A stretch of DNA of 64,000 nucleotides from an uncultured Planctomycetales bacterium (GTDB taxonomy: Bacteria; Omnitrophota; Gorgyraeia; Gygaellales; Profunditerraquicolaceae). The stretch is taken from positions 116-64,115 of the forward strand of contig CAYXSY010000007.1 in NCBI GenBank assembly GCA_964467905.1, written 5' to 3'. The position numbers were made by a program, and so were the translations under genes. Positions within the stretch are counted from its first letter, which is position 1. Each line of letters starts with the position of its first letter. The notes beneath the pieces are model-generated. The model ran no database searches, was not told the DNA's origin, and worked only from the letters and a program-made list of their open reading frames with translations. This document shows, one piece after another, positions 1-64,000 of the stretch.

Positions 1-125
1 AATACACAATTGACCTTAAAGGCAAAGATATGTCCTATATTATAGGAGGTTTTTGCTGGTCAACTAATTCTGATGTTAATCCCGATGGAGCAACTTTCTA
101 TCTGGATGAAATAAAGTTTGAATAA
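1..125 (+). CDS. C-terminal fragment of an upstream gene (function unknown)
   Basis: The frame from nt 3 is open from the window edge and reads YTIDLKGKDMSYIIGGFCWSTNSDVNPDGATFYLDEIKFE, with stop TAA at 123-125. The start lies outside the window. Confidence 0.4.
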   Translation, partial: YTIDLKGKDMSYIIGGFCWSTNSDVNPDGATFYLDEIKFE

Positions 126-210
126 GAAAAAAGATACGGTGATAAGGCGCAGGGGCGGTTCTTAGAAAAATAGGACCGTCCCTGTAAGCCTCGGCCGTTC
201 CTTTCAATAT

Positions 211-1458
211 ATGAAAAGATTCCTTATCTTATGCTCTGTTTTTATTTTTCTTCTCATTCCTCAAGGCCTTGCCAAAACAAACCCTAAGGTCTATATAAAG
301 AAACTGCCTAAAGACCGCTACCAGCTGATTGTTGATAAGAAGCCTTATGTGGTTAAGGGGGTTTGTTATAACCCCATTCCTATAGGACAAAACCATCAAT
401 ATGACTGGTGGTCTGACCCTGCCAAACCCTGGCTTGTGGATGGTAAGCTCATGAAAGAAATGGGAGTTAATACCATCAGGATTTATCAAGTAGGTGAGAA
501 TCCAGAAAAAGTAAAAGAAGTTATAAGAGATCTCTATGAGAAATTCGGTATCCGTACAATTTTAGGGAATTGGCTTGGTTTCTGGAATTACCCGTGCCCA
601 TTCTACGGAGATAAAGATTTTCAGGATGGGATCAGAAAAGAAGTTGTGGATATGGTTAATACTTATAAAGATGAACCCGGTGTTTTAATGTGGATTTTGG
701 GCAATGAGAATAATTATTCCTGTCTGGGACGCGTTAATCCATGGACTAGCGATGAAATAGATAAAGAAAAAGACCCACAGAAGCAAAATAATATGCGCGC
801 GCGTATTTATTATTCCTATGTAAATAGTATTGCCAAAGAAATACATAAGGTTGACCGTAATCATCCCGTTGCTTTGGGCAATGGCGAGTTGGTAGGGCTT
901 GAAGTCGCGAATGAGGTTTGCCCGGATATAGACTTGGTAGCTTGTATAATATATAGAGGTAAGACTTTTGGTAATCTTTTTAATTCATTGCGCGCAAGTT
1001 TTGACCGTCCGGTACTTTTAAGTGAATTCGGAGCGGATAGCTATGACGCTTATTTAAAAAAGGAAGACCAGAACATGCAGGCCTTTTTCTTGGAGTCGCA
1101 ATGGCGTCAGATTTATGAGAATTTAGCGACGAATAAAGATGGCGCAGGCAATTGTATAGGCGGCCTTATGTTTGAGTGGACGGATGAATGGTGGAAACAT
1201 AATGAATCTTGCCCTGACGGCTGGCTTATCCATGATACCGAATCTAATTGGTCAAATGGTAGTTATTATTTTGATATTCGTGCAGAAGGCAATAAGAATA
1301 TGAACGAGGAGTGGTTTGGTATTGTGGCTTTATCAGAAGATTTAGAAGGCGGGTTAAATAAAAGAGTCCCGCGCAAGGCCTATTATGTAGTGCGGGAATT
1401 CTGGAAGAACCCTAATCTTAAGCCGCAGAAGGCAAAAAAAGACATAAAGGTTAAATAA
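211..1458 (+). CDS. secreted clan GH-A (GH2-like TIM-barrel) glycoside hydrolase
   Basis: Signal peptide MKRFLILCSVFIFLLIPQGLA. WILGNENNY (acid/base Glu context) and LLSEFGADSYD (nucleophile Glu context) are typical of retaining (beta/alpha)8 glycosidases. The family was assigned by eye only. Confidence 0.6.
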   Translation: MKRFLILCSVFIFLLIPQGLAKTNPKVYIKKLPKDRYQLIVDKKPYVVKGVCYNPIPIGQNHQYDWWSDPAKPWLVDGKLMKEMGVNTIRIYQVGENPEKVKEVIRDLYEKFGIRTILGNWLGFWNYPCPFYGDKDFQDGIRKEVVDMVNTYKDEPGVLMWILGNENNYSCLGRVNPWTSDEIDKEKDPQKQNNMRARIYYSYVNSIAKEIHKVDRNHPVALGNGELVGLEVANEVCPDIDLVACIIYRGKTFGNLFNSLRASFDRPVLLSEFGADSYDAYLKKEDQNMQAFFLESQWRQIYENLATNKDGAGNCIGGLMFEWTDEWWKHNESCPDGWLIHDTESNWSNGSYYFDIRAEGNKNMNEEWFGIVALSEDLEGGLNKRVPRKAYYVVREFWKNPNLKPQKAKKDIKVK

Positions 1459-1460
1459 CT

Positions 1461-3068
1461 ATGAAAAAGAATATATCTCTAATTTTTGCAGGGGTTATCT
1501 GTGGGTTATTATTTGCAAGTCGTGGGTTTTGTTTGGATAGCGATGTGCAGCTTTCTTCTTTGACCAAGAAAGTTATGGAAGCCAAAGATGATAAAGGAGC
1601 CTGCGATAGCCTTGAGCAGATAATGAGCTTATATTTAAAGGACCATAAGTATGCTGATTTTGCCGGATTCCTTGAATCAGTAGCTCAGAAGAAAAAGAAT
1701 CTAGTGCCTTGCGTTTCTTACTATATCGCATTATGCAGGTACCAGCAGCTTAGGTACCTTGAGGAATCACAAAATTGGGATGAATATTTTAGCCAGGGCA
1801 ATACTTATCGCGATCAGATAACGGGTAATTTAAAAACAGCCATTGGTTCTTTGTCTGCGAATGAGCCGTTATATGTTTATAGCAGACTTCTTTTATGGCA
1901 GTTTCATAATGGCCAGCAGGATGCTTTTTATGAAGAAGCCCTAACAGACCTGGATGATGCTGTCAGCCAGTATGCCAAGAATGCAAAGGACCTCGGTCCT
2001 ATAAAGGCGGCAGCGGATAAATTATTTGAAGCCGGGCAAAACGCTATTTCAAGAAAGATGTATTCGCTTTATACACAAAGGCTTATCTCTTCAGGGTTGT
2101 CGGATAAAGAATTGAAGAAAGCAGGCGATGATTTCTACAAACAGGGTAATCTTGAGTTGGCCGAAAATATATATGATGTATATATAGATAAAATTTCATC
2201 GAGCCTGACAAAGGATAAAGTTTCGGCAATTCTTATAGATATAGCCAAAATGTTTGTCTATAATGACGCAGGCCTGAATGATCCTTCCTATGCGGAGAAG
2301 CTGTTTCAGAGGGCTGAGTCTTTGGGCGGTGAGGGTATTTTTGACGAGCACCTTTTGTATGTGAGAGCTTTTAATCTGGAAAAAGCAAAAGAATATTCAT
2401 CAGCGCGCGACAGGTATATAGTTTTGATTAACCGTTTCCCTTCGGGATTGCATTTTGACGAGGCTGTTTTTAAAGTCGGGATATTGTACGCCTATACTGG
2501 CAGGGATATAAAGAATGCTAAGATATATTTTGAGAAAATATCTTCCCAAGAAAAAATAACTCCGCAAGTGATATCGAGTATTTACCAGCTTGGTTTATTG
2601 AATCAATGGGAGGAGAATTTTGATAAGGCTAAGCAATATTATGCGAAAGCAATTGAGGCAGCCGGAGATAATTTTGCAGATACAATAAGTCTTGTTAAAG
2701 AGAGACTCAAGGAAATCGAAGAAAGCAGGCCTATAGAGTATAATCTCAAGACGTTTATGGATGTTTCTTTGAGGCAGGAGTATGCATATCTGGATGCAAG
2801 TAAAGTTTCTCTGAAATGCAGCCCTTATCAGGGCAAGAAAGATGAATCAATTAATGTATCATCTACGGTTTATATGCCCGCAAGCGGTTGTATGCAGGTA
2901 GAAAATCAGTATTTATGGTCCGGGCATTTAGGAAAAACATCACCACAGGCAGAAAATGCCTCTTTCGATGCTTCTTTTAGCAACACAGGCACAAAAGAAA
3001 TAAACCTTGTAGCTACTTCTTCAAGCGGGATAGTGGATTTTAGCCTGGATATGGTTGATATACGTTAA
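1461..3068 (+). CDS. secreted TPR-like helical repeat protein
   Basis: N-terminal signal/lipoprotein-like segment (ISLIFAGVICGLLFASRGFC). Repeated A/Y/L-rich helical pairs (e.g. YYAKAIEA, YQLGLLNQW). The start follows the previous stop by 2 nt. Confidence 0.5.
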   Translation: MKKNISLIFAGVICGLLFASRGFCLDSDVQLSSLTKKVMEAKDDKGACDSLEQIMSLYLKDHKYADFAGFLESVAQKKKNLVPCVSYYIALCRYQQLRYLEESQNWDEYFSQGNTYRDQITGNLKTAIGSLSANEPLYVYSRLLLWQFHNGQQDAFYEEALTDLDDAVSQYAKNAKDLGPIKAAADKLFEAGQNAISRKMYSLYTQRLISSGLSDKELKKAGDDFYKQGNLELAENIYDVYIDKISSSLTKDKVSAILIDIAKMFVYNDAGLNDPSYAEKLFQRAESLGGEGIFDEHLLYVRAFNLEKAKEYSSARDRYIVLINRFPSGLHFDEAVFKVGILYAYTGRDIKNAKIYFEKISSQEKITPQVISSIYQLGLLNQWEENFDKAKQYYAKAIEAAGDNFADTISLVKERLKEIEESRPIEYNLKTFMDVSLRQEYAYLDASKVSLKCSPYQGKKDESINVSSTVYMPASGCMQVENQYLWSGHLGKTSPQAENASFDASFSNTGTKEINLVATSSSGIVDFSLDMVDIR

Positions 3069-3113
3069 ACCCCCACCTGCCAAACCATTCTTTTTCTTAA
3101 TCATTAAAAATAC

Positions 3114-3142
3114 TTGACTTATACATTTTTTGGTAGTATAAA
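3114..3142 (+). promoter_or_regulatory. sigma70-type promoter for the ROK regulator gene
   Basis: TTGACT (3114-3119), 17-nt spacer, TATAAA (3137-3142). Confidence 0.45.
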
Positions 3143-3265
3143 TAAATAAAATATTTCTCGTGAAAAGAAACTGTTCTTTTTACGGATGGAAGTACTATAT
3201 ATTTATTATATATAAATTTATAAAATATTTTTCAAAGCCACGGGGAAAGGCACAGCATATTATTT

Positions 3266-4501
3266 ATGCGGCCGGTTAATTTTCAAAAAGAAGAGCTATC
3301 AGAAAAAGAAAAGCGAAATCTTGACATACTGGAGATTCTGAGAAGAAGAGGGCCCATAAGCAGGCCTGAAATTTCCCGTGAGATGGGTGTTAATATAGTC
3401 ACCATCTCAAATTATATAGATGATTTCATAAAGAATAACCTTGTTTATGAAAAAGAACTTGATATTTCAGAAGGCGGCAGGCGCCCGGTCCTTCTTGATC
3501 TTAATCCTCATGCCGGATATGTAGTTGGTGTAGGACTCAACCTGATGAATATGGTTGGGCTTTTGGTAGATTTAAAAGGGAACATTGTCACTAAGACACA
3601 AATAGTCAGGCCCAGGGCTTCGGTTAAAGAAATAACCGAATGTTTATTGGATATAACCCGTGAAATAATCAGGCGTTCTAAAGAATATACGCCTAATATA
3701 AAAGGAATCGGCGTCGGTATTGCAGGCCTGGTGAATAAAAAAGACGGCTCTATACACTGGCCGCAGAAGATTGACAGTAGTTATACCTATGCTTCTGTCG
3801 ATATCCCGTTAAGGGATTTAATTGAAAATGAATTTAATCTTCCGGCATTGATAGAAAATGATGCTACTGCTGCTTGTTTTGGCGAACACTGGCTTGATTT
3901 GGAACGCGGATTAAAAAATGTCCTTTATATGTTCTCCGGTGTTGGCTGCGGGATAATGATTGACGGGCAGGTTTATACCGGTTCAAAAGGTTATGCCGGA
4001 GAAGTTGCCGTGCATAATTATAAGCAGGACGATTCTCTTAATTGCCAGTTTTCAGGCGGGTGCTTCCTTAAAAGATGGGAAGCAGACCTTGGCATAGTAG
4101 ATGATATAAAGAAGCTTTTAGCTAAGGATAAGGAAAAGGCAAAACAGTTTCTGGAATTGACCTCCAGCAAAATTGACAATGTAGATTTAAAGAGTGTTTT
4201 TATCGCTTCCCGTGCCAATAACCAGCTGGCGATTTCCGTGTTAGATGATGCTGCTAAGAGGCTGGGGATAAAGATAGCCCATCTTGTGAATCTCTTAAAC
4301 CCTGAAGTTGTTGTTATCGGCGGCGGGCTCGAAGAGGCATACGATAGATTCTTAAATATAGTCAGCTCTACGGTAAAAGATTGGGCTTTTAAAGAGGCTA
4401 CTGAAGACTTAAAGATAGTTTATTCGCGCTTAAGAGAAAATGCGGTTGCTTTGGGCGCTGCCAGCTTAGTGGTTAAGAATTTATTTGCGCAGTTAAGATA
4501 A
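3266..4501 (+). CDS. ROK-family transcriptional regulator
   Basis: N-terminal winged HTH (ILEILRRRGPISRPEISREMGVNIVTISNYI) followed by a ROK sugar-kinase-like fold (GVGIAGLV, ENDATAACFGE, GVGCGIMIDG, VVIGGG). Confidence 0.8.
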   Translation: MRPVNFQKEELSEKEKRNLDILEILRRRGPISRPEISREMGVNIVTISNYIDDFIKNNLVYEKELDISEGGRRPVLLDLNPHAGYVVGVGLNLMNMVGLLVDLKGNIVTKTQIVRPRASVKEITECLLDITREIIRRSKEYTPNIKGIGVGIAGLVNKKDGSIHWPQKIDSSYTYASVDIPLRDLIENEFNLPALIENDATAACFGEHWLDLERGLKNVLYMFSGVGCGIMIDGQVYTGSKGYAGEVAVHNYKQDDSLNCQFSGGCFLKRWEADLGIVDDIKKLLAKDKEKAKQFLELTSSKIDNVDLKSVFIASRANNQLAISVLDDAAKRLGIKIAHLVNLLNPEVVVIGGGLEEAYDRFLNIVSSTVKDWAFKEATEDLKIVYSRLRENAVALGAASLVVKNLFAQLR

Positions 4502-4547
4502 ATTTATATTTTACTAAAGATTATAAAAAGTAGCCAAATCCAGGAGG

Positions 4548-5738
4548 ATGATAATGGAGCAGAAGGTAAAATTTATAATAATTGGCCTCGCAGGATTATT
4601 ACTTGTGACTTTATTTTTTGCTCTGCAAGCTACTACCGTAAAGGGTAAATTAGAGGTAAGGGTTAAACAGTTAGGAGAAGAAAATGCCTCTTTGATGAAT
4701 AAGGTTAATGCTATTTCTCAGGAGGCAGAACGTTTCAGAAGCAAGGCAGATTCTCTCAATAAAGAAATCGAAAGAATATCTTTGCAGAAGGATGACCTTC
4801 AAAAGAGAGTGGATTTAGTAAGTAAAGAAAAAGAGGAGTTGATTGATAAGCTAAAAGAAATTAAAGATTCAGCCAAAACTCAAGGCGAACAGAAACCCGC
4901 TGCTGCCGGGGCAAATGACGCTTATTGGGCTAATATATTAAAGACTAACGCAGACCTGGAATTAAAGGTAAGTACGGTCCGTAGTGAGCTCAGGGATATG
5001 CAGATAAAGAATGAAGAGCTGGATAGGGCCAAGAAGTCCCTGGAATTAGATATAAATAATCTGGAGCGCGATAAGAAAGATTTGCAACGTCAGGCAGACT
5101 ATAATCAGAAACTAAGCGAAAATCTTACCAATGAGCTTGTCAGTGAGCGTAACGATAAATTTAAGCTTCAGGAAACATTCAAGTCGGTGCAGAGCGAGAA
5201 TACGGCTTTAAGAAGGCAGCTTACCAGGCTTAACGGCAGGAAGATTGCCCTTGAAAGAGATATACAGAAGCTTACCGAAGATAAAGATAATCTCGAGCGT
5301 ACTTTTGCCAATATGGAAAAGGTATTAAAGGGCAACGTCAGTGAAATATGCCAGCTTAAAGATCAGCTTAGCCAGATACGTTCAGGCAACGTTGTTTTGC
5401 CTCCTCAGGAGCAGGATTCCATAGATTTACCTCCTATTGTAGTGCGCCCGCAGGCAGATGCTTCTGTCGAGCCAGCCGATACAAATGCCCCGCCTCCTCC
5501 AGTTAGCCCCGCAGGTCCGATTGTCGGAAAAGTTCTTTCCGTAGATAGAGGCGGTAATTTTGTTATTGTAGATTTAGGAGAAGAGGCCGGTATAAAAGCA
5601 GGAGATCTCCTACAGGTTACAAGGGATGATAAGGATGTCGGGTTAGTTTCAGTAGTCCAGACACGAAAAGATATATCTGCCTGTGATATAAAAAGAGAAT
5701 CACTACCTATTAAGATAGGCGATATAGCAAGTAAGTAA
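4548..5738 (+). CDS. membrane-anchored long coiled-coil protein with Pro-rich linker and small C-terminal beta domain
   Basis: One N-terminal TM helix (FIIIGLAGLLLVTLFFAL), about 250 aa of heptad-like E/K/L/Q-rich sequence, a PPPPVSPAGP linker, then GKVLSVDRGGNFVIVDLGEEAGIKAGDLLQV. The ATG at 4554 has better spacing to AGGAGG (4542-4547) and may be the real start. Confidence 0.5.
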   Translation: MIMEQKVKFIIIGLAGLLLVTLFFALQATTVKGKLEVRVKQLGEENASLMNKVNAISQEAERFRSKADSLNKEIERISLQKDDLQKRVDLVSKEKEELIDKLKEIKDSAKTQGEQKPAAAGANDAYWANILKTNADLELKVSTVRSELRDMQIKNEELDRAKKSLELDINNLERDKKDLQRQADYNQKLSENLTNELVSERNDKFKLQETFKSVQSENTALRRQLTRLNGRKIALERDIQKLTEDKDNLERTFANMEKVLKGNVSEICQLKDQLSQIRSGNVVLPPQEQDSIDLPPIVVRPQADASVEPADTNAPPPPVSPAGPIVGKVLSVDRGGNFVIVDLGEEAGIKAGDLLQVTRDDKDVGLVSVVQTRKDISACDIKRESLPIKIGDIASK

Positions 5739-5771
5739 TTCTTTAACAAGCACGTCTTCATATCGTTTCCT

Positions 5772-6788
5772 ATGGTGCGTATCAAGAAAAGCCCTTCCAA
5801 AAATGTTTCTATTCATGATGTTGCTAAGCTTGCCGGAGTTTCTATAACTACAGTTTCCCGTGTAATAAATAAGACCGGTGCGGTTAAGGATAAGAATAGG
5901 ATCAGGGTTTTAGATGCTATTAAAGAATTGAAATTTCAGCCTTCGGTATTCGCGCAGCGTTTAGCTACCGGGAAAAGCAACGTAGTAGCCCTGGTTATAC
6001 CCCGCTATGAAGGTATGTTTTATTCATTCTATGTTTTAGAACTCATCCGCGGCATAGGTACTTTATGCGAAGCATTAAAACTCGATCTTTTGTTACGTCT
6101 TACCGATAGCAAAACAAGCCTTAGTTTAAGGGGCATAGGGGGCTTGATATTCGCAGATGTTATTGGCAACCGTCTTCAGCTTGATGCTGCTTTGGAAGAA
6201 GGGATCCCGACAGTAGTCATAAACAATAAAGTAGATAATCTTAATGTAAGCTATATCGCCATAGATAACAAAGGCGGGGCAGTAGCTGCTGTAAATTATC
6301 TGGTTGCCTTAGGGCATAAAAAGATAGCCCATATTACAGGGGATCTTATAACTCAGGCAGCTGCAGAACGCCTTGAAGGGTATAAGGATTCGCTGAAGAA
6401 GAATGGCATTCCGTTAAGGGAAGACTATATATTTAAAACAGATTATTCGCGCGGTCAGGCCAGGGCAGCCGCTGAGAAAATAATTAAAATGGATGACCGA
6501 CCGACGGCAGTTTTTGTCGCATCAGACTCTATGGCGCTTGAGGTTATGGCTTTGGTCAGAGAAAACGGTAAAAATGTACCTAAAGATTTGTCTATCGTCG
6601 GCTATGATGATAATCCTTCCGGCTTATACGGGCCTGTAGCATTAACTACGGTAAGGCAGCCTTTAGTTACTATGGCGCAGGAAGGCCTGAAAGAATTAAA
6701 TAACCTTATTTTAGGCAAACAGGAAGCCCCAAGAAAAGTAGTCTTGCCTACGGAATTAATTATTAGAGAGTCTTGCCGGGCAGTATAA
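5772..6788 (+). CDS. LacI-family transcriptional regulator
   Basis: N-terminal HTH IHDVAKLAGVSITTVSRVIN followed by a periplasmic-binding-protein-like sugar-binding domain (IVGYDD, VRQP). Confidence 0.85.
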   Translation: MVRIKKSPSKNVSIHDVAKLAGVSITTVSRVINKTGAVKDKNRIRVLDAIKELKFQPSVFAQRLATGKSNVVALVIPRYEGMFYSFYVLELIRGIGTLCEALKLDLLLRLTDSKTSLSLRGIGGLIFADVIGNRLQLDAALEEGIPTVVINNKVDNLNVSYIAIDNKGGAVAAVNYLVALGHKKIAHITGDLITQAAAERLEGYKDSLKKNGIPLREDYIFKTDYSRGQARAAAEKIIKMDDRPTAVFVASDSMALEVMALVRENGKNVPKDLSIVGYDDNPSGLYGPVALTTVRQPLVTMAQEGLKELNNLILGKQEAPRKVVLPTELIIRESCRAV

Positions 6789-6857
6789 TTTTTAAACAGC
6801 CACCTGCCCTTTTGAAATATCCGCATCACAACTGGTAGTATAGTTAATGTTTTATTT

Positions 6858-6909
6858 CCACAATATATGGTATTTTATTGTTGACACGCTATCCTGTGGA
6901 TGTTATAAT
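6858..6909 (+). promoter_or_regulatory. nrdJ promoter with two candidate NrdR boxes
   Basis: TTGACA (6881-6886), 17-nt spacer, TGtTATAAT (6901-6909). CCACAATATATGGTAT (6858-6873) and ACACGCTATCCTGTGG (6884-6899) resemble the NrdR box acaCwAtATaTwGtgt. The second box overlaps the -35 element and spacer. Confidence 0.5.
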
Positions 6910-6965
6910 TTTATTAGAGGGATGGTATAAATTATTAATTCATCTTTTTAGACGGGAGGCAGAGT

Positions 6966-9260
6966 ATGGCTTTTAAACTTTCTGAAAATGCCGTAAGAGT
7001 GTTGGAGAGAAGGTATCTTAAAAAAGATGCCGCAGGCAAAGTGATTGAGACGCCAGAAGAAATGTTTAGGCGTGTGGCAGAGGCCATTGCTTGCGCTGAC
7101 AAGGCTTACGGTAAAACAGATAAAGAGATTAATGAACTGAAGGAATCATTCTTTCATATTATGACAGAATTTGACTTTCTGCCTAATTCCCCGTGTTTGA
7201 TGAATGCCGGTAGAGAGCTCGGGCAGTTAAGTGCATGTTTTACTCTTCCGATTAATGATTCTATGGAATCTATATTTGAGACATTAAAGGCCACAGCGAT
7301 GATTCATAAATCAGGCGGCGGAACAGGATTTTCTTTTTCTCGCCTGCGCCCGAAGAATTCAGTTGTACAGACTACGGGAGGAGTTGCCTCCGGACCAGTG
7401 TCTTTTATGAAAGTTTATGATGCTGCTACTGAAGCAGTGAAACAGGGCGGTACGCGCCGCGGTGCCAATATGGGAATATTGCGCATCAACCACCCGGATA
7501 TCATGGAATTTATTACCTGCAAAGAAAATAATAAAGACATAAATAATTTTAACATTTCAGTTGCGATTACCGACGAGTTTATGAAGAAGCTGGAAAACAA
7601 TGAAGATTACGATCTTGTTGACCCGCGTTCGAAAGAAGTAACTCATCACATTAATACAAGAGAGGCGTTCAATTTAATAGTAAAGCAGGCATATAAGAAC
7701 GGAGAGCCCGGGATTATTTTTATTGACCGCATTAACCGTGATAATCCTACTCCTCACTTAGGAGAGATAGAAAGTACTAACCCGTGCGGAGAGCAACCCA
7801 TACTTCCTTACGAGAGCTGTGATTTAGGGTCAATTAATCTGGCACGCATGTGTAAGAAGATCGGGAGCCGTTATGAAATTGATTGGGACAAATTAGCCAA
7901 GGTAACGCACCTCGCCGTACACTTTTTAGATAACATAATTGATGTTAATAAATTCCCTATCCCCCAGATAGAGAATGCTACTAAGCTTACGCGTAAGATA
8001 GGCCTTGGTGTTATGGGTTGGGCAAGTCTTCTTATTCGTTTAGGCATCCCTTATAATAGCGACGATGCCGTTTCTTTAGCCGAAAAAGTGATGTCTTTTA
8101 TATTGGGCGAAGCAATTAAGAAGTCGCAGGAAATGGCGTCGGAAAGAGGCGTGTTTCCTGCATTTAAAGGTAGCATCTTTGATAATAAGGGGAAATCTCT
8201 TAGATTACGCAACGCTACCTTAACTACGATTGCCCCTACTGGTACAATAAGCATTATCGCCAGCCCTTGTTCTTCAGGGGTTGAGCCGCTTTTTGCAATA
8301 TCTTATTACCGCAATGTTATGGATAATGATAAATTAGTGGAAACCGAGCCGTTGTTTGAGGAGATAGCCAAGGAACGAGGTTTTTACAGCCGTCAGCTTA
8401 TGGAGAAGATTGCCGAGAAAGGCTCTTTACAGGATTTAACGGAGATACCTGAAGATATAAAAAAGGTTTTTGTTACCGCACACGATATATCCGCTGAGTG
8501 GCATGTTAAGATGCAGGCTGCTTTTCAGAAATTTACTTCCAATGCGGTTAGTAAAACTATTAACTTCCCACATGATGCTCCCGTATCCGATATAGAAAAC
8601 GCTTATATTTTATCTTATAAGCTTGGCTGTAAAGGGATTACCGTATACCGTGATGGAAGCAGGGAAGAGCAGGTACTGAATATTTCTAAAGCTAAGCCTA
8701 AAGAAGAGCAAAAAATATTAGAACCGGGAAAAATTGAGCCGCGTCCGCGTCCGGAGGTTATTATAGGGACTACCACAAAAGTTCCTACCGGTTGCGGTAA
8801 TCTTTATGTGACTATAAATATAGACGAGGAAGGCAGGCCTTTTGAGCTTTTTACTCAGATGGGCAAAGCCGGAGGATGCGCTGGCAGCCAGCTTGAAGCT
8901 TTAGGCAGGCTTGTTTCTTTGGCTTTTCGTTCAGGGATAGAAGTTAAATCTATTATAGAGCAATTACGCAATATCCGTTGTCCCAGCCCTTCATGGGAAA
9001 AGGGGCAGCGTATATTTTCCTGCGCCGATGCAATAGCCAGGGTTATAGAAAAACGGCTTCTTAACAATACATTATCCGCGCTGCCTGCTGAAACAGCTCC
9101 TGTTGCGATGAAGCATTCGCATAATGATGAGACGACAGCAGATCTTGCTTCTCTTGACCGCGGCGGAGATATCGTCGGAGTCTGCCCGGACTGCGGAGGT
9201 GCGCTTAGGCATGAAGAAGGATGCCAAAAGTGCCAGGCTTGCGGTTTCTCAAAATGCTAA
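6966..9260 (+). CDS. nrdJ: class II (adenosylcobalamin-dependent) ribonucleoside-triphosphate/diphosphate reductase
   Basis: Single-chain RNR of about 760 aa. It has the NSPCLMNAG, SACF and TNPCGEQP active-site motifs and a C-terminal CPDCGG...CQKCQACG zinc-ribbon tail. Confidence 0.9.
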   Translation: MAFKLSENAVRVLERRYLKKDAAGKVIETPEEMFRRVAEAIACADKAYGKTDKEINELKESFFHIMTEFDFLPNSPCLMNAGRELGQLSACFTLPINDSMESIFETLKATAMIHKSGGGTGFSFSRLRPKNSVVQTTGGVASGPVSFMKVYDAATEAVKQGGTRRGANMGILRINHPDIMEFITCKENNKDINNFNISVAITDEFMKKLENNEDYDLVDPRSKEVTHHINTREAFNLIVKQAYKNGEPGIIFIDRINRDNPTPHLGEIESTNPCGEQPILPYESCDLGSINLARMCKKIGSRYEIDWDKLAKVTHLAVHFLDNIIDVNKFPIPQIENATKLTRKIGLGVMGWASLLIRLGIPYNSDDAVSLAEKVMSFILGEAIKKSQEMASERGVFPAFKGSIFDNKGKSLRLRNATLTTIAPTGTISIIASPCSSGVEPLFAISYYRNVMDNDKLVETEPLFEEIAKERGFYSRQLMEKIAEKGSLQDLTEIPEDIKKVFVTAHDISAEWHVKMQAAFQKFTSNAVSKTINFPHDAPVSDIENAYILSYKLGCKGITVYRDGSREEQVLNISKAKPKEEQKILEPGKIEPRPRPEVIIGTTTKVPTGCGNLYVTINIDEEGRPFELFTQMGKAGGCAGSQLEALGRLVSLAFRSGIEVKSIIEQLRNIRCPSPSWEKGQRIFSCADAIARVIEKRLLNNTLSALPAETAPVAMKHSHNDETTADLASLDRGGDIVGVCPDCGGALRHEEGCQKCQACGFSKC

Positions 9261-9381
9261 TCGTGTTATAGGTAAGCGTTTTCTAACCTTTTACAACAAG
9301 AGTCTATCTGTCGGGGGCTCTTTACCAGCCTTTACATTAATCTGTACCAGATATAATTCTAAAAAAGCTTATCCTTAAGAT

Positions 9382-10665
9382 ATGAAAAAGATTATATATA
9401 TTGTTCTTGAGGGATTAAGTGACCGGCCTATCGGAGATTTTGGCAATAAAACTCCTCTTGAATCAGCGGTTACTTTTAACTTGGATAATTTAGCGCGTCG
9501 TGGAATGTCCGGGTTGTCATATGTCTGCGCAAAGGGAATATCCCCGGAATCTGATATAGCTGTTATAAGCCTATTAGGCTATGATGTGTATAAATATTAT
9601 ACCGGGCGTGGCCCGCTTGAGTCTTTTGCCGAAGGTTTAATTATTAATGACGGAGATGTTGCTTTCAGGGCAAATTTTGCTACTGTTAATGATTCGGGTC
9701 TTATTGAAGACCGCAGAGTAGCCAGAGACCTATCTACTGAAGAGGCTGCCGCACTTACAAAAGAGATTAATTCTAAAATAACTTTATCGGGAGCAACATT
9801 CGAATTCAAAAATACAGTCGGACATCGCGGGGTTTTGGTTTTTAGGGGGATGCGCTCTAAGCTCTCGGGGTGGGTTAATAATACGGATCCTGCTTATGGC
9901 AGGAATGGGGTAATGGGTATAGCCAGAGAAAGATTTGATAATTATGTTATTGAGTCATCTCCTATGCCGGGCTACGAAGATTCGCTTGAAGCAAAAGAAA
10001 CGGCCCAGATCTTAAATGAATTTACCAGAAAAGCCGTGAAAGTCTTAAATGACTCTCAGGTAAACAAAAAGAGGATTAAAGAAAACAGGATTCCCGCTAA
10101 TGCCATACTTTGCCGTGATGGCGGAGACAGGCTTCCGAGATTCCCGCAACTTAGAGAGCTCTATGGTTTGAGATTCGGTTCTTTTGTGAAGATGCCTATA
10201 GAAAAAGGTATTGCTTTTTTGACCGGGATGGAGCTTATCAGCATTCCGGAATCTACAGGCCATCTTGATGTCGACTATGCAGTGTGGGCAAAAATAGCGC
10301 TTACTTCGATATCAGAATATGACGGGATATATATTCACATCAAAAATATCGATGAGGTTTCGCACGACGGAGATTTTAACAAGAAAAAGGAAATTGTCGA
10401 ATATATAGATAAGTTTTTCCTGGCTAATATTTTATCCGGTTTAAATATTTCCGATACTATTATTGCGGTAACATCGGCTCATTCTACCGTGTGTACGCTT
10501 AAAGCGCATTCATCAGATCCGTCACCGTTTTTGATTGCCGGAGGCAGCATTAAGCCCGATAAAGTCGCGGTGTTTTCAGAAAAGGCAGCCAGATCCGGCG
10601 GTTTAGGAGAAATAGAGGCTACAAACATTATGTCTTATCTTGTGCGTTGTGCAAGAGGAGAATAG
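9382..10665 (+). CDS. apgM: cofactor-independent phosphoglycerate mutase, archaeal-type (alkaline-phosphatase superfamily)
   Basis: The length (427 aa) and motifs match the ApgM family as I recall it: LEGLSDRP near the N-terminus, GHRGVLVFRG, and EVSHDGD metal-binding. Confidence 0.7.
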   Translation: MKKIIYIVLEGLSDRPIGDFGNKTPLESAVTFNLDNLARRGMSGLSYVCAKGISPESDIAVISLLGYDVYKYYTGRGPLESFAEGLIINDGDVAFRANFATVNDSGLIEDRRVARDLSTEEAAALTKEINSKITLSGATFEFKNTVGHRGVLVFRGMRSKLSGWVNNTDPAYGRNGVMGIARERFDNYVIESSPMPGYEDSLEAKETAQILNEFTRKAVKVLNDSQVNKKRIKENRIPANAILCRDGGDRLPRFPQLRELYGLRFGSFVKMPIEKGIAFLTGMELISIPESTGHLDVDYAVWAKIALTSISEYDGIYIHIKNIDEVSHDGDFNKKKEIVEYIDKFFLANILSGLNISDTIIAVTSAHSTVCTLKAHSSDPSPFLIAGGSIKPDKVAVFSEKAARSGGLGEIEATNIMSYLVRCARGE

Positions 10666-10688
10666 GTGGGGGTATTTGATAATTGTAT

Positions 10689-12542
10689 ATGGCCAACGAT
10701 TACGATGTCATAATTATAGGAGCAGGTCATGCTGGTATTGAAGCGGCGTTAGCTTCTGCACGCATGGGCTCAAGCACGCTTCTTGTTACCCTGAGCAAAG
10801 ATACTATAGGAGCCATGAGCTGTAATCCGGCAATAGGCGGAGTAGGTAAGGGGCAGCTTGTTAAGGAGATAGGCGCCTTAGGGGGCCAGATGGCAAAAGC
10901 GGCAGATGCCTGCGGTATACAATTTAGAATATTGAATTCTTCCAAAGGGCCGGCTGTGAGGTCTTCACGTTGTCAAATTGATATGCAGTTATACGCTCAT
11001 TATATGCAGGAGGTGGTTAGTTCCCAAAGTAATCTTTCTCTGCTTGAAAGCCAGGTCAAGGGGCTTGAGATATCCGATGGTAAAGTAAGGGGGATAATTA
11101 CATCCGATAATAAGCAGATTTCATGCGCATGCTTAATTATTTGCACCGGGACATTTTTAAACGGAGTGGTACATATAGGGCTTAAACATTTCTCTGCGGG
11201 CCGTATTAATGAGGTATCTTCGGATGATCTCGCTGATAGTATACGCAAGCTCGGCTTTAAGATGCTTAATTTTAAAACCGGGACATGCCCGCGCTTGGAC
11301 AAGAAGACAATAGATTTTTCCTGTCTTACCCCTCAATATGCAGATAGTATCCTTAAGCCGTTTTCTTTTTCTACGCAAGAGATTACAAATAAACAGATTC
11401 CATGTTATATCACATATACCAACGAGAATACGCATAAGATTATCAGGGACAACCTTGACAGATCGCCCCTTTATACCAAAGTTATTAAATCTACCGGGGT
11501 CAGGTATTGTCCGTCTATCGAAGATAAGATTGTGAAGTTTTCTGATAAATTGCGCCATCAGGTGTTTCTTGAGCCACAAGGCTATGATACTGACGAGATT
11601 TATCCTAATGGCCTCTCAACCAGCCTGCCGGAAGATGTGCAGGTTCAGATGGTACATTCGCTAAAGGGGCTTGAAAAAGCGCGGATTATCCGTTTTGGAT
11701 ACGGGATAGAGCATGCGATAATTGAGCCAACGCAGCTTTATCCTACGCTTGAGACGAAGTTAATTAAAAACCTTTATTTTGCAGGCCAGACTAACGGCAC
11801 TACCGGGTATGAAGAGGCAGCTGCTCAAGGATTAATTGCCGGGATTAATGCGTCATTGAGGGTAAGAAATGAGCAGCCGTTTATACTGGATCGCTCCAGT
11901 AGTTATATTGGAGTGTTAATTGATGATTTAACTACCAAAGGCACAAATGAGCCGTATCGGATGTTTACTTCCAGGGTTGAGTACCGTCTTTTATTGAGAG
12001 AAGATAATGCGGACATCCGGCTTGCCAAATTCGGATTTTCTTTAGGGCTTCTGAATAAAAATGATTATTTAAGATTGCAGGAGAAAGAGAAGGAGATTGA
12101 GAAAGCTATTAGTTTGCTTAAGGCAACGCGCATAAAGCCGCTTGAGAGCGTTAACCAAAAATTGAAGAGATTAAACAGTTCTCCTATAAGAAAAGTAGTT
12201 TCCCTTGAAGAGATATTGAAACGTCCACAGATAAGCGTGGATGACCTTAAGGGGTTAAGCGGCATATATTTTGATGTTTCTGATTTTGCTTTGCAAGCTG
12301 CACAAATAGAGGTAAAATATTCAGGATTTATCAAAAGACAGGCTGCAGAGATTGAAAGGTTCAGGAATGTAGAAAAAATCAGGTTGCCTCATGACCTGGA
12401 TTACTCTAAGATCCCCGGCATATCCCGTGAAATAAGAGAAAAGCTTACTAATTTTCGGCCGCTTAACCTCGGCCAGGCAAGCCGTATCTCAGGAGTAACG
12501 CCGGCTGCTATTTCTATATTGATGATTTATCTTAAGCGATAA
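10689..12542 (+). CDS. mnmG: tRNA uridine-5-carboxymethylaminomethyl modification enzyme MnmG/GidA
   Basis: YDVIIIGAGHAGIEAA FAD motif, FAGQTNGTTGYEEAAAQG, and a C-terminal GISREIREKL...GQASRISGVTPAAI. The ORF track starts at TTG 10683, but ATG 10689 is more likely. Confidence 0.92.
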   Translation: MANDYDVIIIGAGHAGIEAALASARMGSSTLLVTLSKDTIGAMSCNPAIGGVGKGQLVKEIGALGGQMAKAADACGIQFRILNSSKGPAVRSSRCQIDMQLYAHYMQEVVSSQSNLSLLESQVKGLEISDGKVRGIITSDNKQISCACLIICTGTFLNGVVHIGLKHFSAGRINEVSSDDLADSIRKLGFKMLNFKTGTCPRLDKKTIDFSCLTPQYADSILKPFSFSTQEITNKQIPCYITYTNENTHKIIRDNLDRSPLYTKVIKSTGVRYCPSIEDKIVKFSDKLRHQVFLEPQGYDTDEIYPNGLSTSLPEDVQVQMVHSLKGLEKARIIRFGYGIEHAIIEPTQLYPTLETKLIKNLYFAGQTNGTTGYEEAAAQGLIAGINASLRVRNEQPFILDRSSSYIGVLIDDLTTKGTNEPYRMFTSRVEYRLLLREDNADIRLAKFGFSLGLLNKNDYLRLQEKEKEIEKAISLLKATRIKPLESVNQKLKRLNSSPIRKVVSLEEILKRPQISVDDLKGLSGIYFDVSDFALQAAQIEVKYSGFIKRQAAEIERFRNVEKIRLPHDLDYSKIPGISREIREKLTNFRPLNLGQASRISGVTPAAISILMIYLKR

Positions 12543-13231
12543 TGGATAAAAAGAAGAATTACCTTGATATAAAAAGATTCTCTTTGAAACAGGGGGCTGA
12601 TCTATTTGGAGTCGCCGATATAAAGAATATTAAGGGAGATTTTGTATTATCTTCTGAATTCTTGGATGGAGTAAACAGTGCTGTCTGTTTAGGTGTGCGT
12701 CTTTCCACAGGAATCTTAAGCCAAATAAACAACGAGCCGAATAAACTTTATTTTCACCACTATCGTACGGCCAATGCTGTTTTAGACCAGCTTGCTTTTA
12801 AATTGAGTAATTATATGCAGGATAAGGGTTATTTAGCTTTAGCAATACCGGCTTCGCAGATTCTTGATTGGCAGAATCAGAAGGCGCATCTTTCGCATAA
12901 GAAATTAGGAGTTTTGGCGGGGTTAGGCTGGATAGGTAGAAATAATCTTTTAGTTAACCCTAAACTCGGGAGCCGCCTACGTTTAGTCTCCATATTGACA
13001 AATATGCCTTTAAAGGTTGATAAACCTCTGACTTATGGATGCGGAAGCTGCCGTTTATGTATTAACGTGTGTCCGGCGCAGGCTATAAAAGATGAGCCGG
13101 AGGGTTTTGATCACATAAAATGTTTTGAGAAGTTAAAGGAGTTCCAGAGGCAGAAGTTAGTTGATCAATATATATGCGGCGTATGTGTGAATGTGTGTAA
13201 AGGAACCGGGAAGCATAAGGTAAATAAATGA
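12542..13231 (+). CDS. QueG-like 4Fe-4S protein (short epoxyqueuosine-reductase family member)
   Basis: GLGWIGRNNLLVNPKLGSRLRLVSILT, plus CGSCRLCINVCP and CGVCVNVC ferredoxin motifs. It is shorter than canonical QueG. The start overlaps the mnmG stop by 1 nt. Confidence 0.55.
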   Translation: MDKKKNYLDIKRFSLKQGADLFGVADIKNIKGDFVLSSEFLDGVNSAVCLGVRLSTGILSQINNEPNKLYFHHYRTANAVLDQLAFKLSNYMQDKGYLALAIPASQILDWQNQKAHLSHKKLGVLAGLGWIGRNNLLVNPKLGSRLRLVSILTNMPLKVDKPLTYGCGSCRLCINVCPAQAIKDEPEGFDHIKCFEKLKEFQRQKLVDQYICGVCVNVCKGTGKHKVNK

Positions 13232-14211
13232 ACATATTATTGATTCTCTTGACTTTAGTAATGAGCATAGGAGTCGGCTGGTCTATCGGCGCCAACGACG
13301 CAGCCAATTCGTTAGGCACGGCTGTCGGTTCGCGCGTGCTCACTCTTAAAAGGGCAATTATCTTAATCTGCGTTTTTGGTTTTATCGGAGCTTTTCTACA
13401 GGGCTCGCATGTTGCCAAGACCATCGGCAAGGGCATTGTGCCGTTAGATCAGCTGGATAAGAACCTGTCTTTATATATAGCCTTAATTGCTTCTTTCGCC
13501 GCCTGCGTATGGGTAGTCATAGCGACTTCCTGGAAAATACCGATTTCTACGAGCCATTCTATAGTAGGGGCAGTAGCCGGTGCAGGGCTTGCGGCCGGGG
13601 CAACAGTAAAATGGAAAGTACTTTTTGATATATTCATCTGTTGGATATTCACGCCTTTGGGTTCGGCTGTTTTAGGCTTTATCTTCTATCAGATCTTTAA
13701 AAGTTTATTCTATAGGTTTGTCCCGCGTAAATATTTAAAATCAAGTCTGGCGGTTTTAATTATTATAAGCGGCTGCTATGTTGCATATTCCTGGGGGGCT
13801 AATGATGTTGCTAATGCAACTGGGGTGATGGTCGGGGCAGGGGTTTTTACTCCTACTGTAAGCATCGTTATAGGTGCGGCAGCCATATTGTTGGGTATTC
13901 TCACCTGGGGTTATAAGGTTATTGAGACTATAGGTTCGGAAATAACCCATCTTTTACCGATAATGGCTTTTGCTGCGCAGCTAGCCAGCGCAGTTAATGT
14001 GCATATATATACTATTTTAGGGGTGCCGGTTTCTACGAGCCACTCTATTGTCGGGGCAATTTTTGGTGTCGGCTTAGTCAGAGGTTTACATGTTCTAAAC
14101 GTGAGAATAATCAAAGATATAGTTATCTGCTGGCTGGCCACGCCTTTTATTTCAGGGGTGATAAGTTTTATTGCACTTAAGTTAATAATGATTTTTGTAA
14201 AAATTACGTAA
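13228..14211 (+). CDS. PiT-family inorganic phosphate transporter
   Basis: Duplicated GANDAANS / GANDVANA signatures and about 10 hydrophobic helices. ATGA overlap with the upstream gene. Confidence 0.88.
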   Translation: MNILLILLTLVMSIGVGWSIGANDAANSLGTAVGSRVLTLKRAIILICVFGFIGAFLQGSHVAKTIGKGIVPLDQLDKNLSLYIALIASFAACVWVVIATSWKIPISTSHSIVGAVAGAGLAAGATVKWKVLFDIFICWIFTPLGSAVLGFIFYQIFKSLFYRFVPRKYLKSSLAVLIIISGCYVAYSWGANDVANATGVMVGAGVFTPTVSIVIGAAAILLGILTWGYKVIETIGSEITHLLPIMAFAAQLASAVNVHIYTILGVPVSTSHSIVGAIFGVGLVRGLHVLNVRIIKDIVICWLATPFISGVISFIALKLIMIFVKIT

Positions 14212-14226
14212 GAGGAGGGTAAAGAT

Positions 14227-14895
14227 ATGAAAGAGGTAAGGAATATTTTAGGTTGGTTAGGTATGGCTGAAGAGCAGTCTATTCTGCAGGATGCCCAGAA
14301 ACACGTTGAGGAAACCTACCGCACCGTTGGTTATTTTGCCGAAGCAGTACAGGTTTTTATTAAAGGGGATGCTGCGGCTAAGGCCTTGGCTATAGATAAG
14401 GTCGGCAAGAGCGAACACGAAGCAGATATATTGCGTTCTAAAATGGTTAAGGAGCTTTCTGAAAGTTTATTATTGCCTCCGGACAGGGAGGACCTGATGC
14501 ATTTTGTGAAGACATTGGATAAAATCGCAGACTGGACTAATGGTGCTGCGCGCATATTGGGTTTTATTGAGAAGAAGCTCCCTGAAAATGTGCTTAATAA
14601 TGTTTCTTCTGCCACCGAGTTAATAGTTAATTCCATATCCAAGCTTAAAGAATCAATACACGCTCTTACTAAGAACGATTTAAAAAAAGCCCTTGCTGAT
14701 TGTGAAGAGGTAGATAGAATTGAACATCAGGCAGACGATCAGAAAAAATCACTGATAGAGTCAATTATACACAGCAACCTTGACCCTACGAGCCTGCTTT
14801 TGTCATATCAGCTGGCGGAGTATCTTGAAGGTGTAACTGACAAGATAGAAGATGCGGCTGATTTTATTAAGGTTGTGGCTATAAAATCAAGATAA
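14227..14895 (+). CDS. DUF47 / PhoU-like accessory protein of PiT transporters
   Basis: An all-helical 222-aa protein immediately downstream of PiT, which is a conserved pairing. It has repeated E..AD motifs (EHEADILRSK, EHQADDQKKS). Confidence 0.7.
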   Translation: MKEVRNILGWLGMAEEQSILQDAQKHVEETYRTVGYFAEAVQVFIKGDAAAKALAIDKVGKSEHEADILRSKMVKELSESLLLPPDREDLMHFVKTLDKIADWTNGAARILGFIEKKLPENVLNNVSSATELIVNSISKLKESIHALTKNDLKKALADCEEVDRIEHQADDQKKSLIESIIHSNLDPTSLLLSYQLAEYLEGVTDKIEDAADFIKVVAIKSR

Positions 14896-14915
14896 ATGGT
14901 GAGGCAAGATATTGC

Positions 14916-15698
14916 ATGAATAATAAATTATTAGTAACGGTTTTTATGGTTATTATTGTCCCAGGTATTTTGTATGCTGAGACACTCGTATTAAAATCCG
15001 GTAAAGAGATACCTTGCAAGGTGATAGAAAAGACTGCAGATTATGTAAAAGTTGAGTTTGAAGGCAAGGAGATTTATTACGAGAATAAGTATGTAAAAGA
15101 AATAAAAGATGATAATAACTTAAGGCAGCAGAGTAATATTAAAGAGCAATACCCAGAAGAAAACGACCCTATTTTAAAGAAGGCCCTTGAATATGGTTCA
15201 CAAGGCAGGTTCTTGGATGCAAGAAAAGAATTGGAGAGGGCTTCAGCAGATAGTGATCCAAATATTAAAGGTGCGTTGGATATTCTTGATAGCTTAGATA
15301 AAAGAGAGATAAGCTCTGATTATGCCTTAAATCTTTTCAAGGGGTCGTATGCATTAATGCAGCAAGATTATCCTGCGGCTATAGCCAGCCTTGAGAAAAT
15401 ATTAAGCTTGTCCAAGGACGATATGGACGTTTATTATAACCTGGGGGTGGCGTATTATTATTCCGGCGATTTTAACAAGGCGATAGAATATCTGAATAAA
15501 CTGCTTAAGTTAAATCCGGATGACTCCGAGACGCGTGGTCTTATCGGTAATGCCTATTACATGAATGGCCAGTATGATAAGGCAAAAGAGAATTTTATTA
15601 TCGCCAGAGATTTATTCCGCAGGCAGGGCGATACATATTCCGCAGAAGAGGTTGAGAGTTTGCTAAATGAAATCTCCAAGAAAGATAAGTCTTCCTGA
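14916..15698 (+). CDS. secreted TPR repeat protein
   Basis: Signal peptide, then TPR consensus stretches (YYNLGVAYYYSGDFNKAIEYLNKLLKLNPDD). Confidence 0.65.
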   Translation: MNNKLLVTVFMVIIVPGILYAETLVLKSGKEIPCKVIEKTADYVKVEFEGKEIYYENKYVKEIKDDNNLRQQSNIKEQYPEENDPILKKALEYGSQGRFLDARKELERASADSDPNIKGALDILDSLDKREISSDYALNLFKGSYALMQQDYPAAIASLEKILSLSKDDMDVYYNLGVAYYYSGDFNKAIEYLNKLLKLNPDDSETRGLIGNAYYMNGQYDKAKENFIIARDLFRRQGDTYSAEEVESLLNEISKKDKSS

Positions 15699-16554
15699 TA
15701 GGCGCTGTCCACAGACCCAAAAACAAAGAATATTTATACTTCTGATTTTATTGGTGCTTGTTATTCTAGGGGAAGCCCCTTGTCAGCAGCAATGTAAGAC
15801 GGCCGGTGAGGGGTTAAGTTTTGCTGCAAGCGGAGATTTCGCCGGTGCTAAAGAAATATTCAATGCGGCGCTTAAATGTAATGCCAAGGATGATACTTCC
15901 AGAAGCTCTCTTGAGCTGATAAATGATTTTGATACAAATAAAATAAATAGCGAATATGCTATTTCTTTGTTTAAATCCCTAGACTATTTCTATAAAGGCA
16001 TGCATCAGGATGCTATTGCAGAATTAAGCGCGTCAATAAAGACTTACCCTGATTATCCGCGCGGATATAATATATTAGGGATGTTTTATGCGGTTTCAGG
16101 CAGAAATGACCTGGCCGAAGAATCTTTTCGTAAAGCAGTAGATATAGATTCTAATTACGCCAAGGCCTATTATAATCTGGCTTGTTTGTGCCAGGCTCAG
16201 AATAAGGCAGATGAGGCCGTGAAGTATTTCCAAAAGGCAGCCGATTTAAGCCGCGATTTGGGAGGGGCAAGTTATTCCGGCATAGCTTCTATTTATGCAT
16301 CTTCAGGCAAGATAAAAGAGGCCTTAGAATATTATAATAAGGCCTCTGAATACGAGCCGTATAACCCGACGATCCAGTATCAATCCGGGCTGCTTTATCT
16401 TATGGAAGACGATTATGCCAATTCAAAGTACAGGCTGGAGAAGGCCGCCGTCTTGTACGAATTTAATAACGATCAAGAAGGCCTGGCAAGGGCACAGGCA
16501 TATCTTATGAAAATAGATGAAATTAATAGTTTAGGTAATCAGCCGAGCCAATAG
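15667..16554 (+). CDS. membrane-anchored TPR repeat protein
   Basis: TM/signal segment RIFILLILLVLVILG. TPR motifs (YNILGMFYAVSGRNDLAEESFRKAVDIDSNYAKAYYNLA). Overlaps the previous gene by 32 nt. Confidence 0.6.
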   Translation: MKSPRKISLPDRRCPQTQKQRIFILLILLVLVILGEAPCQQQCKTAGEGLSFAASGDFAGAKEIFNAALKCNAKDDTSRSSLELINDFDTNKINSEYAISLFKSLDYFYKGMHQDAIAELSASIKTYPDYPRGYNILGMFYAVSGRNDLAEESFRKAVDIDSNYAKAYYNLACLCQAQNKADEAVKYFQKAADLSRDLGGASYSGIASIYASSGKIKEALEYYNKASEYEPYNPTIQYQSGLLYLMEDDYANSKYRLEKAAVLYEFNNDQEGLARAQAYLMKIDEINSLGNQPSQ

Positions 16555-16558
16555 TGTT

Positions 16559-17037
16559 ATGTTTAGAAAGATTGTATTTATTTTATATCTTGTATTATTT
16601 ATCCACGCATATTCTTACGCTTTCCAATTTGAGAATTATGCCTGGGGTCAATCTATAGAAGAATCCAAGGAGTTGTTAAGAAAGTCAAACAAAGCCTTAG
16701 TTTATGCAGGCAGCGAGAAGATATCCTATAGAGATACTATTTCTGGCGAGCTTTCACAAGTAAATCTTTTCTTTACCTCTAAGAGTCAGCTGCTTTTTAT
16801 GGTTCAGATATTGTTTGAAGAATATTCGGCAGCTGAAAAGTTCAGAGATATTTTGGCTAAAATACACGGCCGCCTATCAAAGAATCTTCTGATTTAGATA
16901 GGTATATATGGATTGATGATTCAGGGTGTGTAATTGGCTTAAGCTATGGTCAGGGCAAGGCCGAGCTTATTTATTCTGCAGGCGATTCCCCTCAGGATGG
17001 CACAAAAGCGGGGAGCGCAGCAGATTTCCTTAATTAG
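16559..17037 (+). pseudogene. small secreted protein gene interrupted by a frameshift near 16864-16873
   Basis: The ORF 16559-16897 stops at ...KIHGRLSKNLLI*. The frame shifted by 2 nt is open from about 16861 to TAG 17035-17037 and reads ...PPIKESSDLDRYIWIDDSGCVIGLSYGQGKAELIYSAGDSPQDG..., which looks like a natural continuation. The switch point is the GC run cacggccgcc. Confidence 0.45.
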
Positions 17038-17051
17038 GCAGCATTATACCC

Positions 17052-17079
17052 TTGACCATGAATCTAGATATGCTAATAT
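17052..17079 (+). promoter_or_regulatory. sigma70-type promoter for nadE
   Basis: TTGACC (17052-17057), 16-nt spacer, TGcTAATAT (17071-17079). Confidence 0.5.
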
Positions 17080-17130
17080 ATAATTTTAGATTTTACATTC
17101 CTTTAGCTTTATATAGTATAGTTAATATAT

Positions 17131-17856
17131 ATGAAAAATAAGATTATAGCTTGGATTAAAGAACAGGTGAGGCAATCGGGAGCAAAAGGCATTGTTATGG
17201 GGCTTTCTGGCGGCATTGATTCTAGCGTAGTCGCTGCGCTAGTCAAGGAAGCGATCGGGGAGAAACGTCTTTTCGGGCTGTTCCTGCCTTGCCATAGCCA
17301 CGGCCAGGACCTAGAGGACGCCAGGCTTATTGCAAGGAAGCTAAAGATAAAAACTAAATTAATCGATCTTTCTTCTGTTTATGATGGCCTACTGAAACTG
17401 TTGCCTGCAGCCGGTAGCTTAGCTAAAGCGAATCTAAAGCCCCGGCTTAGAATGATTACGTTGTATTATTTTGCCAATAAACTTAATTATCTGGTTTGCG
17501 GTACGGGGAATAAATCGGAACTAATGGCAGGATATTTTACTAAACACGGCGACGGGGCTACGGATTTATTACCTATAGGCGGCCTGTTAAAGAAGGATGT
17601 CAGGAAATTAGCAGTCGAGCTTAATATCCCCAAGCGCATAATTGATAAGGCGCCCAGTGCCGGTTTATGGATTGGCCAAACTGACGAAGACGAGATGGGG
17701 ATTAGTTATACAGATCTGGATAATATATTGACTAGTATCGAGTGTGGGAGTAGGCTTAAAGATAGCAGTAAAGTGTGCAGGGTAAGGAAAATGATTGAAA
17801 AATCCGGGCATAAGCGGCAGGGGCCAAAAGTTTTTTATCTTAAAAAAGGGGGCTAA
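17131..17856 (+). CDS. nadE: ammonia-dependent NAD+ synthetase
   Basis: SGGIDSS PP-loop and a short (241 aa) NadE architecture with no glutaminase domain. Confidence 0.88.
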   Translation: MKNKIIAWIKEQVRQSGAKGIVMGLSGGIDSSVVAALVKEAIGEKRLFGLFLPCHSHGQDLEDARLIARKLKIKTKLIDLSSVYDGLLKLLPAAGSLAKANLKPRLRMITLYYFANKLNYLVCGTGNKSELMAGYFTKHGDGATDLLPIGGLLKKDVRKLAVELNIPKRIIDKAPSAGLWIGQTDEDEMGISYTDLDNILTSIECGSRLKDSSKVCRVRKMIEKSGHKRQGPKVFYLKKGG

Positions 17857-17858
17857 GT

Positions 17859-18344
17859 ATGGATCAGATATTGGAAATATTGGAGAAAGACGCGCGCAGG
17901 ACTCCCGAGGAAATATCCAAGATGATTAGAAAAAAGCCACAGGTTATCAGGGGCATGATAAAGAAGTATGAAAAAGATGGGGTTATTTTAAGATATAAGA
18001 CGGTATTGAATAAAGATTTAGTCAGGGAAAATGATTCAGGGGTAAGGGCACTTATCGAGGTTAATATTACCCCGCAGAAGGATTTAGGTTTTGACCGTAT
18101 AGCCGAAAGGATTTATTCATTTCCGGAAGTTTCCAGTTGCTATCTTATTTCCGGTACATATGATTTGCTCCTTATTGTGGAAGGCAAGGACCTGCATACC
18201 GTTGCCAGATTTGTCGCAGAAAAGTTAGCTCCGCTTGAGAATGTGCGCGGAACCGCCACCCATTTTTTGCTTAAGAAATACAAAGAAGACGGCGTAATTC
18301 TAAAACATAAAGAAGAAAACAAGAGGATTGCAATATCATATTAA
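17859..18344 (+). CDS. Lrp/AsnC-family transcriptional regulator
   Basis: N-terminal HTH (ILEILEKDARRTPEEISKMI) plus a C-terminal RAM/AsnC ligand domain. Adjacent to an aminotransferase. Confidence 0.75.
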   Translation: MDQILEILEKDARRTPEEISKMIRKKPQVIRGMIKKYEKDGVILRYKTVLNKDLVRENDSGVRALIEVNITPQKDLGFDRIAERIYSFPEVSSCYLISGTYDLLLIVEGKDLHTVARFVAEKLAPLENVRGTATHFLLKKYKEDGVILKHKEENKRIAISY

Positions 18345-18460
18345 GTCTTAAATCTTAAGACCATAAACTCTAAGCTCTAAGCTTTTATTTTGTGTTTTGG
18401 ATTCTTGCTTGCCGGCAGGCAGGTGTTTAGGATTTAGTGTTTAAAATTTAAAGTTCTGCC

Positions 18461-19615
18461 ATGAAAACTATTATTGCTAAAAAAGTACAGGATATGCAAC
18501 CATCCGGCATCAGGGCATTTTTTGACCTGGTGCTTGGGATGAAGGATGTAATCTCTCTGGGCGTAGGCGAGCCGGATTTTGTGACCCCCTGGGCGGTACG
18601 CGAGGCAGGTATATCATCTTTAGAAGAAGGGTTCACAAGCTATACTTCTAACAAAGGGCTCTATAAGTTAAGGTTAGGTATCAGTCGTTCTTTAAGGAAT
18701 CGCTATGATATTGAATATTGCCCCGATGAAGAGATTCTAATAACGGTAGGGGTAAGTGAGGCGGTAGATTTGGCTTTGCGTTCCATTATCAACCCTAAAG
18801 ACAAGGTGCTCGTGCCGACTCCCAGCTATGTATCTTATGGCCCAATGACGGAGCTTACCGGGGGAGAGGCAGTTTATATTGATACAAGAAGCACGCATTT
18901 TAAGCTGACCCCGAAATTGCTTAATAAGTATGTGCATCTTAGGCCTAAGGCAATTATATTTAATTATCCGGTCAATCCTACTGGTGTTTCTTATACAAGA
19001 GCCGAGCTTAAGGAAATAAATAAAGTTTTACTTAAGCACAAAATATTTTGTATTACCGATGAGGTATATGCAGACTTGACCTATGATTTTGAACATACTC
19101 CTTTTGTTACTTTGCCGGGAGCAAAAGATAACACCTTATATTTAAACGGTTTTTCTAAATCTTATGCTATGACAGGATGGCGCGTAGGCTATGCCTGCGG
19201 CCCCAAAGAGATAATTGCGGCTATGACTAAGATACATCAGTATACAATAATGTGTGTTTCCATAACTTCGCAGATGGCAGCATCTGAAGCAATACATATA
19301 GGCAAAAAGTCGGTTGAGGAGATGAAGCGGGAGTATAAACGCAGACGTGAATTTATTGTAGATGGGCTTTGTCGCATAGGATTATCTTGTAAAAAACCGC
19401 AAGGCGCGTTTTACGCTTTCCCCTCGATAAAGAGCACCGGGCTATCCTCTCTGGAATTCGCTAAAAGACTTTTAAACAAAGAAAAAGTTGCGCTTGTCCC
19501 GGGGACTGCTTTTGGCCAGAATTATGATGATTACGTGCGTATCTCTTATGCTTCGAGTTTCGAGAATCTTAAAGAAGCTTTATTGCGCATAGAGAGGTTT
19601 ATAAAAAGTACCTGA
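18461..19615 (+). CDS. class I/II PLP-dependent (aspartate-type) aminotransferase
   Basis: NPTG and the SKSYAMTGWRVGY Lys-PLP motif, with fold type I length. Confidence 0.85.
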   Translation: MKTIIAKKVQDMQPSGIRAFFDLVLGMKDVISLGVGEPDFVTPWAVREAGISSLEEGFTSYTSNKGLYKLRLGISRSLRNRYDIEYCPDEEILITVGVSEAVDLALRSIINPKDKVLVPTPSYVSYGPMTELTGGEAVYIDTRSTHFKLTPKLLNKYVHLRPKAIIFNYPVNPTGVSYTRAELKEINKVLLKHKIFCITDEVYADLTYDFEHTPFVTLPGAKDNTLYLNGFSKSYAMTGWRVGYACGPKEIIAAMTKIHQYTIMCVSITSQMAASEAIHIGKKSVEEMKREYKRRREFIVDGLCRIGLSCKKPQGAFYAFPSIKSTGLSSLEFAKRLLNKEKVALVPGTAFGQNYDDYVRISYASSFENLKEALLRIERFIKST

Positions 19616-19649
19616 TAGGAGCCGGCGGGACTGTTTCCTGGTATTTATT

Positions 19650-20378
19650 ATGTCTAAAGATAAAAAAAATTCAGATTACAAAGTTTATATGAAGCAAATC
19701 GAAGCGCTTGCAAAGGTCGCAAGCCTCATTACTTCCGGTATGTATGTAGAAGAACTTTTGCGTTTGATTGTCAATGTTACGGCAGAAGTTATGAATTCTA
19801 AGATTTCGTCTTTGATGCTTTTAGATCCTGATAAAAAGGAATTGGTAATCAGGGCTACGCAATCGATATCAGAGGCTTATAATAAAAAGCCTAATATAAA
19901 AGTCGGCGATGGTATCGCCGGCATAGTGGCGAAAGAAAAGAAGCCGCTGTGTGTTTTAGACGTTAGAAAAGATCCGCGCTATATGAACAGGGATATAGCC
20001 ATAAAGGAAGGGTTGTATTCTTTAGCGAGCGTGCCTATGATAGTAAAGGGAAGACTCAAAGGGGTTATTAATTGTTATACTTCTAAGAAGCATGAGTTTA
20101 CCAAGGGTGAATTAGCTATACTTACTGCTTTGGCAAGTCAGGCAGCAGTGGCTATTGAGAATGCCGAGTTGGATGTGAGGGCGCGTACAGCCGAAGAGGC
20201 CCTTACCAGCCGTAAGATAATTGAGCGCGCAAAGGAAATTATAGCCCAGGAAACAAACATCCTTCCTTCTGAGGCGTACCGCTTGATACAGAAACAGAGC
20301 ATGGACAAGCGTAAAACTATGCGTGAGATTGCCGAAGCTATTATATTAGCTAAAGATGTAACTAATAAAAGTATTTAG
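19650..20378 (+). CDS. GAF-ANTAR one-component RNA-binding antiterminator (paralog 1)
   Basis: N-terminal GAF domain (LRLIVNVTAEVMNS...GVINCYT...AAVAIENAEL). C-terminal ANTAR three-helix region (SRKIIERAKEIIAQETNILPSEAYRLIQKQSMDKRKTMREIAEAIILA). No receiver domain. Confidence 0.85.
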   Translation: MSKDKKNSDYKVYMKQIEALAKVASLITSGMYVEELLRLIVNVTAEVMNSKISSLMLLDPDKKELVIRATQSISEAYNKKPNIKVGDGIAGIVAKEKKPLCVLDVRKDPRYMNRDIAIKEGLYSLASVPMIVKGRLKGVINCYTSKKHEFTKGELAILTALASQAAVAIENAELDVRARTAEEALTSRKIIERAKEIIAQETNILPSEAYRLIQKQSMDKRKTMREIAEAIILAKDVTNKSI

Positions 20379-20385
20379 AAAGACC

Positions 20386-20502
20386 TTGACAGGTTGTTGA
20401 TTTGTGGTATATTCCTTTTAATTGGTGAGTACGAAGACGTCTTACCTTGGAACAAGGGAGACGTCTTTTTATTTTTATAAATAGTGCCTAAAAATTAGGC
20501 AC
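20386..20502 (+). promoter_or_regulatory. promoter plus leader attenuator in front of the Nfn/GltA-like operon
   Basis: TTGACA (20386-20391), 16-nt spacer, TGgTATATT (20405-20413). Terminator: 9-bp stem 20434-20442/20459-20467 and an inner 5-bp stem 20445-20449/20453-20457, followed by TTTTTATTTTT. A competing hairpin 20424-20446 (GGTGAG...CTTACC) could act as an antiterminator. A further 8-bp hairpin lies at 20484-20502, just before the RBS. Confidence 0.65.
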
Positions 20503-20519
20503 AAAATGGCGCAGGAACG

Positions 20520-21359
20520 ATGAAGATATTAAAGAAACAAGTATTGGTTGATTATCACGGGGTAAGGATTGTTAAATTAGAGATTAGTTCTGTAGAAATA
20601 GCAAAGAAGGCTCAAGCAGGACAGTTTATAGCCTTGATGGTTTGCGAGGAAGGCGAAAGGATACCCTTAACCGTAGTAGATAAAGATGAATCCCGGGGTA
20701 GTTTTACGTTGATTTTTCAAGAGGCAGGCTATACTACCGGCCTTCTGGGTCAGCTTGAAGAGGGGGACAGCCTCTATTCTTTAGTAGGTCCTTTGGGACA
20801 TCCTACAGAAATAAAGAAATATTCTAAAGTATTTTTGGTCGGAGGCGGTGTGGGCATTGCTGAAATTTATCCGGTAGCCAGGTCTTTTAAGAAAGCGGGT
20901 GTCCCTGCGGTTTCTATTATTGGTTCCCGTAACAAGGATTTATTAATATTGGAGAAAGAGTTAAAAGAGGCTTCCGATAAATTATTTGTTACCACTGACG
21001 ACGGGTCATATTCCCGTAAGGGCTTTGTTACCGAAGTGTTGAAAGAAGCTTTGAGCTCTGAGGTTTACGATGCGAGTTCGGGATTAGTTTATGCTGTTGG
21101 CCCTATATCGATGATGAGGAGCGTAGCTAAAGTTACCAGAGATTTTAATATCAAAACTTATGTTTCTCTGAATGCCTTAATGGTGGATGCTACGGGTATG
21201 TGCGGATGCTGTAGGGTTACCGTAGGGGGAGAATTGAAATTCTCTTGCGTGGACGGTCCTGACTTTGATGCGCATCTAGTAGATTGGGATGAATTAATCA
21301 AGAGAAATAAGATCTATGAACAAAAAGAAAAGCATATCTGTAATTTAAGTAAATTATAG
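20520..21359 (+). CDS. PyrK-like FAD/NAD(P)-binding [2Fe-2S] subunit (NfnA / SudB type)
   Basis: Ferredoxin-NADP-reductase-like fold (GQFIALM, RIPLTV, LVGGGVGIAE) and a C-terminal MCGCCRV...FSCVDGP cluster motif. It is paired with a GltD-like subunit. Confidence 0.75.
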   Translation: MKILKKQVLVDYHGVRIVKLEISSVEIAKKAQAGQFIALMVCEEGERIPLTVVDKDESRGSFTLIFQEAGYTTGLLGQLEEGDSLYSLVGPLGHPTEIKKYSKVFLVGGGVGIAEIYPVARSFKKAGVPAVSIIGSRNKDLLILEKELKEASDKLFVTTDDGSYSRKGFVTEVLKEALSSEVYDASSGLVYAVGPISMMRSVAKVTRDFNIKTYVSLNALMVDATGMCGCCRVTVGGELKFSCVDGPDFDAHLVDWDELIKRNKIYEQKEKHICNLSKL

Positions 21360-21365
21360 CACAAA

Positions 21366-22790
21366 ATGAGAAAAGAACCGGTAAGAGTAAAAGAATTGGA
21401 AGCGCAGGTCAGGTCGGCAGACTTCATGGAAGTAGTTGCTGGTTATAGCGAAGAGGAAGCGTTGCTTGAGGCATCGCGTTGTCTACAATGTAAAAATCCG
21501 GTTTGTATTTCAGGTTGTCCTGTTAACATCAATATCAAGCAGTTTATTGGTTATATTAATAAGAAAGATTATAAGAACGCGTATCTTACCATCAGAGAAA
21601 AGAACGATTTTCCTTCTATCTGCGGGAGGGTTTGTCCTGCGGAATATCAGTGTCGCAAGGCTTGCGTTTTGACTAAAAAAGGCGCGCCCTTCGCATCTCA
21701 AGAAGCAATTAATATCCATTTTCTGGAAAGATTTGTAGGCGATTACGGCGCAAAGAACAAGCTTGAGGTTCCCGTAGAAAAAGATGAAAAACTTTCTAAA
21801 TTTAAGGTGGCGGTAGTTGGTTCCGGGCCTGCGGGTCTTTGTTGTGCAGGAGAGCTTGCTAGACGCGGTATAAGAGTAGTTATCTTTGAGAGCTTGCATA
21901 AGGCCGGAGGGGTTTTGAGGTATGGTATACCTCCTTTTAGGCTACCGCGCGATATCTTGGATTACGAGATAAATTATTTGAAAAAACTGGGGGTAGAGAT
22001 TATCCCCAATTTCATTATAGGTAAAGCTTTGACCTTGGATGATATTTTTTCGCAAGGTTTCTCTGCCATATTTCTAGGTTTAGGCGCGGGAGTGCCTTCC
22101 TTTTTGGGTATCCCCGGAGAGAACTTTTGCAATATATATTCAGCTAATGAATTTTTGACCCGGGTTAATTTGATGTCCGCATATAAATTCCCAAAGTTTC
22201 ATACTCCGGTGAACATAGGCAAACATGTGGTTATAATCGGCGGGGGGAATACGGCGATGGATGCAGCTAGAGCTGCTTTACGTATTCAGAAGATGTCTGG
22301 CATGGACGCAGATACAACTGTAGTATATCGCAGGAGTGAGGTTGAAATGCCGGCGCGCAGACTGGAAATAGAGCATGCTAAGGAAGAAGGAGTAAAGTTT
22401 GATTTTCTTATTCAGCCATTAGGTTTTACCGGAGATGCTGCAGGGTTCGTGAAAAAGATGAAGTGCCTAAGGTGCAGGCTTGGTGAGCCGGATTCCTCAG
22501 GCAGAAGAAGGCCGGTTCCTATAGAAAATAGTGAATTTGAGATTGATTCTGATATGGCGGTTATTGCAGTGGGTTTAGCTGCTAATCAGATTCTTACCAG
22601 CGTAACTCCAAGTATTAAAACTGATAAATATAAAGATGTAGTTGTTAATCCTGATACTATGGAGACTTCTGTCAGCGGGGTTTTTGCGGGCGGAGATATT
22701 GTGGGTGGTGAAGGTACAGTTATCGAGGCTATGGGGATGAGCAAGAAGGCTTCCAAGGCAATAATTGATTATCTTTCAGAGTTAAAGTAG
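21366..22790 (+). CDS. GltD-homologous NADPH oxidoreductase subunit (NfnB / SudA / 'homotetrameric glutamate synthase GltA' type)
   Basis: N-terminal Cys clusters (CLQCKNPVCISGCP; CGRVCPAEYQCRKAC) and two dinucleotide folds (VAVVGSGPAGL; VVIIGGGNTAMD). Confidence 0.8.
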   Translation: MRKEPVRVKELEAQVRSADFMEVVAGYSEEEALLEASRCLQCKNPVCISGCPVNINIKQFIGYINKKDYKNAYLTIREKNDFPSICGRVCPAEYQCRKACVLTKKGAPFASQEAINIHFLERFVGDYGAKNKLEVPVEKDEKLSKFKVAVVGSGPAGLCCAGELARRGIRVVIFESLHKAGGVLRYGIPPFRLPRDILDYEINYLKKLGVEIIPNFIIGKALTLDDIFSQGFSAIFLGLGAGVPSFLGIPGENFCNIYSANEFLTRVNLMSAYKFPKFHTPVNIGKHVVIIGGGNTAMDAARAALRIQKMSGMDADTTVVYRRSEVEMPARRLEIEHAKEEGVKFDFLIQPLGFTGDAAGFVKKMKCLRCRLGEPDSSGRRRPVPIENSEFEIDSDMAVIAVGLAANQILTSVTPSIKTDKYKDVVVNPDTMETSVSGVFAGGDIVGGEGTVIEAMGMSKKASKAIIDYLSELK

Positions 22791-22919
22791 TACGGTATAG
22801 GGCGGCAGCGTTGGCCGCCAGAACAATGTTAGTTATTCTGTTTTGCTCCTTAGAGCTTGATAGGGGTTAGAGCTACGTAGCAATTGCTTCGAAGCTCTAT
22901 CGTAAGATAGCAGGGCTAA

Positions 22920-24281
<1,362 letters not shown>

Positions 24282-24299
24282 ATTTAGATAACAACATAC

Positions 24300-24554
24300 T
24301 TGACAAGGCTCTAATAGTATGTTATTCTTTTCTTAACAATTTAAAAGAGCACAAGGTTGTGCTTAAGATAAAGGACAAAGGCGTTATATAACAATATAAC
24401 GCCTTTTTCTTTTTTATCCTATTCTATGTGAGAATAATTTTATAAAAGTAAGCCCTTCATGCCCGGTCACTTAGAGGGAGAACGGGGTTTTACTTTTTAT
24501 GTAAACAATGGCGTTTTATGCCGTAATCCGGCATAGAACGCCTTTTTATTTTTT
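24300..24554 (+). promoter_or_regulatory. promoter plus two tandem hexaloop-hairpin/terminator attenuators upstream of GAF-ANTAR paralog 2
   Basis: TTGACA (24300-24305), 17-nt spacer, TGtTATTCT (24320-24328). P1 AGCAC-AAGGTT-GTGCT at 24348-24363. P2 GAC-AAAGGC-GTT at 24374-24385, overlapping terminator 24377-24416 (GGCGTTATAT/ATATAACGCC + T-run). Second unit: AAAC-AATGGC-GTTT at 24503-24516, overlapping terminator 24510-24554 (14-bp stem + TTTTTATTTTTT). Confidence 0.7.
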
Positions 24555-24558
24555 AGCC

Positions 24559-25266
24559 ATGCAAAATTCATTTAATGAACAAATAAAGGCCCTTTCTAAA
24601 ATCAGTAAGGCGATTACTTCAGATTTCTATCTGGAGGATATATTGCGTCTGATTGTTACAGTTACGGCAGAAGTTTTAGATTCTAATATTTGTTCTTTGA
24701 TGCTTATTGATGAGAAAACTGGTGAATTAATTGTCCGGGCTACTCAGAGCGTAAGCGAAGAATACAATAAGAAGATGCCTCTTAAGGTTGGTGAAGGCAT
24801 TGCCGGCAAGGCGGTTGAACATAATAAGGCAATAGCAGTAAAGGATGTTACTAAAGAAAAAGAATATAAACATAAAGATGTCGCCAGAAAAGAAGGGCTC
24901 GTATCTTTGTTATGTGTCCCCATGTCGGTAAAGGGTAAAACAATCGGAGTAATTAATTGTTATACCGCCAAAGCACATAATTTCAGCGATACAGAGATAG
25001 AGATATTGACTACTATTGCCAATCAGGCGGCAGTAGCTATTGAGAATACCGAGCTTATGGTTAAAAGCAGGGTTATCCAGGAAGAACTGGAGACTCGCAA
25101 GAGGATTGAGCGCGCCAAAGGTGTTTTAATGCGTGATGAAAAACTCACTGAGGAACAGGCGTATTTAAAGATCCGTAAATATAGTATGGATAATCGTAAA
25201 AGCATGCGTGAAGTGGCGGAAGCGATTATCTTGGCAGCAGATATGAAGCAATTAATCAGGAGCTAA
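24559..25266 (+). CDS. GAF-ANTAR one-component RNA-binding antiterminator (paralog 2)
   Basis: Clear paralog of 19650-20378, with shared runs LRLIV.VTAEV, RATQS, GVINCYT, AAVAIEN and MRE.AEAIILA. The track start at 24508 lies inside the upstream terminator, so Met at 24559 (MQNSFNEQ...) is taken as the start. Confidence 0.85.
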   Translation: MQNSFNEQIKALSKISKAITSDFYLEDILRLIVTVTAEVLDSNICSLMLIDEKTGELIVRATQSVSEEYNKKMPLKVGEGIAGKAVEHNKAIAVKDVTKEKEYKHKDVARKEGLVSLLCVPMSVKGKTIGVINCYTAKAHNFSDTEIEILTTIANQAAVAIENTELMVKSRVIQEELETRKRIERAKGVLMRDEKLTEEQAYLKIRKYSMDNRKSMREVAEAIILAADMKQLIRS

Positions 25267-25300
25267 GTAGCTCTTTTTGCTGGTTATGAGGTTAATTGTC

Positions 25301-25320
25301 TTAATCCAGGGTTGGGTTAA
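25301..25320 (+). promoter_or_regulatory. isolated ANTAR-P1-like hairpin (7-bp stem, hexaloop AGGGTT)
   Basis: TTAATCC-AGGGTT-GGGTTAA, with one U-G wobble. The loop is nearly identical to the pyrG-leader P1 loop AGGGTA. No terminator follows it. Confidence 0.35.
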
Positions 25321-25368
25321 GCTAAATGGCCAGCGACGTGTATAACAAAAGAAGGGAGGCAAGGTTAT

Positions 25369-27021
25369 ATGAATCTTAGTAGGCCGAATGCGAATGATGC
25401 AACTGGTACGTTTAACCGCTCAAAAAATGTGGTTCCGGGTTCAGGTATTTGTTCCCGTTGTGTAGACGGCTGCAAGGGTAATTGTGAGATTTTTAAGGCA
25501 AGCTTCAGGGGCAGGGAAGTTATTTATCCGGGGCCTTTTGGTGATATAACCGCGGGTGCGGATAAAAATTATCCTGTCGATTATTCTCATTTTAATATCC
25601 AGGGCTATGCTTTAGGCGCTAAAGGTTTAAGTGAAGGTAGCGACGGTAACCCGGATAATACAAAATTCCCGGATGTGGATACTACGACAGAATACGGGTG
25701 GAGCTCTAAAGTTAAAATGGAAGTTCCTATATTTACCGGGGCTTTGGGTTCTACAGAGATTGCGCGTAAAAATTGGGAGCATTTTGCTGTAGGGGCTGGT
25801 ATATCAGGAATAACTTTGGTTTGCGGAGAAAATGTCTGTGGTATTGACCCCGGGCTTGAGCTTGATAGTAAAGGAAAAATTAAGAATTCTCCTGAGATGG
25901 ATCGTCGCATAGAAATATACAGGAGATTCCATAGGGGTTTTGGAGAGATCCTGGTGCAGATGAACGTAGAGGATACGCGTTTGGGAGTAGCTGAATATGT
26001 CCGTACAAAACATAAGTTAGAGACCATTGAGCTTAAATGGGGGCAAGGGGCTAAATGTATCGGAGGCGAAATAAAAGTCCGTAGCCTCGAACGGGCGCTG
26101 GAATTAAAGAAGCGGGGTTATATTGTTACTCCGGACCCGGGCTCAGAGGTTGTGCAGAAGGCGTTTAAAGATGGAGCGATTAAGGAATTTGAAAGGCATT
26201 CGCGCTTAGGTTTTGTCTCTGAAGAGGCATTCTTGGCGGAAATCAAACGCCTTAGAGATTTAGGTTTTAAGAGAATAACGCTTAAGACGGGGGCTTATTC
26301 TATGCGTGAATTGGCCATGGCTATCAAGTATTCTAGCCTTGCCGGGATTGATCTTCTGACTATTGACGGGGCGCCGGGAGGAACGGGTATGAGTCCGTGG
26401 CGGATGATGCAAGAGTGGGGCATCCCTACTTTTTATCTTGAAGCTTTGGCTTACGAGTTTTGTGATAAATTATCTAAGAAAGGCTTACGTGTGCCTGATA
26501 TCGCGATAGCCGGAGGGTTCTCAAGCGAAGACCATGTGTTTAAAGTAATTGCCATGGGCTCTCCTTATGTAAAGGCAGTTTGCATGGGCCGGGCGTTGAT
26601 GATTCCGGGTATGGTAGGCAAAAATATAGGACTTTGGATTAAGGAAGGCGATGTCCCCGTTACAATTTCTTCATATGGGCACACGGAAAAAGAGATATTT
26701 GTCTGTTATGAAGAGCTTATCGAGAAATATGGTAACGAGATGAAGGATATCCCCCTTGGTGCCATAGGTATATATTCTTTTGTCCAAAAAATAAAGGTTG
26801 GGTTGCAGCAACTTATGGCTGGCAGCAGGAATTTCCGGATAAGCACTATCTCCCGCAATGACCTCATGAGTTTGACCGAAGATGCGGCTAAGGTATCAGG
26901 AATTCCTTATGTGATGGATGCTTATCGCAGCGAAGCGGAGTCGATACTAAACGGGGAATCCGATGTAAGACCAGAAAGAGGTTTTGATCGGCAGCGCTTT
27001 AGCGTATCCGCAAGGAGGTAA
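25369..27021 (+). CDS. FMN-binding glutamate-synthase-domain-2-like protein (GltS-related, stand-alone)
   Basis: Homologous by eye to the GltB FMN/synthase domain (IDGAPGGTGMSP versus ISGGDGGTGASP in the window's own GltB; AGGFSSEDHVFKVIAMG). Has an N-terminal CSRCVDGCKGNCE Cys cluster. Confidence 0.7.
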   Translation: MNLSRPNANDATGTFNRSKNVVPGSGICSRCVDGCKGNCEIFKASFRGREVIYPGPFGDITAGADKNYPVDYSHFNIQGYALGAKGLSEGSDGNPDNTKFPDVDTTTEYGWSSKVKMEVPIFTGALGSTEIARKNWEHFAVGAGISGITLVCGENVCGIDPGLELDSKGKIKNSPEMDRRIEIYRRFHRGFGEILVQMNVEDTRLGVAEYVRTKHKLETIELKWGQGAKCIGGEIKVRSLERALELKKRGYIVTPDPGSEVVQKAFKDGAIKEFERHSRLGFVSEEAFLAEIKRLRDLGFKRITLKTGAYSMRELAMAIKYSSLAGIDLLTIDGAPGGTGMSPWRMMQEWGIPTFYLEALAYEFCDKLSKKGLRVPDIAIAGGFSSEDHVFKVIAMGSPYVKAVCMGRALMIPGMVGKNIGLWIKEGDVPVTISSYGHTEKEIFVCYEELIEKYGNEMKDIPLGAIGIYSFVQKIKVGLQQLMAGSRNFRISTISRNDLMSLTEDAAKVSGIPYVMDAYRSEAESILNGESDVRPERGFDRQRFSVSARR

Positions 27022-27023
27022 GC

Positions 27024-27212
27024 ATGGATAACAAAGGGTTATGTATCAATTGTGCTCACGATAAAACTTGCAGCTTTGTAAGATTTCCTTTGATTTTGCA
27101 GTGTGAAGAATTTGATATCGCTTCTGTTAGCACGGCAGAGCAAAAGTTGCAAAGTTTGAAAAAGAGCGCGCAGTATAAACCAGCTACAGAGCAAGAATAT
27201 ACTGTAGAATAA
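27024..27212 (+). CDS. small Cys-rich protein coupled to the GltS-like gene
   Basis: 62 aa with CINCAHDKTCSF...LQCEEF (a 4-Cys pattern). The start lies 2 nt after the upstream stop. Function unknown. Confidence 0.45.
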   Translation: MDNKGLCINCAHDKTCSFVRFPLILQCEEFDIASVSTAEQKLQSLKKSAQYKPATEQEYTVE

Positions 27213-27244
27213 CATTTGTTGCATTGCCAGGTGATTTATGGCTG

Positions 27245-27279
27245 GCCATGGGGCGTAACACTTGCCCCATGGCTATTTT
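27245..27279 (+). terminator. intrinsic terminator after the GltS-like operon
   Basis: A 10-bp GC-rich stem GCCATGGGGC/GCCCCATGGC followed by TATTTT. Confidence 0.75.
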
Positions 27280-27292
27280 GATTAACTTAATC

Positions 27293-27399
27293 TTGACAAA
27301 ACCCTCTGATATGGTAAAATAACTATACATAGGAGCAGTAGCAAGACAGAGAAGTCTTTTAGTAGAGCAAATGCTACTAAAAGACTTTTTTTATTTTTT
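27293..27399 (+). promoter_or_regulatory. promoter plus AAGAC-N6-GTCTT hairpin and leader terminator of the hydrogenase operon
   Basis: TTGACA (27293-27298), 16-nt spacer, TGgTAAAAT (27312-27320). Hairpin AAGAC-AGAGAA-GTCTT at 27343-27358 overlaps the 5' arm of a 13-bp terminator (27353-27365/27374-27386) followed by TTTTTTTATTTTTT. Confidence 0.7.
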
Positions 27400-27412
27400 A
27401 GCTGGTTTTCTA

Positions 27413-28852
27413 ATGAATACACAAATATCGTTGTCTTATCTTATCTTTGTACCATTGTTTGGAGCGTTAAGCTTGCCTTTGTTAGGGAAAATTTCAGCTT
27501 ACCTTAGGAATTCATTAGCTTTAGTTCTTACGCTCGTCCCACTGGTTATTTCTGTCTTGTTATGGCCTCATGTTTCTTCCGGCGGAGTTATCATCTCAAA
27601 TATTACCCTGCCTTTGGGTTTTAATCTTAACTTGCAAGCAGATGCCTTGGCAGTTTTTATGGCCTCTGTCTCATCATTTATAAGCGCGTTAATAGTTGTA
27701 TATTCATTTTCTTATATCAGCCATTACAGGAATCAAAATGAATACTATTTTTTTGTTGTCTTATTTGTCGCCGCGATGGCAGGGCTTGTTTATTCTGCAA
27801 ATTTGATTTTCTTGTATATATTTTGGGAGATTACCGCTATTGCCAGCTGGCGCCTGATAGGTTTCTTTAGAAATAAAGAGTATGTTTTAAAAGCGGACAA
27901 GGCTTTTATGATTACTGTCTTTGGCGCTCTCTTGATGCTTTTGGGTTTTATCATGATATATACACAAACGGGGTCTTTTGATATTCCGGCTATAAAGGAG
28001 GCGATAAAGGCAAAACCTTTATCGGGCTTGGTTATTGTGTTAATACTGGCGGGGATATTGTCTAAATCTGCTACTTTGCCGTTTCAGACCTGGCTTCCTG
28101 ATGCCGGTATTGCGCCATCTCCTGTGACTGCGCTTTTGCATGCCGCGGTTTTAGTTAAAATAGGTGTTTATGTATTCGCACGTTTATTCGTAGTTAATTT
28201 TCCCCTTATTGATTCCTGGTCTAATGTTGTCTTGCTGATAGCTGCCGCAAGCACTTTAATATCTGCCGGGTGCGCTTTTATTGAGTCTGATTTAAAGCGC
28301 ATCATCGCTTATTCTACTATAAGCCAGATAGGTTTTATTTTCTTAGGGTTTGCATCAGGCACTTCGATAGGTATCTTCGGAGGCCTATTGTATATTCTTA
28401 TACATGGTTTAGGCAAGGCGGGGCTTTTCTTATGCGCGGGAGTTATAGAGCAGAATTGCGGGACTAAAGATATAAATAAACTCGGGGGGCTGGCAAAGAC
28501 TATGCCTTTTACCGCAGCTGCTTTTTTAATTTGTGCTTTTTCGATAATGGGCGTGCCTCCCACGGGAGGTTTTTTTAGTAAATATATGGTACTTGCAGGG
28601 GCTTTTACCGGAGGACATTATTTAGTTGCTTGGGTTTTCCTTGTTTGTGCGGTTTTTACCGTACTGTATCTTTTGAGAGTATTTTGTGCTGTATTCTTAG
28701 GCGGGCTCAAGATAAATGCTGGAGAGGGCACGCGCTCAATGGTATCTTGCATTGTTATATTGGCGGTATTGTCCATAGCTGCAGGGGTATTTATGGGGTA
28801 TTTATCCGTTCCGCTAGATGATATAACTAAACAAATGCTAGCATTAAAATGA
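27413..28852 (+). CDS. hydrogenase membrane subunit, Mrp/NuoN-M-type antiporter-like
   Basis: Polytopic, with proton-antiporter-M family signatures (WEITAIASW, SATLPFQTWLPDA, AYSTISQIG). The track start at 27371 lies inside the leader terminator, so Met at 27413 (MNTQISL) is used. Confidence 0.8.
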   Translation: MNTQISLSYLIFVPLFGALSLPLLGKISAYLRNSLALVLTLVPLVISVLLWPHVSSGGVIISNITLPLGFNLNLQADALAVFMASVSSFISALIVVYSFSYISHYRNQNEYYFFVVLFVAAMAGLVYSANLIFLYIFWEITAIASWRLIGFFRNKEYVLKADKAFMITVFGALLMLLGFIMIYTQTGSFDIPAIKEAIKAKPLSGLVIVLILAGILSKSATLPFQTWLPDAGIAPSPVTALLHAAVLVKIGVYVFARLFVVNFPLIDSWSNVVLLIAAASTLISAGCAFIESDLKRIIAYSTISQIGFIFLGFASGTSIGIFGGLLYILIHGLGKAGLFLCAGVIEQNCGTKDINKLGGLAKTMPFTAAAFLICAFSIMGVPPTGGFFSKYMVLAGAFTGGHYLVAWVFLVCAVFTVLYLLRVFCAVFLGGLKINAGEGTRSMVSCIVILAVLSIAAGVFMGYLSVPLDDITKQMLALK

Positions 28853-30669
28853 CACAAACTATATTATTACCTATAATTCTTTTGCCTGCTGTTTTAGGTG
28901 GCTTATTGTTTCTGCTGCCGCTTAGGGCATCTAGAATTGCATTTTTGCTGTCTTCTTTAGTTAACGCAATCTTAGCATTCTCTCTCTTTGGCAAACAGGC
29001 AGATTATATTGTCCCCTGGGCAGGTTTTGGGTTGGATTTTTCTCTGAGACTATATCAGTTCAGCGGTTTTATTCTGGCTGCATGCGCTTTCTTTGGACTA
29101 TTAATAGCTGTCTACTCGTTTAAGTTTATGTCGGATAGACACAATCAGAAACAGTTCTATGCCTGTTTATTGTTGTCGCTTTCTTTTGTTAATGGGGCAG
29201 TCTTAGCCGACAATCTGGCATTATTATTGTTTTTCTGGGAAGCCCTGTTGATTACGATGTTCGTTATGATTAATGCAGGCTCTGATCACGCATATCATAC
29301 CGCCAAGAAGGCATTTATTATCGTAGGTTTTTCGGATATCTGTCTTATGGCCGGGGTGATTCTTGCAGGTATTTTAGGCGGGACGCTTAATATCGCCGGT
29401 ATGCATTTATCTTGTAGTGGATTATCTAACTTAGCTTTTATTTTGCTTATCATTGGAGCTCTTGCTAAGGCAGGCTCTATGCCGTTTCACACCTGGATAC
29501 CGAATGCAGCCGTTGATTCCCCGCTGCCATTTATGGCTTTTTTCCCTGCAGCTATTGAGAAATTGCTGGGGATATATTTTTTAAGCCGCATATGTTTGGA
29601 TATTTTTAAACTTGAAGCTTCATCAGCCATGAGTACGCTTTTGATGGCTGTGGGGGCTTTTACGATAATACTGGCTGTTATGATGGCATTAATTCAGAAG
29701 GATTACAAGAGGCTGCTTTCTTATCATGCTATAAGTCAGGTTGGATATATGGTTTTGGGTATAGGCACTTGTCTGCCCGTGGGGATAGTGGGTGGTATCT
29801 TTCATATGATTAATCATGCCTTGTATAAGAGCTGCCTTTTTCTTACTGCTGGTTCGGTTGAAAAGCAGACTGGTACAACCGAGCTTAGTGTCTTAGGGGG
29901 CTTATGGCGTAAGATGCCGGTTACTTTCATTTGTTTTACGGTCGCCGCGCTCTCTATTTCCGGAGTTTTCCCTTTTAATGGCTTCTTTTCCAAGGAGCTC
30001 ATATACGATGCTGCTTTAGAGAGAGGATTAGTTTTTTACATTGCGGCTATTCTAGGTTCATTCTTTACAGCGATTTCTTTCTTAAAGTTAGGGCATGCTG
30101 TGTTTATAGGTAGAAGCCGTAAAGATTATCCGCAGCTGAAAGAAGCCCCGTATTTGATGCTTTTGCCTATGATCGCGATTGCTTTAATTTGTATCATATT
30201 TGGCGTATTTAATTACCTGCCTCTTAGGAACTTAATACAGCCTATTATAGCAGACAGGCTTATGGGGCATGATTATAGCGGTATGCCGCATAATATTATA
30301 ATTATTGCTATAACCTTGATAGCATTATTAGGTGCTTTTATGCACCATATTTTTGCTGTACGTATAATGGGCAGCCCGCTTAAAGCAGCAGATGATATAT
30401 ATCATGCTCCTGTTATCAGGCGTGTATATAATTGGGCTGAAAGAGGTTTCTTTGATCCGTATATTATAGGTATGAAACTAATTGATAAATTGTCTATGTT
30501 TTTGATGTCTTTAGACCGTTTAATAGATTGGTTTCTGGGAGATTTTTGTGTTAGTCTCTCAAATAGAACCTCCCTGTTAATCAGGCAGCTTCATTCGGGT
30601 TATTACGTTATTTATATTATCTGGTCGCTTATAGGAGCAGCATTCGTTGTGGTTTTTGCGATAAGATAA
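28849..30669 (+). CDS. hydrogenase membrane subunit, NuoL/MrpA-type antiporter-like
   Basis: 606 aa and polytopic (FWEALLITMF, GSMPFHTWIPNA, SYHAISQVGYM), with an extended C-terminal region. ATGA overlap with the upstream gene. Confidence 0.8.
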   Translation: MTQTILLPIILLPAVLGGLLFLLPLRASRIAFLLSSLVNAILAFSLFGKQADYIVPWAGFGLDFSLRLYQFSGFILAACAFFGLLIAVYSFKFMSDRHNQKQFYACLLLSLSFVNGAVLADNLALLLFFWEALLITMFVMINAGSDHAYHTAKKAFIIVGFSDICLMAGVILAGILGGTLNIAGMHLSCSGLSNLAFILLIIGALAKAGSMPFHTWIPNAAVDSPLPFMAFFPAAIEKLLGIYFLSRICLDIFKLEASSAMSTLLMAVGAFTIILAVMMALIQKDYKRLLSYHAISQVGYMVLGIGTCLPVGIVGGIFHMINHALYKSCLFLTAGSVEKQTGTTELSVLGGLWRKMPVTFICFTVAALSISGVFPFNGFFSKELIYDAALERGLVFYIAAILGSFFTAISFLKLGHAVFIGRSRKDYPQLKEAPYLMLLPMIAIALICIIFGVFNYLPLRNLIQPIIADRLMGHDYSGMPHNIIIIAITLIALLGAFMHHIFAVRIMGSPLKAADDIYHAPVIRRVYNWAERGFFDPYIIGMKLIDKLSMFLMSLDRLIDWFLGDFCVSLSNRTSLLIRQLHSGYYVIYIIWSLIGAAFVVVFAIR

Positions 30670-30695
30670 GGGAATAAAAAAGAAAGGTTTCTAGA

Positions 30696-32129
30696 GTGCC
30701 GTCATTTTTCATTTTAGTCCCGTTTTTCTTGCTGGTATTTATTAATATACCGTTCAGGAATATTTCTAAATATTGTTATTTTTGGGCGCCGGCGTTTTTA
30801 TTTTTACTCCAGGCATGTCTTGTTATTCTGAATCCTTTGTTGTTCTGGAGTGTTTATCCTGACCCGTTCGGAGCATTCTTTTCTTTTGGTTTGTCAGTGG
30901 ATAAGCTTAGCCTTATTGCTTTATTTTGCATAGGCCTTGTAGCATTGATATCAATAATGGTAGGTAAGGCGACCATAGAAGATACACGCAGGAGGTTTTA
31001 TTTTGTAAATTTAATATTAATCTGTGTTATGGGCATGAATGCGGCCGTTCTATCAACCGATATATTTTCCTTGTATGTATTTATTGAAATAACCGCTTTG
31101 TCATCTTTTTTGCTGATTGGTATCTTCCGGGATAAATTCGGCATAGAAGCAGCTTTTAAATATATGATACTTTCTTCTATCGCCACGGTATTTATGCTTT
31201 CTTCTATCGGGTTATTTATTCTTATGGCAGGAGGGACGTCATTTACCGCAATATATGGGGCTTTTGCTGGAGGAACAGCTAATTTTCTTCTGCAGCTTGC
31301 GGTGGTATTATTTGTCTGCGGGCTTCTTATTAAATCTGGGGTTATCCCGTTCCACGGTTGGCTTCCGGATGCTTATGCGGCTAGTCCCGCTGCCGCTTCA
31401 ATACTGTTGGCTGGGATTGTGACAAAGATATGCGGAGTTTATGTATTGTTGCGTCTTTTTATTTCTGTTTTCTCTGTTTACCCTGGACTAAAAGAAGCGA
31501 TTATGATTTTGGGTTTGGTTTCGATTTTTGTCGGCGCATTTGCCGCCATTACCCAGAATAATCTAAAGCGTATGTTGTCCTACTCGAGCATAAGTCAGGT
31601 AGGCTATATTATCTTAGCCTTAGGATGCGCAACCCCGCTTGCGTTTTGCGGAGCAATCTTTCATTTTCTAAATCATGCCATATTCAAATCGCTTCTTTTT
31701 GTTAATGCTGCGGCTATTGAGAAGGCAACAGGCATGATAGATATAGATAAAATAGGCAGTAAAGCAGTATCGATGCGTCTTACCGGATTCACAAGTTTAT
31801 TTGGTTTCTTTTCTGCTGCAGGCATTCCGCCTTTTGCCGGATTCTGGAGCAAGCTTGTTATTATTATTGCGCTATTAGCATCCGGCAAGGTACTTTATGC
31901 AGGCGCTGCCATAGTTGCCAGCATATTAACAGTGGCATATTTTCTTTATTTGGAAAGGGGACTTTTCTTCAGGAGCGATGACAAAGCCGAACCCCAGTCT
32001 TTAAATAAAGTTTCTTTTAATCTCATTTTCCCCCAGGTCCTACTGGCCCTGATTACTATTGGTATGGGATTAGGTTTTCCTTTTATATTTAATACCTGGA
32101 TATTGCCTCTGGAGGGCCTGGTGCGATGA
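30696..32129 (+). CDS. hydrogenase membrane subunit, NuoM/MrpD-type antiporter-like
   Basis: 477 aa and polytopic (FIEITALSSF, GVIPFHGWLPDAY, SYSSISQVGYI). GTG start. Confidence 0.78.
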   Translation: MPSFFILVPFFLLVFINIPFRNISKYCYFWAPAFLFLLQACLVILNPLLFWSVYPDPFGAFFSFGLSVDKLSLIALFCIGLVALISIMVGKATIEDTRRRFYFVNLILICVMGMNAAVLSTDIFSLYVFIEITALSSFLLIGIFRDKFGIEAAFKYMILSSIATVFMLSSIGLFILMAGGTSFTAIYGAFAGGTANFLLQLAVVLFVCGLLIKSGVIPFHGWLPDAYAASPAAASILLAGIVTKICGVYVLLRLFISVFSVYPGLKEAIMILGLVSIFVGAFAAITQNNLKRMLSYSSISQVGYIILALGCATPLAFCGAIFHFLNHAIFKSLLFVNAAAIEKATGMIDIDKIGSKAVSMRLTGFTSLFGFFSAAGIPPFAGFWSKLVIIIALLASGKVLYAGAAIVASILTVAYFLYLERGLFFRSDDKAEPQSLNKVSFNLIFPQVLLALITIGMGLGFPFIFNTWILPLEGLVR

Positions 32130-32629
32130 GCGAGCTTCAATTAGATATGGTTTTATTATTTACATTGCTTATATCCGCGTTATGGACAGTTATGACCGTC
32201 AGGCTTATCAGGGCTATAGTAGGGCTGGCCCTAACCAGCGCCGTACTTTCCATGATAATGTATAGGCTTTCATCGCCTTTGGCGGCTGTCTTTGAATTAT
32301 CGGTTTGTGCGGGATTGATTTCTGTAATATTTGTTACTACTGTTAGCTTTACGCAGCGCGTAAGTAAGGAACGTTTGATTGCGCGCCGCAAGGAAAGATT
32401 TATGAAATTCTGGTATCTGCCTTTTATTCTCGTGGCAGGAGCGTTGGTATTAGTTTATTACACAAAAATACCTAAGAACATCGCTGTGCACCCTAAGGTT
32501 GATATGGATGTACGTAATATGCTCTGGAATATAAGGCACCTTGATTTGCTAGGGCAGATTATACTGCTTCTAACAGGTTCGATAGGAGTTGTAGTTTTGT
32601 TTAAGGAGTTCAAAGATGATAAGTCTTGA
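32126..32629 (+). CDS. MnhB/MbhD-E-like small membrane subunit
   Basis: 167 aa with 4-5 TM helices and a conserved acidic residue in VFELSVCAGLIS. Its position between the antiporter-like and NuoK-like subunits fits this assignment. Confidence 0.55.
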   Translation: MSELQLDMVLLFTLLISALWTVMTVRLIRAIVGLALTSAVLSMIMYRLSSPLAAVFELSVCAGLISVIFVTTVSFTQRVSKERLIARRKERFMKFWYLPFILVAGALVLVYYTKIPKNIAVHPKVDMDVRNMLWNIRHLDLLGQIILLLTGSIGVVVLFKEFKDDKS

Positions 32630-32939
32630 GTCGGCGTATCTTTTCTGGTATTTCAGCATTTTTATAATACTTTTATTTATAATTGGTGTTTACTGTATTC
32701 TGGCCAGCTTTAATTTAATCAGGGCTTTAATTGGTCTTGAGATATTAATTAAGGCTGCTACGCTGTTAATAATCTTATCCGGGCATATAAGCGGCAGGGA
32801 AGATTTGGCTCAAGCGGTAGTTATTACACTTATAGTTATCGAGGTTGTAGTTATGGTGGTCGCGGGTGGTATTGCCCTATGGGCATTTCGTCATAATAAG
32901 ACGATTGACCCCAGAAAACTTACAAATTTAAAAGGCTGA
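32616..32939 (+). CDS. NuoK/MrpC/MbhG-like membrane subunit
   Basis: 107 aa with 3 TM helices and membrane-embedded Glu residues (GLEILIKA, VIEVVV). Confidence 0.6.
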   Translation: MISLESAYLFWYFSIFIILLFIIGVYCILASFNLIRALIGLEILIKAATLLIILSGHISGREDLAQAVVITLIVIEVVVMVVAGGIALWAFRHNKTIDPRKLTNLKG

Positions 32940-32943
32940 GACT

Positions 32944-33279
32944 ATGTTTAAGGATATTTTGATTACTCCACCAGCAGTATTCCTTATTATTTTCATTGTG
33001 ATGGTACTATTAGCGCGCATCTTATCTGCTTTAGCGTTTCACAGAAAGGTTCCTTCCAAAGAATCAAAGAAGGCATATGCCTGCGGAGAGGATTTTAAAG
33101 AACATCTAATCCAGCCTGATTACAGCCAGTTTTTTCCTTTCGCGTTTTTCTTTACCATACTTCATGTTGTGGCTTTAGTCATAGCTACCGTACCCATGGA
33201 AAGCCTTGAGACTTTTGCTATCGCAGTTGTGTATATTATCGGGGCGGTTATAGGTTTATCCATACTTTTGAGGAGATAA
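32944..33279 (+). CDS. NuoA/MbhI-like membrane subunit
   Basis: 111 aa with 3 TM helices. YACGED matches the NuoA PYECG loop position, and it lies immediately upstream of the NuoB-like gene as in nuo operons. Confidence 0.5.
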   Translation: MFKDILITPPAVFLIIFIVMVLLARILSALAFHRKVPSKESKKAYACGEDFKEHLIQPDYSQFFPFAFFFTILHVVALVIATVPMESLETFAIAVVYIIGAVIGLSILLRR

Positions 33280-33714
33280 TTGATGGGGTTAGTAAAGAAA
33301 GTAGTTCTGTGGTCACAGACTAAATCTCCGTGGGTTTTGCATTTTAACACCGGAGCGTGCAATGCCTGCGATATAGAAATTGTTGCCGCCTTGACTCCGC
33401 GGTATGATTTGGAGCGTTTTGGCGTGCAGCTTAAAGGTACCCCCAGGCATGCAGATATCTTATTATGTTCAGGTCCGGTTACAAAACAAATCGAATGCCG
33501 CCTGAAGAGAATTTATGAGCAGATGCCTGAGCCAAAATTTGTAGTAGCTGTGGGTACTTGTGCTTGTTCCGGAGGGGTGTTCAACGGCTGTTATAATGTT
33601 GACGGCGGTATTAATAAGGTAATTCCGGTTTCAGCCTATATACCCGGATGTCCTGCCAGTCCCAAGGCAATTATTGACGGAGTAGTTAAGCTTTTAGCAA
33701 GCGTCAAAGATTAA
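33280..33714 (+). CDS. [NiFe] hydrogenase small subunit, NuoB/MbhJ-type
   Basis: Four Cys for the proximal [4Fe-4S] cluster in the NuoB pattern (GACNACDIE, GTCACSGG, IPGCPASP). Confidence 0.88.
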   Translation: MMGLVKKVVLWSQTKSPWVLHFNTGACNACDIEIVAALTPRYDLERFGVQLKGTPRHADILLCSGPVTKQIECRLKRIYEQMPEPKFVVAVGTCACSGGVFNGCYNVDGGINKVIPVSAYIPGCPASPKAIIDGVVKLLASVKD

Positions 33715-33738
33715 ACTTTCTTTAAAGGATAGAAAACG

Positions 33739-34200
33739 ATGCAGGAAGATATTATTAAGGATAAGCTGGAATCAAGATTTAGTTATCTCAAGGGCGCTGT
33801 TTCTGTCTCCAGAATTTCACGTCTATCTATTGAACTAAAGAAAGAAAACCTTAATGAGGTTTTAGATTATTTGATTCATGAGTTTGGATTTAAAAAGCTT
33901 TCTACGATTACCGGGATTGATTTAGGTGATAACTTAGAGTTAATTTATCACTTAGATGGAGGAGGGAGCTTGATCATCAATGTAAAGGTTCGTCTAGAGA
34001 GGGATAACCCCCGCATTAATACGGTAATCCCGTATTTTTTGAATGCTGATACATACGAACGCGAGCTCGTGGATTTATTAGGCGTTAATGTAGATGGTTT
34101 GCCTAAGGGTAACCGTTATCCGCTCCCGGATAACTGGCCGCAGGGGCAGCATCCTTTACGTAAAGATTGGCCGGGCAAGATTAGCCAAGGAGGTGTTTAA
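33739..34200 (+). CDS. NuoC/MbhK-like hydrogenase subunit
   Basis: 153 aa with NuoC-type motifs (ERELVDLLGV, YPLPDNWP). Sits between the NuoB- and NuoD-like genes. Confidence 0.8.
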   Translation: MQEDIIKDKLESRFSYLKGAVSVSRISRLSIELKKENLNEVLDYLIHEFGFKKLSTITGIDLGDNLELIYHLDGGGSLIINVKVRLERDNPRINTVIPYFLNADTYERELVDLLGVNVDGLPKGNRYPLPDNWPQGQHPLRKDWPGKISQGGV

Positions 34201-34201
34201 A

Positions 34202-35440
34202 ATGCATGATTCTGGTGAAGTAAAGATTCCTATCGGTCCTCAGCATCCGTCTTTGAAAGAGCCAGAGAGCTTCTTGATAACTTTGCGAGGAGAGAAAATT
34301 ACGGCTTCCAGTATAAGATTAGGATATAACCATCGTGGCATAGAGAAGGCATGCGAACAGAGGAGCTATACCCAGGCGTTGTATTTGGTTGAACGTATCT
34401 GCGGGATATGTTCCCATTCGCACGCAACCTGTTTTGTCCATGCCGTAGAAGAAATCGCCGCCTTAGATGTTCCTAAAAGAGCAAAGTATATACGTACTTT
34501 AATCTCGGAGCTGGAGAGAATCCACAGCCACCTTCTCTGGTTAGGTGTAGCAGGGCATGAGATAGGGTTTGATACGCTGCTTATGTATACCTGGAGGGAT
34601 CGCGAGATAGTAATGGATATATTAGCGCTTTTAAGCGGCAATCGTGTAAATTACGGAATGAATACTATAGGCGGAGTAAGGCGTGATATATCAAAAGAAC
34701 AGATAGACGAGGTAGTCAAGGGCATCAAGATTTTAGAAGAACGCACGAAATATTATATAGATTTAGCTAAGGGTGAGACTACGCTTGCAAAGAGGCTTTC
34801 AGGAGTAGGTATTTTATCTAAGGATGATGCATTGAAGTTAGGGGCAGTTGGTCCGGTAGCCAGGGCATCTGGCATAAAATGCGATGTGAGAAAAGATGAC
34901 CCTTATTCTATATATCCGGAACTTGATTTTGAAGTTGTCACAAGTGATTGCTCTGATGTGTACGGACGTACCCTTGTGCGTTTAGGCGAACTTATGCAAT
35001 CTTATAGTATGATACAGCAGATTCTTAAGAAAATTCCTGATGGACCGCTTGTTGTGAAGGCGCCGCGTAAAATACCTGCTGGAGAGGCAGTCAGCCGGTA
35101 TGAGGCTCCGCGCGGAGAAGATTTTCATTATGTAAAATCAAATGGTACGGAGAAACCCGAAAGGGTTAAGGTCCGCGCTCCTACCTTAGCCAATATTCAG
35201 GCAGTTTCGCGTATGCTTGAAGACAGGTATTTAGCGGATATGCCTATAGTTGTGGCGGCAATAGATCCATGTTTTTCCTGTACAGATAGACTTATTTCTT
35301 TGCGCCATGGGCAAAAAGGCAGCAGAGAAGTATTGAGCTGGGAGGCGTTGCGCTTAAGGAGCATAGAGTGGTACAAAAAAAGAGGAATAGATTTTTCAAA
35401 GATAAGCCAGAGGTTTTCAAATAAATTGGCAATAAGATAA
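34202..35440 (+). CDS. group 4 [NiFe] hydrogenase large (catalytic) subunit, NuoD/MbhL-type
   Basis: Both Ni-Fe ligand motifs are retained: RICGICSHSH near the N-terminus and DPCFSCTDR at the C-terminus. AAGGAGG lies 8 nt upstream of ATG 34202. The track start at 34094 overlaps the previous gene and is rejected. Confidence 0.9.
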   Translation: MHDSGEVKIPIGPQHPSLKEPESFLITLRGEKITASSIRLGYNHRGIEKACEQRSYTQALYLVERICGICSHSHATCFVHAVEEIAALDVPKRAKYIRTLISELERIHSHLLWLGVAGHEIGFDTLLMYTWRDREIVMDILALLSGNRVNYGMNTIGGVRRDISKEQIDEVVKGIKILEERTKYYIDLAKGETTLAKRLSGVGILSKDDALKLGAVGPVARASGIKCDVRKDDPYSIYPELDFEVVTSDCSDVYGRTLVRLGELMQSYSMIQQILKKIPDGPLVVKAPRKIPAGEAVSRYEAPRGEDFHYVKSNGTEKPERVKVRAPTLANIQAVSRMLEDRYLADMPIVVAAIDPCFSCTDRLISLRHGQKGSREVLSWEALRLRSIEWYKKRGIDFSKISQRFSNKLAIR

Positions 35441-35442
35441 AT

Positions 35443-36384
35443 ATGGCAAAGATTATTTTACAAATCCTTATCTTTCCCGGTTTCCTTTTTCTTTTTATGT
35501 TCGGGCTTTTCGCCGAATACCTGGATCGCAAGCTTTATGCCCGTTTTCAGAATAGAATTGGTCCACCGTGGTTTCAGCCGTTAGCCGACTTTATAAAATT
35601 ATTGAGTAAGGAAGATATAGTTCCTGAAGAGGCCGATGCCAGGATATTCAAGCTTATGCCAGTTTTTGCGCTTACGGCTACAGTGAGCGCGTTTTTATAT
35701 ATCCCTACCTGGAGTAAGGAGGCCATTTTTTCCTTTAACGGAGACGTCATAGTTGTCTTATATCTGTTGACTATCCCGACTTTGACTTATTTTCTCGGCG
35801 GGTGGTATTCGCGTTCAGTTTATTCTATGATAGGTGCTATACGTTCTTTGACCCAATTGTTTGCTTATGAGGTGCCGCTTTTTATGACAATACTGGCTTC
35901 GGCATTACTGGCAGACAGCTGGTCTCTGAGTAATATGGTCAGTTTTTATAATGCCCATCCCTGGTATTGGCTTTTTAACATACCGGGATTTTGTATCGCT
36001 TTGATTTCCTTATTGGGTAAGTTAGAGAGGGTGCCGTTTGATATTCCGGAAGCAGAGACTGAGATAGTCGCGGGAAGCTTTACTGAATACAGCGGCAGGC
36101 TCCTTGCGCTTTTTCGTTTGTCTTTGGATATAGAGTTAGTCGTCGGAGCATCTTTATTAGCAGCAGTCTTTATGCCGTTCGGTTTGGGCTTTCATTCATT
36201 ACTGGGTTTTGTATTATATATCGTTGAAACTTTATTTATTATAGGGGCGGTTGCTTTCTTACGCTCGATATTTGCGCGCCTCAGGTTAGATCAGATGATT
36301 GCTGTTTGCTGGAAATATTTTGCCCCTGTGGCGTTTTTACAGGTTCTTCTTAACTTGATTTTGAAAGGAATACTTCCAAGATGA
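35443..36384 (+). CDS. NuoH/MbhM-like membrane subunit
   Basis: 313 aa and polytopic, with NuoH signatures (RKLYARFQNRIGP, FAYEVPL, ERVPFDIPEAETEIVAG). Confidence 0.85.
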   Translation: MAKIILQILIFPGFLFLFMFGLFAEYLDRKLYARFQNRIGPPWFQPLADFIKLLSKEDIVPEEADARIFKLMPVFALTATVSAFLYIPTWSKEAIFSFNGDVIVVLYLLTIPTLTYFLGGWYSRSVYSMIGAIRSLTQLFAYEVPLFMTILASALLADSWSLSNMVSFYNAHPWYWLFNIPGFCIALISLLGKLERVPFDIPEAETEIVAGSFTEYSGRLLALFRLSLDIELVVGASLLAAVFMPFGLGFHSLLGFVLYIVETLFIIGAVAFLRSIFARLRLDQMIAVCWKYFAPVAFLQVLLNLILKGILPR

Positions 36385-36773
36385 GTAGGCCAGGTAAGGT
36401 TACTAGGCAGGTTTTGTCTTCTTTGACCAAGAAACCGGCAACTATAAATTATCCGCGCCAGGCATCCCCTATGCCTAAAGGATTCCGCGGTAAACTTAAA
36501 TTTAATCCCGATCTTTGTATAGGGTGCCGTATGTGCATGCGTGATTGCCCTACGGGAGCAATAGAAATACGCAAAGTAGCCGATAAAACATTCGAGGCAG
36601 TAATAGATTTGGGTAAATGTATATATTGCGGACAATGTGCGGATTCCTGTATAAAAAAAGCCATACAGCTGACAGGCGATTTCGAGCTTGCCGAGCTTGA
36701 TTATAAGAAGCTTAATATTATTTTTAAGAATGAACCATCTGAAGGAAGCTCTCAGGGGCAAGCTAAAGAATAA
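36381..36773 (+). CDS. 2x[4Fe-4S] ferredoxin subunit, NuoI/MbhN-type
   Basis: CIGCRMCMRDCP and CIYCGQCADSC motifs. ATGA overlap with the upstream gene. Confidence 0.85.
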   Translation: MSRPGKVTRQVLSSLTKKPATINYPRQASPMPKGFRGKLKFNPDLCIGCRMCMRDCPTGAIEIRKVADKTFEAVIDLGKCIYCGQCADSCIKKAIQLTGDFELAELDYKKLNIIFKNEPSEGSSQGQAKE

Positions 36774-37227
36774 GCACAAAATTGTTGTCTTAGGTATAGG
36801 TTCTGATTTCAGGGGTGATGATGCCTCTGGGCTTATGGCCGCTAGAATTGTTTTAAGAAGGATATCCAGGCGTAAGACGCCAGGCAGAATTAGCGCGGTC
36901 TTTGCAGAGTCAGTTCCTGAAAATATCACAGGTTTAATCCGTAAGATAAAACCTGGCTACGTTATAGTTATTGATTCTGCGCATATAGGTAAGCAGGCTG
37001 GAGATTTTTGTGTCATTGAGCCCAGCGATATAGAAAATAATCTTGTCAGTACCCATAAAGTGTCTTTGGACGTGTTCTCTAGATATCTTGAGCAGAGTAT
37101 AGGTTGTAAAATGTTTATCGTTGGGATACAGCCTAAGTCTATAAAATTCGGTTCTTCTGTTACTAAACAGGTAGCATTAGCCGCAAAAAAAGTAGCCGTT
37201 ACGTTAATTGAGCTTGACAAGGCCTGA
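36730..37227 (+). CDS. hydrogenase maturation endopeptidase (HycI-like)
   Basis: KIVVLGIGSDFRGDDASG, then DSAH and VSTHK. Met at 36730 is chosen; the track start at 36688 lies deeper inside the previous gene. Confidence 0.75.
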   Translation: MNHLKEALRGKLKNKHKIVVLGIGSDFRGDDASGLMAARIVLRRISRRKTPGRISAVFAESVPENITGLIRKIKPGYVIVIDSAHIGKQAGDFCVIEPSDIENNLVSTHKVSLDVFSRYLEQSIGCKMFIVGIQPKSIKFGSSVTKQVALAAKKVAVTLIELDKA

Positions 37228-37359
37228 TTATATGGTATAATTTACTTGTAATAGATAAGAAAGACAAAGATGTCTTCAGGCAAATAGGCCTGAAGATTTT
37301 TTATTCTCTAGGACTAAGGCGTCCTTTTATCCGGTGGTGGGTAGAGGGACGTTTTTTTT
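37214..37359 (+). promoter_or_regulatory. promoter plus two tandem hairpin/terminator units upstream of the sigma-factor gene
   Basis: TTGACA (37214-37219), 16-nt spacer, TGgTATAAT (37233-37241). AAGAC-AAAGAT-GTCTT at 37261-37276 overlaps terminator TCTTCAGGC/GCCTGAAGA + TTTTTT (37273-37302). GGAC-TAAGGC-GTCC at 37311-37324 overlaps a second stem (37320-37328/37343-37351) followed by T8. Confidence 0.65.
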
Positions 37360-37375
37360 GTTTTAAAGGAGAGCC

Positions 37376-37900
37376 ATGAGTGATTTTGAGATTTTATTAA
37401 AAAGAATATCGCCGGTTTTAAAAAGAATAACCTTTAAATTAGGCGGATATCATACTTTTCTTAACGAAGAAGATTTATATCAGGAAGCCCTGGTATTTTT
37501 ATGGCAAAAATTAGGCTTGGGCGAGCTTTCTGATAAGACGGATAGTTATATACTACAGGGTTGTTATTTTCATCTTAAGAATTATATAAGAAAAAAATAC
37601 AAGAAGATTAATTTTATAAGCATAGATAATATTATAAATGCTGAAGAAGATAACACGCGCAGTGGTTTTTCATTGAAAGATGAGAAATCGCTTTATTACA
37701 GAGACGAGCTTAATGCCAGGTTTATTGCGGATTCTATACGCAATAACGGGTTAGACGATAGAGAAAAAGAGATTGTGGGCTATTATGCGCAGGGTCTTAC
37801 TACCAGGGACATAGGGAAACGATTAGGCCTTTCCCATGTACGTATAGTAAAAATAACCGCCGAAATACGGGTTAAATGCCGCAAGCATATAGATTATTGA
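37376..37900 (+). CDS. ECF-like sigma-70 family factor (regions 2 and 4 only)
   Basis: Region 2 is EDLYQEALVFLWQK. Region 4 HTH is REKEIVGYYAQGLTTRDIGKRLGLSHVRIVKI. No anti-sigma gene is evident next to it. Confidence 0.65.
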   Translation: MSDFEILLKRISPVLKRITFKLGGYHTFLNEEDLYQEALVFLWQKLGLGELSDKTDSYILQGCYFHLKNYIRKKYKKINFISIDNIINAEEDNTRSGFSLKDEKSLYYRDELNARFIADSIRNNGLDDREKEIVGYYAQGLTTRDIGKRLGLSHVRIVKITAEIRVKCRKHIDY

Positions 37901-37971
37901 TTTTGTTGTTACCAATTCATGTAAATTGTTACTTGTATAAGTGAAACACATTGATGTGTAGTAGTAAAGCC

Positions 37972-38009
37972 AAGGATGCTTAAGTTTTAAGTATCCTTTT
38001 TTTGTTTTT
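37972..38009 (+). terminator. intrinsic terminator after the sigma-factor gene
   Basis: A 12-bp stem AAGGATGCTTAA/TTAAGTATCCTT (one G-U pair), 3-nt loop, then TTTTTTTGTTTTT. Confidence 0.75.
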
Positions 38010-38012
38010 ATC

Positions 38013-38066
38013 AAGACGTTGGTGTCTTTTTGGCATTGGAGTCGCCAGGAAGGCGCCATTTTTTTT
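38013..38066 (+). promoter_or_regulatory. AAGAC-N6-GTCTT hairpin plus U-run, then a GC hairpin plus T8; alternatively a sigma54-like -24/-12 element
   Basis: AAGAC-GTTGGT-GTCTT at 38013-38028, followed by TTT. CGCC-AGGAA-GGCG at 38043-38055, flanked by TGG/CCA and followed by T8 (38059-38066). TGGCAT-N5-TCGC at 38031-38045 matches the GG/GC spacing of sigma54 promoters. Confidence 0.4.
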
Positions 38067-38092
38067 GCGCAACCAGAAAAAGGAGAGGTTTT

Positions 38093-38860
38093 ATGCGTAA
38101 GGCTATGTGCTTATTATTGTTAGTTTTTGCTCTTCACGGATTTGTTCTCGCAGGCGAAAGTCCAGAAGCCACATTGTTAGGAAAATCCGGTTTTGAGGTC
38201 AGCGGCGATGTTTCGTTTTTCACTCAATACATATGGAGAGGTTTTGTTTTAGACAGAGATGCTGTTTTTCAGCCGGGTATTTATATATCCAGTCCAAAGT
38301 CTAAGTTCGGCAGGGTAAAAGGCGGGTTTTGGTCTAATGTTCCTTTGCAGAATAAAGATGATTTGAGTTCGCAAGAGTACGATTATATATTCGATTACAC
38401 TTATGATTTTAAATATGCGAGCGTATCTTTAGGGCATACTTATTATGATTTTTCCGGCACCCATACTTATAGCAAAGAGTTTTACGTTGGCTTGAACCTG
38501 CCGGGGATCTTTCTATCCCCATCAGTGTATTATTACCGCGATTACGGAGACCCTAAACATGGCGGCGGGCTTGGTAGTTATACCGTTGTAAGCGCTTCCT
38601 ATAGCTTACCGCTAGACTTAAAAAATATACCCTGCAGCCTTGATTTATCCGGTCATGTAGGTTTTAACCATAATTTGTTCATGGATGGCGATGGCGGAGA
38701 TGTTGCTTTAAAAGTAGGTTTTACAGTGCCAATTACCAAGAATCTTAAACTGACGCCCAATGTAAATTATTCTATTCCTTTCGGCGATTTAAGGGATAAG
38801 GACCACGCTAATCAGAAAGACAGGTTCTTTGGAGGCGGAACTTTAGCGTATGTATTTTAG
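38093..38860 (+). CDS. outer-membrane beta-barrel porin (TorF/Gcw_chp-like) linked to amtB
   Basis: Signal peptide MRKAMCLLLLVFALHGFVLA. Alternating beta-strand pattern, an SGDVSFFTQYIWRGF N-terminal motif, and a C-terminal ...LAYVF. Good RBS (AAAGGAGAGG) before ATG 38093. The track TTG start at 38030 is rejected. Confidence 0.6.
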   Translation: MRKAMCLLLLVFALHGFVLAGESPEATLLGKSGFEVSGDVSFFTQYIWRGFVLDRDAVFQPGIYISSPKSKFGRVKGGFWSNVPLQNKDDLSSQEYDYIFDYTYDFKYASVSLGHTYYDFSGTHTYSKEFYVGLNLPGIFLSPSVYYYRDYGDPKHGGGLGSYTVVSASYSLPLDLKNIPCSLDLSGHVGFNHNLFMDGDGGDVALKVGFTVPITKNLKLTPNVNYSIPFGDLRDKDHANQKDRFFGGGTLAYVF

Positions 38861-38881
38861 TTTCTAAAAAGGAGGGAGTTT

Positions 38882-40111
38882 ATGGTAAACGCAGGTGATA
38901 CGGCGTGGGTTTTAATTTCGGCAGCTTTGGTAATGTTAATGGCACCGGCTTTGGCATTCTTCTACGGTGGGATGGTCAGGCGTAAGAATATTTTAAGCGT
39001 CCTTATGCAATGTTTTATTGTTCTTTGCGTTCTAAGCGTGCAGTGGGTATTATTCGGGTACAGTCTTTCTTTCCATCCTTCAGGCGGATTCTGGGGTGGG
39101 TTTGGCTGGGCGGGATTAAATGGAGTAGCTTTAGAGCCGTACGCGGATTACGCAGCTACGATACCGCATCAGGCGTTTATGATTTTCCAGGGCATGTTTG
39201 CGGTCATAACCCCGGCTTTGATTATCGGAGCTTTTGCCGAGAGGATGAAGTTTTCCTCTTTCCTTGTTTTTACATTGCTATGGGCAATGTTTGTATATAA
39301 CCCTCTTTGTCACTGGGTTTGGGGTATAGGGGGATGGCTTCGTAATTTAGGAGCGCTTGATTTTGCCGGAGGTACGGTTGTGCATATCAATGCTGGTATA
39401 GCTGCTTTAGTAACTGCTTTTGTAATCGGCCGCAGGAAGAATCTTGAGCAGAATATTCCTGCACCGCACAATATGCCTTTTGTAATATTAGGTACAGCTT
39501 TACTTTGGTTTGGTTGGTTTGGTTTCAATGCCGGCAGTGCTTTATCCGCCAACGGTATTGCAGTGAACGCTTTTGTAGTTACTAATACTGCTGCTGCAGC
39601 CGCAGGATTAAGTTGGGCATTGATTGAGTGGATACGTAATGGCAAGCCTACAATATTTGGGCTTGCAAGCGGCGCGGTTGCCGGATTAGTGGCCATTACG
39701 CCCGCGGCAGGATATGTTAATGCTATCTCGGCCATCATAATAGGCATAATGGTAAGCATGTTTTGTTTTACTGCCGTAAGCGTTATAAAGCCAAAACTCG
39801 GATACGATGATTCGCTTGATGCTTTTGGGGTGCATTGTGTAGGAGGCATTTGGGGAGCTTTGGCTACCGGATTGTTTGCTTCCAAGGTAGTCAATCCTTC
39901 CGGATCAGACGGGTTGTTTTTCGGAAATCCCAATCAGTTTACGGTGCAGTTAATAGCAGTTTTAATAACTATAGTCTATACAGCCGTTGTTACCATGATT
40001 ATATATAAGGTTGTGGATTTGTTTATCGGGGTCAGGGTTGAAGAGAAGGATGAATTAATCGGTCTGGATGTTACTCAGCACCATGAAAGAGCGTACACTA
40101 TATTAGAATAG
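38882..40111 (+). CDS. amtB: ammonium transporter
   Basis: AFFYGGM, DFAGGTVVHINAG and DAFGVHCVGGIWG (the twin-His pore motifs), with 11 TM helices. Confidence 0.93.
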   Translation: MVNAGDTAWVLISAALVMLMAPALAFFYGGMVRRKNILSVLMQCFIVLCVLSVQWVLFGYSLSFHPSGGFWGGFGWAGLNGVALEPYADYAATIPHQAFMIFQGMFAVITPALIIGAFAERMKFSSFLVFTLLWAMFVYNPLCHWVWGIGGWLRNLGALDFAGGTVVHINAGIAALVTAFVIGRRKNLEQNIPAPHNMPFVILGTALLWFGWFGFNAGSALSANGIAVNAFVVTNTAAAAAGLSWALIEWIRNGKPTIFGLASGAVAGLVAITPAAGYVNAISAIIIGIMVSMFCFTAVSVIKPKLGYDDSLDAFGVHCVGGIWGALATGLFASKVVNPSGSDGLFFGNPNQFTVQLIAVLITIVYTAVVTMIIYKVVDLFIGVRVEEKDELIGLDVTQHHERAYTILE

Positions 40112-40122
40112 GGAGGATTATA

Positions 40123-40464
40123 ATGAAGTTGATAATTGCTATAATACAGCCGTATAAGCTAGAAGAAGTAAAAGAGGAGCTTTATAAGTCGGAAGTTAAT
40201 CTTATTACTGTCAGCGAAGTCCTAGGCCATGGCCGCCAGAAAGGTGTCACGGAATTCTACCGTGGTAATAAAGAAACCGGCAACCTCCTGCGTAAAATAC
40301 GCCTGGAAATAGCGGTAAATGAGGATTTTGTTGAGCCTACGATAAAGGCGATCGTCAAAGGGGCTAAAACAGGAGAGACAGGAGACGGAAAGATTTTTAT
40401 TCTGGATTTAAAAGAGTGCGTGCGGATACGTACGGAAGAAAGGGGCTCATTGGCTATAGGGTGA
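40123..40464 (+). CDS. glnK: P-II nitrogen regulatory protein
   Basis: 113 aa: MKLIIAIIQPYKLEEVKEEL, a T-loop GHGRQKGVTEFYRG containing the Tyr, and a DGKIFI motif. Adjacent to amtB. Confidence 0.92.
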   Translation: MKLIIAIIQPYKLEEVKEELYKSEVNLITVSEVLGHGRQKGVTEFYRGNKETGNLLRKIRLEIAVNEDFVEPTIKAIVKGAKTGETGDGKIFILDLKECVRIRTEERGSLAIG

Positions 40465-40531
40465 AAAAAGATGTTACCAAAGTACAGGTTTATTTACTTG
40501 TATATATAGATAATCAAAGCTCGTTTTTTTA

Positions 40532-40611
40532 GCACATCGTAGTGCAAAAATAGGCATAAAGAAGACAGGGGCGTTCTTCAATCGCAAGGAAGGACGCCTC
40601 TTTATTTTTTT
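40532..40611 (+). promoter_or_regulatory. dual hexaloop hairpins plus terminator between glnK and glnN
   Basis: P1 GCAC-ATCGTA-GTGC at 40532-40545. P2 GAC-AGGGGC-GTT at 40564-40575, overlapping a 13-bp terminator stem (40567-40579/40589-40601) followed by TTTATTTTTTT. An extended -10 TGgTATAAT at 40620-40628 lies downstream of the terminator. Confidence 0.6.
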
Positions 40612-40656
40612 ATAGGCTGTGGTATAATAAAGAAAATTATTCATAGGAGGGTGTAT

Positions 40657-42849
40657 ATGAGTATCCGACAGGAAGCATTATTTAAGATAAAAAGTGTTGA
40701 ATTGCCGAAAGTGGTTTTGCCGAAGAAAACATCTTCTTATTTCGGAGAAAATACTTTTAGCCTTCAGGCTATGCAGAAACATATATCCAAAAGCACTTTT
40801 GAAGCTTTTAAGAAATGGATTTCTGAAGGTAAGACTATTAGCTTAGAACAGGCTAATGAGATTGCCTCTGCCATGAAGGACTGGGCAATATCCAAGGGCG
40901 CTACATATTATACGCATTGGTTCCAGCCTATGACCGGTCTAACCGCGGAAAAGCACGATAGTTTTATATCTATATCTGCTCCGGGAAAGGTCATTGAGAG
41001 ATTTTCAGGCTCAAAGTTGATTCAGGGAGAGCCTGACGCTTCGAGTTTCCCTTCCGGAGGAATACGTGCTACTTTTGAAGCGCGCGGTTACACCGCTTGG
41101 GATCCTTCAAGCCCGGCATTTATTATTGAGAGCAAGCTTGGCAAGACCCTATGTATACCCACCATATTTATTTCTTATCATGGAGAGTCTCTCGATAAAA
41201 AGCTGCCTCTTTTAAGATCAGATGAAGCTTTAAGTAAGGCGGCTATAGGCTTGCTTAAACTATTTGGCCACAAAAATGTAAAAAAAGTATTTTCTACATG
41301 CGGCCCGGAGCAGGAGTATTTCTTGATTGATAAGAATTATTATAATTTACGTCAGGATCTGATTATGGCAGGCAGGACTCTTGTAGGTGCTCCTTCTCCT
41401 AAGGGACAGCAGCTTGAGGATCAGTATTTTGGCACGATTAAAGAGCGGGTAGTAAATTTTATGTTTGAGGTGGCAGAAGAAGCTTATAAGCTGGGTATTC
41501 CTCTTATGACGCGCCATAACGAAGTTGCACCTCACCAGTATGAATTCGCACCTATCTTTGAAGAATCGAATATTGCCGCAGATCATAATCAGCTTTTGAT
41601 GGAGTTAATGAAAAAAGTTGCATTGAGGCATAATTTAGTCTGTCTTTTGCATGAGAAACCCTTTGCCGGGATTAATGGCAGCGGGAAGCATCTTAATTGG
41701 TCTCTTGCTGATGATAAAGGAAATAACTTATTGAATCCAGGAGAGACTCCGGAAAGCAATTTACAATTTTTAGCTGTGCTTGCAGCTGTCTTGAGAGCGG
41801 TTTATCTGCATGCGGATCTGTTGCGTGCTTCTGTGGCTTTGGCTGGCAATGAACATCGCCTTGGTGCAAATGAAGCACCTCCTGCGATTATCAGTGTTTT
41901 CTTGGGCGAACAATTGACCAATATTCTTGATATGATCGAGAAGGGTTCTAAGAGCAGTGTTTCTAAACGGGATATTATTGATCTGGGTATTGCGCGTTTG
42001 CCCAGGTTTAATAAGGACACCACTGACAGAAATCGCACTTCACCTTTTGCTTTTACCGGTTCGAAATTCGAATTTCGCGCGGTGGGTTCATCGCAAAACA
42101 TATCAACGCCTATTACGGTAATTAATACCATTATTGCCGAAAGCCTCGATTATGTGGCAGAGAAGATAAATAGGGCCCAAGAAGGCAGGGATTTCAACAG
42201 CGCGGTTATGCGAGTCATTAGTGAGATTATCAAAGAGACTAAAGACGTGCGTTTTGAGGGGAATAATTATTCTGAGGATTGGTTAAAGGAGGCAAAGAAA
42301 AGAGGCCTGCCAAATGTCGCCGCTACTTATGAAGCGCTCGAGGCTTTAACTAGGAAGCAAAATATAACCATGTTTGAGAAATATAAAGTTTTCTCTAAAG
42401 AAGAGCTTCTTGCAAGATACCATATATGGGTGCATATGTATAACCTTACTCTAGAGATTGAGGCCAATACCTTGAATGAAATGGTTAATGCTTCAGTGGT
42501 GCCCGCAGGCTATGAATATGAGAAATTGCTTGCGCGTACGCTTGATGAGTTGATAAGACTTCAAAAGACCGCTGGTTTGAAGCTGGATGCAGCTGCCGTT
42601 AAGGATAAGAAGGAGCATTTAAGAGATATAGTTTCCAAAATTTATTACGTGCGCCATAATACCGCAGAGATGGTTAAATTGCTGGAGCATGCGCAAAAAA
42701 TTAATAATGAGAAACGCGCCCAGCTTTATTTTAAAGAGCTTAAGCCGCTGATGGATCATATACGCAGGCACGTAGATCAGCTTGAGTGCGTTGTTTCTGA
42801 TGATGCTTGGGATCTTCCTAAATACAGAGAAATGCTTTTTATAAAATAA
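40657..42849 (+). CDS. glnN: type III glutamine synthetase
   Basis: About 730 aa, the GSIII length class, with GSIII-type catalytic motifs (FGENTF near the N-terminus, NGSGKHLNWS, NRTSPFAFTGSKFEFR). AGGAGG lies 6 nt upstream of ATG 40657; the track uses GTG 40651. Confidence 0.88.
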   Translation: MSIRQEALFKIKSVELPKVVLPKKTSSYFGENTFSLQAMQKHISKSTFEAFKKWISEGKTISLEQANEIASAMKDWAISKGATYYTHWFQPMTGLTAEKHDSFISISAPGKVIERFSGSKLIQGEPDASSFPSGGIRATFEARGYTAWDPSSPAFIIESKLGKTLCIPTIFISYHGESLDKKLPLLRSDEALSKAAIGLLKLFGHKNVKKVFSTCGPEQEYFLIDKNYYNLRQDLIMAGRTLVGAPSPKGQQLEDQYFGTIKERVVNFMFEVAEEAYKLGIPLMTRHNEVAPHQYEFAPIFEESNIAADHNQLLMELMKKVALRHNLVCLLHEKPFAGINGSGKHLNWSLADDKGNNLLNPGETPESNLQFLAVLAAVLRAVYLHADLLRASVALAGNEHRLGANEAPPAIISVFLGEQLTNILDMIEKGSKSSVSKRDIIDLGIARLPRFNKDTTDRNRTSPFAFTGSKFEFRAVGSSQNISTPITVINTIIAESLDYVAEKINRAQEGRDFNSAVMRVISEIIKETKDVRFEGNNYSEDWLKEAKKRGLPNVAATYEALEALTRKQNITMFEKYKVFSKEELLARYHIWVHMYNLTLEIEANTLNEMVNASVVPAGYEYEKLLARTLDELIRLQKTAGLKLDAAAVKDKKEHLRDIVSKIYYVRHNTAEMVKLLEHAQKINNEKRAQLYFKELKPLMDHIRRHVDQLECVVSDDAWDLPKYREMLFIK

Positions 42850-42905
42850 AAGCTTTTAGATATATAGAGTACGCTGTAGTATTCTAAAGAATATTTTCTA
42901 AGAAA

Positions 42906-42964
42906 GAACATCGACGTTCATAAAAGTTGGATTATTTTTCCAGCTTGGATGAACGTCTTTTTTT
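42906..42964 (+). promoter_or_regulatory. hexaloop hairpin overlapping a terminator between glnN and the mini-NtrC/gltB genes
   Basis: GAAC-ATCGAC-GTTC at 42906-42919 overlaps the 5' arm of stem GACGTTCAT/ATGAACGTC (42913-42921/42949-42957), followed by TTTTTTT. Confidence 0.55.
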
Positions 42965-43024
42965 ATCCATTATGCCATAATGGAATATTCTTATAACAAG
43001 CATTGATTAAGGTTTGGGCAAAAT

Positions 43025-43402
43025 ATGATAACTATATTGATAGCTGATGATGAAATTAAGGCAAAAGAAAACCTTGTTAACGTGTTAAAGCAGGGCGGCT
43101 ATGACTTAGCGGATGGTTTCGCGGCGGATAATACTATAAGATTTATGAGGAAGAAGGATATAAGTGATTTATCTTTCGTCAGGGATATAGTTATTGAGTT
43201 AGATGATTCTTTGATTAAAGAGAATAAGGGCGCATTATACAGAACTGTACTTGAGGCCATAGAAAAGCCTTTGTTTGAGCGCATACTGGAGCGTACAGAG
43301 GGCAATCAACTTAAAGCCGCTAGGATACTAGGGATAAACCGTAATACTATGCGTACCAAGATGAAGAAATTCGGGATAAATATAAACAAATGGAAAATAT
43401 GA
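43025..43402 (+). CDS. mini NtrC-like protein: receiver-domain remnant plus Fis-type HTH, no AAA+ domain
   Basis: The N-terminus MITILIADDEIKAKENLVNVLKQGGYDL looks like receiver beta1-alpha1-beta2. The C-terminus LYRTVLEAIEKPLFERILERTEGNQLKAARILGINRNTMRTKMKKFGI is a typical NtrC/Fis HTH_8. Only 125 aa. Overlaps the gltB start. Confidence 0.6.
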   Translation: MITILIADDEIKAKENLVNVLKQGGYDLADGFAADNTIRFMRKKDISDLSFVRDIVIELDDSLIKENKGALYRTVLEAIEKPLFERILERTEGNQLKAARILGINRNTMRTKMKKFGININKWKI

Positions 43403-46400
43403 GAGAATATAATCATTTTCCCAGAAAGCAAGGGCTTTACGATCCTGCATTTGAGCATGATGCGTGTGGAGTAGGTTTTGTCTGTAATATCAAAGGTAAA
43501 CGCAGTAATAAGATCGTCCGGCAGGGGCTTGAAGTTTTGGAGCATCTGTCTCATCGTGGCGCAACCGGGGCCGACCCTAAGACAGGAGACGGGGCGGGGA
43601 TATTAATACAGATGCCACATAACTTTTTTGCTGCTATTTTAGATGGCACTAATATTAATCTTCCTGTAGCCGGAGAATACGGCACAGGGTTAGTATTCCT
43701 TCCTGTTGATAGTGCTGAGCGTAATTGGTGCAAGGACTTATTTAGCAAGGTTATCAAAGAAGAGGGGCAGGTTCTATTGGGCTGGAGGAAAGTTCCCGTA
43801 GATAACAGTTGCATAGGGCATACAGCGCGCAGCAGCCAGCCTGAAATCGAGCAGCCTTTCATTAAGAAAAGCGGCGAATTCTCGGATGACCTTGGCTTTG
43901 AAAGAAAACTTTATATTATCAGGAAGAGAATAGAAAACCAAGTGCGGTCTTCAAAGATAAGGCAAAAGAGTTTCTTTTATATTACCAATCTTTCTTCCCG
44001 GACTTTTTCTTATAAAGGTCTTTTAATGAGTGAGCAGTTAAGGAGTTTCTTTAAGGACTTATCCGACGAGCGGATTGCTAGCGCCATATCCCTGGTGCAT
44101 TCCAGATACAGCACCAATACTTTTCCCACCTGGGATTTGGCTCAGCCGTTTAGGTTTATCGCCCATAATGGAGAGATTAATACTTTACGCGGGAATATAA
44201 ATTGGATGCGCGCCAGACAAGGGCTATTGAAAAGTAAGTTGTTCGGTAAGAAGTTAAAACAAATATTTCCTGTTATTGTTCCGGGTGGAAGCGACTCGGC
44301 TACGCTGGATAATGTGTTTGAATTACTCATGCTTTCAGGAAGGGACCTGGCGCATGTTATGCTTATGCTTATACCCAGTGCCTGGGAACAGAACAAACTT
44401 CTTGCTAAGGGATTACGGGATTTCTATAAATATCACGCTTGTATTATGGAACCCTGGGATGGCCCGGCAGCGATTGCTTTTAGCGACGGGAAAAGAGTTG
44501 GTGCGGTGCTTGATAGAAACGGGTTAAGGCCGGCGCGCTATATTATTACCAGAGACGATACCGTGGTTATGGCATCGGAGGTGGGGGTTTTGGATATCCC
44601 TGCAGAAGATATCATTAGTTCGGGCAGGCTTAATCCGGGTAAAATATTCTTTATTGATACAGAACAGGGCCGTATTGTTGATGATAAGCAGATTAAAGAA
44701 GGCATCTCAAAGAAATCTGAATTTGGTTCTTGGTTGAAAAACAATATGCTTGAGTTGGATAATCTGCCTTCTGTTAAGGATAAGAAGCCGGACAAAACAG
44801 ATACGGCTGTTTTGTTGAAGGCTTTTGGTTATAGTCGCGAGGACTTAAAATTCATTATCAAACCCATGTTTGAAAACTCTCAGGAGCCGGTGGGTTCAAT
44901 GGGTAATGATACCCCGCATGCTGTTTTATCGAAGAGGAGCCAGCTACTATATTCTTATTTTAAGCAACTGTTTGCACAGGTGACGAATCCCGCTATCGAT
45001 CCTATCAGGGAGGAACTCGTTATGAGTTTAGACACTTACCTGGGGCCGGAGGGTAATTTACTTGATGAATCAGCTTTACATTGTCATAAGCTGCAAGCCA
45101 GGCGTCCGGTACTTACTGACGAAGAGCTTGCAAGAATACGTTTTATAAAAATTAATGGTTTTAAAACCAAGACTATCCCGTTGCTTTTTAAGGCAGCTGA
45201 TAAAAAAGATTTTTTGAGAGCGCTTGAGCGCATATGCAGGGAGTCAGAGAAGGCCATTAAGGATAAATATACGTTTATTATTTTAAGTGATAGGGGAGTC
45301 AGCAAGGAACATGCGGCTTTGCCTGCTTTACTTGCAACCGGAGCCGTGCACCATTATTTGATAAAGAAAGCATTGCGTAATCAGATAAGCATCATATTAG
45401 AGAGTGCCGAGCCCAGGGAGGTTCATCATTTTGCTCTGCTATTTGGCTACGGCGCAGATTGTATCAATCCCTATCTTGCTTATCGGGCGTTGGGTTATAT
45501 CATAAATGAAGAAAAAACCAAAATCGATTTAAAGACTGCAACGCTCCGTTATATAAAAGCCGTAGATAAGGGGATCTTAAAGATTCTTTCTAAAATGGGG
45601 ATTTCTACTCTACAGAGCTACCGCGGGGCCCAAATATTTGAAGCTTTTGGTATAAACGATAAGGTTATAGAGCGCTGTTTTGCAGGGACGGCCTCCAGAA
45701 TAGGCGGTGTTGATTTTGAGCAGATTCGCAAGGAGTGTGTTTTAAGGCACGGTGATGCTTTTGTCTCCATAGGATCAGCCAATCCTAATCTGGACACAGG
45801 AGGTATATATCAATATAAGAAAGACGGGGAGTTTCATCTCTGGAATCCCGATAGCATATCCGCCTTGCAGGATTCCGTCTGGAATAATGATTATAATAAA
45901 TACAAGATTTTTGCCGGATTAATAAACAATCAACAGGGCAATCCTACGACATTAAGGGGATGTTTGAAGTTTAAAGTTGCTCAACCTGTACCGATAGAGC
46001 AAGTTGAGTCAGCTGAATCTATAGTTAGGCGTTTTGTAACCGGAGCAATGAGTTTTGGATCGATCAGCAAGCAGGCGCACGAGACGATGGCGATAGCTAT
46101 GAATAGGATGGGCGCTAAGTCTAATAGCGGAGAGGGCGGAGAAGATCCGGAGCGTTTCTTTCCACTCCCAAACGGGGATTTACGCAGAAGCGCGATTAAA
46201 CAAGTTGCATCCGGGAGGTTCGGCGTTACCACTAATTACCTGATTAACGCAGATGAATTACAGATTAAGATTGCGCAGGGGGCAAAGCCGGGAGAGGGGG
46301 GGCAGCTGCCGGGGCATAAAGTAAGCCCTATAATTGCCAAGACGCGTTATACAACCGCAGGCGTAACTTTGATTTCTCCACCTCCGCATCACGATATTTA

Positions 46401-47931
46401 TTCGATTGAGGATTTGGCACAGCTGATATTTGATTTAAAGAATACCAACCCCCGTGCGCGAGTAAGCGTTAAGCTTGTATCCGAGATAGGAGTAGGGACA
46501 ATAGCTGCCGGAGTAGCTAAAGGACATGCTGATATGATTTTGATTTCAGGGGGTGACGGCGGCACAGGAGCTTCCCCGCTTAGTTCTATAAAACACGCAG
46601 GTCTGCCTTGGGAATTGGGAATCTCCGAGACGCATCAGACTTTGGTCCTAAATGATTTAAGAAGCAGAGTAAGGCTGCAAGCCGACGGACAGATGCGCAC
46701 CGGACGAGATATAGCAGTTGCCTGTCTTCTGGGAGCGGAAGAATTCGGGTTTGCTACGGCAGTCTTGATTACTCTTGGTTGTGTTATGCTGAGGCATTGC
46801 CATTTAAATAATTGTTCAGTGGGCATAGCTACGCAGGAAGAGCTATTGTGCAATAAATTTCATGGTAAGCCGGAGTATATAATTAATTATTTTAGATTTG
46901 TGGCTGAGGAGTTGCGTGAGATTATGGCATCTCTTGGCTTAAGGACTATTAACGAGATGGTAGGTAGGACCGAGTTTCTGGAGATAAATAAAGATATACT
47001 GCCCTGGAAAGCAACGGGCCTGGATTATTCCCGCATTCTTTACAAGCCTAAGACAGCAAAGAGAGAGGATGTTTATTGTTCTGTTGCCCAGAACCACGGT
47101 CTGGAGAATATTTTAGATAAGAAATTAATAGTTTTGTCAGATAAAGCCCTTAAGAATAAACAAAGTGTTAATATGGAGCTTACGGTTAACAACACTAATC
47201 GTACTACGGGCGCGATGTTAAGCGGTGAAGTTTGCCGTCTCCACGCAGAGGAGGCTCTTGCAGAAGATACTATTTACTGTAAGTTTAGGGGAGTTGCCGG
47301 ACAGAGCTTCGGTGCTTTCCTGGCTAAAGGTATTACTTTTGAACTTGAGGGTATGAGTAATGATTATGTAGGGAAAGGGATTTCAGGTGGCAAGATTATC
47401 ATTTATCCTGATCGTAAAGCTAGGTATGCACCGGAAGAAAACATAATTATAGGTAATACTACTTTTTACGGGGCGATAAATGGCGAGGCCTATATAAACG
47501 GTATAGCTGGTGAGCGTTTTTGCATACGTAATTCCGGGCTCCTGGCAGTAGTAGAGGGGGTAGGAGATCACGCCTGTGAATATATGACTGGGGGTAAGGT
47601 TGTTGTGTTGGGCAAAACAGGGAGGAATTTCGCTGCGGGTATGTCCGGAGGGGTTGCTTATGTTTATGATGAAAGTAATGATTTCAGAAATAAATGCAAT
47701 ATGGAGATGGTTGAATTAGGGGCCCTGGATAAAGAAGATAGAGAAAATCTGCATATGCTGCTTAATAATCACTATAGATATACAAAAAGTAATAAAACGC
47801 GCATTATACTTGATGATTTCGTGACTCAAGCAAAGAAATTTGTCAAAGTAATGCCGATTGAATATAAGAAGATATTAGAACACAAGAAGCTGGAAAAGAA
47901 AATGGAGCTTGCGGAGGTATCGGACGGTTAA
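43390..47931 (+). CDS. gltB: glutamate synthase large subunit
   Basis: 1513 aa. Ntn-amidotransferase Cys in HDACGVGF, a central domain, an FMN/3Fe-4S domain (SGEGGE, ISGGDGGTGASP, C..C cluster region), and a C-terminal GXGXG beta-helix domain. The exact start (43390 or 43399) is uncertain. Confidence 0.95.
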   Translation: MENMREYNHFPRKQGLYDPAFEHDACGVGFVCNIKGKRSNKIVRQGLEVLEHLSHRGATGADPKTGDGAGILIQMPHNFFAAILDGTNINLPVAGEYGTGLVFLPVDSAERNWCKDLFSKVIKEEGQVLLGWRKVPVDNSCIGHTARSSQPEIEQPFIKKSGEFSDDLGFERKLYIIRKRIENQVRSSKIRQKSFFYITNLSSRTFSYKGLLMSEQLRSFFKDLSDERIASAISLVHSRYSTNTFPTWDLAQPFRFIAHNGEINTLRGNINWMRARQGLLKSKLFGKKLKQIFPVIVPGGSDSATLDNVFELLMLSGRDLAHVMLMLIPSAWEQNKLLAKGLRDFYKYHACIMEPWDGPAAIAFSDGKRVGAVLDRNGLRPARYIITRDDTVVMASEVGVLDIPAEDIISSGRLNPGKIFFIDTEQGRIVDDKQIKEGISKKSEFGSWLKNNMLELDNLPSVKDKKPDKTDTAVLLKAFGYSREDLKFIIKPMFENSQEPVGSMGNDTPHAVLSKRSQLLYSYFKQLFAQVTNPAIDPIREELVMSLDTYLGPEGNLLDESALHCHKLQARRPVLTDEELARIRFIKINGFKTKTIPLLFKAADKKDFLRALERICRESEKAIKDKYTFIILSDRGVSKEHAALPALLATGAVHHYLIKKALRNQISIILESAEPREVHHFALLFGYGADCINPYLAYRALGYIINEEKTKIDLKTATLRYIKAVDKGILKILSKMGISTLQSYRGAQIFEAFGINDKVIERCFAGTASRIGGVDFEQIRKECVLRHGDAFVSIGSANPNLDTGGIYQYKKDGEFHLWNPDSISALQDSVWNNDYNKYKIFAGLINNQQGNPTTLRGCLKFKVAQPVPIEQVESAESIVRRFVTGAMSFGSISKQAHETMAIAMNRMGAKSNSGEGGEDPERFFPLPNGDLRRSAIKQVASGRFGVTTNYLINADELQIKIAQGAKPGEGGQLPGHKVSPIIAKTRYTTAGVTLISPPPHHDIYSIEDLAQLIFDLKNTNPRARVSVKLVSEIGVGTIAAGVAKGHADMILISGGDGGTGASPLSSIKHAGLPWELGISETHQTLVLNDLRSRVRLQADGQMRTGRDIAVACLLGAEEFGFATAVLITLGCVMLRHCHLNNCSVGIATQEELLCNKFHGKPEYIINYFRFVAEELREIMASLGLRTINEMVGRTEFLEINKDILPWKATGLDYSRILYKPKTAKREDVYCSVAQNHGLENILDKKLIVLSDKALKNKQSVNMELTVNNTNRTTGAMLSGEVCRLHAEEALAEDTIYCKFRGVAGQSFGAFLAKGITFELEGMSNDYVGKGISGGKIIIYPDRKARYAPEENIIIGNTTFYGAINGEAYINGIAGERFCIRNSGLLAVVEGVGDHACEYMTGGKVVVLGKTGRNFAAGMSGGVAYVYDESNDFRNKCNMEMVELGALDKEDRENLHMLLNNHYRYTKSNKTRIILDDFVTQAKKFVKVMPIEYKKILEHKKLEKKMELAEVSDG

Positions 47932-47932
47932 A

Positions 47933-49357
47933 ATGGGCGATATCAAGGGGTTCTTAAAGGTTAAAAGGGATACGGTCGATTACCGGCCGGTATGTGAAAG
48001 GGTAAACGATTTTTGTGAAGTTTGTCTTTTGCCTAAAGAAGAAAAGTCTAAGGCTCAAGCATCACGTTGTATGGATTGCGGCACTCCTTTTTGTAATTGG
48101 GCTTGTCCATTAGGAAATTATATACCGGAATGGAATGATTTTATGTTTAAGGGCAATTGGGAGAAAGCATTGGAGCTTTTATCGGCGACGAACAACCTGC
48201 CTGAGGTTACCGGCAGAATTTGCCCAGCCCTATGTGAATATTCCTGCGTTTTGGGCATTAATGACGAAGCTGTTTCTATCAAGGATAACGAGCTTGCAAT
48301 TATCGAGTACGGTTTCAAGCATAATTTAATCAAACCTAGGCCGCCGGAGCGCCGTACGGGAAAGAAAGTAGCTGTAGTCGGCTCGGGTCCGGCCGGGCTC
48401 TCTTGTGCAGATCAGTTAAATAAGGCAGGCCACAGGGTTGTTGTTTTTGAAAGAGATGATGCTATAGGCGGTATCTTGCGTTACGGGATACCGGATTTTA
48501 AATTGGAAAAAACTATACTTCAGCGGCGCCTGAATATTATGAAAAAGGAAGGCATCAAATTTATGACTTCGGTTAATATCGGGTTTGACATGGGTATAGA
48601 CAAGCTAAAGAAAGAATTTGATGCCATATGTCTTGCCGGTGGCAGCCGCGTTCCGCGCGATTTAAATATAGCAGGCAGAGAATTGAAGGGGATACATTTT
48701 GCCATGGATTATCTTATGCAGTCAAATAGGAGGATAGCTAAACAAAAAATAAGCCTAGAAAAGCTCATTGATGCTAAGGGCAAGAAGGTAGTAGTTATCG
48801 GAGGAGGAGATACTGGAGCTGATTGTGTGGGTGTCGCCCATCGTCAAGGAGCTTCCTGTATTGTGCAAATAGAATTGTTGCCTAAGCCTTCGGAATCAAG
48901 GACTAAAGATTTCCCTTGGCCGAAATACCCCGCAATTTTAAAGACTTCTACCAGTCATGATGAAGGCGGAGAGCGTCAATGGTCAATTCTCACCAAGCGT
49001 TTTATCGGAGAAGGTGGAAGGGCTAAAAAATTGCTTTGTGCCAAGGTTAATGTAATCAGGGATCCCTCCGGAGTTATTAAGATAGAGGAAATACGGGGGA
49101 CAGATTTTGAAATCGATGCCGATTTAGTTATTCTGGCGCTTGGGTTTTTGTGCCCTGAGAAAAAAGGCATTATCGAGGATTTGGGCCTTGAGCTTGATCA
49201 GCGCGGTAACGTTAAAACAGATATCAACTTTATGACTTCTATAAAAGGTATATTCTGCGCAGGAGATATGCATAGAGGACAATCTTTGGTGGTCTGGGCT
49301 ATTTTAGAGGCGCGTCGGGCAGCTCTTAGCATAGATAGGTATCTTATGTCTGATTAA
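47933..49357 (+). CDS. gltD: glutamate synthase small subunit (NADPH)
   Basis: RCMDCGTPFC and CPALCEYSC clusters, plus VAVVGSGPAGL and VVVIGGGDTGADC dinucleotide folds. Met at 47933 (MGDIKGF) follows the gltB stop by 1 nt. The track start at 47909 is rejected. Confidence 0.93.
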   Translation: MGDIKGFLKVKRDTVDYRPVCERVNDFCEVCLLPKEEKSKAQASRCMDCGTPFCNWACPLGNYIPEWNDFMFKGNWEKALELLSATNNLPEVTGRICPALCEYSCVLGINDEAVSIKDNELAIIEYGFKHNLIKPRPPERRTGKKVAVVGSGPAGLSCADQLNKAGHRVVVFERDDAIGGILRYGIPDFKLEKTILQRRLNIMKKEGIKFMTSVNIGFDMGIDKLKKEFDAICLAGGSRVPRDLNIAGRELKGIHFAMDYLMQSNRRIAKQKISLEKLIDAKGKKVVVIGGGDTGADCVGVAHRQGASCIVQIELLPKPSESRTKDFPWPKYPAILKTSTSHDEGGERQWSILTKRFIGEGGRAKKLLCAKVNVIRDPSGVIKIEEIRGTDFEIDADLVILALGFLCPEKKGIIEDLGLELDQRGNVKTDINFMTSIKGIFCAGDMHRGQSLVVWAILEARRAALSIDRYLMSD

Positions 49358-49388
49358 AAAGTGAGCATCTGTGGCTTTGCGTTTGGTA

Positions 49389-49497
49389 TTGACTTATAAT
49401 TATGTCGTGGTATAATTTAAGTGTAATTCAGGGTAGAATTGCTATAAAACAATGGCGTTTAGAGATAGGAAAATTGTCTCTAAGCGCCATTTTTATT
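49389..49497 (+). promoter_or_regulatory. promoter plus canonical dual-hexaloop (ANTAR-type) attenuator of the pyrG-carAB-purF operon
   Basis: TTGACT (49389-49394), 16-nt spacer, TGgTATAAT (49408-49416). P1 GTAATTC-AGGGTA-GAATTGC at 49423-49442. 4-nt linker. P2 AAAC-AATGGC-GTTT at 49447-49460, overlapping a 14-bp terminator stem (49452-49465/49477-49490) followed by TTTTATT. Confidence 0.75.
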
Positions 49498-49514
49498 GAG
49501 TAAAAGGAAAGATT

Positions 49515-51122
49515 ATGCCTAAATATATATTTGTTACCGGCGGGGTGATATCAAGCTTAGGTAAGGGAATAGCTTGCGCGTCTATCGGCAAGATACTTGA
49601 ATCCCGGGGGATAAAGGTTACCCTGATGAAGCTTGACCCTTATATAAATGTTGACCCCGGGACTATGAATCCTTATCAGCATGGCGAGGTATATGTTACT
49701 GAAGATGGAGCCGAAACGGACCTTGATTTAGGTCATTATGAGCGTTTTACTAATGCCGAAATGACCAAGTTTAACAATGCCACAAGCGGCAGTGTCTATA
49801 ATTCAGTTATTTTAAGAGAGAGGCGCGGCGATTATCTGGGGAAAACTATACAAGTTATCCCGCATATCACTAACGAAATAAAAGACAGGATTAGGAGGGT
49901 CGCCGATACATCTGGGGCAGAGGTAATATTGGTTGAGATCGGCGGCACTGTCGGGGATATAGAAAGTCTCCCTTTCTTAGAGGCAGTCAGGCAATTTAAG
50001 CTCGACATTGGCGAAGGCAATGTTTTATACGTCCATTTGACCCTCGTTCCATATATAAAATGCGCCGAAGAAATAAAAACCAAACCCACCCAGCATAGCG
50101 TTGGCACACTAAGAGAGATTGGTATACAGCCAGATATACTTATTTGCCGTACAGAGAAGCCGCTTTCAGGTGAAGTTAAAGAAAAGATTTCTTTGTTTTG
50201 CAATGTAGCTAAGGAAAGCGTGATTGAGGCCATTGATGTCGATACTATATATCGCCTGCCACTGGTTTTTAAGTCGCAGGTTTTAGATGAAATAATATTG
50301 AGTCATTTTAAACTGATACGTAAGTCTTCGGATTTAAAGGATTGGGAAAAAATGGTAGTAGATAAGACCATAAACCCCAAGAAAGAGGTTAGAATTGCCT
50401 TAGTCGGCAAATATATAGCGCTTCAGGATGCGTATAAATCCATATATGAATCTTTAGTCCATGCAGGGATACACAATGACGCCAAGGTTTATATTAAGAA
50501 AGTAGATTCTGAAGAGATAGAAGAAAAAGGCGTGGAGTGTATGTTGGCTGATGTCTGCGGCGTGTTAGTCCCGGGAGGATTCGGCTCAAGAGGCATTGAG
50601 GGAAAAATCAAAGCTATCCAATACGCACGTAAGAATAAGATTCCGTTTTTCGGACTATGCCTTGGTATGCAGTGCGCAGTTATTGAATTTGCGCGGCATG
50701 TTTGTGCCTTGGGGGGAGCTAATTCTACAGAGTTTAACATTAAAACCAAACATCCGGTTATAAGCTTGCTTGCTCAACAGCGTAATATTAAAGATCTCGG
50801 CGGGACAATGCGCCTGGGATCCTATCCGTGTAAAATCAAGAAAAGAACCCTGGCTTATTCGGTGTATTCTAAAGACCTTATCCATGAGAGGCACAGGCAT
50901 CGCTATGAATTCAATAACAAATACCGCAGCGTCTTAGAGAAAAAAGGCATGATTTTCTCCGGGATATATGCTAAAAAGGATTTGGTGGAGATAGTTGAAT
51001 TGAAGGACCATCCGTTTTTCATCGCTGTTCAGTTCCATCCAGAATTCAAGTCTAAACCTGATAAAGCCCATCCTTTATTCAGGGATTTTATTAAGGCGGC
51101 AGTCGATAAAGCAGAAAAATAA
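49515..51122 (+). CDS. pyrG: CTP synthase
   Basis: [18 protein letters not shown], and a GATase domain with GLCLGMQ and HRHRYE. Confidence 0.95.
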
Positions 51123-51126
51123 AGAT

Positions 51127-52206
51127 ATGAAAGCAATATTAGCATTAGAAGACGGAAAGACCTTTAAGGGGCATTCTTTCGGTGCTCAGGGAGAATGTTC
51201 CGGGGAAGTTGTTTTTAATACCAGCATGACCGGTTACCAGGAGATATTGACTGATCCTTCCTATAAGGGGCAGATTGTTGCTATGACTTATCCGTTGATA
51301 GGAAACTACGGAGTCAATAGAGATGATGTAGAATCACGCAAGCTATTCCTTGAGGGTTTTGTAGTAAAAGAATACAGTAAAATAGCAAGCAATTGGCGTT
51401 CTCAGGAAGATATAGGAGATTATTTAAATAAGAATAATATCCTTGGTGTCGAAGGTATAGATACAAGGGCTCTTACCTTGCATATAAGGCATGCTGGAGC
51501 GATGAAGGCTGTTTTGTCTACAGTTGATTTAGATGAGAAAAGTTTAATCCGTAAGGCCAAGAGTTCCCCCGGATTAGTGGGCATAGATCTGGTAAAAGAG
51601 GTGTCTATCCGCAAGCAATATACTTGGGATAAGGCTAAGCATAAGTTTAAGGTTGTCGTACTTGATTGCGGAGTAAAGTATAATATATTGCGTAGCCTGC
51701 TTAAGCGTGACTGCCAGGTTATAGTGGTTCCGGCTCGCACAGGCTATGATGAGATTATGAAGCTTAAACCCGATGGCGTGCTTCTTTCTAATGGCCCGGG
51801 AGACCCGGCTGTAGTCTGCTATGTAGTCGATACAACCAAGAAGCTTATCGGTAAGATACCGGTATTTGGCATATGCTTAGGCCATCAGATGATGGGCTTG
51901 GCTTTAGGCGCTAAGACTTACAAGCTGAAGTTCGGACATCACGGGGCAAACCACCCGGTAAAAGATCTGCGCACAGGTAAGGTTTATATAACTTCTCAGA
52001 ATCACGGTTTCTGCGTGAATATAGATACGCTTAATAAAAAGGAAATAGAATTAACGCATATGAATCTCAATGATAATACCCTTGAGGGTTTGAAACACAA
52101 GAAATTCCCTGCTTTTTCAGTGCAGTTTCATCCTGAAGCTTCTCCCGGTCCGCAGGAATCAGCATATTTGTTTGATGAGTTCATTAAGATGATGAAGAAT
52201 AGATAA
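51127..52206 (+). CDS. carA: carbamoyl-phosphate synthase small (glutaminase) subunit
   Basis: GICLGHQ catalytic Cys, a QFHPEA His/Glu motif, and the N-terminal CarA-specific domain. Confidence 0.93.
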   Translation: MKAILALEDGKTFKGHSFGAQGECSGEVVFNTSMTGYQEILTDPSYKGQIVAMTYPLIGNYGVNRDDVESRKLFLEGFVVKEYSKIASNWRSQEDIGDYLNKNNILGVEGIDTRALTLHIRHAGAMKAVLSTVDLDEKSLIRKAKSSPGLVGIDLVKEVSIRKQYTWDKAKHKFKVVVLDCGVKYNILRSLLKRDCQVIVVPARTGYDEIMKLKPDGVLLSNGPGDPAVVCYVVDTTKKLIGKIPVFGICLGHQMMGLALGAKTYKLKFGHHGANHPVKDLRTGKVYITSQNHGFCVNIDTLNKKEIELTHMNLNDNTLEGLKHKKFPAFSVQFHPEASPGPQESAYLFDEFIKMMKNR

Positions 52207-52209
52207 AAT

Positions 52210-53862
52210 ATGCCTAAACGCACAGATATTAAGAAAATATTGATTATCGGCTCAGGCCCTATAGTTATCGGACAGGCATGCGAGTTCGATTATTCTGGTT
52301 CGCAGGCATGCAAAGTATTAAAACAGGAAGGCTACAAAGTAGTTTTGGTTAACTCTAACCCCGCGACAATTATGACCGATCCCGAGATAGCAGATAGTAC
52401 TTATGTTGAGCCGATTACTCCGGAGATGGTTGCAAAAATTATAGCCAAGGAAAAACCCGATGCTATTCTGCCGACTCTTGGTGGACAGACCGCCTTAAAT
52501 ACTGCTGTCAAGCTGCATGAAATGGGCGTGTTGAAGAAATATAAAGTAGAGACCATAGGGGCAGATATTAAGTCCATCAAAAAAGGTGAAGATAGGCAGT
52601 TGTTTAAAAAAGCCATGCAGAAGATAGGCCTGGATTTACCACGTAGTGGACAAGCCTATAATCTTAATCAGGCTATTGAAATCGCACGCTTAATAGGTTT
52701 CCCTGTGATTATCCGCCCGAGTTTTACCTTGGGAGGTACTGGTGGCAGCATAGCTTATAACATAGAGGAATTCCGGGTATTAGCCAAGAGGGGCCTAGAG
52801 TCTAGCATGATTAGCGAAATATTGATAGAAGAATCGGTTATCGGATGGAAAGAGTTTGAGCTGGAAGTCATGCGTGACTTAAAAGATAATGTCGTCATAA
52901 TTTGTTCTATAGAGAACTTTGATCCTATGGGTGTGCATACGGGAGACAGCATTACTGTAGCGCCTATCCAGACTTTGACAGACAAAGAATATCAGCGTAT
53001 GCGCGATGCATCAATTGCCTGCATAAGAGAAATCGGGGTTGCTACAGGAGGCTCAAACATCCAATTTGCAGTAAACCCTAAGAACGGACGCATGGTAGTT
53101 ATCGAGATGAATCCCAGGGTTTCCCGCAGCTCGGCTTTAGCATCTAAGGCTACGGGTTTTCCTATTGCAAAAATAGCCGCCAAGCTTGCCGTAGGCTATA
53201 CTCTTGATGAGATAGCCAATGATATAACCAAGCAGACGCCGGCTTGTTTTGAGCCAGCTATAGATTATTGTGTGGTAAAGATACCGCGTTTTACTTTTGA
53301 GAAGTTTTCTTCGGCGGATCCTACGCTCGGGGTTTCTATGAAATCAGTAGGTGAAGTTATGTCTATCGGCAGGACTTTTAAAGAGGCGCTGCAGAAGGCA
53401 TTAAGATCGCTTGAAATAGGCTTAAGCGGACTGGATAATCTAAAAGAAGATGTACCCGATGAAGACCTGAAGAATAAAATATCTTCGCCCAACGCCCTGA
53501 GGATATTGTATATAAAATATGCGCTTCAAAACGGATATACGATAGACAAGATTAATGAATTGACTGGTATCGACAAGTGGTTTTTAGAAAATATCCGCCA
53601 GATAATAGAGTTAGAAGATAAAATAAAACAGGGATTGAAATTAGAACAGAGCCAAAAAGCTTTCTCTTTATTGAGGCAAGCTAAGGAATGGGGATTTTCT
53701 GACCGGCAATTAGCTAGAATGTTAGAATATGATGAAGAAACTGTAAGGAGCTGGCGCAAAAAAATCGGGATAGAGCCGAGTTACAGGCTGGTCGATACTT
53801 GCGCCGCGGAATTCCAGGCGTTTACTCCTTATTATTATTCTTCTTACGAACAGGATAAATAA
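52210..53862 (+). CDS. carB: carbamoyl-phosphate synthase large subunit, N-terminal half only (split CarB)
   Basis: [20 protein letters not shown], an ATP-grasp domain ([16 protein letters not shown]) and the oligomerisation domain. It ends at ...[22 protein letters not shown], exactly where full-length CarB continues into its second ATP-grasp half. purF starts 2 nt later. Confidence 0.85.
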
Positions 53863-53863
53863 A

Positions 53864-55234
53864 ATGTGCGGGATATTCGGAATATACCCTCATAAGGATG
53901 CAGCACGTTATACCTACCTTGGGCTTTATGCATTGCAGCACAGAGGCGAGGAGTCCAGCGGGATAGTGTCCCGTTGCGGCAGGAAAGTATATCTGCATAA
54001 ATCTACCGGTTTGGTCAGTGACGTGTTTAATGAGAAAAATATACGCAGTTTAAAGGGCGAGCTTTCGATAGGGCATGTGCGTTATTCTACCACAGGCAGC
54101 AGCAATATTAAGAATACCCAGCCTTTTTATGTAAAGTCAAAGATAGGCGATATCGCTATAGCGCATAACGGTAATCTAGTTAATACGTTGCAGCTAAAGG
54201 CTGAATTAGAAAATAACGGTGCTATATTTCAGACTACGATGGATTCAGAAATTGTCGCGCATCTTCTTGCACATAGTAAAACCAAAGATTATAAACAGGC
54301 TGTTATAGAATCTCTGTTAAAGTTAAAAGGTGCCTATTCTTTAGTATTTATGCTTAATGATATACTTATTGGTTCAAGGGATCCATTTGGATGGCGTCCT
54401 TTGTGCTTAGGCAGGTTGAATGGGGCCTATGTTTTAGCAAGCGAGACGGTGGCCTTGGATTTGGTGGGAGCTAAATATGTAAGAGACATAGAGCCGGGGG
54501 AAATAGTCTTTATCCATAAAGATAGTTTCGAATCCGTAAAACCTTTTGGTAGCAGCCCGCATGCATTCTGTATATTTGAATATATTTATTTTGCGCGTCC
54601 CGACAGCAATATCTTTGGTAATAATGTTTACAGCGTAAGGAGGAAGTTGGGTGAACGGTTGGCAAAAGAGCATCCGGCAGACGCAGATTTAGTTATGCCT
54701 ATACCTGATTCCGGTACATATGCTGCTTTAGGTTATTCTAACGCAAGCGGCATACCTTTTGAGTTCGGTATGATCCGTAACCATTATATAGGCAGAACCT
54801 TTATTCAACCTAGCCAGGATATGCGTGATTTCAGGGTGAAGGTTAAGTTAAATCCTCTCGGCGAGGTATTAAGGGGCAAAAGAATAGCTATTATAGAAGA
54901 TTCTATTGTCAGAGGCACGACAAGCAGGATGAGGGTAAGAGCCTTGCGTCAAGCAGGAGCTAAAGAAGTCCATATGCGCGTCAGTTGCCCGCCGCTGAAA
55001 TACCCATGTTTTTACGGAATAGATTTTCCTACGAAAAAAGAACTTATAGCCTCAGGCCACGATATTAAATGGATTAAGGATTTTATAGGAGCAGATACTT
55101 TGGAGTATTTATCTCTTGAAGGGATGCTTTCTTCTATGCCTCTGCCGAAAGAAGAATTTTGTACCGCCTGTTTTACCGGAAAATATCCGGTTAGCCCGTC
55201 TTGCCGCCTTTCAAAGTGTGCCCTGGAAAGATAA
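53864..55234 (+). CDS. purF: amidophosphoribosyltransferase
   Basis: MCGIFG N-terminal Cys nucleophile, a PRTase motif (IAIIEDSIVRGTT), and [4Fe-4S] Cys residues (CPPLKYPCFYGIDFP; CTACFTG). Confidence 0.93.
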   Translation: MCGIFGIYPHKDAARYTYLGLYALQHRGEESSGIVSRCGRKVYLHKSTGLVSDVFNEKNIRSLKGELSIGHVRYSTTGSSNIKNTQPFYVKSKIGDIAIAHNGNLVNTLQLKAELENNGAIFQTTMDSEIVAHLLAHSKTKDYKQAVIESLLKLKGAYSLVFMLNDILIGSRDPFGWRPLCLGRLNGAYVLASETVALDLVGAKYVRDIEPGEIVFIHKDSFESVKPFGSSPHAFCIFEYIYFARPDSNIFGNNVYSVRRKLGERLAKEHPADADLVMPIPDSGTYAALGYSNASGIPFEFGMIRNHYIGRTFIQPSQDMRDFRVKVKLNPLGEVLRGKRIAIIEDSIVRGTTSRMRVRALRQAGAKEVHMRVSCPPLKYPCFYGIDFPTKKELIASGHDIKWIKDFIGADTLEYLSLEGMLSSMPLPKEEFCTACFTGKYPVSPSCRLSKCALER

Positions 55235-55238
55235 TATT

Positions 55239-55829
55239 TTATTTGACAGGATTCTCGAGTTTTCTTATTTTCTCAATCATCAATACATCGTTATTCTTTT
55301 GCGACAATTCCTTAGCGCGCGACAAAAAATATGAAGCTTTTTTCCCTTCTTTATTAACCAGAAGTATTAACCCTATATTATAATATATTTTAGGATTTTC
55401 TTTGTCTAATGAGAGTGCGGTATCAAGATATTTTAAGGCCTGGTTATAATCTTTAAGATAGGCATATGCGGCTCCGAGATTTATGTATGCGCTTGTAAAA
55501 TCCGGCTTAATACGAACAGAGTTATTAAAATCTTCTATTGCTTTATCGTATTGCCCTAAATTAGCGTGTATTATTCCAAGGCGGTAATAGGCCTCGGAGT
55601 ATGAAGGATTTATTTTTATGCTTTCCTCAAGGAGGGCTATGGCTTTTTCATTCTCTCCTTTTTCCGATAAAATAGCGGCCTCTGACAGTTTAGCTTCTGC
55701 ATCTTGGGATGATGGCTGTTTTTGTTCAATGGTGATTTCTGGCAGGGGGTGATTGGTGTTATCTGTTTGGGCCTGCAGAATACCTGAAAGGGCAAAAACC
55801 AATGGCACGGATATAATTAATACTCGCAT
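55239..55829 (-). CDS. secreted TPR repeat protein
   Basis: The only convincing minus-strand gene. Signal peptide MRVLIISVPLVFALSGILQA, then three or four TPR units (AYYRLGIIHANLGQYDKAIEDFNNSVRIKPDF...). Confidence 0.7.
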   Translation of the reverse strand: MRVLIISVPLVFALSGILQAQTDNTNHPLPEITIEQKQPSSQDAEAKLSEAAILSEKGENEKAIALLEESIKINPSYSEAYYRLGIIHANLGQYDKAIEDFNNSVRIKPDFTSAYINLGAAYAYLKDYNQALKYLDTALSLDKENPKIYYNIGLILLVNKEGKKASYFLSRAKELSQKNNDVLMIEKIRKLENPVK

Positions 55830-55899
55830 AATTTAATTCTATCAGGTAATTTTTATAAAACAATACAAATATGATATTTATGGTTAGTCTTTATAACTA

Positions 55900-55928
55900 T
55901 TGAAGAAGGGTTTAATTGGTAGTAAAAT
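55900..55928 (+). promoter_or_regulatory. sigma70-type promoter for the 55956 operon
   Basis: TTGAAG (55900-55905), 17-nt spacer, TAAAAT (55923-55928). Confidence 0.4.
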
Positions 55929-55955
55929 AATAAAAATATCAAAGGCCGCGATTAG

Positions 55956-57884
55956 ATGAATAGAGAAGAAACCATAGAAGATTTTTTTAGTACTTTCAAG
56001 ACCTCAATTAACATATCCTCACTGTATACCCCCGACCATCCCTATTTTGTAAAGTCCATAACAGAAATGAAGAATAAATGCGACAGCATGTTTGCATTTT
56101 GCGATGTTATTACTATAGGTTTTACTCCTTCAGGATTGATTTTTGACGGCAAGAAGATGGAGAAAAAAGGCTTATTTGATGATATTGCCAGGTCTTTTCA
56201 TGCCCGCAAAGTAAAAAGCTTAGATATTAATAAAGGCGTGAGTTTAGATGAGCTGGTTTTCTTCTTTAGTAGCATTGCTATGCGTCCGGCCGAAATAGCC
56301 AAAGAAGGAGGTATTACAAAGATTCTTGGTAGACAAAAACTTTCTAATATATCCGTTGCGGAGTTGGATTATTCTGCTTTACTTAAAGGTTCGGGGGAGC
56401 AGCCTATTGATGTCTGGGCTTATCTTTTGAAAGAAGCTGTAGGTGAAGGCGCCAGAGAGAAAATTAATGTATTAGTTGAAAGCTTCGGGGTTCATATAAG
56501 GAAATTCCATCTTAAAGATTTTTTAAGCGGTGATGAACTTCAGGATGACTTAAACAGGTTTCTGCAGTATTTAAAAGATAACAACATATCCGATTTTCAT
56601 AAATGCAGCCAGGAAATATGTACTGTTATATTAAAGGATAGCCAGGAGTTTGATCCGCAGAAATTCCAAGAGCTAGCTCCGATGTTGGATTCTATCGATG
56701 CCGATGATTTGGCAGCTTCACTAGTACAGAGGCTTGTTTCGGGTGAGGGCCTGAATTCGTTGAATTTAAAACTTTTCTTTAAATTTATAGGTCCTGCGAA
56801 GCAAAAAGAGATAGCCATATCTTTGGCCAAGAAATTAAAGACGCAGGGTCGGGTAAGCGATCCTCACGGGCTAAAGAAAAGGATAAATGAGCTCTTCAGC
56901 TCGATTACTGACACAGGCGTTTCAGATGTATACCATCAGCAACTCTCTTCTTTGATAGATGACATAGTAGTGTTATCCGAGAGAAAAATAGACCATAAAG
57001 AAATTGTACGTAATTATCGTTTTATACTTTTCGAGCTCTTGGTTGAAGAAAAAGATGAAGAAAGGCTTTATTTGGTTATAGAGAAACTAAGAAACGAACT
57101 CGATGTTGTTATTAAAGAAAAAGACTGGCCTTTCTTAAAATTCTTTCTGGAAGCCATTGAGAGGAAAACAAAAATTGATCCGTATCTAAGCAATATTTTT
57201 GTAGATATGTACAGGATGGTTTCAGAGACTGCCGAGTCGTTGATATTAAGCGGCGATGCCACGGAGGAGCTAAGGTTCCTCTTAAAATATATTAATCAGG
57301 CGCATCAGGATATAAATTCTTATCTTCAGATAATTTTCGTAGATAATAGGAATGATTGCGATATCTTGGAGTTATTCTTTAAGTTCTTCCCGGGGCAGGC
57401 GGGCTCATTTAATAATATGCTCGATATGAAAATAGCTGATACCGAATTCATGCTAGAGGTTATTAGTAATCTAAAAAGCTTAAATTATCAAGATATACTA
57501 CAGGTTTACACCCATATATTTGATTCCGGGAGTGATTTTTTAAAGTCTGAGGTCCTTAAGGCCCTCAGATCGTTTCCCTACAGGGACGAAGAATTTTTGT
57601 TATCCATTGTTAAAAAAGAAAATTTTATACTTAGGAAGGAAGCAGTTATAACGTTGAAAGATATAGGCAGCGCAGAAAGAGTTATTGTAGAGACATTATT
57701 TTTGAAGCATGATTTTCTTGGTCTGAATAACAAAATGTTTATTGAAAACATGGATATAGTAGAAGCCGCCGACTTGCGTGAGGCAAAAGACAGGTTGGTA
57801 TCTTTTAGCAAGAGAAGATTTTTCTGGAATAAAGCCTTAAGAGAGAAAGCCACAAGTATACTGAGGAATTGGGATGCCGGGTAA
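55956..57884 (+). CDS. catalytic-domain-less paralog of the HD-GYP N-terminal sensor domain with a long helical C-terminal region
   Basis: The first ~110 aa align by eye with the N-terminus of the next gene (SLYTPDHPYF/KLYTVEHQRF; IGFTPSGLIFDGK/IGIIGDELAFEKE; KVKSLDINKGVSLDELVFFFSSIA/KIEKIVFLKGVSKEELTRFISFLA). No HD motif. Its 3' end overlaps the next gene by 11 nt. Confidence 0.5.
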   Translation: MNREETIEDFFSTFKTSINISSLYTPDHPYFVKSITEMKNKCDSMFAFCDVITIGFTPSGLIFDGKKMEKKGLFDDIARSFHARKVKSLDINKGVSLDELVFFFSSIAMRPAEIAKEGGITKILGRQKLSNISVAELDYSALLKGSGEQPIDVWAYLLKEAVGEGAREKINVLVESFGVHIRKFHLKDFLSGDELQDDLNRFLQYLKDNNISDFHKCSQEICTVILKDSQEFDPQKFQELAPMLDSIDADDLAASLVQRLVSGEGLNSLNLKLFFKFIGPAKQKEIAISLAKKLKTQGRVSDPHGLKKRINELFSSITDTGVSDVYHQQLSSLIDDIVVLSERKIDHKEIVRNYRFILFELLVEEKDEERLYLVIEKLRNELDVVIKEKDWPFLKFFLEAIERKTKIDPYLSNIFVDMYRMVSETAESLILSGDATEELRFLLKYINQAHQDINSYLQIIFVDNRNDCDILELFFKFFPGQAGSFNNMLDMKIADTEFMLEVISNLKSLNYQDILQVYTHIFDSGSDFLKSEVLKALRSFPYRDEEFLLSIVKKENFILRKEAVITLKDIGSAERVIVETLFLKHDFLGLNNKMFIENMDIVEAADLREAKDRLVSFSKRRFFWNKALREKATSILRNWDAG

Positions 57885-59232
57885 GATTGAGAATTGTATA
57901 AAAGACATAGTTTCTTGTTTACAGATAGCTAAACTTTATACTGTAGAGCACCAGCGCTTTGGTCTATTTGTTGATAAAGCCTACGAAAGCTTAAGTGGGG
58001 TCTTAGATGAGAGGGGAGATTTTACCATCGGCATTATAGGGGATGAGCTTGCCTTTGAAAAAGAGATATTCTTTGAGTTAAGCAAGACTATAAAATCTGT
58101 AATCAGCTATTTAAAGCAGAGGAAGATAGAGAAAATCGTTTTTTTGAAGGGCGTAAGCAAGGAGGAACTGACCAGATTCATTTCTTTTCTTGCTTCGTCA
58201 AAGGAGGAGTTTGATAAAGACATTCGCGATGCCCTGAAGTCCTCAGGTATAGTTAACATCGAGGTTGATAGAATCCGGACTGCATCATCCGGGCCTGCTG
58301 ACGCAGGGCGCGAAGCAGCCGTTGTTACCTATCGTCAAGTATATGATGAGGCTTCAGCCAAATCTTTATCAGCTATTGACTCGGTACTGGAAAAGAATAA
58401 CATTCAGTATCTTGAGCTTAAATTTGCGCTTAGCAGTGTATCCGAGTGGCTTGGTAGCCACGGCAGCCATTTATTAAAGCTATTGAATATTAAGCGCTAC
58501 GATACGGTTACATATAGCCACAGCCTTGATGTAGCAATACTTTCTATGTTTCTCTCTTCGAGGTTAGGCTTCGAGTATAAGGATATATTAGAAATTGGCA
58601 CAGCCGCTCTTTTTCACGATGTCGGCAAGCTTTTTATATCCAAGGCAATTATAAAGAAACCAGCTAGACTTACTAATGAGGAGTTTGACGTGGTGAAAAG
58701 CCACGTTAATCTTGGGGCGGAGATCCTTCTTGGATATGTCAACGATATGGGTATTTTGCCGGTTGTAGTAGCTTTTGAGCATCATTTGCGTTATGATTTA
58801 AAGGGCTATCCTAAGTTAATATTCAATCATCCTCTTTGCGATGCCTCACATATAGTTTCGGTATGCGACGTATACGATTCTCTTTCGCAGAGAAGAAGCT
58901 ATAAGAATGATTACCCGCCCGATATGATTTATGATATTATGATGAAGCAGCGGGGGCAGAATTTCCACCCCGATATTTTGGATATTTTTTTCAAGGCAAT
59001 CGGTGTCTGGCCGTTAGGCACCTTAGTGCGTTTAAATAACGGTTTAACCTGTATTGTCAGCGAAGAGAATGCAGATGACATATTCTGTCCTAAGGTTAAG
59101 GTGCTCTTAGGCGAGAATAAAGACGAAATTATCGACTTAAAAGAACGCAAGGATGAGATTCGGATACAGAACTTTATAAATCCCTGGAAGGAAGGTAAAG
59201 AATTGCTTAAGTTAGGCGATGAAGAATCTTAA
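57874..59232 (+). CDS. HD-GYP domain c-di-GMP phosphodiesterase-type protein
   Basis: HSLDVA, LFHDVGK, and EHHLRYDLKGYP (the HD-GYP signature), preceded by an N-terminal uncharacterised sensor domain. Confidence 0.8.
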   Translation: MPGKIENCIKDIVSCLQIAKLYTVEHQRFGLFVDKAYESLSGVLDERGDFTIGIIGDELAFEKEIFFELSKTIKSVISYLKQRKIEKIVFLKGVSKEELTRFISFLASSKEEFDKDIRDALKSSGIVNIEVDRIRTASSGPADAGREAAVVTYRQVYDEASAKSLSAIDSVLEKNNIQYLELKFALSSVSEWLGSHGSHLLKLLNIKRYDTVTYSHSLDVAILSMFLSSRLGFEYKDILEIGTAALFHDVGKLFISKAIIKKPARLTNEEFDVVKSHVNLGAEILLGYVNDMGILPVVVAFEHHLRYDLKGYPKLIFNHPLCDASHIVSVCDVYDSLSQRRSYKNDYPPDMIYDIMMKQRGQNFHPDILDIFFKAIGVWPLGTLVRLNNGLTCIVSEENADDIFCPKVKVLLGENKDEIIDLKERKDEIRIQNFINPWKEGKELLKLGDEES

Positions 59233-59234
59233 GC

Positions 59235-59263
59235 TTTACAAAACGATGCGCCGGGATTATAAT
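59235..59263 (+). promoter_or_regulatory. sigma70-type promoter for the DUF1846 gene
   Basis: TTTACA (59235-59240), 17-nt spacer, TATAAT (59258-59263). Confidence 0.5.
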
Positions 59264-59290
59264 AACCGCAATTAAGTATCTTTAATTAAT

Positions 59291-60817
59291 ATGATTAAGA
59301 AAATAGGTTTCGATAACGAAAAATATCTTAGAGAACAGAGCGCTGCCATTTTAGACAGGGTGAAGAAATTTGGCAATAAGCTTTACCTTGAGTTTGGCGG
59401 CAAGCTTTGTTTTGATTATCACGCCGCCAGGGTTCTGCCGGGCTATGATCCGAATGTAAAAATAAGATTGTTGCAGCAGCTCAAAGATAAAATTGATATT
59501 GTATTATGTATTTATTCAGGGGATATAGAGCGCGGTAGGGTAAGAGGGGATTTTGGTATAACCTATGATGCGGCAACTTTTAAGCTGATAGACGATTTAA
59601 GGAAATGGGATTTGGATATACTGTCTGTAGTCATTACCCGTTTTTCCGGGCAACACGCCGCATCGGTATTTAAAAATAAACTGGAGCGCAGAGGGGTTAA
59701 GGTTTATCTGCATTATCCTATTGAAGGCTATCCTGCAGACGTAGATTTGATTGTCAGTGACAGGGGTTTTGGTAAGAACGAGTATATAGAGACAAAAAAC
59801 CCGATAGTTGTTATAACCGCTCCCGGTCCAAACAGCGGGAAACTATCCACATGTCTCTCACAGCTTTATCACGAACATAAACGTTCGATAAATGCAGGTT
59901 ACGCAAAATTTGAAACATTCCCTATTTGGAACCTGCCGCTCAAACACCCGGTTAATATAGCTTATGAAGCAGCCACTGCAGATATACAGGATTTTAATTT
60001 AGTTGATCCTTTCCATCTTAATAAATACAACAAGACAGCAATAAATTATAACCGGGATGTAGAAAGTTTTCCCATCCTTAGGCTTATCCTTAATAAGATT
60101 ATGGATAAGGATGCAGCGTCATTAATGTATAATTCGCCTACCGATATGGGAGTTAACCGTGCCGGATTCGGCATAGTCAACGATGAAATCGTGCAGGAGG
60201 CAGCAAAGCAGGAACTTATAAGAAGATACTTCAGGTATAATACCGAATACGTATTGGGCATAGAGAAAAAAGATACTGTAGATAAAGTTATGCTCCTTAT
60301 GGAAGAGCTCAGAGTTAAGGTAAGCGATAGGGTTGTTGTTGATGTGGCAAGAAAAGCGGCTGACGATGCCGAGGCTAAAGGTAAAGGGAATGAAGGCATA
60401 TATTGCGGAGCAGCTATCCAGCTGGCAGATGGCAGGATTATAACCGGTAAAAACTCAAAGATGATGCATGCTGCCTCAAGCCTTGTGTTGAATGCGGTTA
60501 AGACCCTGGCAAATATACCCGATGAAATACTTCTATTGTCTCCTCATATTATTAACCAGATACGTAAGTTTAAAGAGAGCATATTAAATACCGAATCCGA
60601 GAGCCTTGATTTGGAGGAGACCTTGATAGCTCTTTCTATAAGCGCTACCACTAACCACACCGCAGAATTGGCCATGGCTAAGCTTGCAGATCTGAAGAAC
60701 TGCGAGTTGCACATGACGCATATCCCTACTCCCGGGGATGAAGTCGGACTTAAAAGGCTGGGCGTGAATCTTACTACTGATGGCAAGTTTTCGTCCCGTA
60801 ATTTATTTATTACTTAA
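59291..60817 (+). CDS. DUF1846 / UPF0371 family protein
   Basis: About 500 aa. The N-terminal pattern GFDNEKYLREQSAAILDRV...LYLEFGGKL.DYHAARVLPGYDPN matches this conserved uncharacterised family as I recall it. Confidence 0.6.
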   Translation: MIKKIGFDNEKYLREQSAAILDRVKKFGNKLYLEFGGKLCFDYHAARVLPGYDPNVKIRLLQQLKDKIDIVLCIYSGDIERGRVRGDFGITYDAATFKLIDDLRKWDLDILSVVITRFSGQHAASVFKNKLERRGVKVYLHYPIEGYPADVDLIVSDRGFGKNEYIETKNPIVVITAPGPNSGKLSTCLSQLYHEHKRSINAGYAKFETFPIWNLPLKHPVNIAYEAATADIQDFNLVDPFHLNKYNKTAINYNRDVESFPILRLILNKIMDKDAASLMYNSPTDMGVNRAGFGIVNDEIVQEAAKQELIRRYFRYNTEYVLGIEKKDTVDKVMLLMEELRVKVSDRVVVDVARKAADDAEAKGKGNEGIYCGAAIQLADGRIITGKNSKMMHAASSLVLNAVKTLANIPDEILLLSPHIINQIRKFKESILNTESESLDLEETLIALSISATTNHTAELAMAKLADLKNCELHMTHIPTPGDEVGLKRLGVNLTTDGKFSSRNLFIT

Positions 60818-60844
60818 AGATACCCCGGGAACGCGTATTAAATT

Positions 60845-61531
60845 ATGTTTGGACTCCGATACAAAAATATTATCAGGTTATGTTTATTTATTTTTCTTAT
60901 CGGGTTAATTTTTTTAGCGGGGAAATACCTGCATATAGACAGCGAGGAGTTAGAGAAATTATTCAAGTCCGTACCGTTTTTATATAGCTCGGCGATATTT
61001 ATATTTTTGTATGTTACGGTTACTTTTTTCGTTTGGTTTTCTAAGGATGTTTTCAGATTAATCGGGGCTATTGTTTTCGGGGCCTATTTAAGCACGCTGC
61101 TGGTTTTTATTTCCGAAACAATTAATGCATTTGTACTTTTTTACACCGCGCGTTTCTTAGGCAGGGATTTTGTAAATAAGCATCTTAATTTCAGTAGTTT
61201 TAATCTAAGTGATAAGCTGGGAAAGTCAAATTTAGCGTGGCTTGTTTTGATTAGAATGGTGCCGTTAGTCCCTTTCAGGTTTATGGATTTAAGCATGGGG
61301 CTCATGAATATCACTTTCAGGCGCTATCTCGTTGTAGTATTGCTGGGTTCTTTATTAAGGATTTTCTGGTTGCAGTTTATTCTGGCCGGCATAGGTAAGG
61401 CAGTCTTAAGCTCTCCGGATGAAATTATCGTTTATTTATCTGCAAACAAGCCGGTATTTATTTTTACCTTTATTTATTTCATAATGAGTGTTATTGTCGC
61501 TCTGAAACTAAACAAAAAAGAGGCCAAATAA
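60845..61531 (+). CDS. TVP38/TMEM64 (DedA-related) membrane protein
   Basis: Polytopic 228-aa protein with a RMVPLVPFRFMDL re-entrant loop motif. Confidence 0.65.
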   Translation: MFGLRYKNIIRLCLFIFLIGLIFLAGKYLHIDSEELEKLFKSVPFLYSSAIFIFLYVTVTFFVWFSKDVFRLIGAIVFGAYLSTLLVFISETINAFVLFYTARFLGRDFVNKHLNFSSFNLSDKLGKSNLAWLVLIRMVPLVPFRFMDLSMGLMNITFRRYLVVVLLGSLLRIFWLQFILAGIGKAVLSSPDEIIVYLSANKPVFIFTFIYFIMSVIVALKLNKKEAK

Positions 61532-62925
61532 TGTCTGTTAAAATAAAATTCTTAGGAGGGGTAAGGACTGTAACCGGATCGAGCCATCTTATCACAACAG
61601 ACAAATCTCAGGTTTTGCTTGATGTGGGGATGTTTCAGGGGCATCGCGATGAATTCTACAAGACTAATACTACGATTGTCTATAATCCCCGTAAGCTCGA
61701 TGCCATTATTTTATCTCACGCGCATCTGGACCATTGCGGCAATATTCCGGTAGTTATGAAAAGAGGCTTACGTTGTAAAATATATACAACTTCTGCTACT
61801 AAGGATTTGTCAGAACTTATGCTTAATGATTCAGGTAAAATCCAAGAGGAAGATATAAGGTATGTTAATAAGATTAATAAGAGATTAGGACTTCCCTTAA
61901 GAAGTGTTTTGTATACACAGCGTGATGCGGCTTTGGCTATTAAGAGGTTTCGTTCGCTTTCTTACGGTCAGCGTTTTTGCGTGGCAAAAGATATTTTTGT
62001 CACTTTATATGATGCCGGGCATATATTAGGTTCCGGCATAATCGTGCTGGATATAAAAGATGCCGGCAGGGATATGCGTATAGGATATGCAGTTGATTTG
62101 GGCAGAAAGAACCTACCTTTGCTTAATAACCCGGTTGTTCCAAGAGGGTTGGATTATCTTATAATAGAGAGCACCTATGGCATGCGGACACATAAACCGA
62201 TTGAAGAAGCCCAGGAGAGATTAAAAGATGCTATAAATATGACCGTGGAGAGAAAGGGAAAAATTCTTATTCCTTCTTTTACCCTTGAACGTACGCAGGA
62301 GGTAATCTATTTCTTAAGTGAGTTATTGAAAGAGAAAAGTATTCCCCCGGTTCCCATATATGTAGACAGCCCTTTAGCCACAGATATAACGGATTTATTC
62401 AGGTTTCACATTAAGTATCTTAACGAAGATGTGCGCCAGGCGATATTAAGAGGTGATGATCCTTTTGAGTTCTTGAACTTAAAGTTTATCCGCTCCCAGG
62501 AGGAGTCGAAAAAATTAAATACCGATAAGAGACCAATGATTATTATCGCCGGAAGCGGAATGTGCGAATCGGGCAGGATATTGCATCACCTAAAGAATAA
62601 TATTGAAGATACGCGCAATACTATATTAGTTGTAGGATACATGGCTAAGGATACTTTGGGCAGGCATATAGTAGATCAATACCCGTTTGTGCGCATTTTC
62701 GGCATTGAGTATGAGCTTAATGCCGAAGTTATCGTGATTAACTCTTTTTCCGGTCACGCCGATAAGAACGAATTGGACGATTTCGTGAATTCCGCGCTGC
62801 CGTTAAAGAGGATTTTCATAGTGCATGGAGACGAGGATCAGTCCCAGGGTTTTCTTGAGCACTTAACGGCTAAAGGGCTTGATGCCTATTTGCCCCAGAA
62901 GAACGAAGAAATATTGCTTAATTAG
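61531..62925 (+). CDS. MBL-fold beta-CASP ribonuclease/nuclease
   Basis: HAHLDHCG (motif 2), DAGHILGS, IESTYG, the beta-CASP motif SGHAD, and a C-terminal HGD. The start overlaps the previous stop by 1 nt. Confidence 0.8.
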   Translation: MSVKIKFLGGVRTVTGSSHLITTDKSQVLLDVGMFQGHRDEFYKTNTTIVYNPRKLDAIILSHAHLDHCGNIPVVMKRGLRCKIYTTSATKDLSELMLNDSGKIQEEDIRYVNKINKRLGLPLRSVLYTQRDAALAIKRFRSLSYGQRFCVAKDIFVTLYDAGHILGSGIIVLDIKDAGRDMRIGYAVDLGRKNLPLLNNPVVPRGLDYLIIESTYGMRTHKPIEEAQERLKDAINMTVERKGKILIPSFTLERTQEVIYFLSELLKEKSIPPVPIYVDSPLATDITDLFRFHIKYLNEDVRQAILRGDDPFEFLNLKFIRSQEESKKLNTDKRPMIIIAGSGMCESGRILHHLKNNIEDTRNTILVVGYMAKDTLGRHIVDQYPFVRIFGIEYELNAEVIVINSFSGHADKNELDDFVNSALPLKRIFIVHGDEDQSQGFLEHLTAKGLDAYLPQKNEEILLN

Positions 62926-62985
62926 CCGATATGTGCTATTATTACTACCCGATTAAAGCAGGTATATTGAAAGGAGAAAACTAAT

Positions 62986-63228
62986 ATGATAGGCGGATTT
63001 TCGACACCAAAAAAAGACAGAAATATAAAAGTTTCAGGCGGCCAGCCTGTTAAGACCGGACAGATATTGTCGCGCGGAGTTACGGTTTATAAGCCAGGGG
63101 CTAATGTCGGCGGGCTCGGCACTCTTTATGCTTTATGTTCAGGCAAAGTCTATTTTACAAAGAGAAAGACCAGTCACGGTAAAGTAAGAACTTTTATAAA
63201 TGTACTTCCGCAGCCCAATAAATCCTAA
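62986..63228 (+). CDS. rpmA: divergent ribosomal protein L27-like protein
   Basis: The core aligns by eye with bacterial L27 (GGQPVKTGQILSRGVTVYKPGANVGGLGTLYALCSGKVYF versus GG.SV.AG.IIVRQRGTKFH.G.NVG.G.DHTLFA..DGKV.F). The N-terminus is MIGGFSTPKKDRN instead of the MAHKK.GGSTRNGRDS tail. Good RBS (AAAGGAG). Confidence 0.55.
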   Translation: MIGGFSTPKKDRNIKVSGGQPVKTGQILSRGVTVYKPGANVGGLGTLYALCSGKVYFTKRKTSHGKVRTFINVLPQPNKS

Positions 63229-63248
63229 CAGCCGCATAAGACGAGCCG

Positions 63249-64000
63249 GTGGATAATAATATAACAGACAAATCCAAGAAGTATTCTCTGATCAAATACA
63301 GCCTGGCGATAGCTGATATAGTCTATTTGTTAGTTTTGTTATTTGTGTTTCAATCGCTCGGCCTATCTAGGGCGTTGTTTGATTACCTTGTTTCTGTTTT
63401 TGCCAGCCCGTTTGTGTTACCGCTGTATCTTGCAGCAGTTTATTCTGTGTATTATCTACTTAATCTGCCACTAAATTTCTTAAGCTCATTTTTCTTTGAA
63501 CATAAATTTAATCTTTCAAAGCAAAGTATAACTTCTTGGGGCGTTGATCAGGCAAAGACATTCGCTTTATCTTATTTGCTGATTCTTATTATTTTTTCTG
63601 CCTTTTACTATATAACTGCCAGGTTCCCTGCGACCTGGTGGATTATATGTTCAATCGCCTGGATGTTTTTTAGCATTATTTTAGCCAAGGTAATGCCTGT
63701 TCTAATTATACCAATGTTTTTTAAATATAAACCGCTTTCCAACGGCTCTCTTAAAAAACGCATTATCGATTTAGCCAATAAGATGGGAGTTAAGCTTTTG
63801 GATGTCTTTGAGATAGATTTTAGCAAAAAGACGCTTAAGGCCAATGCCGCTTTTGTCGGTTCCGGCAATACCCGCAGGGTCATTTTAGCCGATACCCTGC
63901 AGGATAAGTATACTGATGAGGAGATTGAAGTTATACTTGCGCATGAATTTGCGCACTATAAATTTAAGCATCTTCTGAAGATGATAATTATAAATGCGTG
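63249..64000 (+). CDS. M48 (Ste24/HtpX-like) zinc metalloprotease, 5' part (runs off the window)
   Basis: Not in the ORF track because no stop lies in the window. The frame is open from GTG 63249, with an in-frame TAA at 63237. It has several TM helices, then ...DEEIEVILAHEFAHYKFKH with the HExxH motif at 63942-63956. The start codon is uncertain. Confidence 0.7.
   Translation, partial: MDNNITDKSKKYSLIKYSLAIADIVYLLVLLFVFQSLGLSRALFDYLVSVFASPFVLPLYLAAVYSVYYLLNLPLNFLSSFFFEHKFNLSKQSITSWGVDQAKTFALSYLLILIIFSAFYYITARFPATWWIICSIAWMFFSIILAKVMPVLIIPMFFKYKPLSNGSLKKRIIDLANKMGVKLLDVFEIDFSKKTLKANAAFVGSGNTRRVILADTLQDKYTDEEIEVILAHEFAHYKFKHLLKMIIINA

Follow-up and report, generated by a model that had tools for sequence, protein, structure and literature searches.

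In a 64,000-nt stretch of the Omnitrophota contig CAYXSY010000007.1 (the window), we analyzed an open reading frame on the + strand at 43025-43402, with an ATG at 43025 and a TGA at 43400-43402, whose product has 125 amino acids. We refer to the gene as fisL and to its product as FisL, labels coined in the present analysis. The downstream cistrons, on the same strand (43390-49357), are gltB, encoding 1513 amino acids and extending to 47931, and gltD (47909-49357), as recognized from their open reading frames and from the Pfam families of their orthologs. Two starts can be proposed for gltB: the ATG at 43399, which gives a 4-nt ATGA stop/start overlap with fisL (43399-43402), and the in-frame ATG at 43390, which gives an overlap of 13 nt. 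On the other side, an intrinsic terminator (GACGTTCAT...ATGAACGTC then T7, 42913-42964, + strand), identified by folding and conserved in orthologous leaders, lies between glnA-III and fisL. It follows two hairpins of the fisL leader, and a 17-bp dyad, TGATTAAGGTTTGGGCA (43004-43020, no strand assigned), which we consider a candidate operator, ends 4 nt before the fisL ATG. An ANTAR-type antiterminator leader precedes the fisL-gltB-gltD operon, in which fisL comes first, and FisL should therefore be made whenever glutamate synthase is made.

We observed 684 homologs of FisL at E <= 0.001, more than 680 of them full-length and nearly all from Candidatus Omnitrophota. The best 120 of the 684 shared 57-100% identity over 97-100% of the query and, among representatives clustered at 50% identity, 22 clusters matched FisL at E <= 1e-30. 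The reading frame is present as the preliminary description of this DNA had it, and with its 684 homologs and its position 5' of gltB it is real and conserved far beyond chance. That description had also proposed a search for orthologs beside gltB: these were found at about 70 Omnitrophota loci, where fisL lies directly 5' of gltB-gltD and the order glnA-III, fisL, gltB, gltD is kept, and the linkage to gltB is near-universal over a deep divergence (40-100% identity). Among 69 distinct fisL-gltB junctions of other loci, the identical 4-nt overlap was present in 26, and about 80% showed an overlap or a gap of <=15 nt. The retention at a nitrogen locus and the translational link to gltB, both already suggested, are borne out by this synteny and by the frequency of overlapping junctions; translational coupling through the stop/start overlap is supported by these sequences. 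Many members of the family are named "DNA-binding protein Fis" by JGI, and the annotations now in use, "Fis" as well as "NtrC family response regulator", are misleading for this family. Our literature searches found no description of the FisL family or of any Fis-type regulator linked to gltB.

The C-terminal part of FisL (residues 49-125, 43169-43399, + strand) is predicted to be a complete Fis-like four-helix core. Pfam HTH_8 matched residues 76-116 at 52.2 bits (cut-off 22, E 4.9e-14) and was matched in all 30 of the 30 aligned members, which confirms the Fis-type C-terminal helix-turn-helix that had been recognized by eye. In the AF2 model, the helices of the core span residues 49-65, 71-90, 95-102 and 106-116, the helix-turn-helix corresponding to residues 95-116 (43307-43372), and pLDDT is 84-96 over residues 71-120. 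Using this model in Foldseek, the top 28 matches were all E. coli Fis, with a TM of 0.79 over 75 columns and 36-40% identity. In sequence, Fis residues 45-98 align to FisL at E 3e-11, and the matches to the Fis and NtrC families are confined to the C-terminal half. Residues N94, G103, N105, R106 and N107 are invariant in the family, and FisL is presumably dimeric. This domain had previously been called near-canonical for NtrC; the resemblance stands, an NtrC-type protein being 57% identical to FisL over 51 residues (BLASTP, E 7e-18), but the core is at least as near to Fis itself as to NtrC. However, FisL scored 58.1 bits against the Fis equivalog NF001659 (NCBIfam), whose cut-off is 99, with only Fis residues 48-98 aligned, and is therefore not a Fis ortholog.

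The N-terminal part begins MITILIADDE..., which resembles the start of a receiver, and we assign residues 1-46 (43025-43162, + strand) to a vestigial receiver (REC) stub equivalent to beta1-alpha1-beta2-alpha2, on the basis of hhalign and BLASTP. The family profile (residues 2-46) aligned in register with receiver positions 4-48 with a score of 40 (P 2e-8), compared to 9.6 +/- 1.9 (maximum 15.3) for 60 column-shuffled profiles. Searches with single sequences stayed below threshold, with a best E of 0.0037 for Response_reg, which 9 of the 30 members matched, and an E of 0.012 for CpdR. Both similarities anticipated by the preliminary description, receiver and HTH_8, were consequently found; its domain annotation by HMM gives HTH_8 above the cut-off and a receiver that is sub-threshold in single sequences, and its stub too short to hold a full receiver is borne out by the profile comparison. 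Similarity to receivers stops near residue 46 and helix A of the Fis core begins at residue 49; strands beta3 to beta5, which bear the conserved Thr/Ser (beta4) and Lys (beta5) of receivers, have no counterpart. Structure prediction, also proposed at the outset, was confident for the core but not for the stub, which was modelled with low confidence (pLDDT 54-70) and with residues 37-42 drawn as a strand, whereas receiver helix alpha2 was expected; with an alignment of 30 close homologs the N-terminal pLDDT was 47-70, and a deeper alignment improved the core but brought no gain for the stub.

The N-terminus is strongly conserved in the close subfamily. This extends to D9, E10 and D54, the last at the place where a phospho-acceptor would be expected. 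This conservation makes some retained function probable, and it is also what favours a working signal-input module, a phospho-receiver or a small sensor of a ligand or partner, through which FisL would respond to a signal instead of acting as a constitutive feedback regulator. We regard such a module as improbable: the similarity to receivers covers only about 46 residues, D9 and D54 are freely replaced across the wide family, and in orthologs of 61-111 amino acids the stub is absent or shortened while the position at gltB and the dyad are kept, both being retained even in those without any stub (61-91 amino acids). A true phospho-receiver was rejected on the variability of D9/D54 and the loss of the stub in several lineages with short orthologs. 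Judged from its sequence, the stub does not work as a phospho-receiver; within the close subfamily it probably keeps some function and may bind a partner such as PII (40123-40464 in the window) or GltB.

We compared FisL with one NtrC-type activator by BLASTP and observed two collinear matches, FisL residues 3-45 to residues 14-58 and residues 71-121 to residues 439-489. Two collinear matches fit one internal deletion, and the proposal that FisL is an NtrC whose central domain was deleted, a "mini-NtrC", is largely supported by them and by the occurrence of the same operator-like dyad ahead of ntrC operons. The absence of a sigma54-activating AAA+ domain also proved correct, since a Pfam search of the 125 residues gave no match to Sigma54_activat. 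In the same way, we found no complete phosphorylatable receiver, Pfam Response_reg remaining below threshold, and against the ntrC model TIGR01818 FisL reached 40 bits for a cut-off of 559, with only model positions 401-462 aligned. The deletion model is as compatible with a two-domain ancestor composed of REC and HTH_8, of the RegA/ActR type, as it is with NtrC. Overall, FisL looks like a small DNA-binding protein, widely conserved in Omnitrophota, that resembles a cut-down NtrC (the first third of a receiver and a Fis-type domain). Its ancestor would be an NtrC-like response regulator that lost the entire segment separating receiver helix alpha2 from the C-terminal DNA-binding domain.

The dyad upstream of fisL has the consensus TG[C/A]nTAA-N3-TTA[G/A]GCA and, allowing 0-2 mismatches to TGNNTAANNNTTANNCA, was present ahead of fisL at 64 of 69 loci. 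Over its inner 15 bp it agrees with GNTYAAAWTTTRANC, the consensus for Fis (PMC6907758). The copy at 43004-43020 scored 20.9 bits with a position weight matrix (PWM). In 863 kb, 81 sites reached at least 17 bits against 1.1 +/- 1.2 in shuffles, and 57 reached at least 20 bits against 0.27; as the matrix was built from pattern-selected sites, the counts beside fisL are partly circular, and the sites away from fisL, those before NfnA-like genes and those in proteobacteria are independent. A second and perfect dyad, TGCCTAAAAATTAGGCA (20485-20501, 24 bits, again without strand), is located in the window 18 nt before an NfnA-like/GltD-like operon (20520-22790), after an ANTAR-type leader. At orthologous NfnA-like loci, a dyad was present within 150 nt upstream in 18 of 78, and just 5 further sites were seen in the 375 kb. 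Other dyads away from fisL precede glnA-III and a glutamate-synthase-domain gene (both in relatives) and GAF-ANTAR-fisL-like operons, and two proteobacterial ntrC operons carry one 3-7 nt before their first gene, their NtrC sharing the TEGNQLKAA..LGINRNTL helix with FisL. When the whole window was searched with the loose pattern TGNNTAANNNTTANNCA and one mismatch, we observed no enrichment (7 found, 4.3 expected); the signal in the window is carried only by high-scoring sites in leaders.

Several other roles were considered for the dyad. As an RNA hairpin masking the Shine-Dalgarno sequence it was rejected, positions 3-15 and 4-14 being mismatched in at least a third of the sites without compensation. 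All seven pairs are possible as RNA in only 9 of 48 distinct sites, and compensatory changes are absent, so the dyad is kept by its sequence and not by base-pairing. A sigma-54 -24/-12 element was rejected by inspection, the GG being missing and the spacing off by one. The sigma-54 promoter pattern TGGCAC-N5-TTGC was found 36 times in the window for 40.9 expected, never in the leader of a nitrogen gene. The dyad may be the -10 element of a near-leaderless mRNA, as T5, A6 and T10 fit TAnnnT, which would still imply repression by occlusion. It contains AGG and usually lies directly before the ATG, and may thus double as a translation-initiation element or a -10/+1 region. No sigma-70 promoter was found near the dyad by a consensus scan, a scan that also missed long-loop terminators. 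Another regulator could bind it, for example the 174-aa Sigma70_r4 protein encoded at 37376-37900.

A broader objection is that FisL could be a nucleoid-associated protein of a general Fis-like kind, bending DNA with low specificity, gltB offering a convenient site of expression and the dyad belonging to another regulator or being an RNA or translation signal. The closest relatives of FisL by sequence and structure are indeed Fis proteins, the JGI names point the same way, and the centre of the dyad is AT-rich and overlaps the ribosome-binding region. We nevertheless consider this unlikely. The linkage to gltB is near-universal across the family, FisL falls well short of the Fis equivalog cut-off, and the dyad is highly specific, strongly enriched and limited to nitrogen-assimilation leaders. 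A translation or RNA signal is also difficult to reconcile with the absence of hairpin covariation and with the position of the dyad, which is usually exactly 4 nt before the ATG but elsewhere 12-140 nt from it, and which is also found where a separate Shine-Dalgarno sequence follows. The assignment of the dyad to FisL itself is inferred from co-localisation, motif type and analogy.

The preliminary description had instead pointed to GCAC-N6-GTGC inverted repeats as DNA sites of FisL. These elements exist, as GCAC-AAGGTT-GTGC at 24349-24362, in the leader of the second GAF-ANTAR gene, and as GCAC-ATCGTA-GTGC at 40532-40545, in the leader of glnA-III; from the sequence and from leader comparison, respectively, we assign both, on the + strand, to P1 hairpins acting as RNA elements. 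The fisL leader has the same organization: folding and ortholog comparison revealed a P1 hairpin with an ANTAR-type hexaloop (TAGAGTAC-GCTGTA-GTATTCTA, 42865-42886, + strand) and a P2 hairpin (GAAC-ATCGAC-GTTC, 42906-42919, + strand) whose 3' half overlaps the stem of the terminator. The predicted folding energy of this leader is -49.8 kcal/mol (z = -5.0), and P2 GAAC-N6-GTTC is conserved in 35 loci. Across loci, the P1 stems measure 4-12 bp and show compensatory changes (GCAC/GTGC, ATAC/GTAT, GTAC/GTAC, ACAC/GTGT), and 29 of 35 hairpins have G as the fourth loop nucleotide. Covarying stems, a fixed loop G and a second hairpin overlapping the terminator are the behaviour of ANTAR RNA targets. 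As in known ANTAR antitermination leaders, the fisL leader contains two hexaloop hairpins and an intrinsic terminator that competes with the second of them. No Rfam family matched at the gathering threshold over the whole window, and no curated RNA family explains these leaders. The stems thus resemble RNA targets of the ANTAR type, bound by a protein other than FisL and controlling the fisL operon, and are unlikely to be FisL DNA sites. That FisL recognizes GCAC-N6-GTGC (and AAGAC-N6-GTCTT) in duplex DNA, whether in place of or alongside RNA binding by ANTAR, is very improbable: the two repeats are present, and GCAC/GTGC is the commonest inner stem (20 of 35 leaders) and resembles NtrC half-sites, but the stems vary in length and sequence with compensation on both sides, the fixed loop G would lie in an uncontacted spacer, a second hexaloop hairpin competing with a terminator follows each, the window encodes two GAF-ANTAR proteins, and the spacing is one base short of the 17-bp NtrC/Fis geometry, which the dyad fits exactly. 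The dyad appears to be the better candidate for the DNA site of FisL.

Taken together, we favour as the best explanation, and as a fairly probable one, that FisL is an NtrC-derived regulator of the Fis/NtrC type that binds the 17-bp dyad and represses its own operon, the GCAC-N6-GTGC hairpins being RNA targets of the GAF-ANTAR proteins. FisL would bind the dyad just upstream of its own start codon, and would also have sites before other glutamate and glutamine operons, namely the NfnA-like/GltD-like pair and, in relatives, glnA-III and the glutamate-synthase-domain gene. A site in the transcribed leader beside the start codon, and a protein without AAA+ domain, make negative feedback the most likely action, which could operate by roadblock or by occlusion of a proximal promoter. 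This proposed feedback mirrors the autorepression reported for Caulobacter NtrC, whose ChIP-seq motif is described as Fis-like and which represses its own operon (bioRxiv 10.1101/2023.06.06.543975). FisL probably represses its operon through a Fis/NtrC-like palindrome. The locus suggests two layers of control, with ANTAR antitermination on RNA and then a Fis/NtrC-type protein on DNA. In the uncultivated Omnitrophota, where next to nothing is known of gene regulation, FisL and its dyad represent a testable regulator-operator pair for central ammonium-assimilation genes.

In evolutionary terms, FisL would be the visible remnant of a large signal-dependent activator reduced to a small Fis-like binder with its site kept. 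Fis has been proposed to derive from the C-terminal domain of NtrC (Morett and Bork 1998, cited in PMC7166090), so that NtrC reduction had already been suggested as the origin of Fis, though with no intermediate of this kind. Tentatively, and with rather more doubt than conviction, FisL can be seen as a living intermediate on this route from NtrC to a Fis-type protein, in which one internal deletion removed the kinase input and the ATPase but left a receiver stub, the DNA specificity and an autoregulatory operator, and which would act as the DNA-level master regulator of GS-GOGAT in Omnitrophota, downstream of and in series with ANTAR antitermination, the stub being reused for protein-protein contact (e.g., with PII, GltB or a second dimer).

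Compared with known systems, FisL shares with NtrC (GlnG) the HTH_8 domain, up to 57% identical over 51 residues and including the TEGNQLKAA..LGINRNTL recognition region, an N-terminus of 45 residues that aligns with the start of the receiver, and a location at nitrogen-assimilation loci. For the alphaproteobacterial NtrC of the dusB(nifR3)-ntrB-ntrC operon, the same 17-bp dyad precedes the first gene. In contrast, NtrC has about 470-500 amino acids, and FisL, with 125, possesses neither the AAA+ sigma-54 activation domain nor a complete receiver: unlike NtrC, it cannot hydrolyse ATP or remodel the sigma-54 holoenzyme, it has no conserved phospho-acceptor, and no partner kinase gene adjoins fisL. 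Regulators of the RegA/PrrA/ActR type have the same order as FisL, with a receiver-like N-terminus followed by a Fis-type helix-turn-helix and no AAA+ domain, and a 184-aa "Response regulator protein" (3rqi), which we take to be of this type, matched the FisL N-terminus weakly. However, the receiver of these regulators is complete and phosphorylatable, with about 120 residues, and they have a partner kinase, whereas only about 46 residues are receiver-like in FisL and the acidic pocket is not conserved. With gammaproteobacterial Fis, FisL has in common the four-helix, dimer-type core. In Fis-DNA structures the DNA-contact residues are N84, R85, T87, R89 and K91, and their equivalents are invariant or nearly so in the FisL family. 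The N-terminal beta-hairpin arm of Fis, which activates invertases, is missing, Fis residues 1-44 having no similarity in FisL, and its place is taken by the receiver stub, a receiver-like beta-alpha-beta module. fis is linked to dusB, whereas fisL is operon-linked to gltBD. Finally, the candidate FisL site carries additional specificity at +/-6 and +/-8 (TGC...GCA) compared to that of Fis, and is apparently limited to a small regulon, unlike the sites of a global nucleoid protein.

The open reading frame at 43025-43402 (+), here called fisL, runs from an ATG at 43025 to a TGA at 43400-43402 and encodes a protein of 125 aa. As stated in the preliminary description, it overlaps the start of the next gene, which encodes a 1513-aa glutamate synthase large subunit (gltB): the fisL stop and the gltB ATG at 43399 form an ATGA overlap, and an alternative in-frame ATG lies at 43390. 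Upstream are amtB (38882-40111), glnK/PII (40123-40464) and a type III glutamine synthetase gene (glnA-III, 40651-42849); gltB is followed by gltD (47909-49357), pyrG and carA. Among 5.8 billion proteins searched, 684 were homologs of the fisL product. The best 120 of these 684 were 57-100% identical at 97-100% query coverage, measured 122-156 aa (all except one 122-129 aa) and came, where the source was named, from Candidatus Omnitrophota. When representatives clustered at 50% identity were searched exhaustively with a profile, 22 clusters scored E ≤ 1e-30 and about 40 clusters were full-length. The proximity to gltB recurred: in genomes and metagenomes, fisL was immediately 5' of gltB-gltD at about 70 loci, usually with glnA-III and amtB-glnK upstream. 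Among 69 distinct fisL/gltB junctions, 26 had the ATGA overlap, 14 other overlaps and about 15 a gap of ≤15 nt. Since overlaps and short gaps recur across junctions, translational coupling of fisL and gltB is a conserved property of the family. fisL is a genuine gene.

The nearly invariant C-terminal Trp-Lys of FisL is encoded by TGGAAA or TGGAAG, 7-12 nt 5' of the gltB start (43376-43399 in the window, and at orthologous junctions). These codons may also serve as the Shine-Dalgarno sequence of gltB (GGAA/GGAAG); the protein's tail would then be under a dual coding constraint.

The NtrC/Fis-type helix-turn-helix described for the C-terminus was confirmed, with Pfam HTH_8 at residues 76-116 (52.2 bits, cut-off 22). 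The top NCBIfam and PDB matches were Fis itself (query 66-119 against Fis 45-98, E 3e-11), and NtrC-family models matched the same region more weakly. Using a 52-sequence alignment, AlphaFold2 gave a pLDDT of 84-96 across residues 71-120 and placed helices at 49-65, 71-90, 95-102 and 106-116. When the model was compared to the PDB with Foldseek, E. coli Fis accounted for the top 28 hits (target-normalised TM-score 0.79 over 75 columns, 36-40% identity), and NtrC DNA-binding domains matched just the last 46-49 residues. Because of the modelled helices and these Fis hits, residues 49-125 are predicted to form a complete Fis-type core. N94, G103, N105, R106 and N107 are invariant in the family, and G93, Q95, T108, R110 and K112 nearly so. 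The conserved positions align with Fis N73, G82, N84, R85, T87, R89 and K91, which we take to be DNA-contacting residues in Fis-DNA structures.

The N-terminus was modelled at low confidence. Its receiver-like character, also proposed earlier, is real as a resemblance between sequence profiles: the family profile at residues 2-46 aligned in register with receiver positions 4-48, covering beta1-alpha1-beta2-alpha2, with an hhalign score of 40 (P 2e-8), compared to 9.6 +/- 1.9 for 60 column-shuffled controls (maximum 15.3) and about 13 for reversed profiles. The result was unchanged with a receiver profile built solely from sequences retrieved in this analysis, and Pfam Response_reg gave sub-threshold hits in 9 of 30 members. 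This stub (residues 1-46) is probably homologous to the receiver domain. It is not a working phospho-receiver, since strands beta3 to beta5 have no counterpart, D9 and D54, invariant within the close subfamily, vary freely across the wider family, and orthologs of 111, 91, 75-85 and 61 aa lack part or all of the stub. These reduced orthologs are still located 5' of gltB, and some keep a fossil MIT(I/L)LI..E start. In the main clade, the conserved stub probably retains a role in oligomerisation or partner contact.

The preliminary description regarded the protein as an NtrC with a central deletion. In a BLASTP comparison to an NtrC-type activator of 489 aa encoded in a deltaproteobacterial MAG (locus L081), two collinear matches appeared: FisL 3-45 to 14-58 (36% identity, with E 0.004 as a single comparison) and FisL 71-121 to 439-489 (57% identity, E 7e-18). 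The FisL architecture would result from a single in-frame deletion removing roughly NtrC residues 59-430. These matches are consistent with the deletion; a receiver plus HTH_8 protein of the RegA/ActR type is also a possible ancestor. Fis has been proposed to derive from the NtrC C-terminal domain (Morett and Bork 1998, as cited in PMC7166090). With an NtrC ancestor, the FisL family would be an independent NtrC to Fis-type case with its receiver remnant still visible.

It had further been suggested that the protein binds GCAC-N6-GTGC repeats as DNA. These elements are present at 24349-24362 and 40532-40545, where each is the first of two hexaloop hairpins, the second overlapping an intrinsic terminator. 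The fisL leader has the same build, with hairpin P1 at 42865-42886, P2 (GAAC-ATCGAC-GTTC) at 42906-42919 and the terminator at 42913-42964 (folding z = -5.0). In 35 orthologous leaders, the P1 stem ranges from 4 to 12 bp, changes are compensated on both sides (GCAC/GTGC, ATAC/GTAT, GTAC/GTAC, ACAC/GTGT), outer pairs differ, and loop position 4 is G in 29. Compensated stems, variable stem length and the conserved loop G argue against protein-bound DNA sites; given this RNA-like evolution and the two GAF-ANTAR proteins encoded in the window (19650-20378 and 24508-25266), we abandoned the DNA reading for an ANTAR-type leader.

At least five leaders of the window carry hexaloop hairpins and terminators (20378-20520, 24281-24508, 37900-38090, 40464-40650 and 42850-43024), ahead of an NfnA-like/GltD-like pair, the second ANTAR gene, the amtB operon, glnA-III and fisL-gltBD; Rfam reported none of them. 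A conserved promoter-like block, GGTTACC-N15-17-TTTACTTGTATATATAG, lies at 40473-40509 and 37910-37945 and in twelve comparison loci, directly 5' of the P1 hairpins of glnA-III, the amtB operon and, in relatives, fisL; a sigma-70 consensus scan did not report it. In three loci, GGTTACC is included in an inverted repeat, GGTTACC-N2-4-GGTAACC. One copy of the block adjoins a gene for a 174-aa protein (37376-37900) whose sole match is Sigma70_r4 and which could be the factor reading it. Between the fisL terminator and the 17-bp dyad described below, a perfect hairpin/palindrome, TCCATTAT-GCC-ATAATGGA (42966-42984), is absent from the aligned orthologous leaders; the region looks like a hot spot for small insertions, because five other loci carry unrelated ones there. 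Before amtB, a 276-aa ORF without Pfam match (38030-38860) probably starts at the ATG near 38094, after AAGGAGAGG; the leader ahead of it is complex, containing several hairpins and T-runs. In related loci, the corresponding place is taken by unannotated ORFs of 59, 174 or 272 aa.

Alignment of the glnA-fisL intergenic regions revealed a 17-bp dyad, T1 G2 [C/A]3 n4 T5 A6 A7 n n T10 T11 T12 A13 [G/A]14 G15 C16 A17, located between the leader terminator and the fisL start codon. In the window it reads TGATTAAGGTTTGGGCA (43004-43020), followed by AAAT and the fisL ATG. With ≤2 mismatches at the 10 specified positions, it was found in 64 of 69 non-redundant fisL upstream regions, G2 being present in 64/64 sites and C16 in 63/64. 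A weight matrix detected 81 sites of ≥17 bits in 863 kb of fetched loci, compared to 1.1 +/- 1.2 after block shuffling, and 57 of ≥20 bits, compared to 0.27. In its geometry, the 17-bp TGC-N11-GCA span corresponds to enteric NtrC sites. Over its inner 15 bp (G-n-n-T-A-A-a-w-t-T-T-A-r-n-C), the dyad agrees with the motif published for E. coli Fis, GNTYAAAWTTTRANC (PMC6907758 Table 2). The dyad is not simply a ribosome-binding site, because it is kept in loci without an ANTAR leader and where an insertion shifts it 12-140 nt from the ATG. An RNA hairpin was rejected, all seven pairs being possible in only 9 of 48 distinct sites, with zero compensatory changes; positions 3-15 are A.G in 17 of the 48. 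We consider it quite likely that FisL binds this predicted operator.

Two weaker matches were also detected. TGCTTAAGTTTTAAGTA (16 bits, 37977-37993) makes up the core of a hairpin resembling a terminator in the leader of the amtB operon, and TGATTAAAAAGTGAGCA (14 bits, 49351-49367) lies where gltD ends, about 150 nt 5' of pyrG, whose product, CTP synthase, is a glutamine amidotransferase. By chance, the window would be expected to contain about 2 sites of ≥12 bits.

Several independent observations support FisL as the protein that binds the dyad. Dyads not adjoining fisL precede further nitrogen-assimilation genes: glnA-III in 6 loci, a gene for a 550-aa protein with a glutamate synthase domain in 3 loci and, in a second clade, an operon of GAF-ANTAR and fisL-like genes. 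The best dyad of the window, the perfect palindrome TGCCTAAAAATTAGGCA (20485-20501), lies 3' of an ANTAR-type leader and 18 nt 5' of the NfnA-like/GltD-like pair beside gdhA. NfnA-like loci were also fetched as a separate set: 18 of these 78 loci had a dyad ≤150 nt upstream, mostly at -20 to -44, and the 375 kb contained only 5 other sites. Orthologs that have lost the stub still have the dyad; the part that matters is therefore the Fis-like core. Two proteobacterial loci, retrieved solely for an NtrC sharing the TEGNQLKAA..LGINRNTL helix, both have the same dyad immediately 5' of the ntrC operon, 3-7 nt from the start codon of its first gene: TGCCTATAATTTAGGCA plus ctat and ATG (2650-2666) in Altericroceibacterium endophyticum dusB(nifR3)-ntrB-ntrC (L080), and TGCCCAAAAAATAGGCA (3560-3576) in the PAS-kinase/NtrC operon of L081. 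For Caulobacter NtrC, the ChIP-seq motif is reported to resemble those of E. coli Fis and NtrC, and this NtrC represses its own operon (bioRxiv 10.1101/2023.06.06.543975).

Within the L080 dyad is a perfect TATAAT, suggesting that NtrC occludes a promoter from which a nearly leaderless mRNA would start. The second clade (loci L076-L079) comprises short Fis-like proteins of 85-103 aa with a different N-terminus, not encoded 5' of gltB. In L079 (5198-6255), the fisL-like gene follows a 235-aa ORF matching the GAF-ANTAR of the window in an apparent two-gene operon, and L078 also has a GAF-ANTAR match at this position. In L076-L079, a dyad, accompanied in most by a normal Shine-Dalgarno sequence, is located about 750-800 nt upstream of the fisL-like gene; in L076 and L078 the dyad region is just downstream of gltB-gltD. 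Further glutamate-related genes of the window encode the 550-aa protein, with an FMN 'Glu_synthase' domain only (25369-27021; homologs with a dyad in three other loci (L056, L075)), the NfnA-like/GltD-like pair (20520-22790) and gdhA (22944-24281). Between the two nitrogen gene groups is a membrane-bound NiFe-hydrogenase/complex-I-like cluster (27371-37227) with Proton_antipo_M, Complex1_49kDa/NiFeSe_Hases, NADHdh and a HycI maturation protease.

We propose that FisL dimers would bind the dyad and, by acting as a roadblock or covering a proximal -10/+1 region, reduce the expression of fisL-gltBD and the other dyad-bearing operons. Within the dyad, T5, A6 and T10 fit TAnnnT. Lowered expression is favoured because FisL has no AAA+ domain and the site is in the transcribed leader beside the start codon. 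The outcome would be negative feedback on top of ANTAR-controlled read-through. Overall, this picture of FisL seems on balance probable, and repression as the direction of regulation is a tentative assignment.

FisL is an HTH_8 protein with a predicted Fis-type core. It does not qualify as a Fis ortholog (58 bits, cut-off 99; no beta-hairpin arm), nor is it a member of the NtrC/bEBP family, as it lacks the AAA+ domain and a complete receiver, and this incomplete receiver also separates it from RegA/ActR-type response regulators. Existing annotations are "helix-turn-helix domain-containing protein", "Fis" and "NtrC family response regulator", and our literature searches found no paper describing the family. 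Three elements are new: a remnant of the receiver, translational coupling to glutamate synthase as a conserved trait and, for an uncultivated phylum, a predicted operator with a small regulon. In function, FisL probably corresponds to the part of NtrC that binds DNA and autorepresses, and it offers a clean, testable case rather than a new principle.

What the first reader, a model, noticed from the sequence alone, without database searches (positions are those of the whole stretch)
49389..49497. Textbook dual-hexaloop ANTAR substrate in front of pyrG-carA-carB'-purF
A near-consensus extended -10 promoter is followed by P1 (7 bp, loop AGGGTA), a 4-nt linker and P2 (4 bp, loop AATGGC). The GGCGTTT segment is shared by P2 and a 14-bp terminator. 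Both loops have A1/G4. The operon behind it consists only of glutamine amidotransferases (CTP synthase, CPSase, PurF). The attenuator would therefore ration glutamine-consuming biosynthesis, which is not the usual pyrimidine/purine-specific control (PyrR, PurR, reiterative transcription).
Basis: partly seen in the sequence, partly recalled or inferred. Interest (0 to 1): 0.75.

Follow-up and report, generated by a model that had tools for sequence, protein, structure and literature searches.

The report
ANTAR antitermination leader before pyrG operon
The stretch in front of the CTP-synthase operon is very probably a protein-controlled "stop/read-through" RNA switch of the known ANTAR type, one of about ten such switches in a nitrogen-assimilation gene cluster of an uncultivated Omnitrophota bacterium; what appears to be unreported is that it ties three glutamine-consuming nucleotide-synthesis enzymes to that nitrogen regulon.

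Summary
An 11/12 sigma-70 promoter with a TG-extended -10 (49389-49416) is followed by P1 (7 bp, loop AGGGTA), a 4-nt linker, P2 (AAAC[AATGGC]GTTT) and an 18-pair terminator (49451-49491) that swallows the P2 loop and 3' arm.

The ANTAR reading is well supported:
- Two GAF-ANTAR proteins are encoded in the same window (19650-20378 and 24559-25266).
- GAF-ANTAR2 is preceded by two tandem leaders of the same design. One carries the identical AAACAATGGCGTTT.
- Similar leaders precede GSIII, gltBD, amtB-glnK, a sigma-type gene and an Mrp-like operon.
- The motif ACRNNGGCGTT occurs 6 times against 0.28 expected.
- Promoter, P1, P2 and terminator recur before pyrG in four related Omnitrophota contigs, whatever gene lies upstream.
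- A model trained only on pyrG leaders finds the ANTAR-gene leaders (E about 1e-4) and nothing better than E 0.5 in 1.5 Mb of other lineages.

Limits: P2 alone is near chance, covariation rests on few sequences, and loops are not always hexaloops with A1 in relatives.

ANTAR nitrogen regulons have been known since 2010-2012, so this is a new member of a known kind. The pyrG-carA-carB'-purF cargo appears unreported. The signal and direction of control are inferred, not shown.

The parts
49389..49394 (+). -35 hexamer TTGACT of the leader promoter
   Evidence: TTGAC(A/T) with a 16-nt spacer is conserved in L001, L081, L086, L088 and L089.
49408..49416 (+). Extended -10, TGgTATAAT
   Evidence: 11/12 matches, TG present. 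The same TGnTAnAnT is seen in five related leaders.
49423..49442 (+). P1 ('recruitment') hairpin: 7-bp stem GTAATTC/GAATTGC, hexaloop AGGGTA (A1, G4)
   Evidence: Shuffle p = 0.004. The stem is kept with different sequences in L081, L086, L088 and L089.
49443..49446 (+). Linker TATA
   Evidence: Linkers are about 3-10 nt in relatives.
49447..49460 (+). P2 ('antiterminator') hairpin AAAC[AATGGC]GTTT, -0.6 kcal/mol on its own
   Evidence: The core ACRNNGGCGTT is enriched 6 vs 0.28. The identical 14-mer sits in the GAF-ANTAR2 leader at 24503-24516.
49451..49491 (+). Intrinsic terminator hairpin (18 pairs, loop of 5), mutually exclusive with P2
   Evidence: P2 loop position 3 co-varies with the 3' arm in relatives (pair 44-85).
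49490..49497 (+). U-tract TTTTTATT
49505..49511 (+). Shine-Dalgarno-like AGGAAAG, 3 nt before the ATG
   Evidence: read from the sequence.
49515..51122 (+). pyrG, glutamine-hydrolysing CTP synthase
   Evidence: NF003792, 857 bits.
51127..52206 (+). carA, CPSase glutamine-amidotransferase subunit
   Evidence: TIGR01368, 533 bits.
52210..53862 (+). carB', N-terminal half of the CPSase large subunit (profile positions 1-543 of 1058)
   Evidence: No C-terminal half is found in the window.
53864..55234 (+). purF, amidophosphoribosyltransferase
   Evidence: TIGR01134, 543 bits.
19650..20378 (+). GAF-ANTAR regulator 1 (candidate trans-factor)
   Evidence: ANTAR PF03861, E 1.3e-17; GAF_2, E 1.9e-21. 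55% identical to regulator 2.
24559..25266 (+). GAF-ANTAR regulator 2 (candidate trans-factor). The start is probably the ATG at 24559, not the ORF-caller's 24508.
   Evidence: PDB relatives are PtsP/Nlh1 GAF domains and the EutV/Rv1626/NasR ANTAR domains.
24300..24415 (+). Sibling leader A before GAF-ANTAR2: promoter, GAGCAC[AAGGTT]GTGCTT, 9-nt linker, GAC[AAAGGC]GTT, terminator 24377-24406
   Evidence: Hit by model R1 at E 5e-5.
24471..24555 (+). Sibling leader B before GAF-ANTAR2: AAAC[AATGGC]GTTT plus terminator 24507-24545
   Evidence: Hit by model R1 at E 2e-4.
40532..40612 (+). Sibling leader before GSIII: GCAC[ATCGTA]GTGC, 18-nt linker, GAC[AGGGGC]GTT, terminator 40565-40603
   Evidence: Model R1 E 0.19.
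42867..42965 (+). Sibling leader before HTH_8-gltB-gltD: GAGTAC[GCTGTA]GTATTC, 21-nt linker, GAAC[ATCGAC]GTTC, long terminator
37214..37363 (+). Possible related leader before a sigma-70-region-4 gene: promoter, AAGAC[AAAGAT]GTCTT plus terminator 37272-37297, then GGAC[TAAGGC]GTCC plus terminator 37316-37355
37950..38068 (+). Possible related leader before unk276-amtB-glnK: ACAC[ATTGAT]GTGT, terminator 37972-37998, AAGAC[GTTGGT]GTCTT plus terminator 38018-38060
27293..27400 (+). Possible related leader before the Mrp/complex-I-like operon: promoter, AAGAC[AGAGAA]GTCTT plus terminator 27348-27391

Best explanation
The 49389-49497 segment is a 5' leader that controls pyrG-carA-carB'-purF by ANTAR-type transcription antitermination.

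Proposed mechanism:
1. A strong promoter with an extended -10 starts an RNA whose first element is hairpin P1.
2. By default the very stable terminator (about -26 kcal/mol) forms and transcription stops at the U-tract about 20 nt before pyrG.
3. When one or both of the GAF-ANTAR proteins encoded 25-30 kb upstream are in their active state, they bind the A..G.. loops. P1 serves for recruitment. P2 is the weak AAAC[AATGGC]GTTT hairpin.
4. This holds the GGCGTTT segment away from the terminator's 3' arm, and RNA polymerase reads through.

The same logic is used at the regulator's own gene, at GSIII, at gltBD, and probably at amtB-glnK and others. CTP synthase, carbamoyl-phosphate synthetase and PurF are therefore co-regulated with nitrogen assimilation.

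Shown: the structures, their mutual exclusivity, conservation, and co-occurrence with ANTAR genes.

Inferred: that these proteins bind this RNA; that the GAF domains sense nitrogen status (glutamine and/or 2-oxoglutarate, by analogy with PtsP and NifA GAF domains); and the direction of the response.
For: Structure:
- Architecture and energetics.
- P1 is unlikely by chance (0.4% of shuffles).

Regulators and sibling leaders in the window:
- Two full-length ANTAR domains fused to GAF are encoded in the window. Their closest solved relatives are the EutV, Rv1626 and NasR ANTAR domains and the PtsP/Nlh1 GAF domains. The best NCBIfam partial hits are the PtsP and NifA GAF regions.
- ACRNNGGCGTT occurs 6 times vs 0.28 expected. 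Four copies sit on + strand leader terminators (24375, 24505, 40565, 49449).
- AAGACNNNGNNGTCTT occurs 3 times vs 0.00 expected, all on leader terminators.

Conservation:
- Homologous pyrG leaders with the same promoter spacing, P1, AAAC-RNNGGC-GTTT and terminator occur in L081, L086, L088 and L089, although the upstream gene differs (gltD, GluSyn550, gdhA).
- 90.6% of cells pair, against 46-57% in slid controls.
- Model R1, trained only on the five pyrG leaders, finds leaders before GAF-ANTAR genes in the window (E 5e-5 and 2e-4), in L005 (3e-5) and in L084. It finds nothing better than E 0.5 in 1.54 Mb of other lineages.
- P1 pairs in 44 of 48 cells of the non-training + strand rows, on a model-fitted alignment.
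- In L005, carA-carB-pyrG lie directly downstream of [leader]-GAF-ANTAR-GluSyn550.

Literature:
- The definition of the motif and the nitrogen regulons: PMC3369931.
- A single hexaloop is contacted per dimer, with a recruitment-then-antitermination model: PMC8934654.
- The Geobacter GnfR site CAGGCAANGGCGCC can be read as GGC[AANGGC]GCC, the same loop consensus as P2 here (PMC2995071; the reading is my inference).
Against: - There are no experimental data. The organism is uncultivated, and the window's PyrG is not even on record elsewhere.
- P2 is a low-information element. Such a hairpin is found at 8 of 11 leader terminators against 3.6 expected from shuffling.
- Only five clear pyrG leaders are available, with just 2 pairs showing compensatory change. 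The larger alignment is model-fitted and so leans towards the structure.
- In relatives the loops are not always canonical: L088 P1 is the pentaloop AACGG, L005 and L084 have 7-nt loops, the L081 P2 loop is GATGGC and the L089 P1 loop is GAAGCG, both with G at position 1.
- The L001 and L084 pyrG leaders keep the terminator but lack a clean P1/P2.
- Several close relatives (L083, L085, L087, L090) have no pyrG leader at all.
- Rfam has no matching family, so no curated model confirms membership.
- The motif patterns tested for enrichment were derived from the same window.
Confidence: 0.8

Rival explanations
1. The hairpin is just an ordinary intrinsic terminator or insulator that ends gltBD transcription. 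P1 and P2 are fortuitous small hairpins in AT-rich spacer DNA.
For: - P2-like hairpins arise by chance about half the time at this terminator.
- Dual hexaloops are not enriched window-wide.
- There is no terminator between the gltD stop (49357) and the promoter, so read-through from gltBD would also meet this hairpin.
Against: - A conserved near-consensus promoter sits between gltD and the hairpin, so the terminator lies inside a 5' leader.
- The module travels with pyrG behind three different upstream genes.
- P1 has p = 0.004 by shuffling and is structurally conserved.
- The same P2 14-mer lies in front of an ANTAR gene.
Confidence: 0.06
2. It is a nucleotide-sensing attenuator. It could act by CTP-sensitive reiterative transcription, as at Bacillus subtilis or Lactococcus pyrG, or by PyrR protein binding, as at Gram-positive pyr/carAB leaders.
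For: - pyrG and carAB are classically controlled this way in Firmicutes (my background knowledge).
- The L086 P1 contains CAGAGAGG, which resembles the PyrR binding-loop core (my reading).
Against: - No G-run is present at the predicted start (TTAAGTGTAA), and the terminator 5' arm has no CU-rich stretch to pair with poly-G.
- The start regions are not conserved among relatives.
- There is no PyrR (or any other) Rfam hit in the window leader or in L086 even at E <= 10, and none at gathering level in eight related loci.
- The conserved core is AAC-ANNGGC-GTT, shared with non-pyrimidine genes (GAF-ANTAR, GSIII).
Confidence: 0.04
3. The leader is a regulated attenuator, but it is read by a different factor: an unrecognised RNA-binding protein, a small RNA, or a small-molecule (for example glutamine) riboswitch. 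The ANTAR proteins would act only on other leaders.
For: - Binding has not been tested.
- The window holds two sequence classes of P2 and two regulators, so specificity is unresolved.
- The terminator-loop sequence CTATCGG is conserved among related pyrG leaders, though not in this window, which hints at extra constraints.
Against: - The leader is too small (about 75 nt, one hairpin plus the terminator) for known riboswitch folds.
- No Rfam hit, including the glutamine riboswitches.
- The leader shares its exact P2 with the ANTAR gene's own leader, the usual signature of one regulon.
Confidence: 0.1

Closest known systems
EutV/EutW-controlled eut leaders of Enterococcus faecalis (the dual-hexaloop ANTAR substrate; PMC3369931, PMC8934654)
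   Same: - Two short hairpins with A1/G4 hexaloops and a short linker.
- P2 is embedded in the 5' arm of an intrinsic terminator, and P2 is too weak to form unaided.
- Several such leaders occur within one gene cluster.
   Different: - The regulator here is a one-component GAF-ANTAR protein, not a phosphorylated REC-ANTAR response regulator.
- The cargo is nucleotide/nitrogen biosynthesis, not ethanolamine catabolism.
- P1 (7 bp) sits at the very 5' end of the transcript.
Predicted ANTAR nitrogen regulons of Desulfotomaculum acetoxidans, D. reducens, Desulforudis and Carboxydothermus (Ramesh et al. 2012, Table S2 / Fig. 9)
   Same: - Many attenuators (13 in six transcription units in D. acetoxidans) lie upstream of amtB, P-II, GS and GOGAT.
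- RNA hits also lie in front of the ANTAR gene itself.
- This is the same overall design as the 17-55 kb cluster here.
   Different: - pyrG, carAB and purF do not appear among the listed targets.
- The phylum differs (Omnitrophota vs Firmicutes).
- The regulators listed for Desulforudis and Carboxydothermus are ANTAR-containing response regulators.
[quoted passage not shown]
   Same: - An ANTAR protein relieves leader terminators of nitrogen genes.
- The conserved site CAGGCAANGGCGCC overlaps the terminator and can be read as a 3-bp stem with an AANGGC loop, the P2 loop consensus found here (AATGGC, AAAGGC, AAGGGC).
   Different: - GnfR is activated by a histidine kinase and sits under sigma-54/GnfLM control.
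- Here the promoters are sigma-70-like with an extended -10, and the regulators carry GAF sensor domains.
NasR/nasF (Klebsiella), NasT/NasS and AmiR/amiE leaders
   Same: An ANTAR output domain, a hexaloop hairpin with A1/G4 upstream of a terminator, and nitrogen-related cargo.
   Different: The sensors are NIT, a NasS partner, or the AmiC partner. Each controls a single-operon target rather than a multi-operon cluster.
Bacillus subtilis / Lactococcus lactis pyrG attenuator (CTP-sensitive reiterative transcription; background knowledge)
   Same: It works on the same gene by conditional read-through of a leader terminator.
   Different: That mechanism is protein-independent and needs a GGGC start plus a complementary CU-rich terminator arm. 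Neither is present here.

Membership tests
ANTAR target RNA (dual-hairpin antiterminator, Ramesh et al. 2012) | Two tandem stem-loops with at least 3 bp in each stem | tested here: met
   P1 has 7 bp (49423-29 with 49436-42). P2 has 4 bp (49447-50 with 49457-60)..
ANTAR target RNA (dual-hairpin antiterminator, Ramesh et al. 2012) | Hexanucleotide terminal loops with A at position 1 and G at position 4 | tested here: met
   The loops are AGGGTA and AATGGC. G4 is kept in all homologous leaders. A1 is replaced by G in the L081 P2 and L089 P1 loops, and loop length is 5-7 nt in L088, L005 and L084.
ANTAR target RNA (dual-hairpin antiterminator, Ramesh et al. 2012) | Short, variable linker between P1 and P2 (a 20-nt extension abolishes EutV action, PMC8934654) | tested here: met
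   The linker is 4 nt here and about 3-10 nt in the related pyrG leaders. It is 18-21 nt in the GSIII and gltB leaders, which is at the edge of the tolerated range.
ANTAR target RNA (dual-hairpin antiterminator, Ramesh et al. 2012) | P2 overlaps the 5' arm of an intrinsic terminator (mutually exclusive folds) | tested here: met
   The terminator at 49451-49491 uses the whole P2 loop and 3' arm: -32.3 kcal/mol against -6.7 for P1+P2.
ANTAR target RNA (dual-hairpin antiterminator, Ramesh et al. 2012) | An ANTAR-domain protein is encoded in the same genome, typically nearby and often preceded by the same motif | tested here: met
   Two GAF-ANTAR genes are present. The second is preceded by two such leaders.
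ANTAR target RNA (dual-hairpin antiterminator, Ramesh et al. 2012) | Loop-dependent binding by the ANTAR dimer and protein-dependent read-through | not testable with these tools
   This needs EMSA, in vitro transcription or reporter assays.
pyrG reiterative-transcription attenuator (Bacillus/Lactococcus type) | Transcript starts with GGGC/GGGU, and the terminator 5' arm is complementary to a poly-G extension | tested here: not met
   The region after the -10 is TTAAGTGTAA, and the terminator 5' arm is AATGGCGTTTAGAGATAG. No conserved G-run is present in relatives.
PyrR binding site (Rfam RF00515) | Match to the PyrR binding-loop covariance model | tested here: not met
   No hit at E <= 10 in window 49300-49600 or in L086 5840-6010. 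No hit at gathering level in the window or in eight related loci.
Glutamine riboswitches and any other Rfam cis-regulator | Match to a curated covariance model | tested here: not met
   No family reached its gathering score in the 64-kb window. The best sub-threshold hits are structurally trivial (trpB motif, 27 bits against a gathering score of 59).

The most novel reading that the evidence does not exclude
Two paralogous one-component GAF-ANTAR proteins sense glutamine and/or 2-oxoglutarate directly. Through two sequence classes of antiterminator hairpin, AAC-ANNGGC-GTT and AAGAC-NNNGNN-GTCTT, they would run a 'glutamine-budget' regulon. That regulon would couple nitrogen uptake and assimilation (amtB-glnK, GSIII, GOGAT, GDH) to three glutamine-consuming enzymes at the head of nucleotide synthesis (PyrG, CPSase, PurF). 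It would also reach a sigma-type factor and an Mrp/complex-I-like operon. Nitrogen status would then replace, or sit above, the usual pyrimidine- and purine-specific control in this Omnitrophota lineage.
Probability: 0.2. Interest if true: 0.65.

Novelty: new member of a known kind. Interest (0 to 1): 0.45.

Why it matters
If confirmed, it extends the ANTAR nitrogen regulon from assimilation genes to the enzymes that spend glutamine on CTP, carbamoyl phosphate and purines. This gives a concrete, testable example of nitrogen-status control of nucleotide synthesis at the level of transcription elongation.

It also offers a compact natural system for asking what GAF-ANTAR proteins sense. The system comprises two GAF-ANTAR paralogues and about ten leaders within 35 kb. 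No GAF-ANTAR protein had been characterised as of Ramesh et al. 2012 (PMC3369931), and none turned up in my library searches. It would also document RNA-based regulation in Omnitrophota, a phylum with no cultured representative. It does not reveal a new mechanism.

Tried and rejected
- Rfam. At gathering level on the whole window and on eight related loci, and at E <= 10 on the leader and its L086 homologue, only a tRNA and chance-level hits appeared. This rejects PyrR, glutamine riboswitches and every other curated family.
- Plain dual-hexaloop scan of the window. It is not enriched (2 found vs 3 expected), so the bare motif cannot carry the argument.
- Shuffle test of P2 at 11 leader terminators. 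Enrichment is only modest (8 vs 3.6 expected). My first back-of-envelope estimate of strong significance was wrong.
- Leaders upstream of pyrG in 160 PyrG loci. The leader exists only in the closest Omnitrophota relatives; other apparent hits are noise.
- MAFFT alignment of seven leaders. L084 and L001 do not align in P1 and were dropped. MAFFT also puts L086 and L088 one column out of register in P1, which depresses the counts.
- Exact-sequence look-up of the window's PyrG, to find the source contig and the missing carB half. It is not on record.
- Leader-peptide idea. The only small ORF (ATG at 49403) starts upstream of the -10, so it would not be in the transcript.
- Literature. No paper in the searched library combines ANTAR with CTP synthase or with Omnitrophota. 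A word-start search for 'ANTAR' plus 'pyrG' was swamped by 'Antarctic'.
- Not run. I did not run the large protein-database searches or structure prediction, because their results would not change the verdict.
Full report
**1. What is in the sequence**

Reading 49100-49800 shows gltD ending at 49357. The following elements come next:
- TTGACT at 49389-49394, a 16-nt spacer, and TGgTATAAT at 49408-49416.
- GTAATTC[AGGGTA]GAATTGC at 49423-49442 (P1).
- TATA (linker).
- AAAC[AATGGC]GTTT at 49447-49460 (P2).
- A long hairpin followed by TTTTTATT.
- AGGAAAG, then the pyrG ATG at 49515.

The promoter scan scores the site 11/12 with TG. That is second only to another leader promoter in this half of the window. 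The same scan reports the terminator as 18 pairs (49451-49491) with a loop of 5. RNAfold gives P1 plus the terminator at -32.3 kcal/mol, with z = -6.8 against dinucleotide shuffles. P1+P2 is worth only -6.7 and P2 alone -0.6 kcal/mol. The nascent RNA up to 49476 folds as P1+P2, and the terminator takes over once its 3' arm is made.

**2. Is it more than chance?**

Partly, and it matters which part.
- Dual A..G.. hexaloops with stems of at least 4 bp occur twice in the window, against about 3 expected.
- A P2-like hairpin appears at this terminator in about half of the shuffles of the upstream 30 nt.
- A 7-bp hairpin with an A1/G4 hexaloop in the 30 nt between the -10 and P2 occurs in only 0.4% of shuffles.

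The weight of the argument therefore lies in P1, in the placement, and in the context described next.

**3. Context**

Pfam and NCBIfam show that 17-55 kb is a co-directional nitrogen cluster. The gene order is:
- nadE, an AsnC-type regulator, an aminotransferase, GAF-ANTAR1 (19650-20378);
- a DHOD-B-like/GltA-type pair, gdhA, GAF-ANTAR2, a 550-aa Glu_synthase-domain protein;
- an Mrp/complex-I-like operon, a sigma-70 region-4 protein, an unknown 276-aa protein;
- amtB, P-II, type III glutamine synthetase, a small HTH_8 protein, gltB, gltD;
- then pyrG, carA, the N-terminal half of carB, and purF.

The last four genes are separated by 1-4 nt and end against a convergent TPR gene. Both regulators have a complete ANTAR domain (E 1e-17 and 1e-20). 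By sequence, their closest solved relatives are the ANTAR domains of a response regulator (6wsh/6ww6; 6WW6 is the EutV-RNA complex of PMC8934654), Rv1626 and NasR, and the GAF domains of PtsP (enzyme I-Ntr) and the NifA-like Nlh1. The best NCBIfam partial hits are likewise the PtsP and NifA GAF regions.

**4. Sibling leaders in the window**

The ORF caller starts GAF-ANTAR2 at 24508, but that ATG lies inside a terminator. The real start is probably 24559. Upstream of it, a TG-extended promoter (24300-24328) is followed by two tandem attenuators:
- GAGCAC[AAGGTT]GTGCTT, 9 nt, GAC[AAAGGC]GTT, and terminator 24377-24406.
- AAAC[AATGGC]GTTT plus terminator 24507-24545. Its P2 is identical to that of the pyrG leader.

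The GSIII leader has GCAC[ATCGTA]GTGC and GAC[AGGGGC]GTT on a terminator. The gltBD leader has GAGTAC[GCTGTA]GTATTC and GAAC[ATCGAC]GTTC on a terminator.

The pattern ACRNNGGCGTT occurs 6 times against 0.28 expected, and 4 of these sit on + strand leader terminators. A second hairpin type, AAGAC-NNNGNN-GTCTT, occurs 3 times against 0.00 expected. All three sit on leader terminators, before the Mrp-like operon, the sigma-type gene and amtB-glnK. Both patterns were derived from this window, so the enrichments are descriptive rather than independent tests.

**5. Relatives**

The PyrG protein places the window in Candidatus Omnitrophota. The best identities are 74% to an Omnitrophica MAG and 73-77% to ten metagenome contigs. 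In these relatives pyrG-carA-carB always lies next to nitrogen genes, namely gltBD, the GltA-type pair, gdhA, the 550-aa protein or GAF-ANTAR genes.

Four relatives (L081, L086, L088, L089) have the same module in front of pyrG:
- TTGAC(A/T), a 16-nt spacer and TGnTAnAnT;
- a hairpin right at the transcript start;
- AAAC-RNNGGC-GTTT;
- a terminator.

The gene upstream of the module differs among them (gltD, the 550-aa protein, gdhA). The module therefore belongs to pyrG and not to the preceding operon.

The P1 stems differ in sequence:
- window: GTAATTC/GAATTGC;
- L081: GCGTAGT..C/G..ACTACGC;
- L089: AGTAG..TC/GA..CTACT;
- L086: AGTGT..TC/GA..ACATT.

On the MAFFT alignment, 90.6% of cells pair, against 46-57% when partners are slid. 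P2 loop position 3 co-varies with the terminator 3' arm (U-A, A-U, G-C). With five sequences, however, only two pairs show compensatory change.

The motif is not rigid:
- L088 P1 has a pentaloop.
- The L081 P2 and L089 P1 loops start with G.
- L001 and L084 keep the terminator without a clean P1/P2.
- L083, L085, L087 and L090 have no leader before pyrG.
- No PyrG locus below 70% identity has such a leader before pyrG.

**6. An independent test with a covariance model**

Model R1 was built only from the five pyrG leaders, using P1 plus the terminator base as structure. Its hits outside the training set were:
- the two leaders before GAF-ANTAR2 in the window (E 5e-5 and 2e-4);
- the leader before the GAF-ANTAR gene of L005 (3e-5);
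- three hits in L084 around its tandem GAF-ANTAR genes;
- the degenerate pyrG leaders of L001 and L084;
- more weakly, the GSIII leader (0.19) and the leader of the 550-aa protein in L082 (0.21).

In 1.54 Mb from other lineages the best hit has E 0.5. Across the 14 + strand members, 93% of cells pair. In the non-training rows P1 pairs in 44 of 48 cells. These counts come from a model-fitted alignment and lean towards the structure.

In L005 the order is gltBD-[leader]-GAF-ANTAR-550-aa protein-small ORF-carA-carB-pyrG. The link between these amidotransferase genes and the ANTAR-controlled cluster therefore survives rearrangement.

**7. Mechanism**

The best-supported explanation is classical ANTAR antitermination. 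The default state is termination. An active ANTAR dimer binds the P1 loop, then the P2 loop, which keeps GGCGTTT out of the terminator.

This matches the definition in Ramesh et al. 2012: stems of at least 3 bp, A1/G4 hexaloops, a variable linker, and a terminator overlapping P2. It also matches the recruitment-then-antitermination model of Walshe et al. 2022. That model accepts single hexaloops as minimal sites, which may explain the class II leaders that lack a clear P1.

The GAF sensor, its resemblance to the PtsP and NifA GAF domains, and the cargo suggest that glutamine and/or 2-oxoglutarate is the signal. This step is an inference. That PtsP and NifA GAF domains bind these ligands is my background knowledge and was not tested here. 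The direction of control cannot be read from sequence. Sharing the motif with GSIII and gltBD suggests co-induction with assimilation genes.

**8. Rivals**

- Plain terminator of gltBD. This is contradicted by the conserved promoter and by the module's mobility with pyrG.
- Reiterative-transcription control as in Bacillus pyrG. The G-run start and the CU-rich arm are both missing.
- PyrR. There is no Rfam hit even at E <= 10, including in L086, whose P1 contains CAGAGAGG.
- A riboswitch or another factor. This cannot be excluded without binding data, but it is disfavoured by the small size of the leader and by the P2 shared with the ANTAR gene's own leader.

**9. Comparison with what is known, and novelty**

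ANTAR control of nitrogen genes is established. It was shown experimentally for GnfR in Geobacter. It was predicted computationally for many genomes, including 13 attenuators in six nitrogen transcription units of Desulfotomaculum acetoxidans and motifs in front of the ANTAR genes themselves.

The Geobacter site CAGGCAANGGCGCC can be read as GGC[AANGGC]GCC. That is the P2 loop consensus found here (my reading).

pyrG, carAB and purF do not appear in the text of that survey or in its held supplementary tables. No paper in the searched library combines ANTAR with CTP synthase or with Omnitrophota.

The finding is thus a new member of a known kind, with an unusual cargo, a new phylum and GAF-type sensors. 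A specialist would find it neat rather than very surprising. I score interest at 0.45 and confidence in the ANTAR-attenuator reading at 0.8. The specific 'glutamine rationing' physiology is less certain.

Noticed in passing
window 27343-27358, 37261-37276, 38013-38028: A second hairpin class, AAGAC-NNNGNN-GTCTT, occurs 3 times against 0.00 expected. Each copy overlaps a leader terminator, before an Mrp/complex-I-like operon, a sigma-70-region-4 gene and unk276-amtB-glnK. No clear P1 is visible. This class might be read by the other GAF-ANTAR paralogue.
   Followed up: partly
window 24508 vs 24559; 27371 vs 27414: The mechanical ORF starts of GAF-ANTAR2 and of the first Mrp-like gene fall inside terminator hairpins. 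The real starts are probably the next in-frame ATGs, at 24559 and 27414.
   Followed up: partly
window 52210-53862: carB encodes only the N-terminal half (profile positions 1-543 of 1058). The window contains no C-terminal half. In the relative L001, a C-half lies between carB-N and purF. This points to a split CPSase large subunit whose second half is encoded elsewhere.
   Followed up: partly
window 27024-27212; L005 5117-5275; L084 about 5715-5900: A conserved small Cys-rich ORF (62 aa, MDNKGLCINCAHDKTCSF...LQCEEF) lies directly after the 550-aa Glu_synthase-domain protein in the window and in two relatives. I did not search it against any family library.
   Followed up: no
window 25369-27021: A 550-aa protein has only a weak partial Glu_synthase (FMN) domain hit and no NCBIfam family. 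It is 57-86% identical in relatives, always lies in the ANTAR-controlled cluster, and in L082 has its own ANTAR-like leader (L082 3931-4002).
   Followed up: no
window 37214-37363: The leader of the sigma-type gene carries two terminators in tandem (37272-37297 and 37316-37355), each overlapped by a hexaloop hairpin. It lies behind a perfect 12/12 extended -10 promoter.
   Followed up: no
window 40619-40630: A TGgTATAAT lies downstream of the GSIII leader terminator. GSIII may therefore have its own promoter, and the 40565-40603 hairpin may gate read-through from amtB-glnK rather than a dedicated leader.
   Followed up: no
L081 2030-2045, L086 5935-5950, L088 1972-1985, L089 5880-5895: The apical part of the terminator in related pyrG leaders carries a conserved (A)CTATCGG sequence that is absent from the window's leader. 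The reason is unknown.
   Followed up: no
window 43025-43402: A small (125 aa) protein with a Fis-type HTH_8 domain overlaps the start of gltB by 13 nt and lies behind the gltB leader. It is a possible DNA-binding co-regulator of the cluster.
   Followed up: no
L085 4620-7614: In one relative, purF lies immediately upstream of pyrG (purF-pyrG-carA-carB) with no leader between them. The amidotransferase genes stay together while their order changes.
   Followed up: partly
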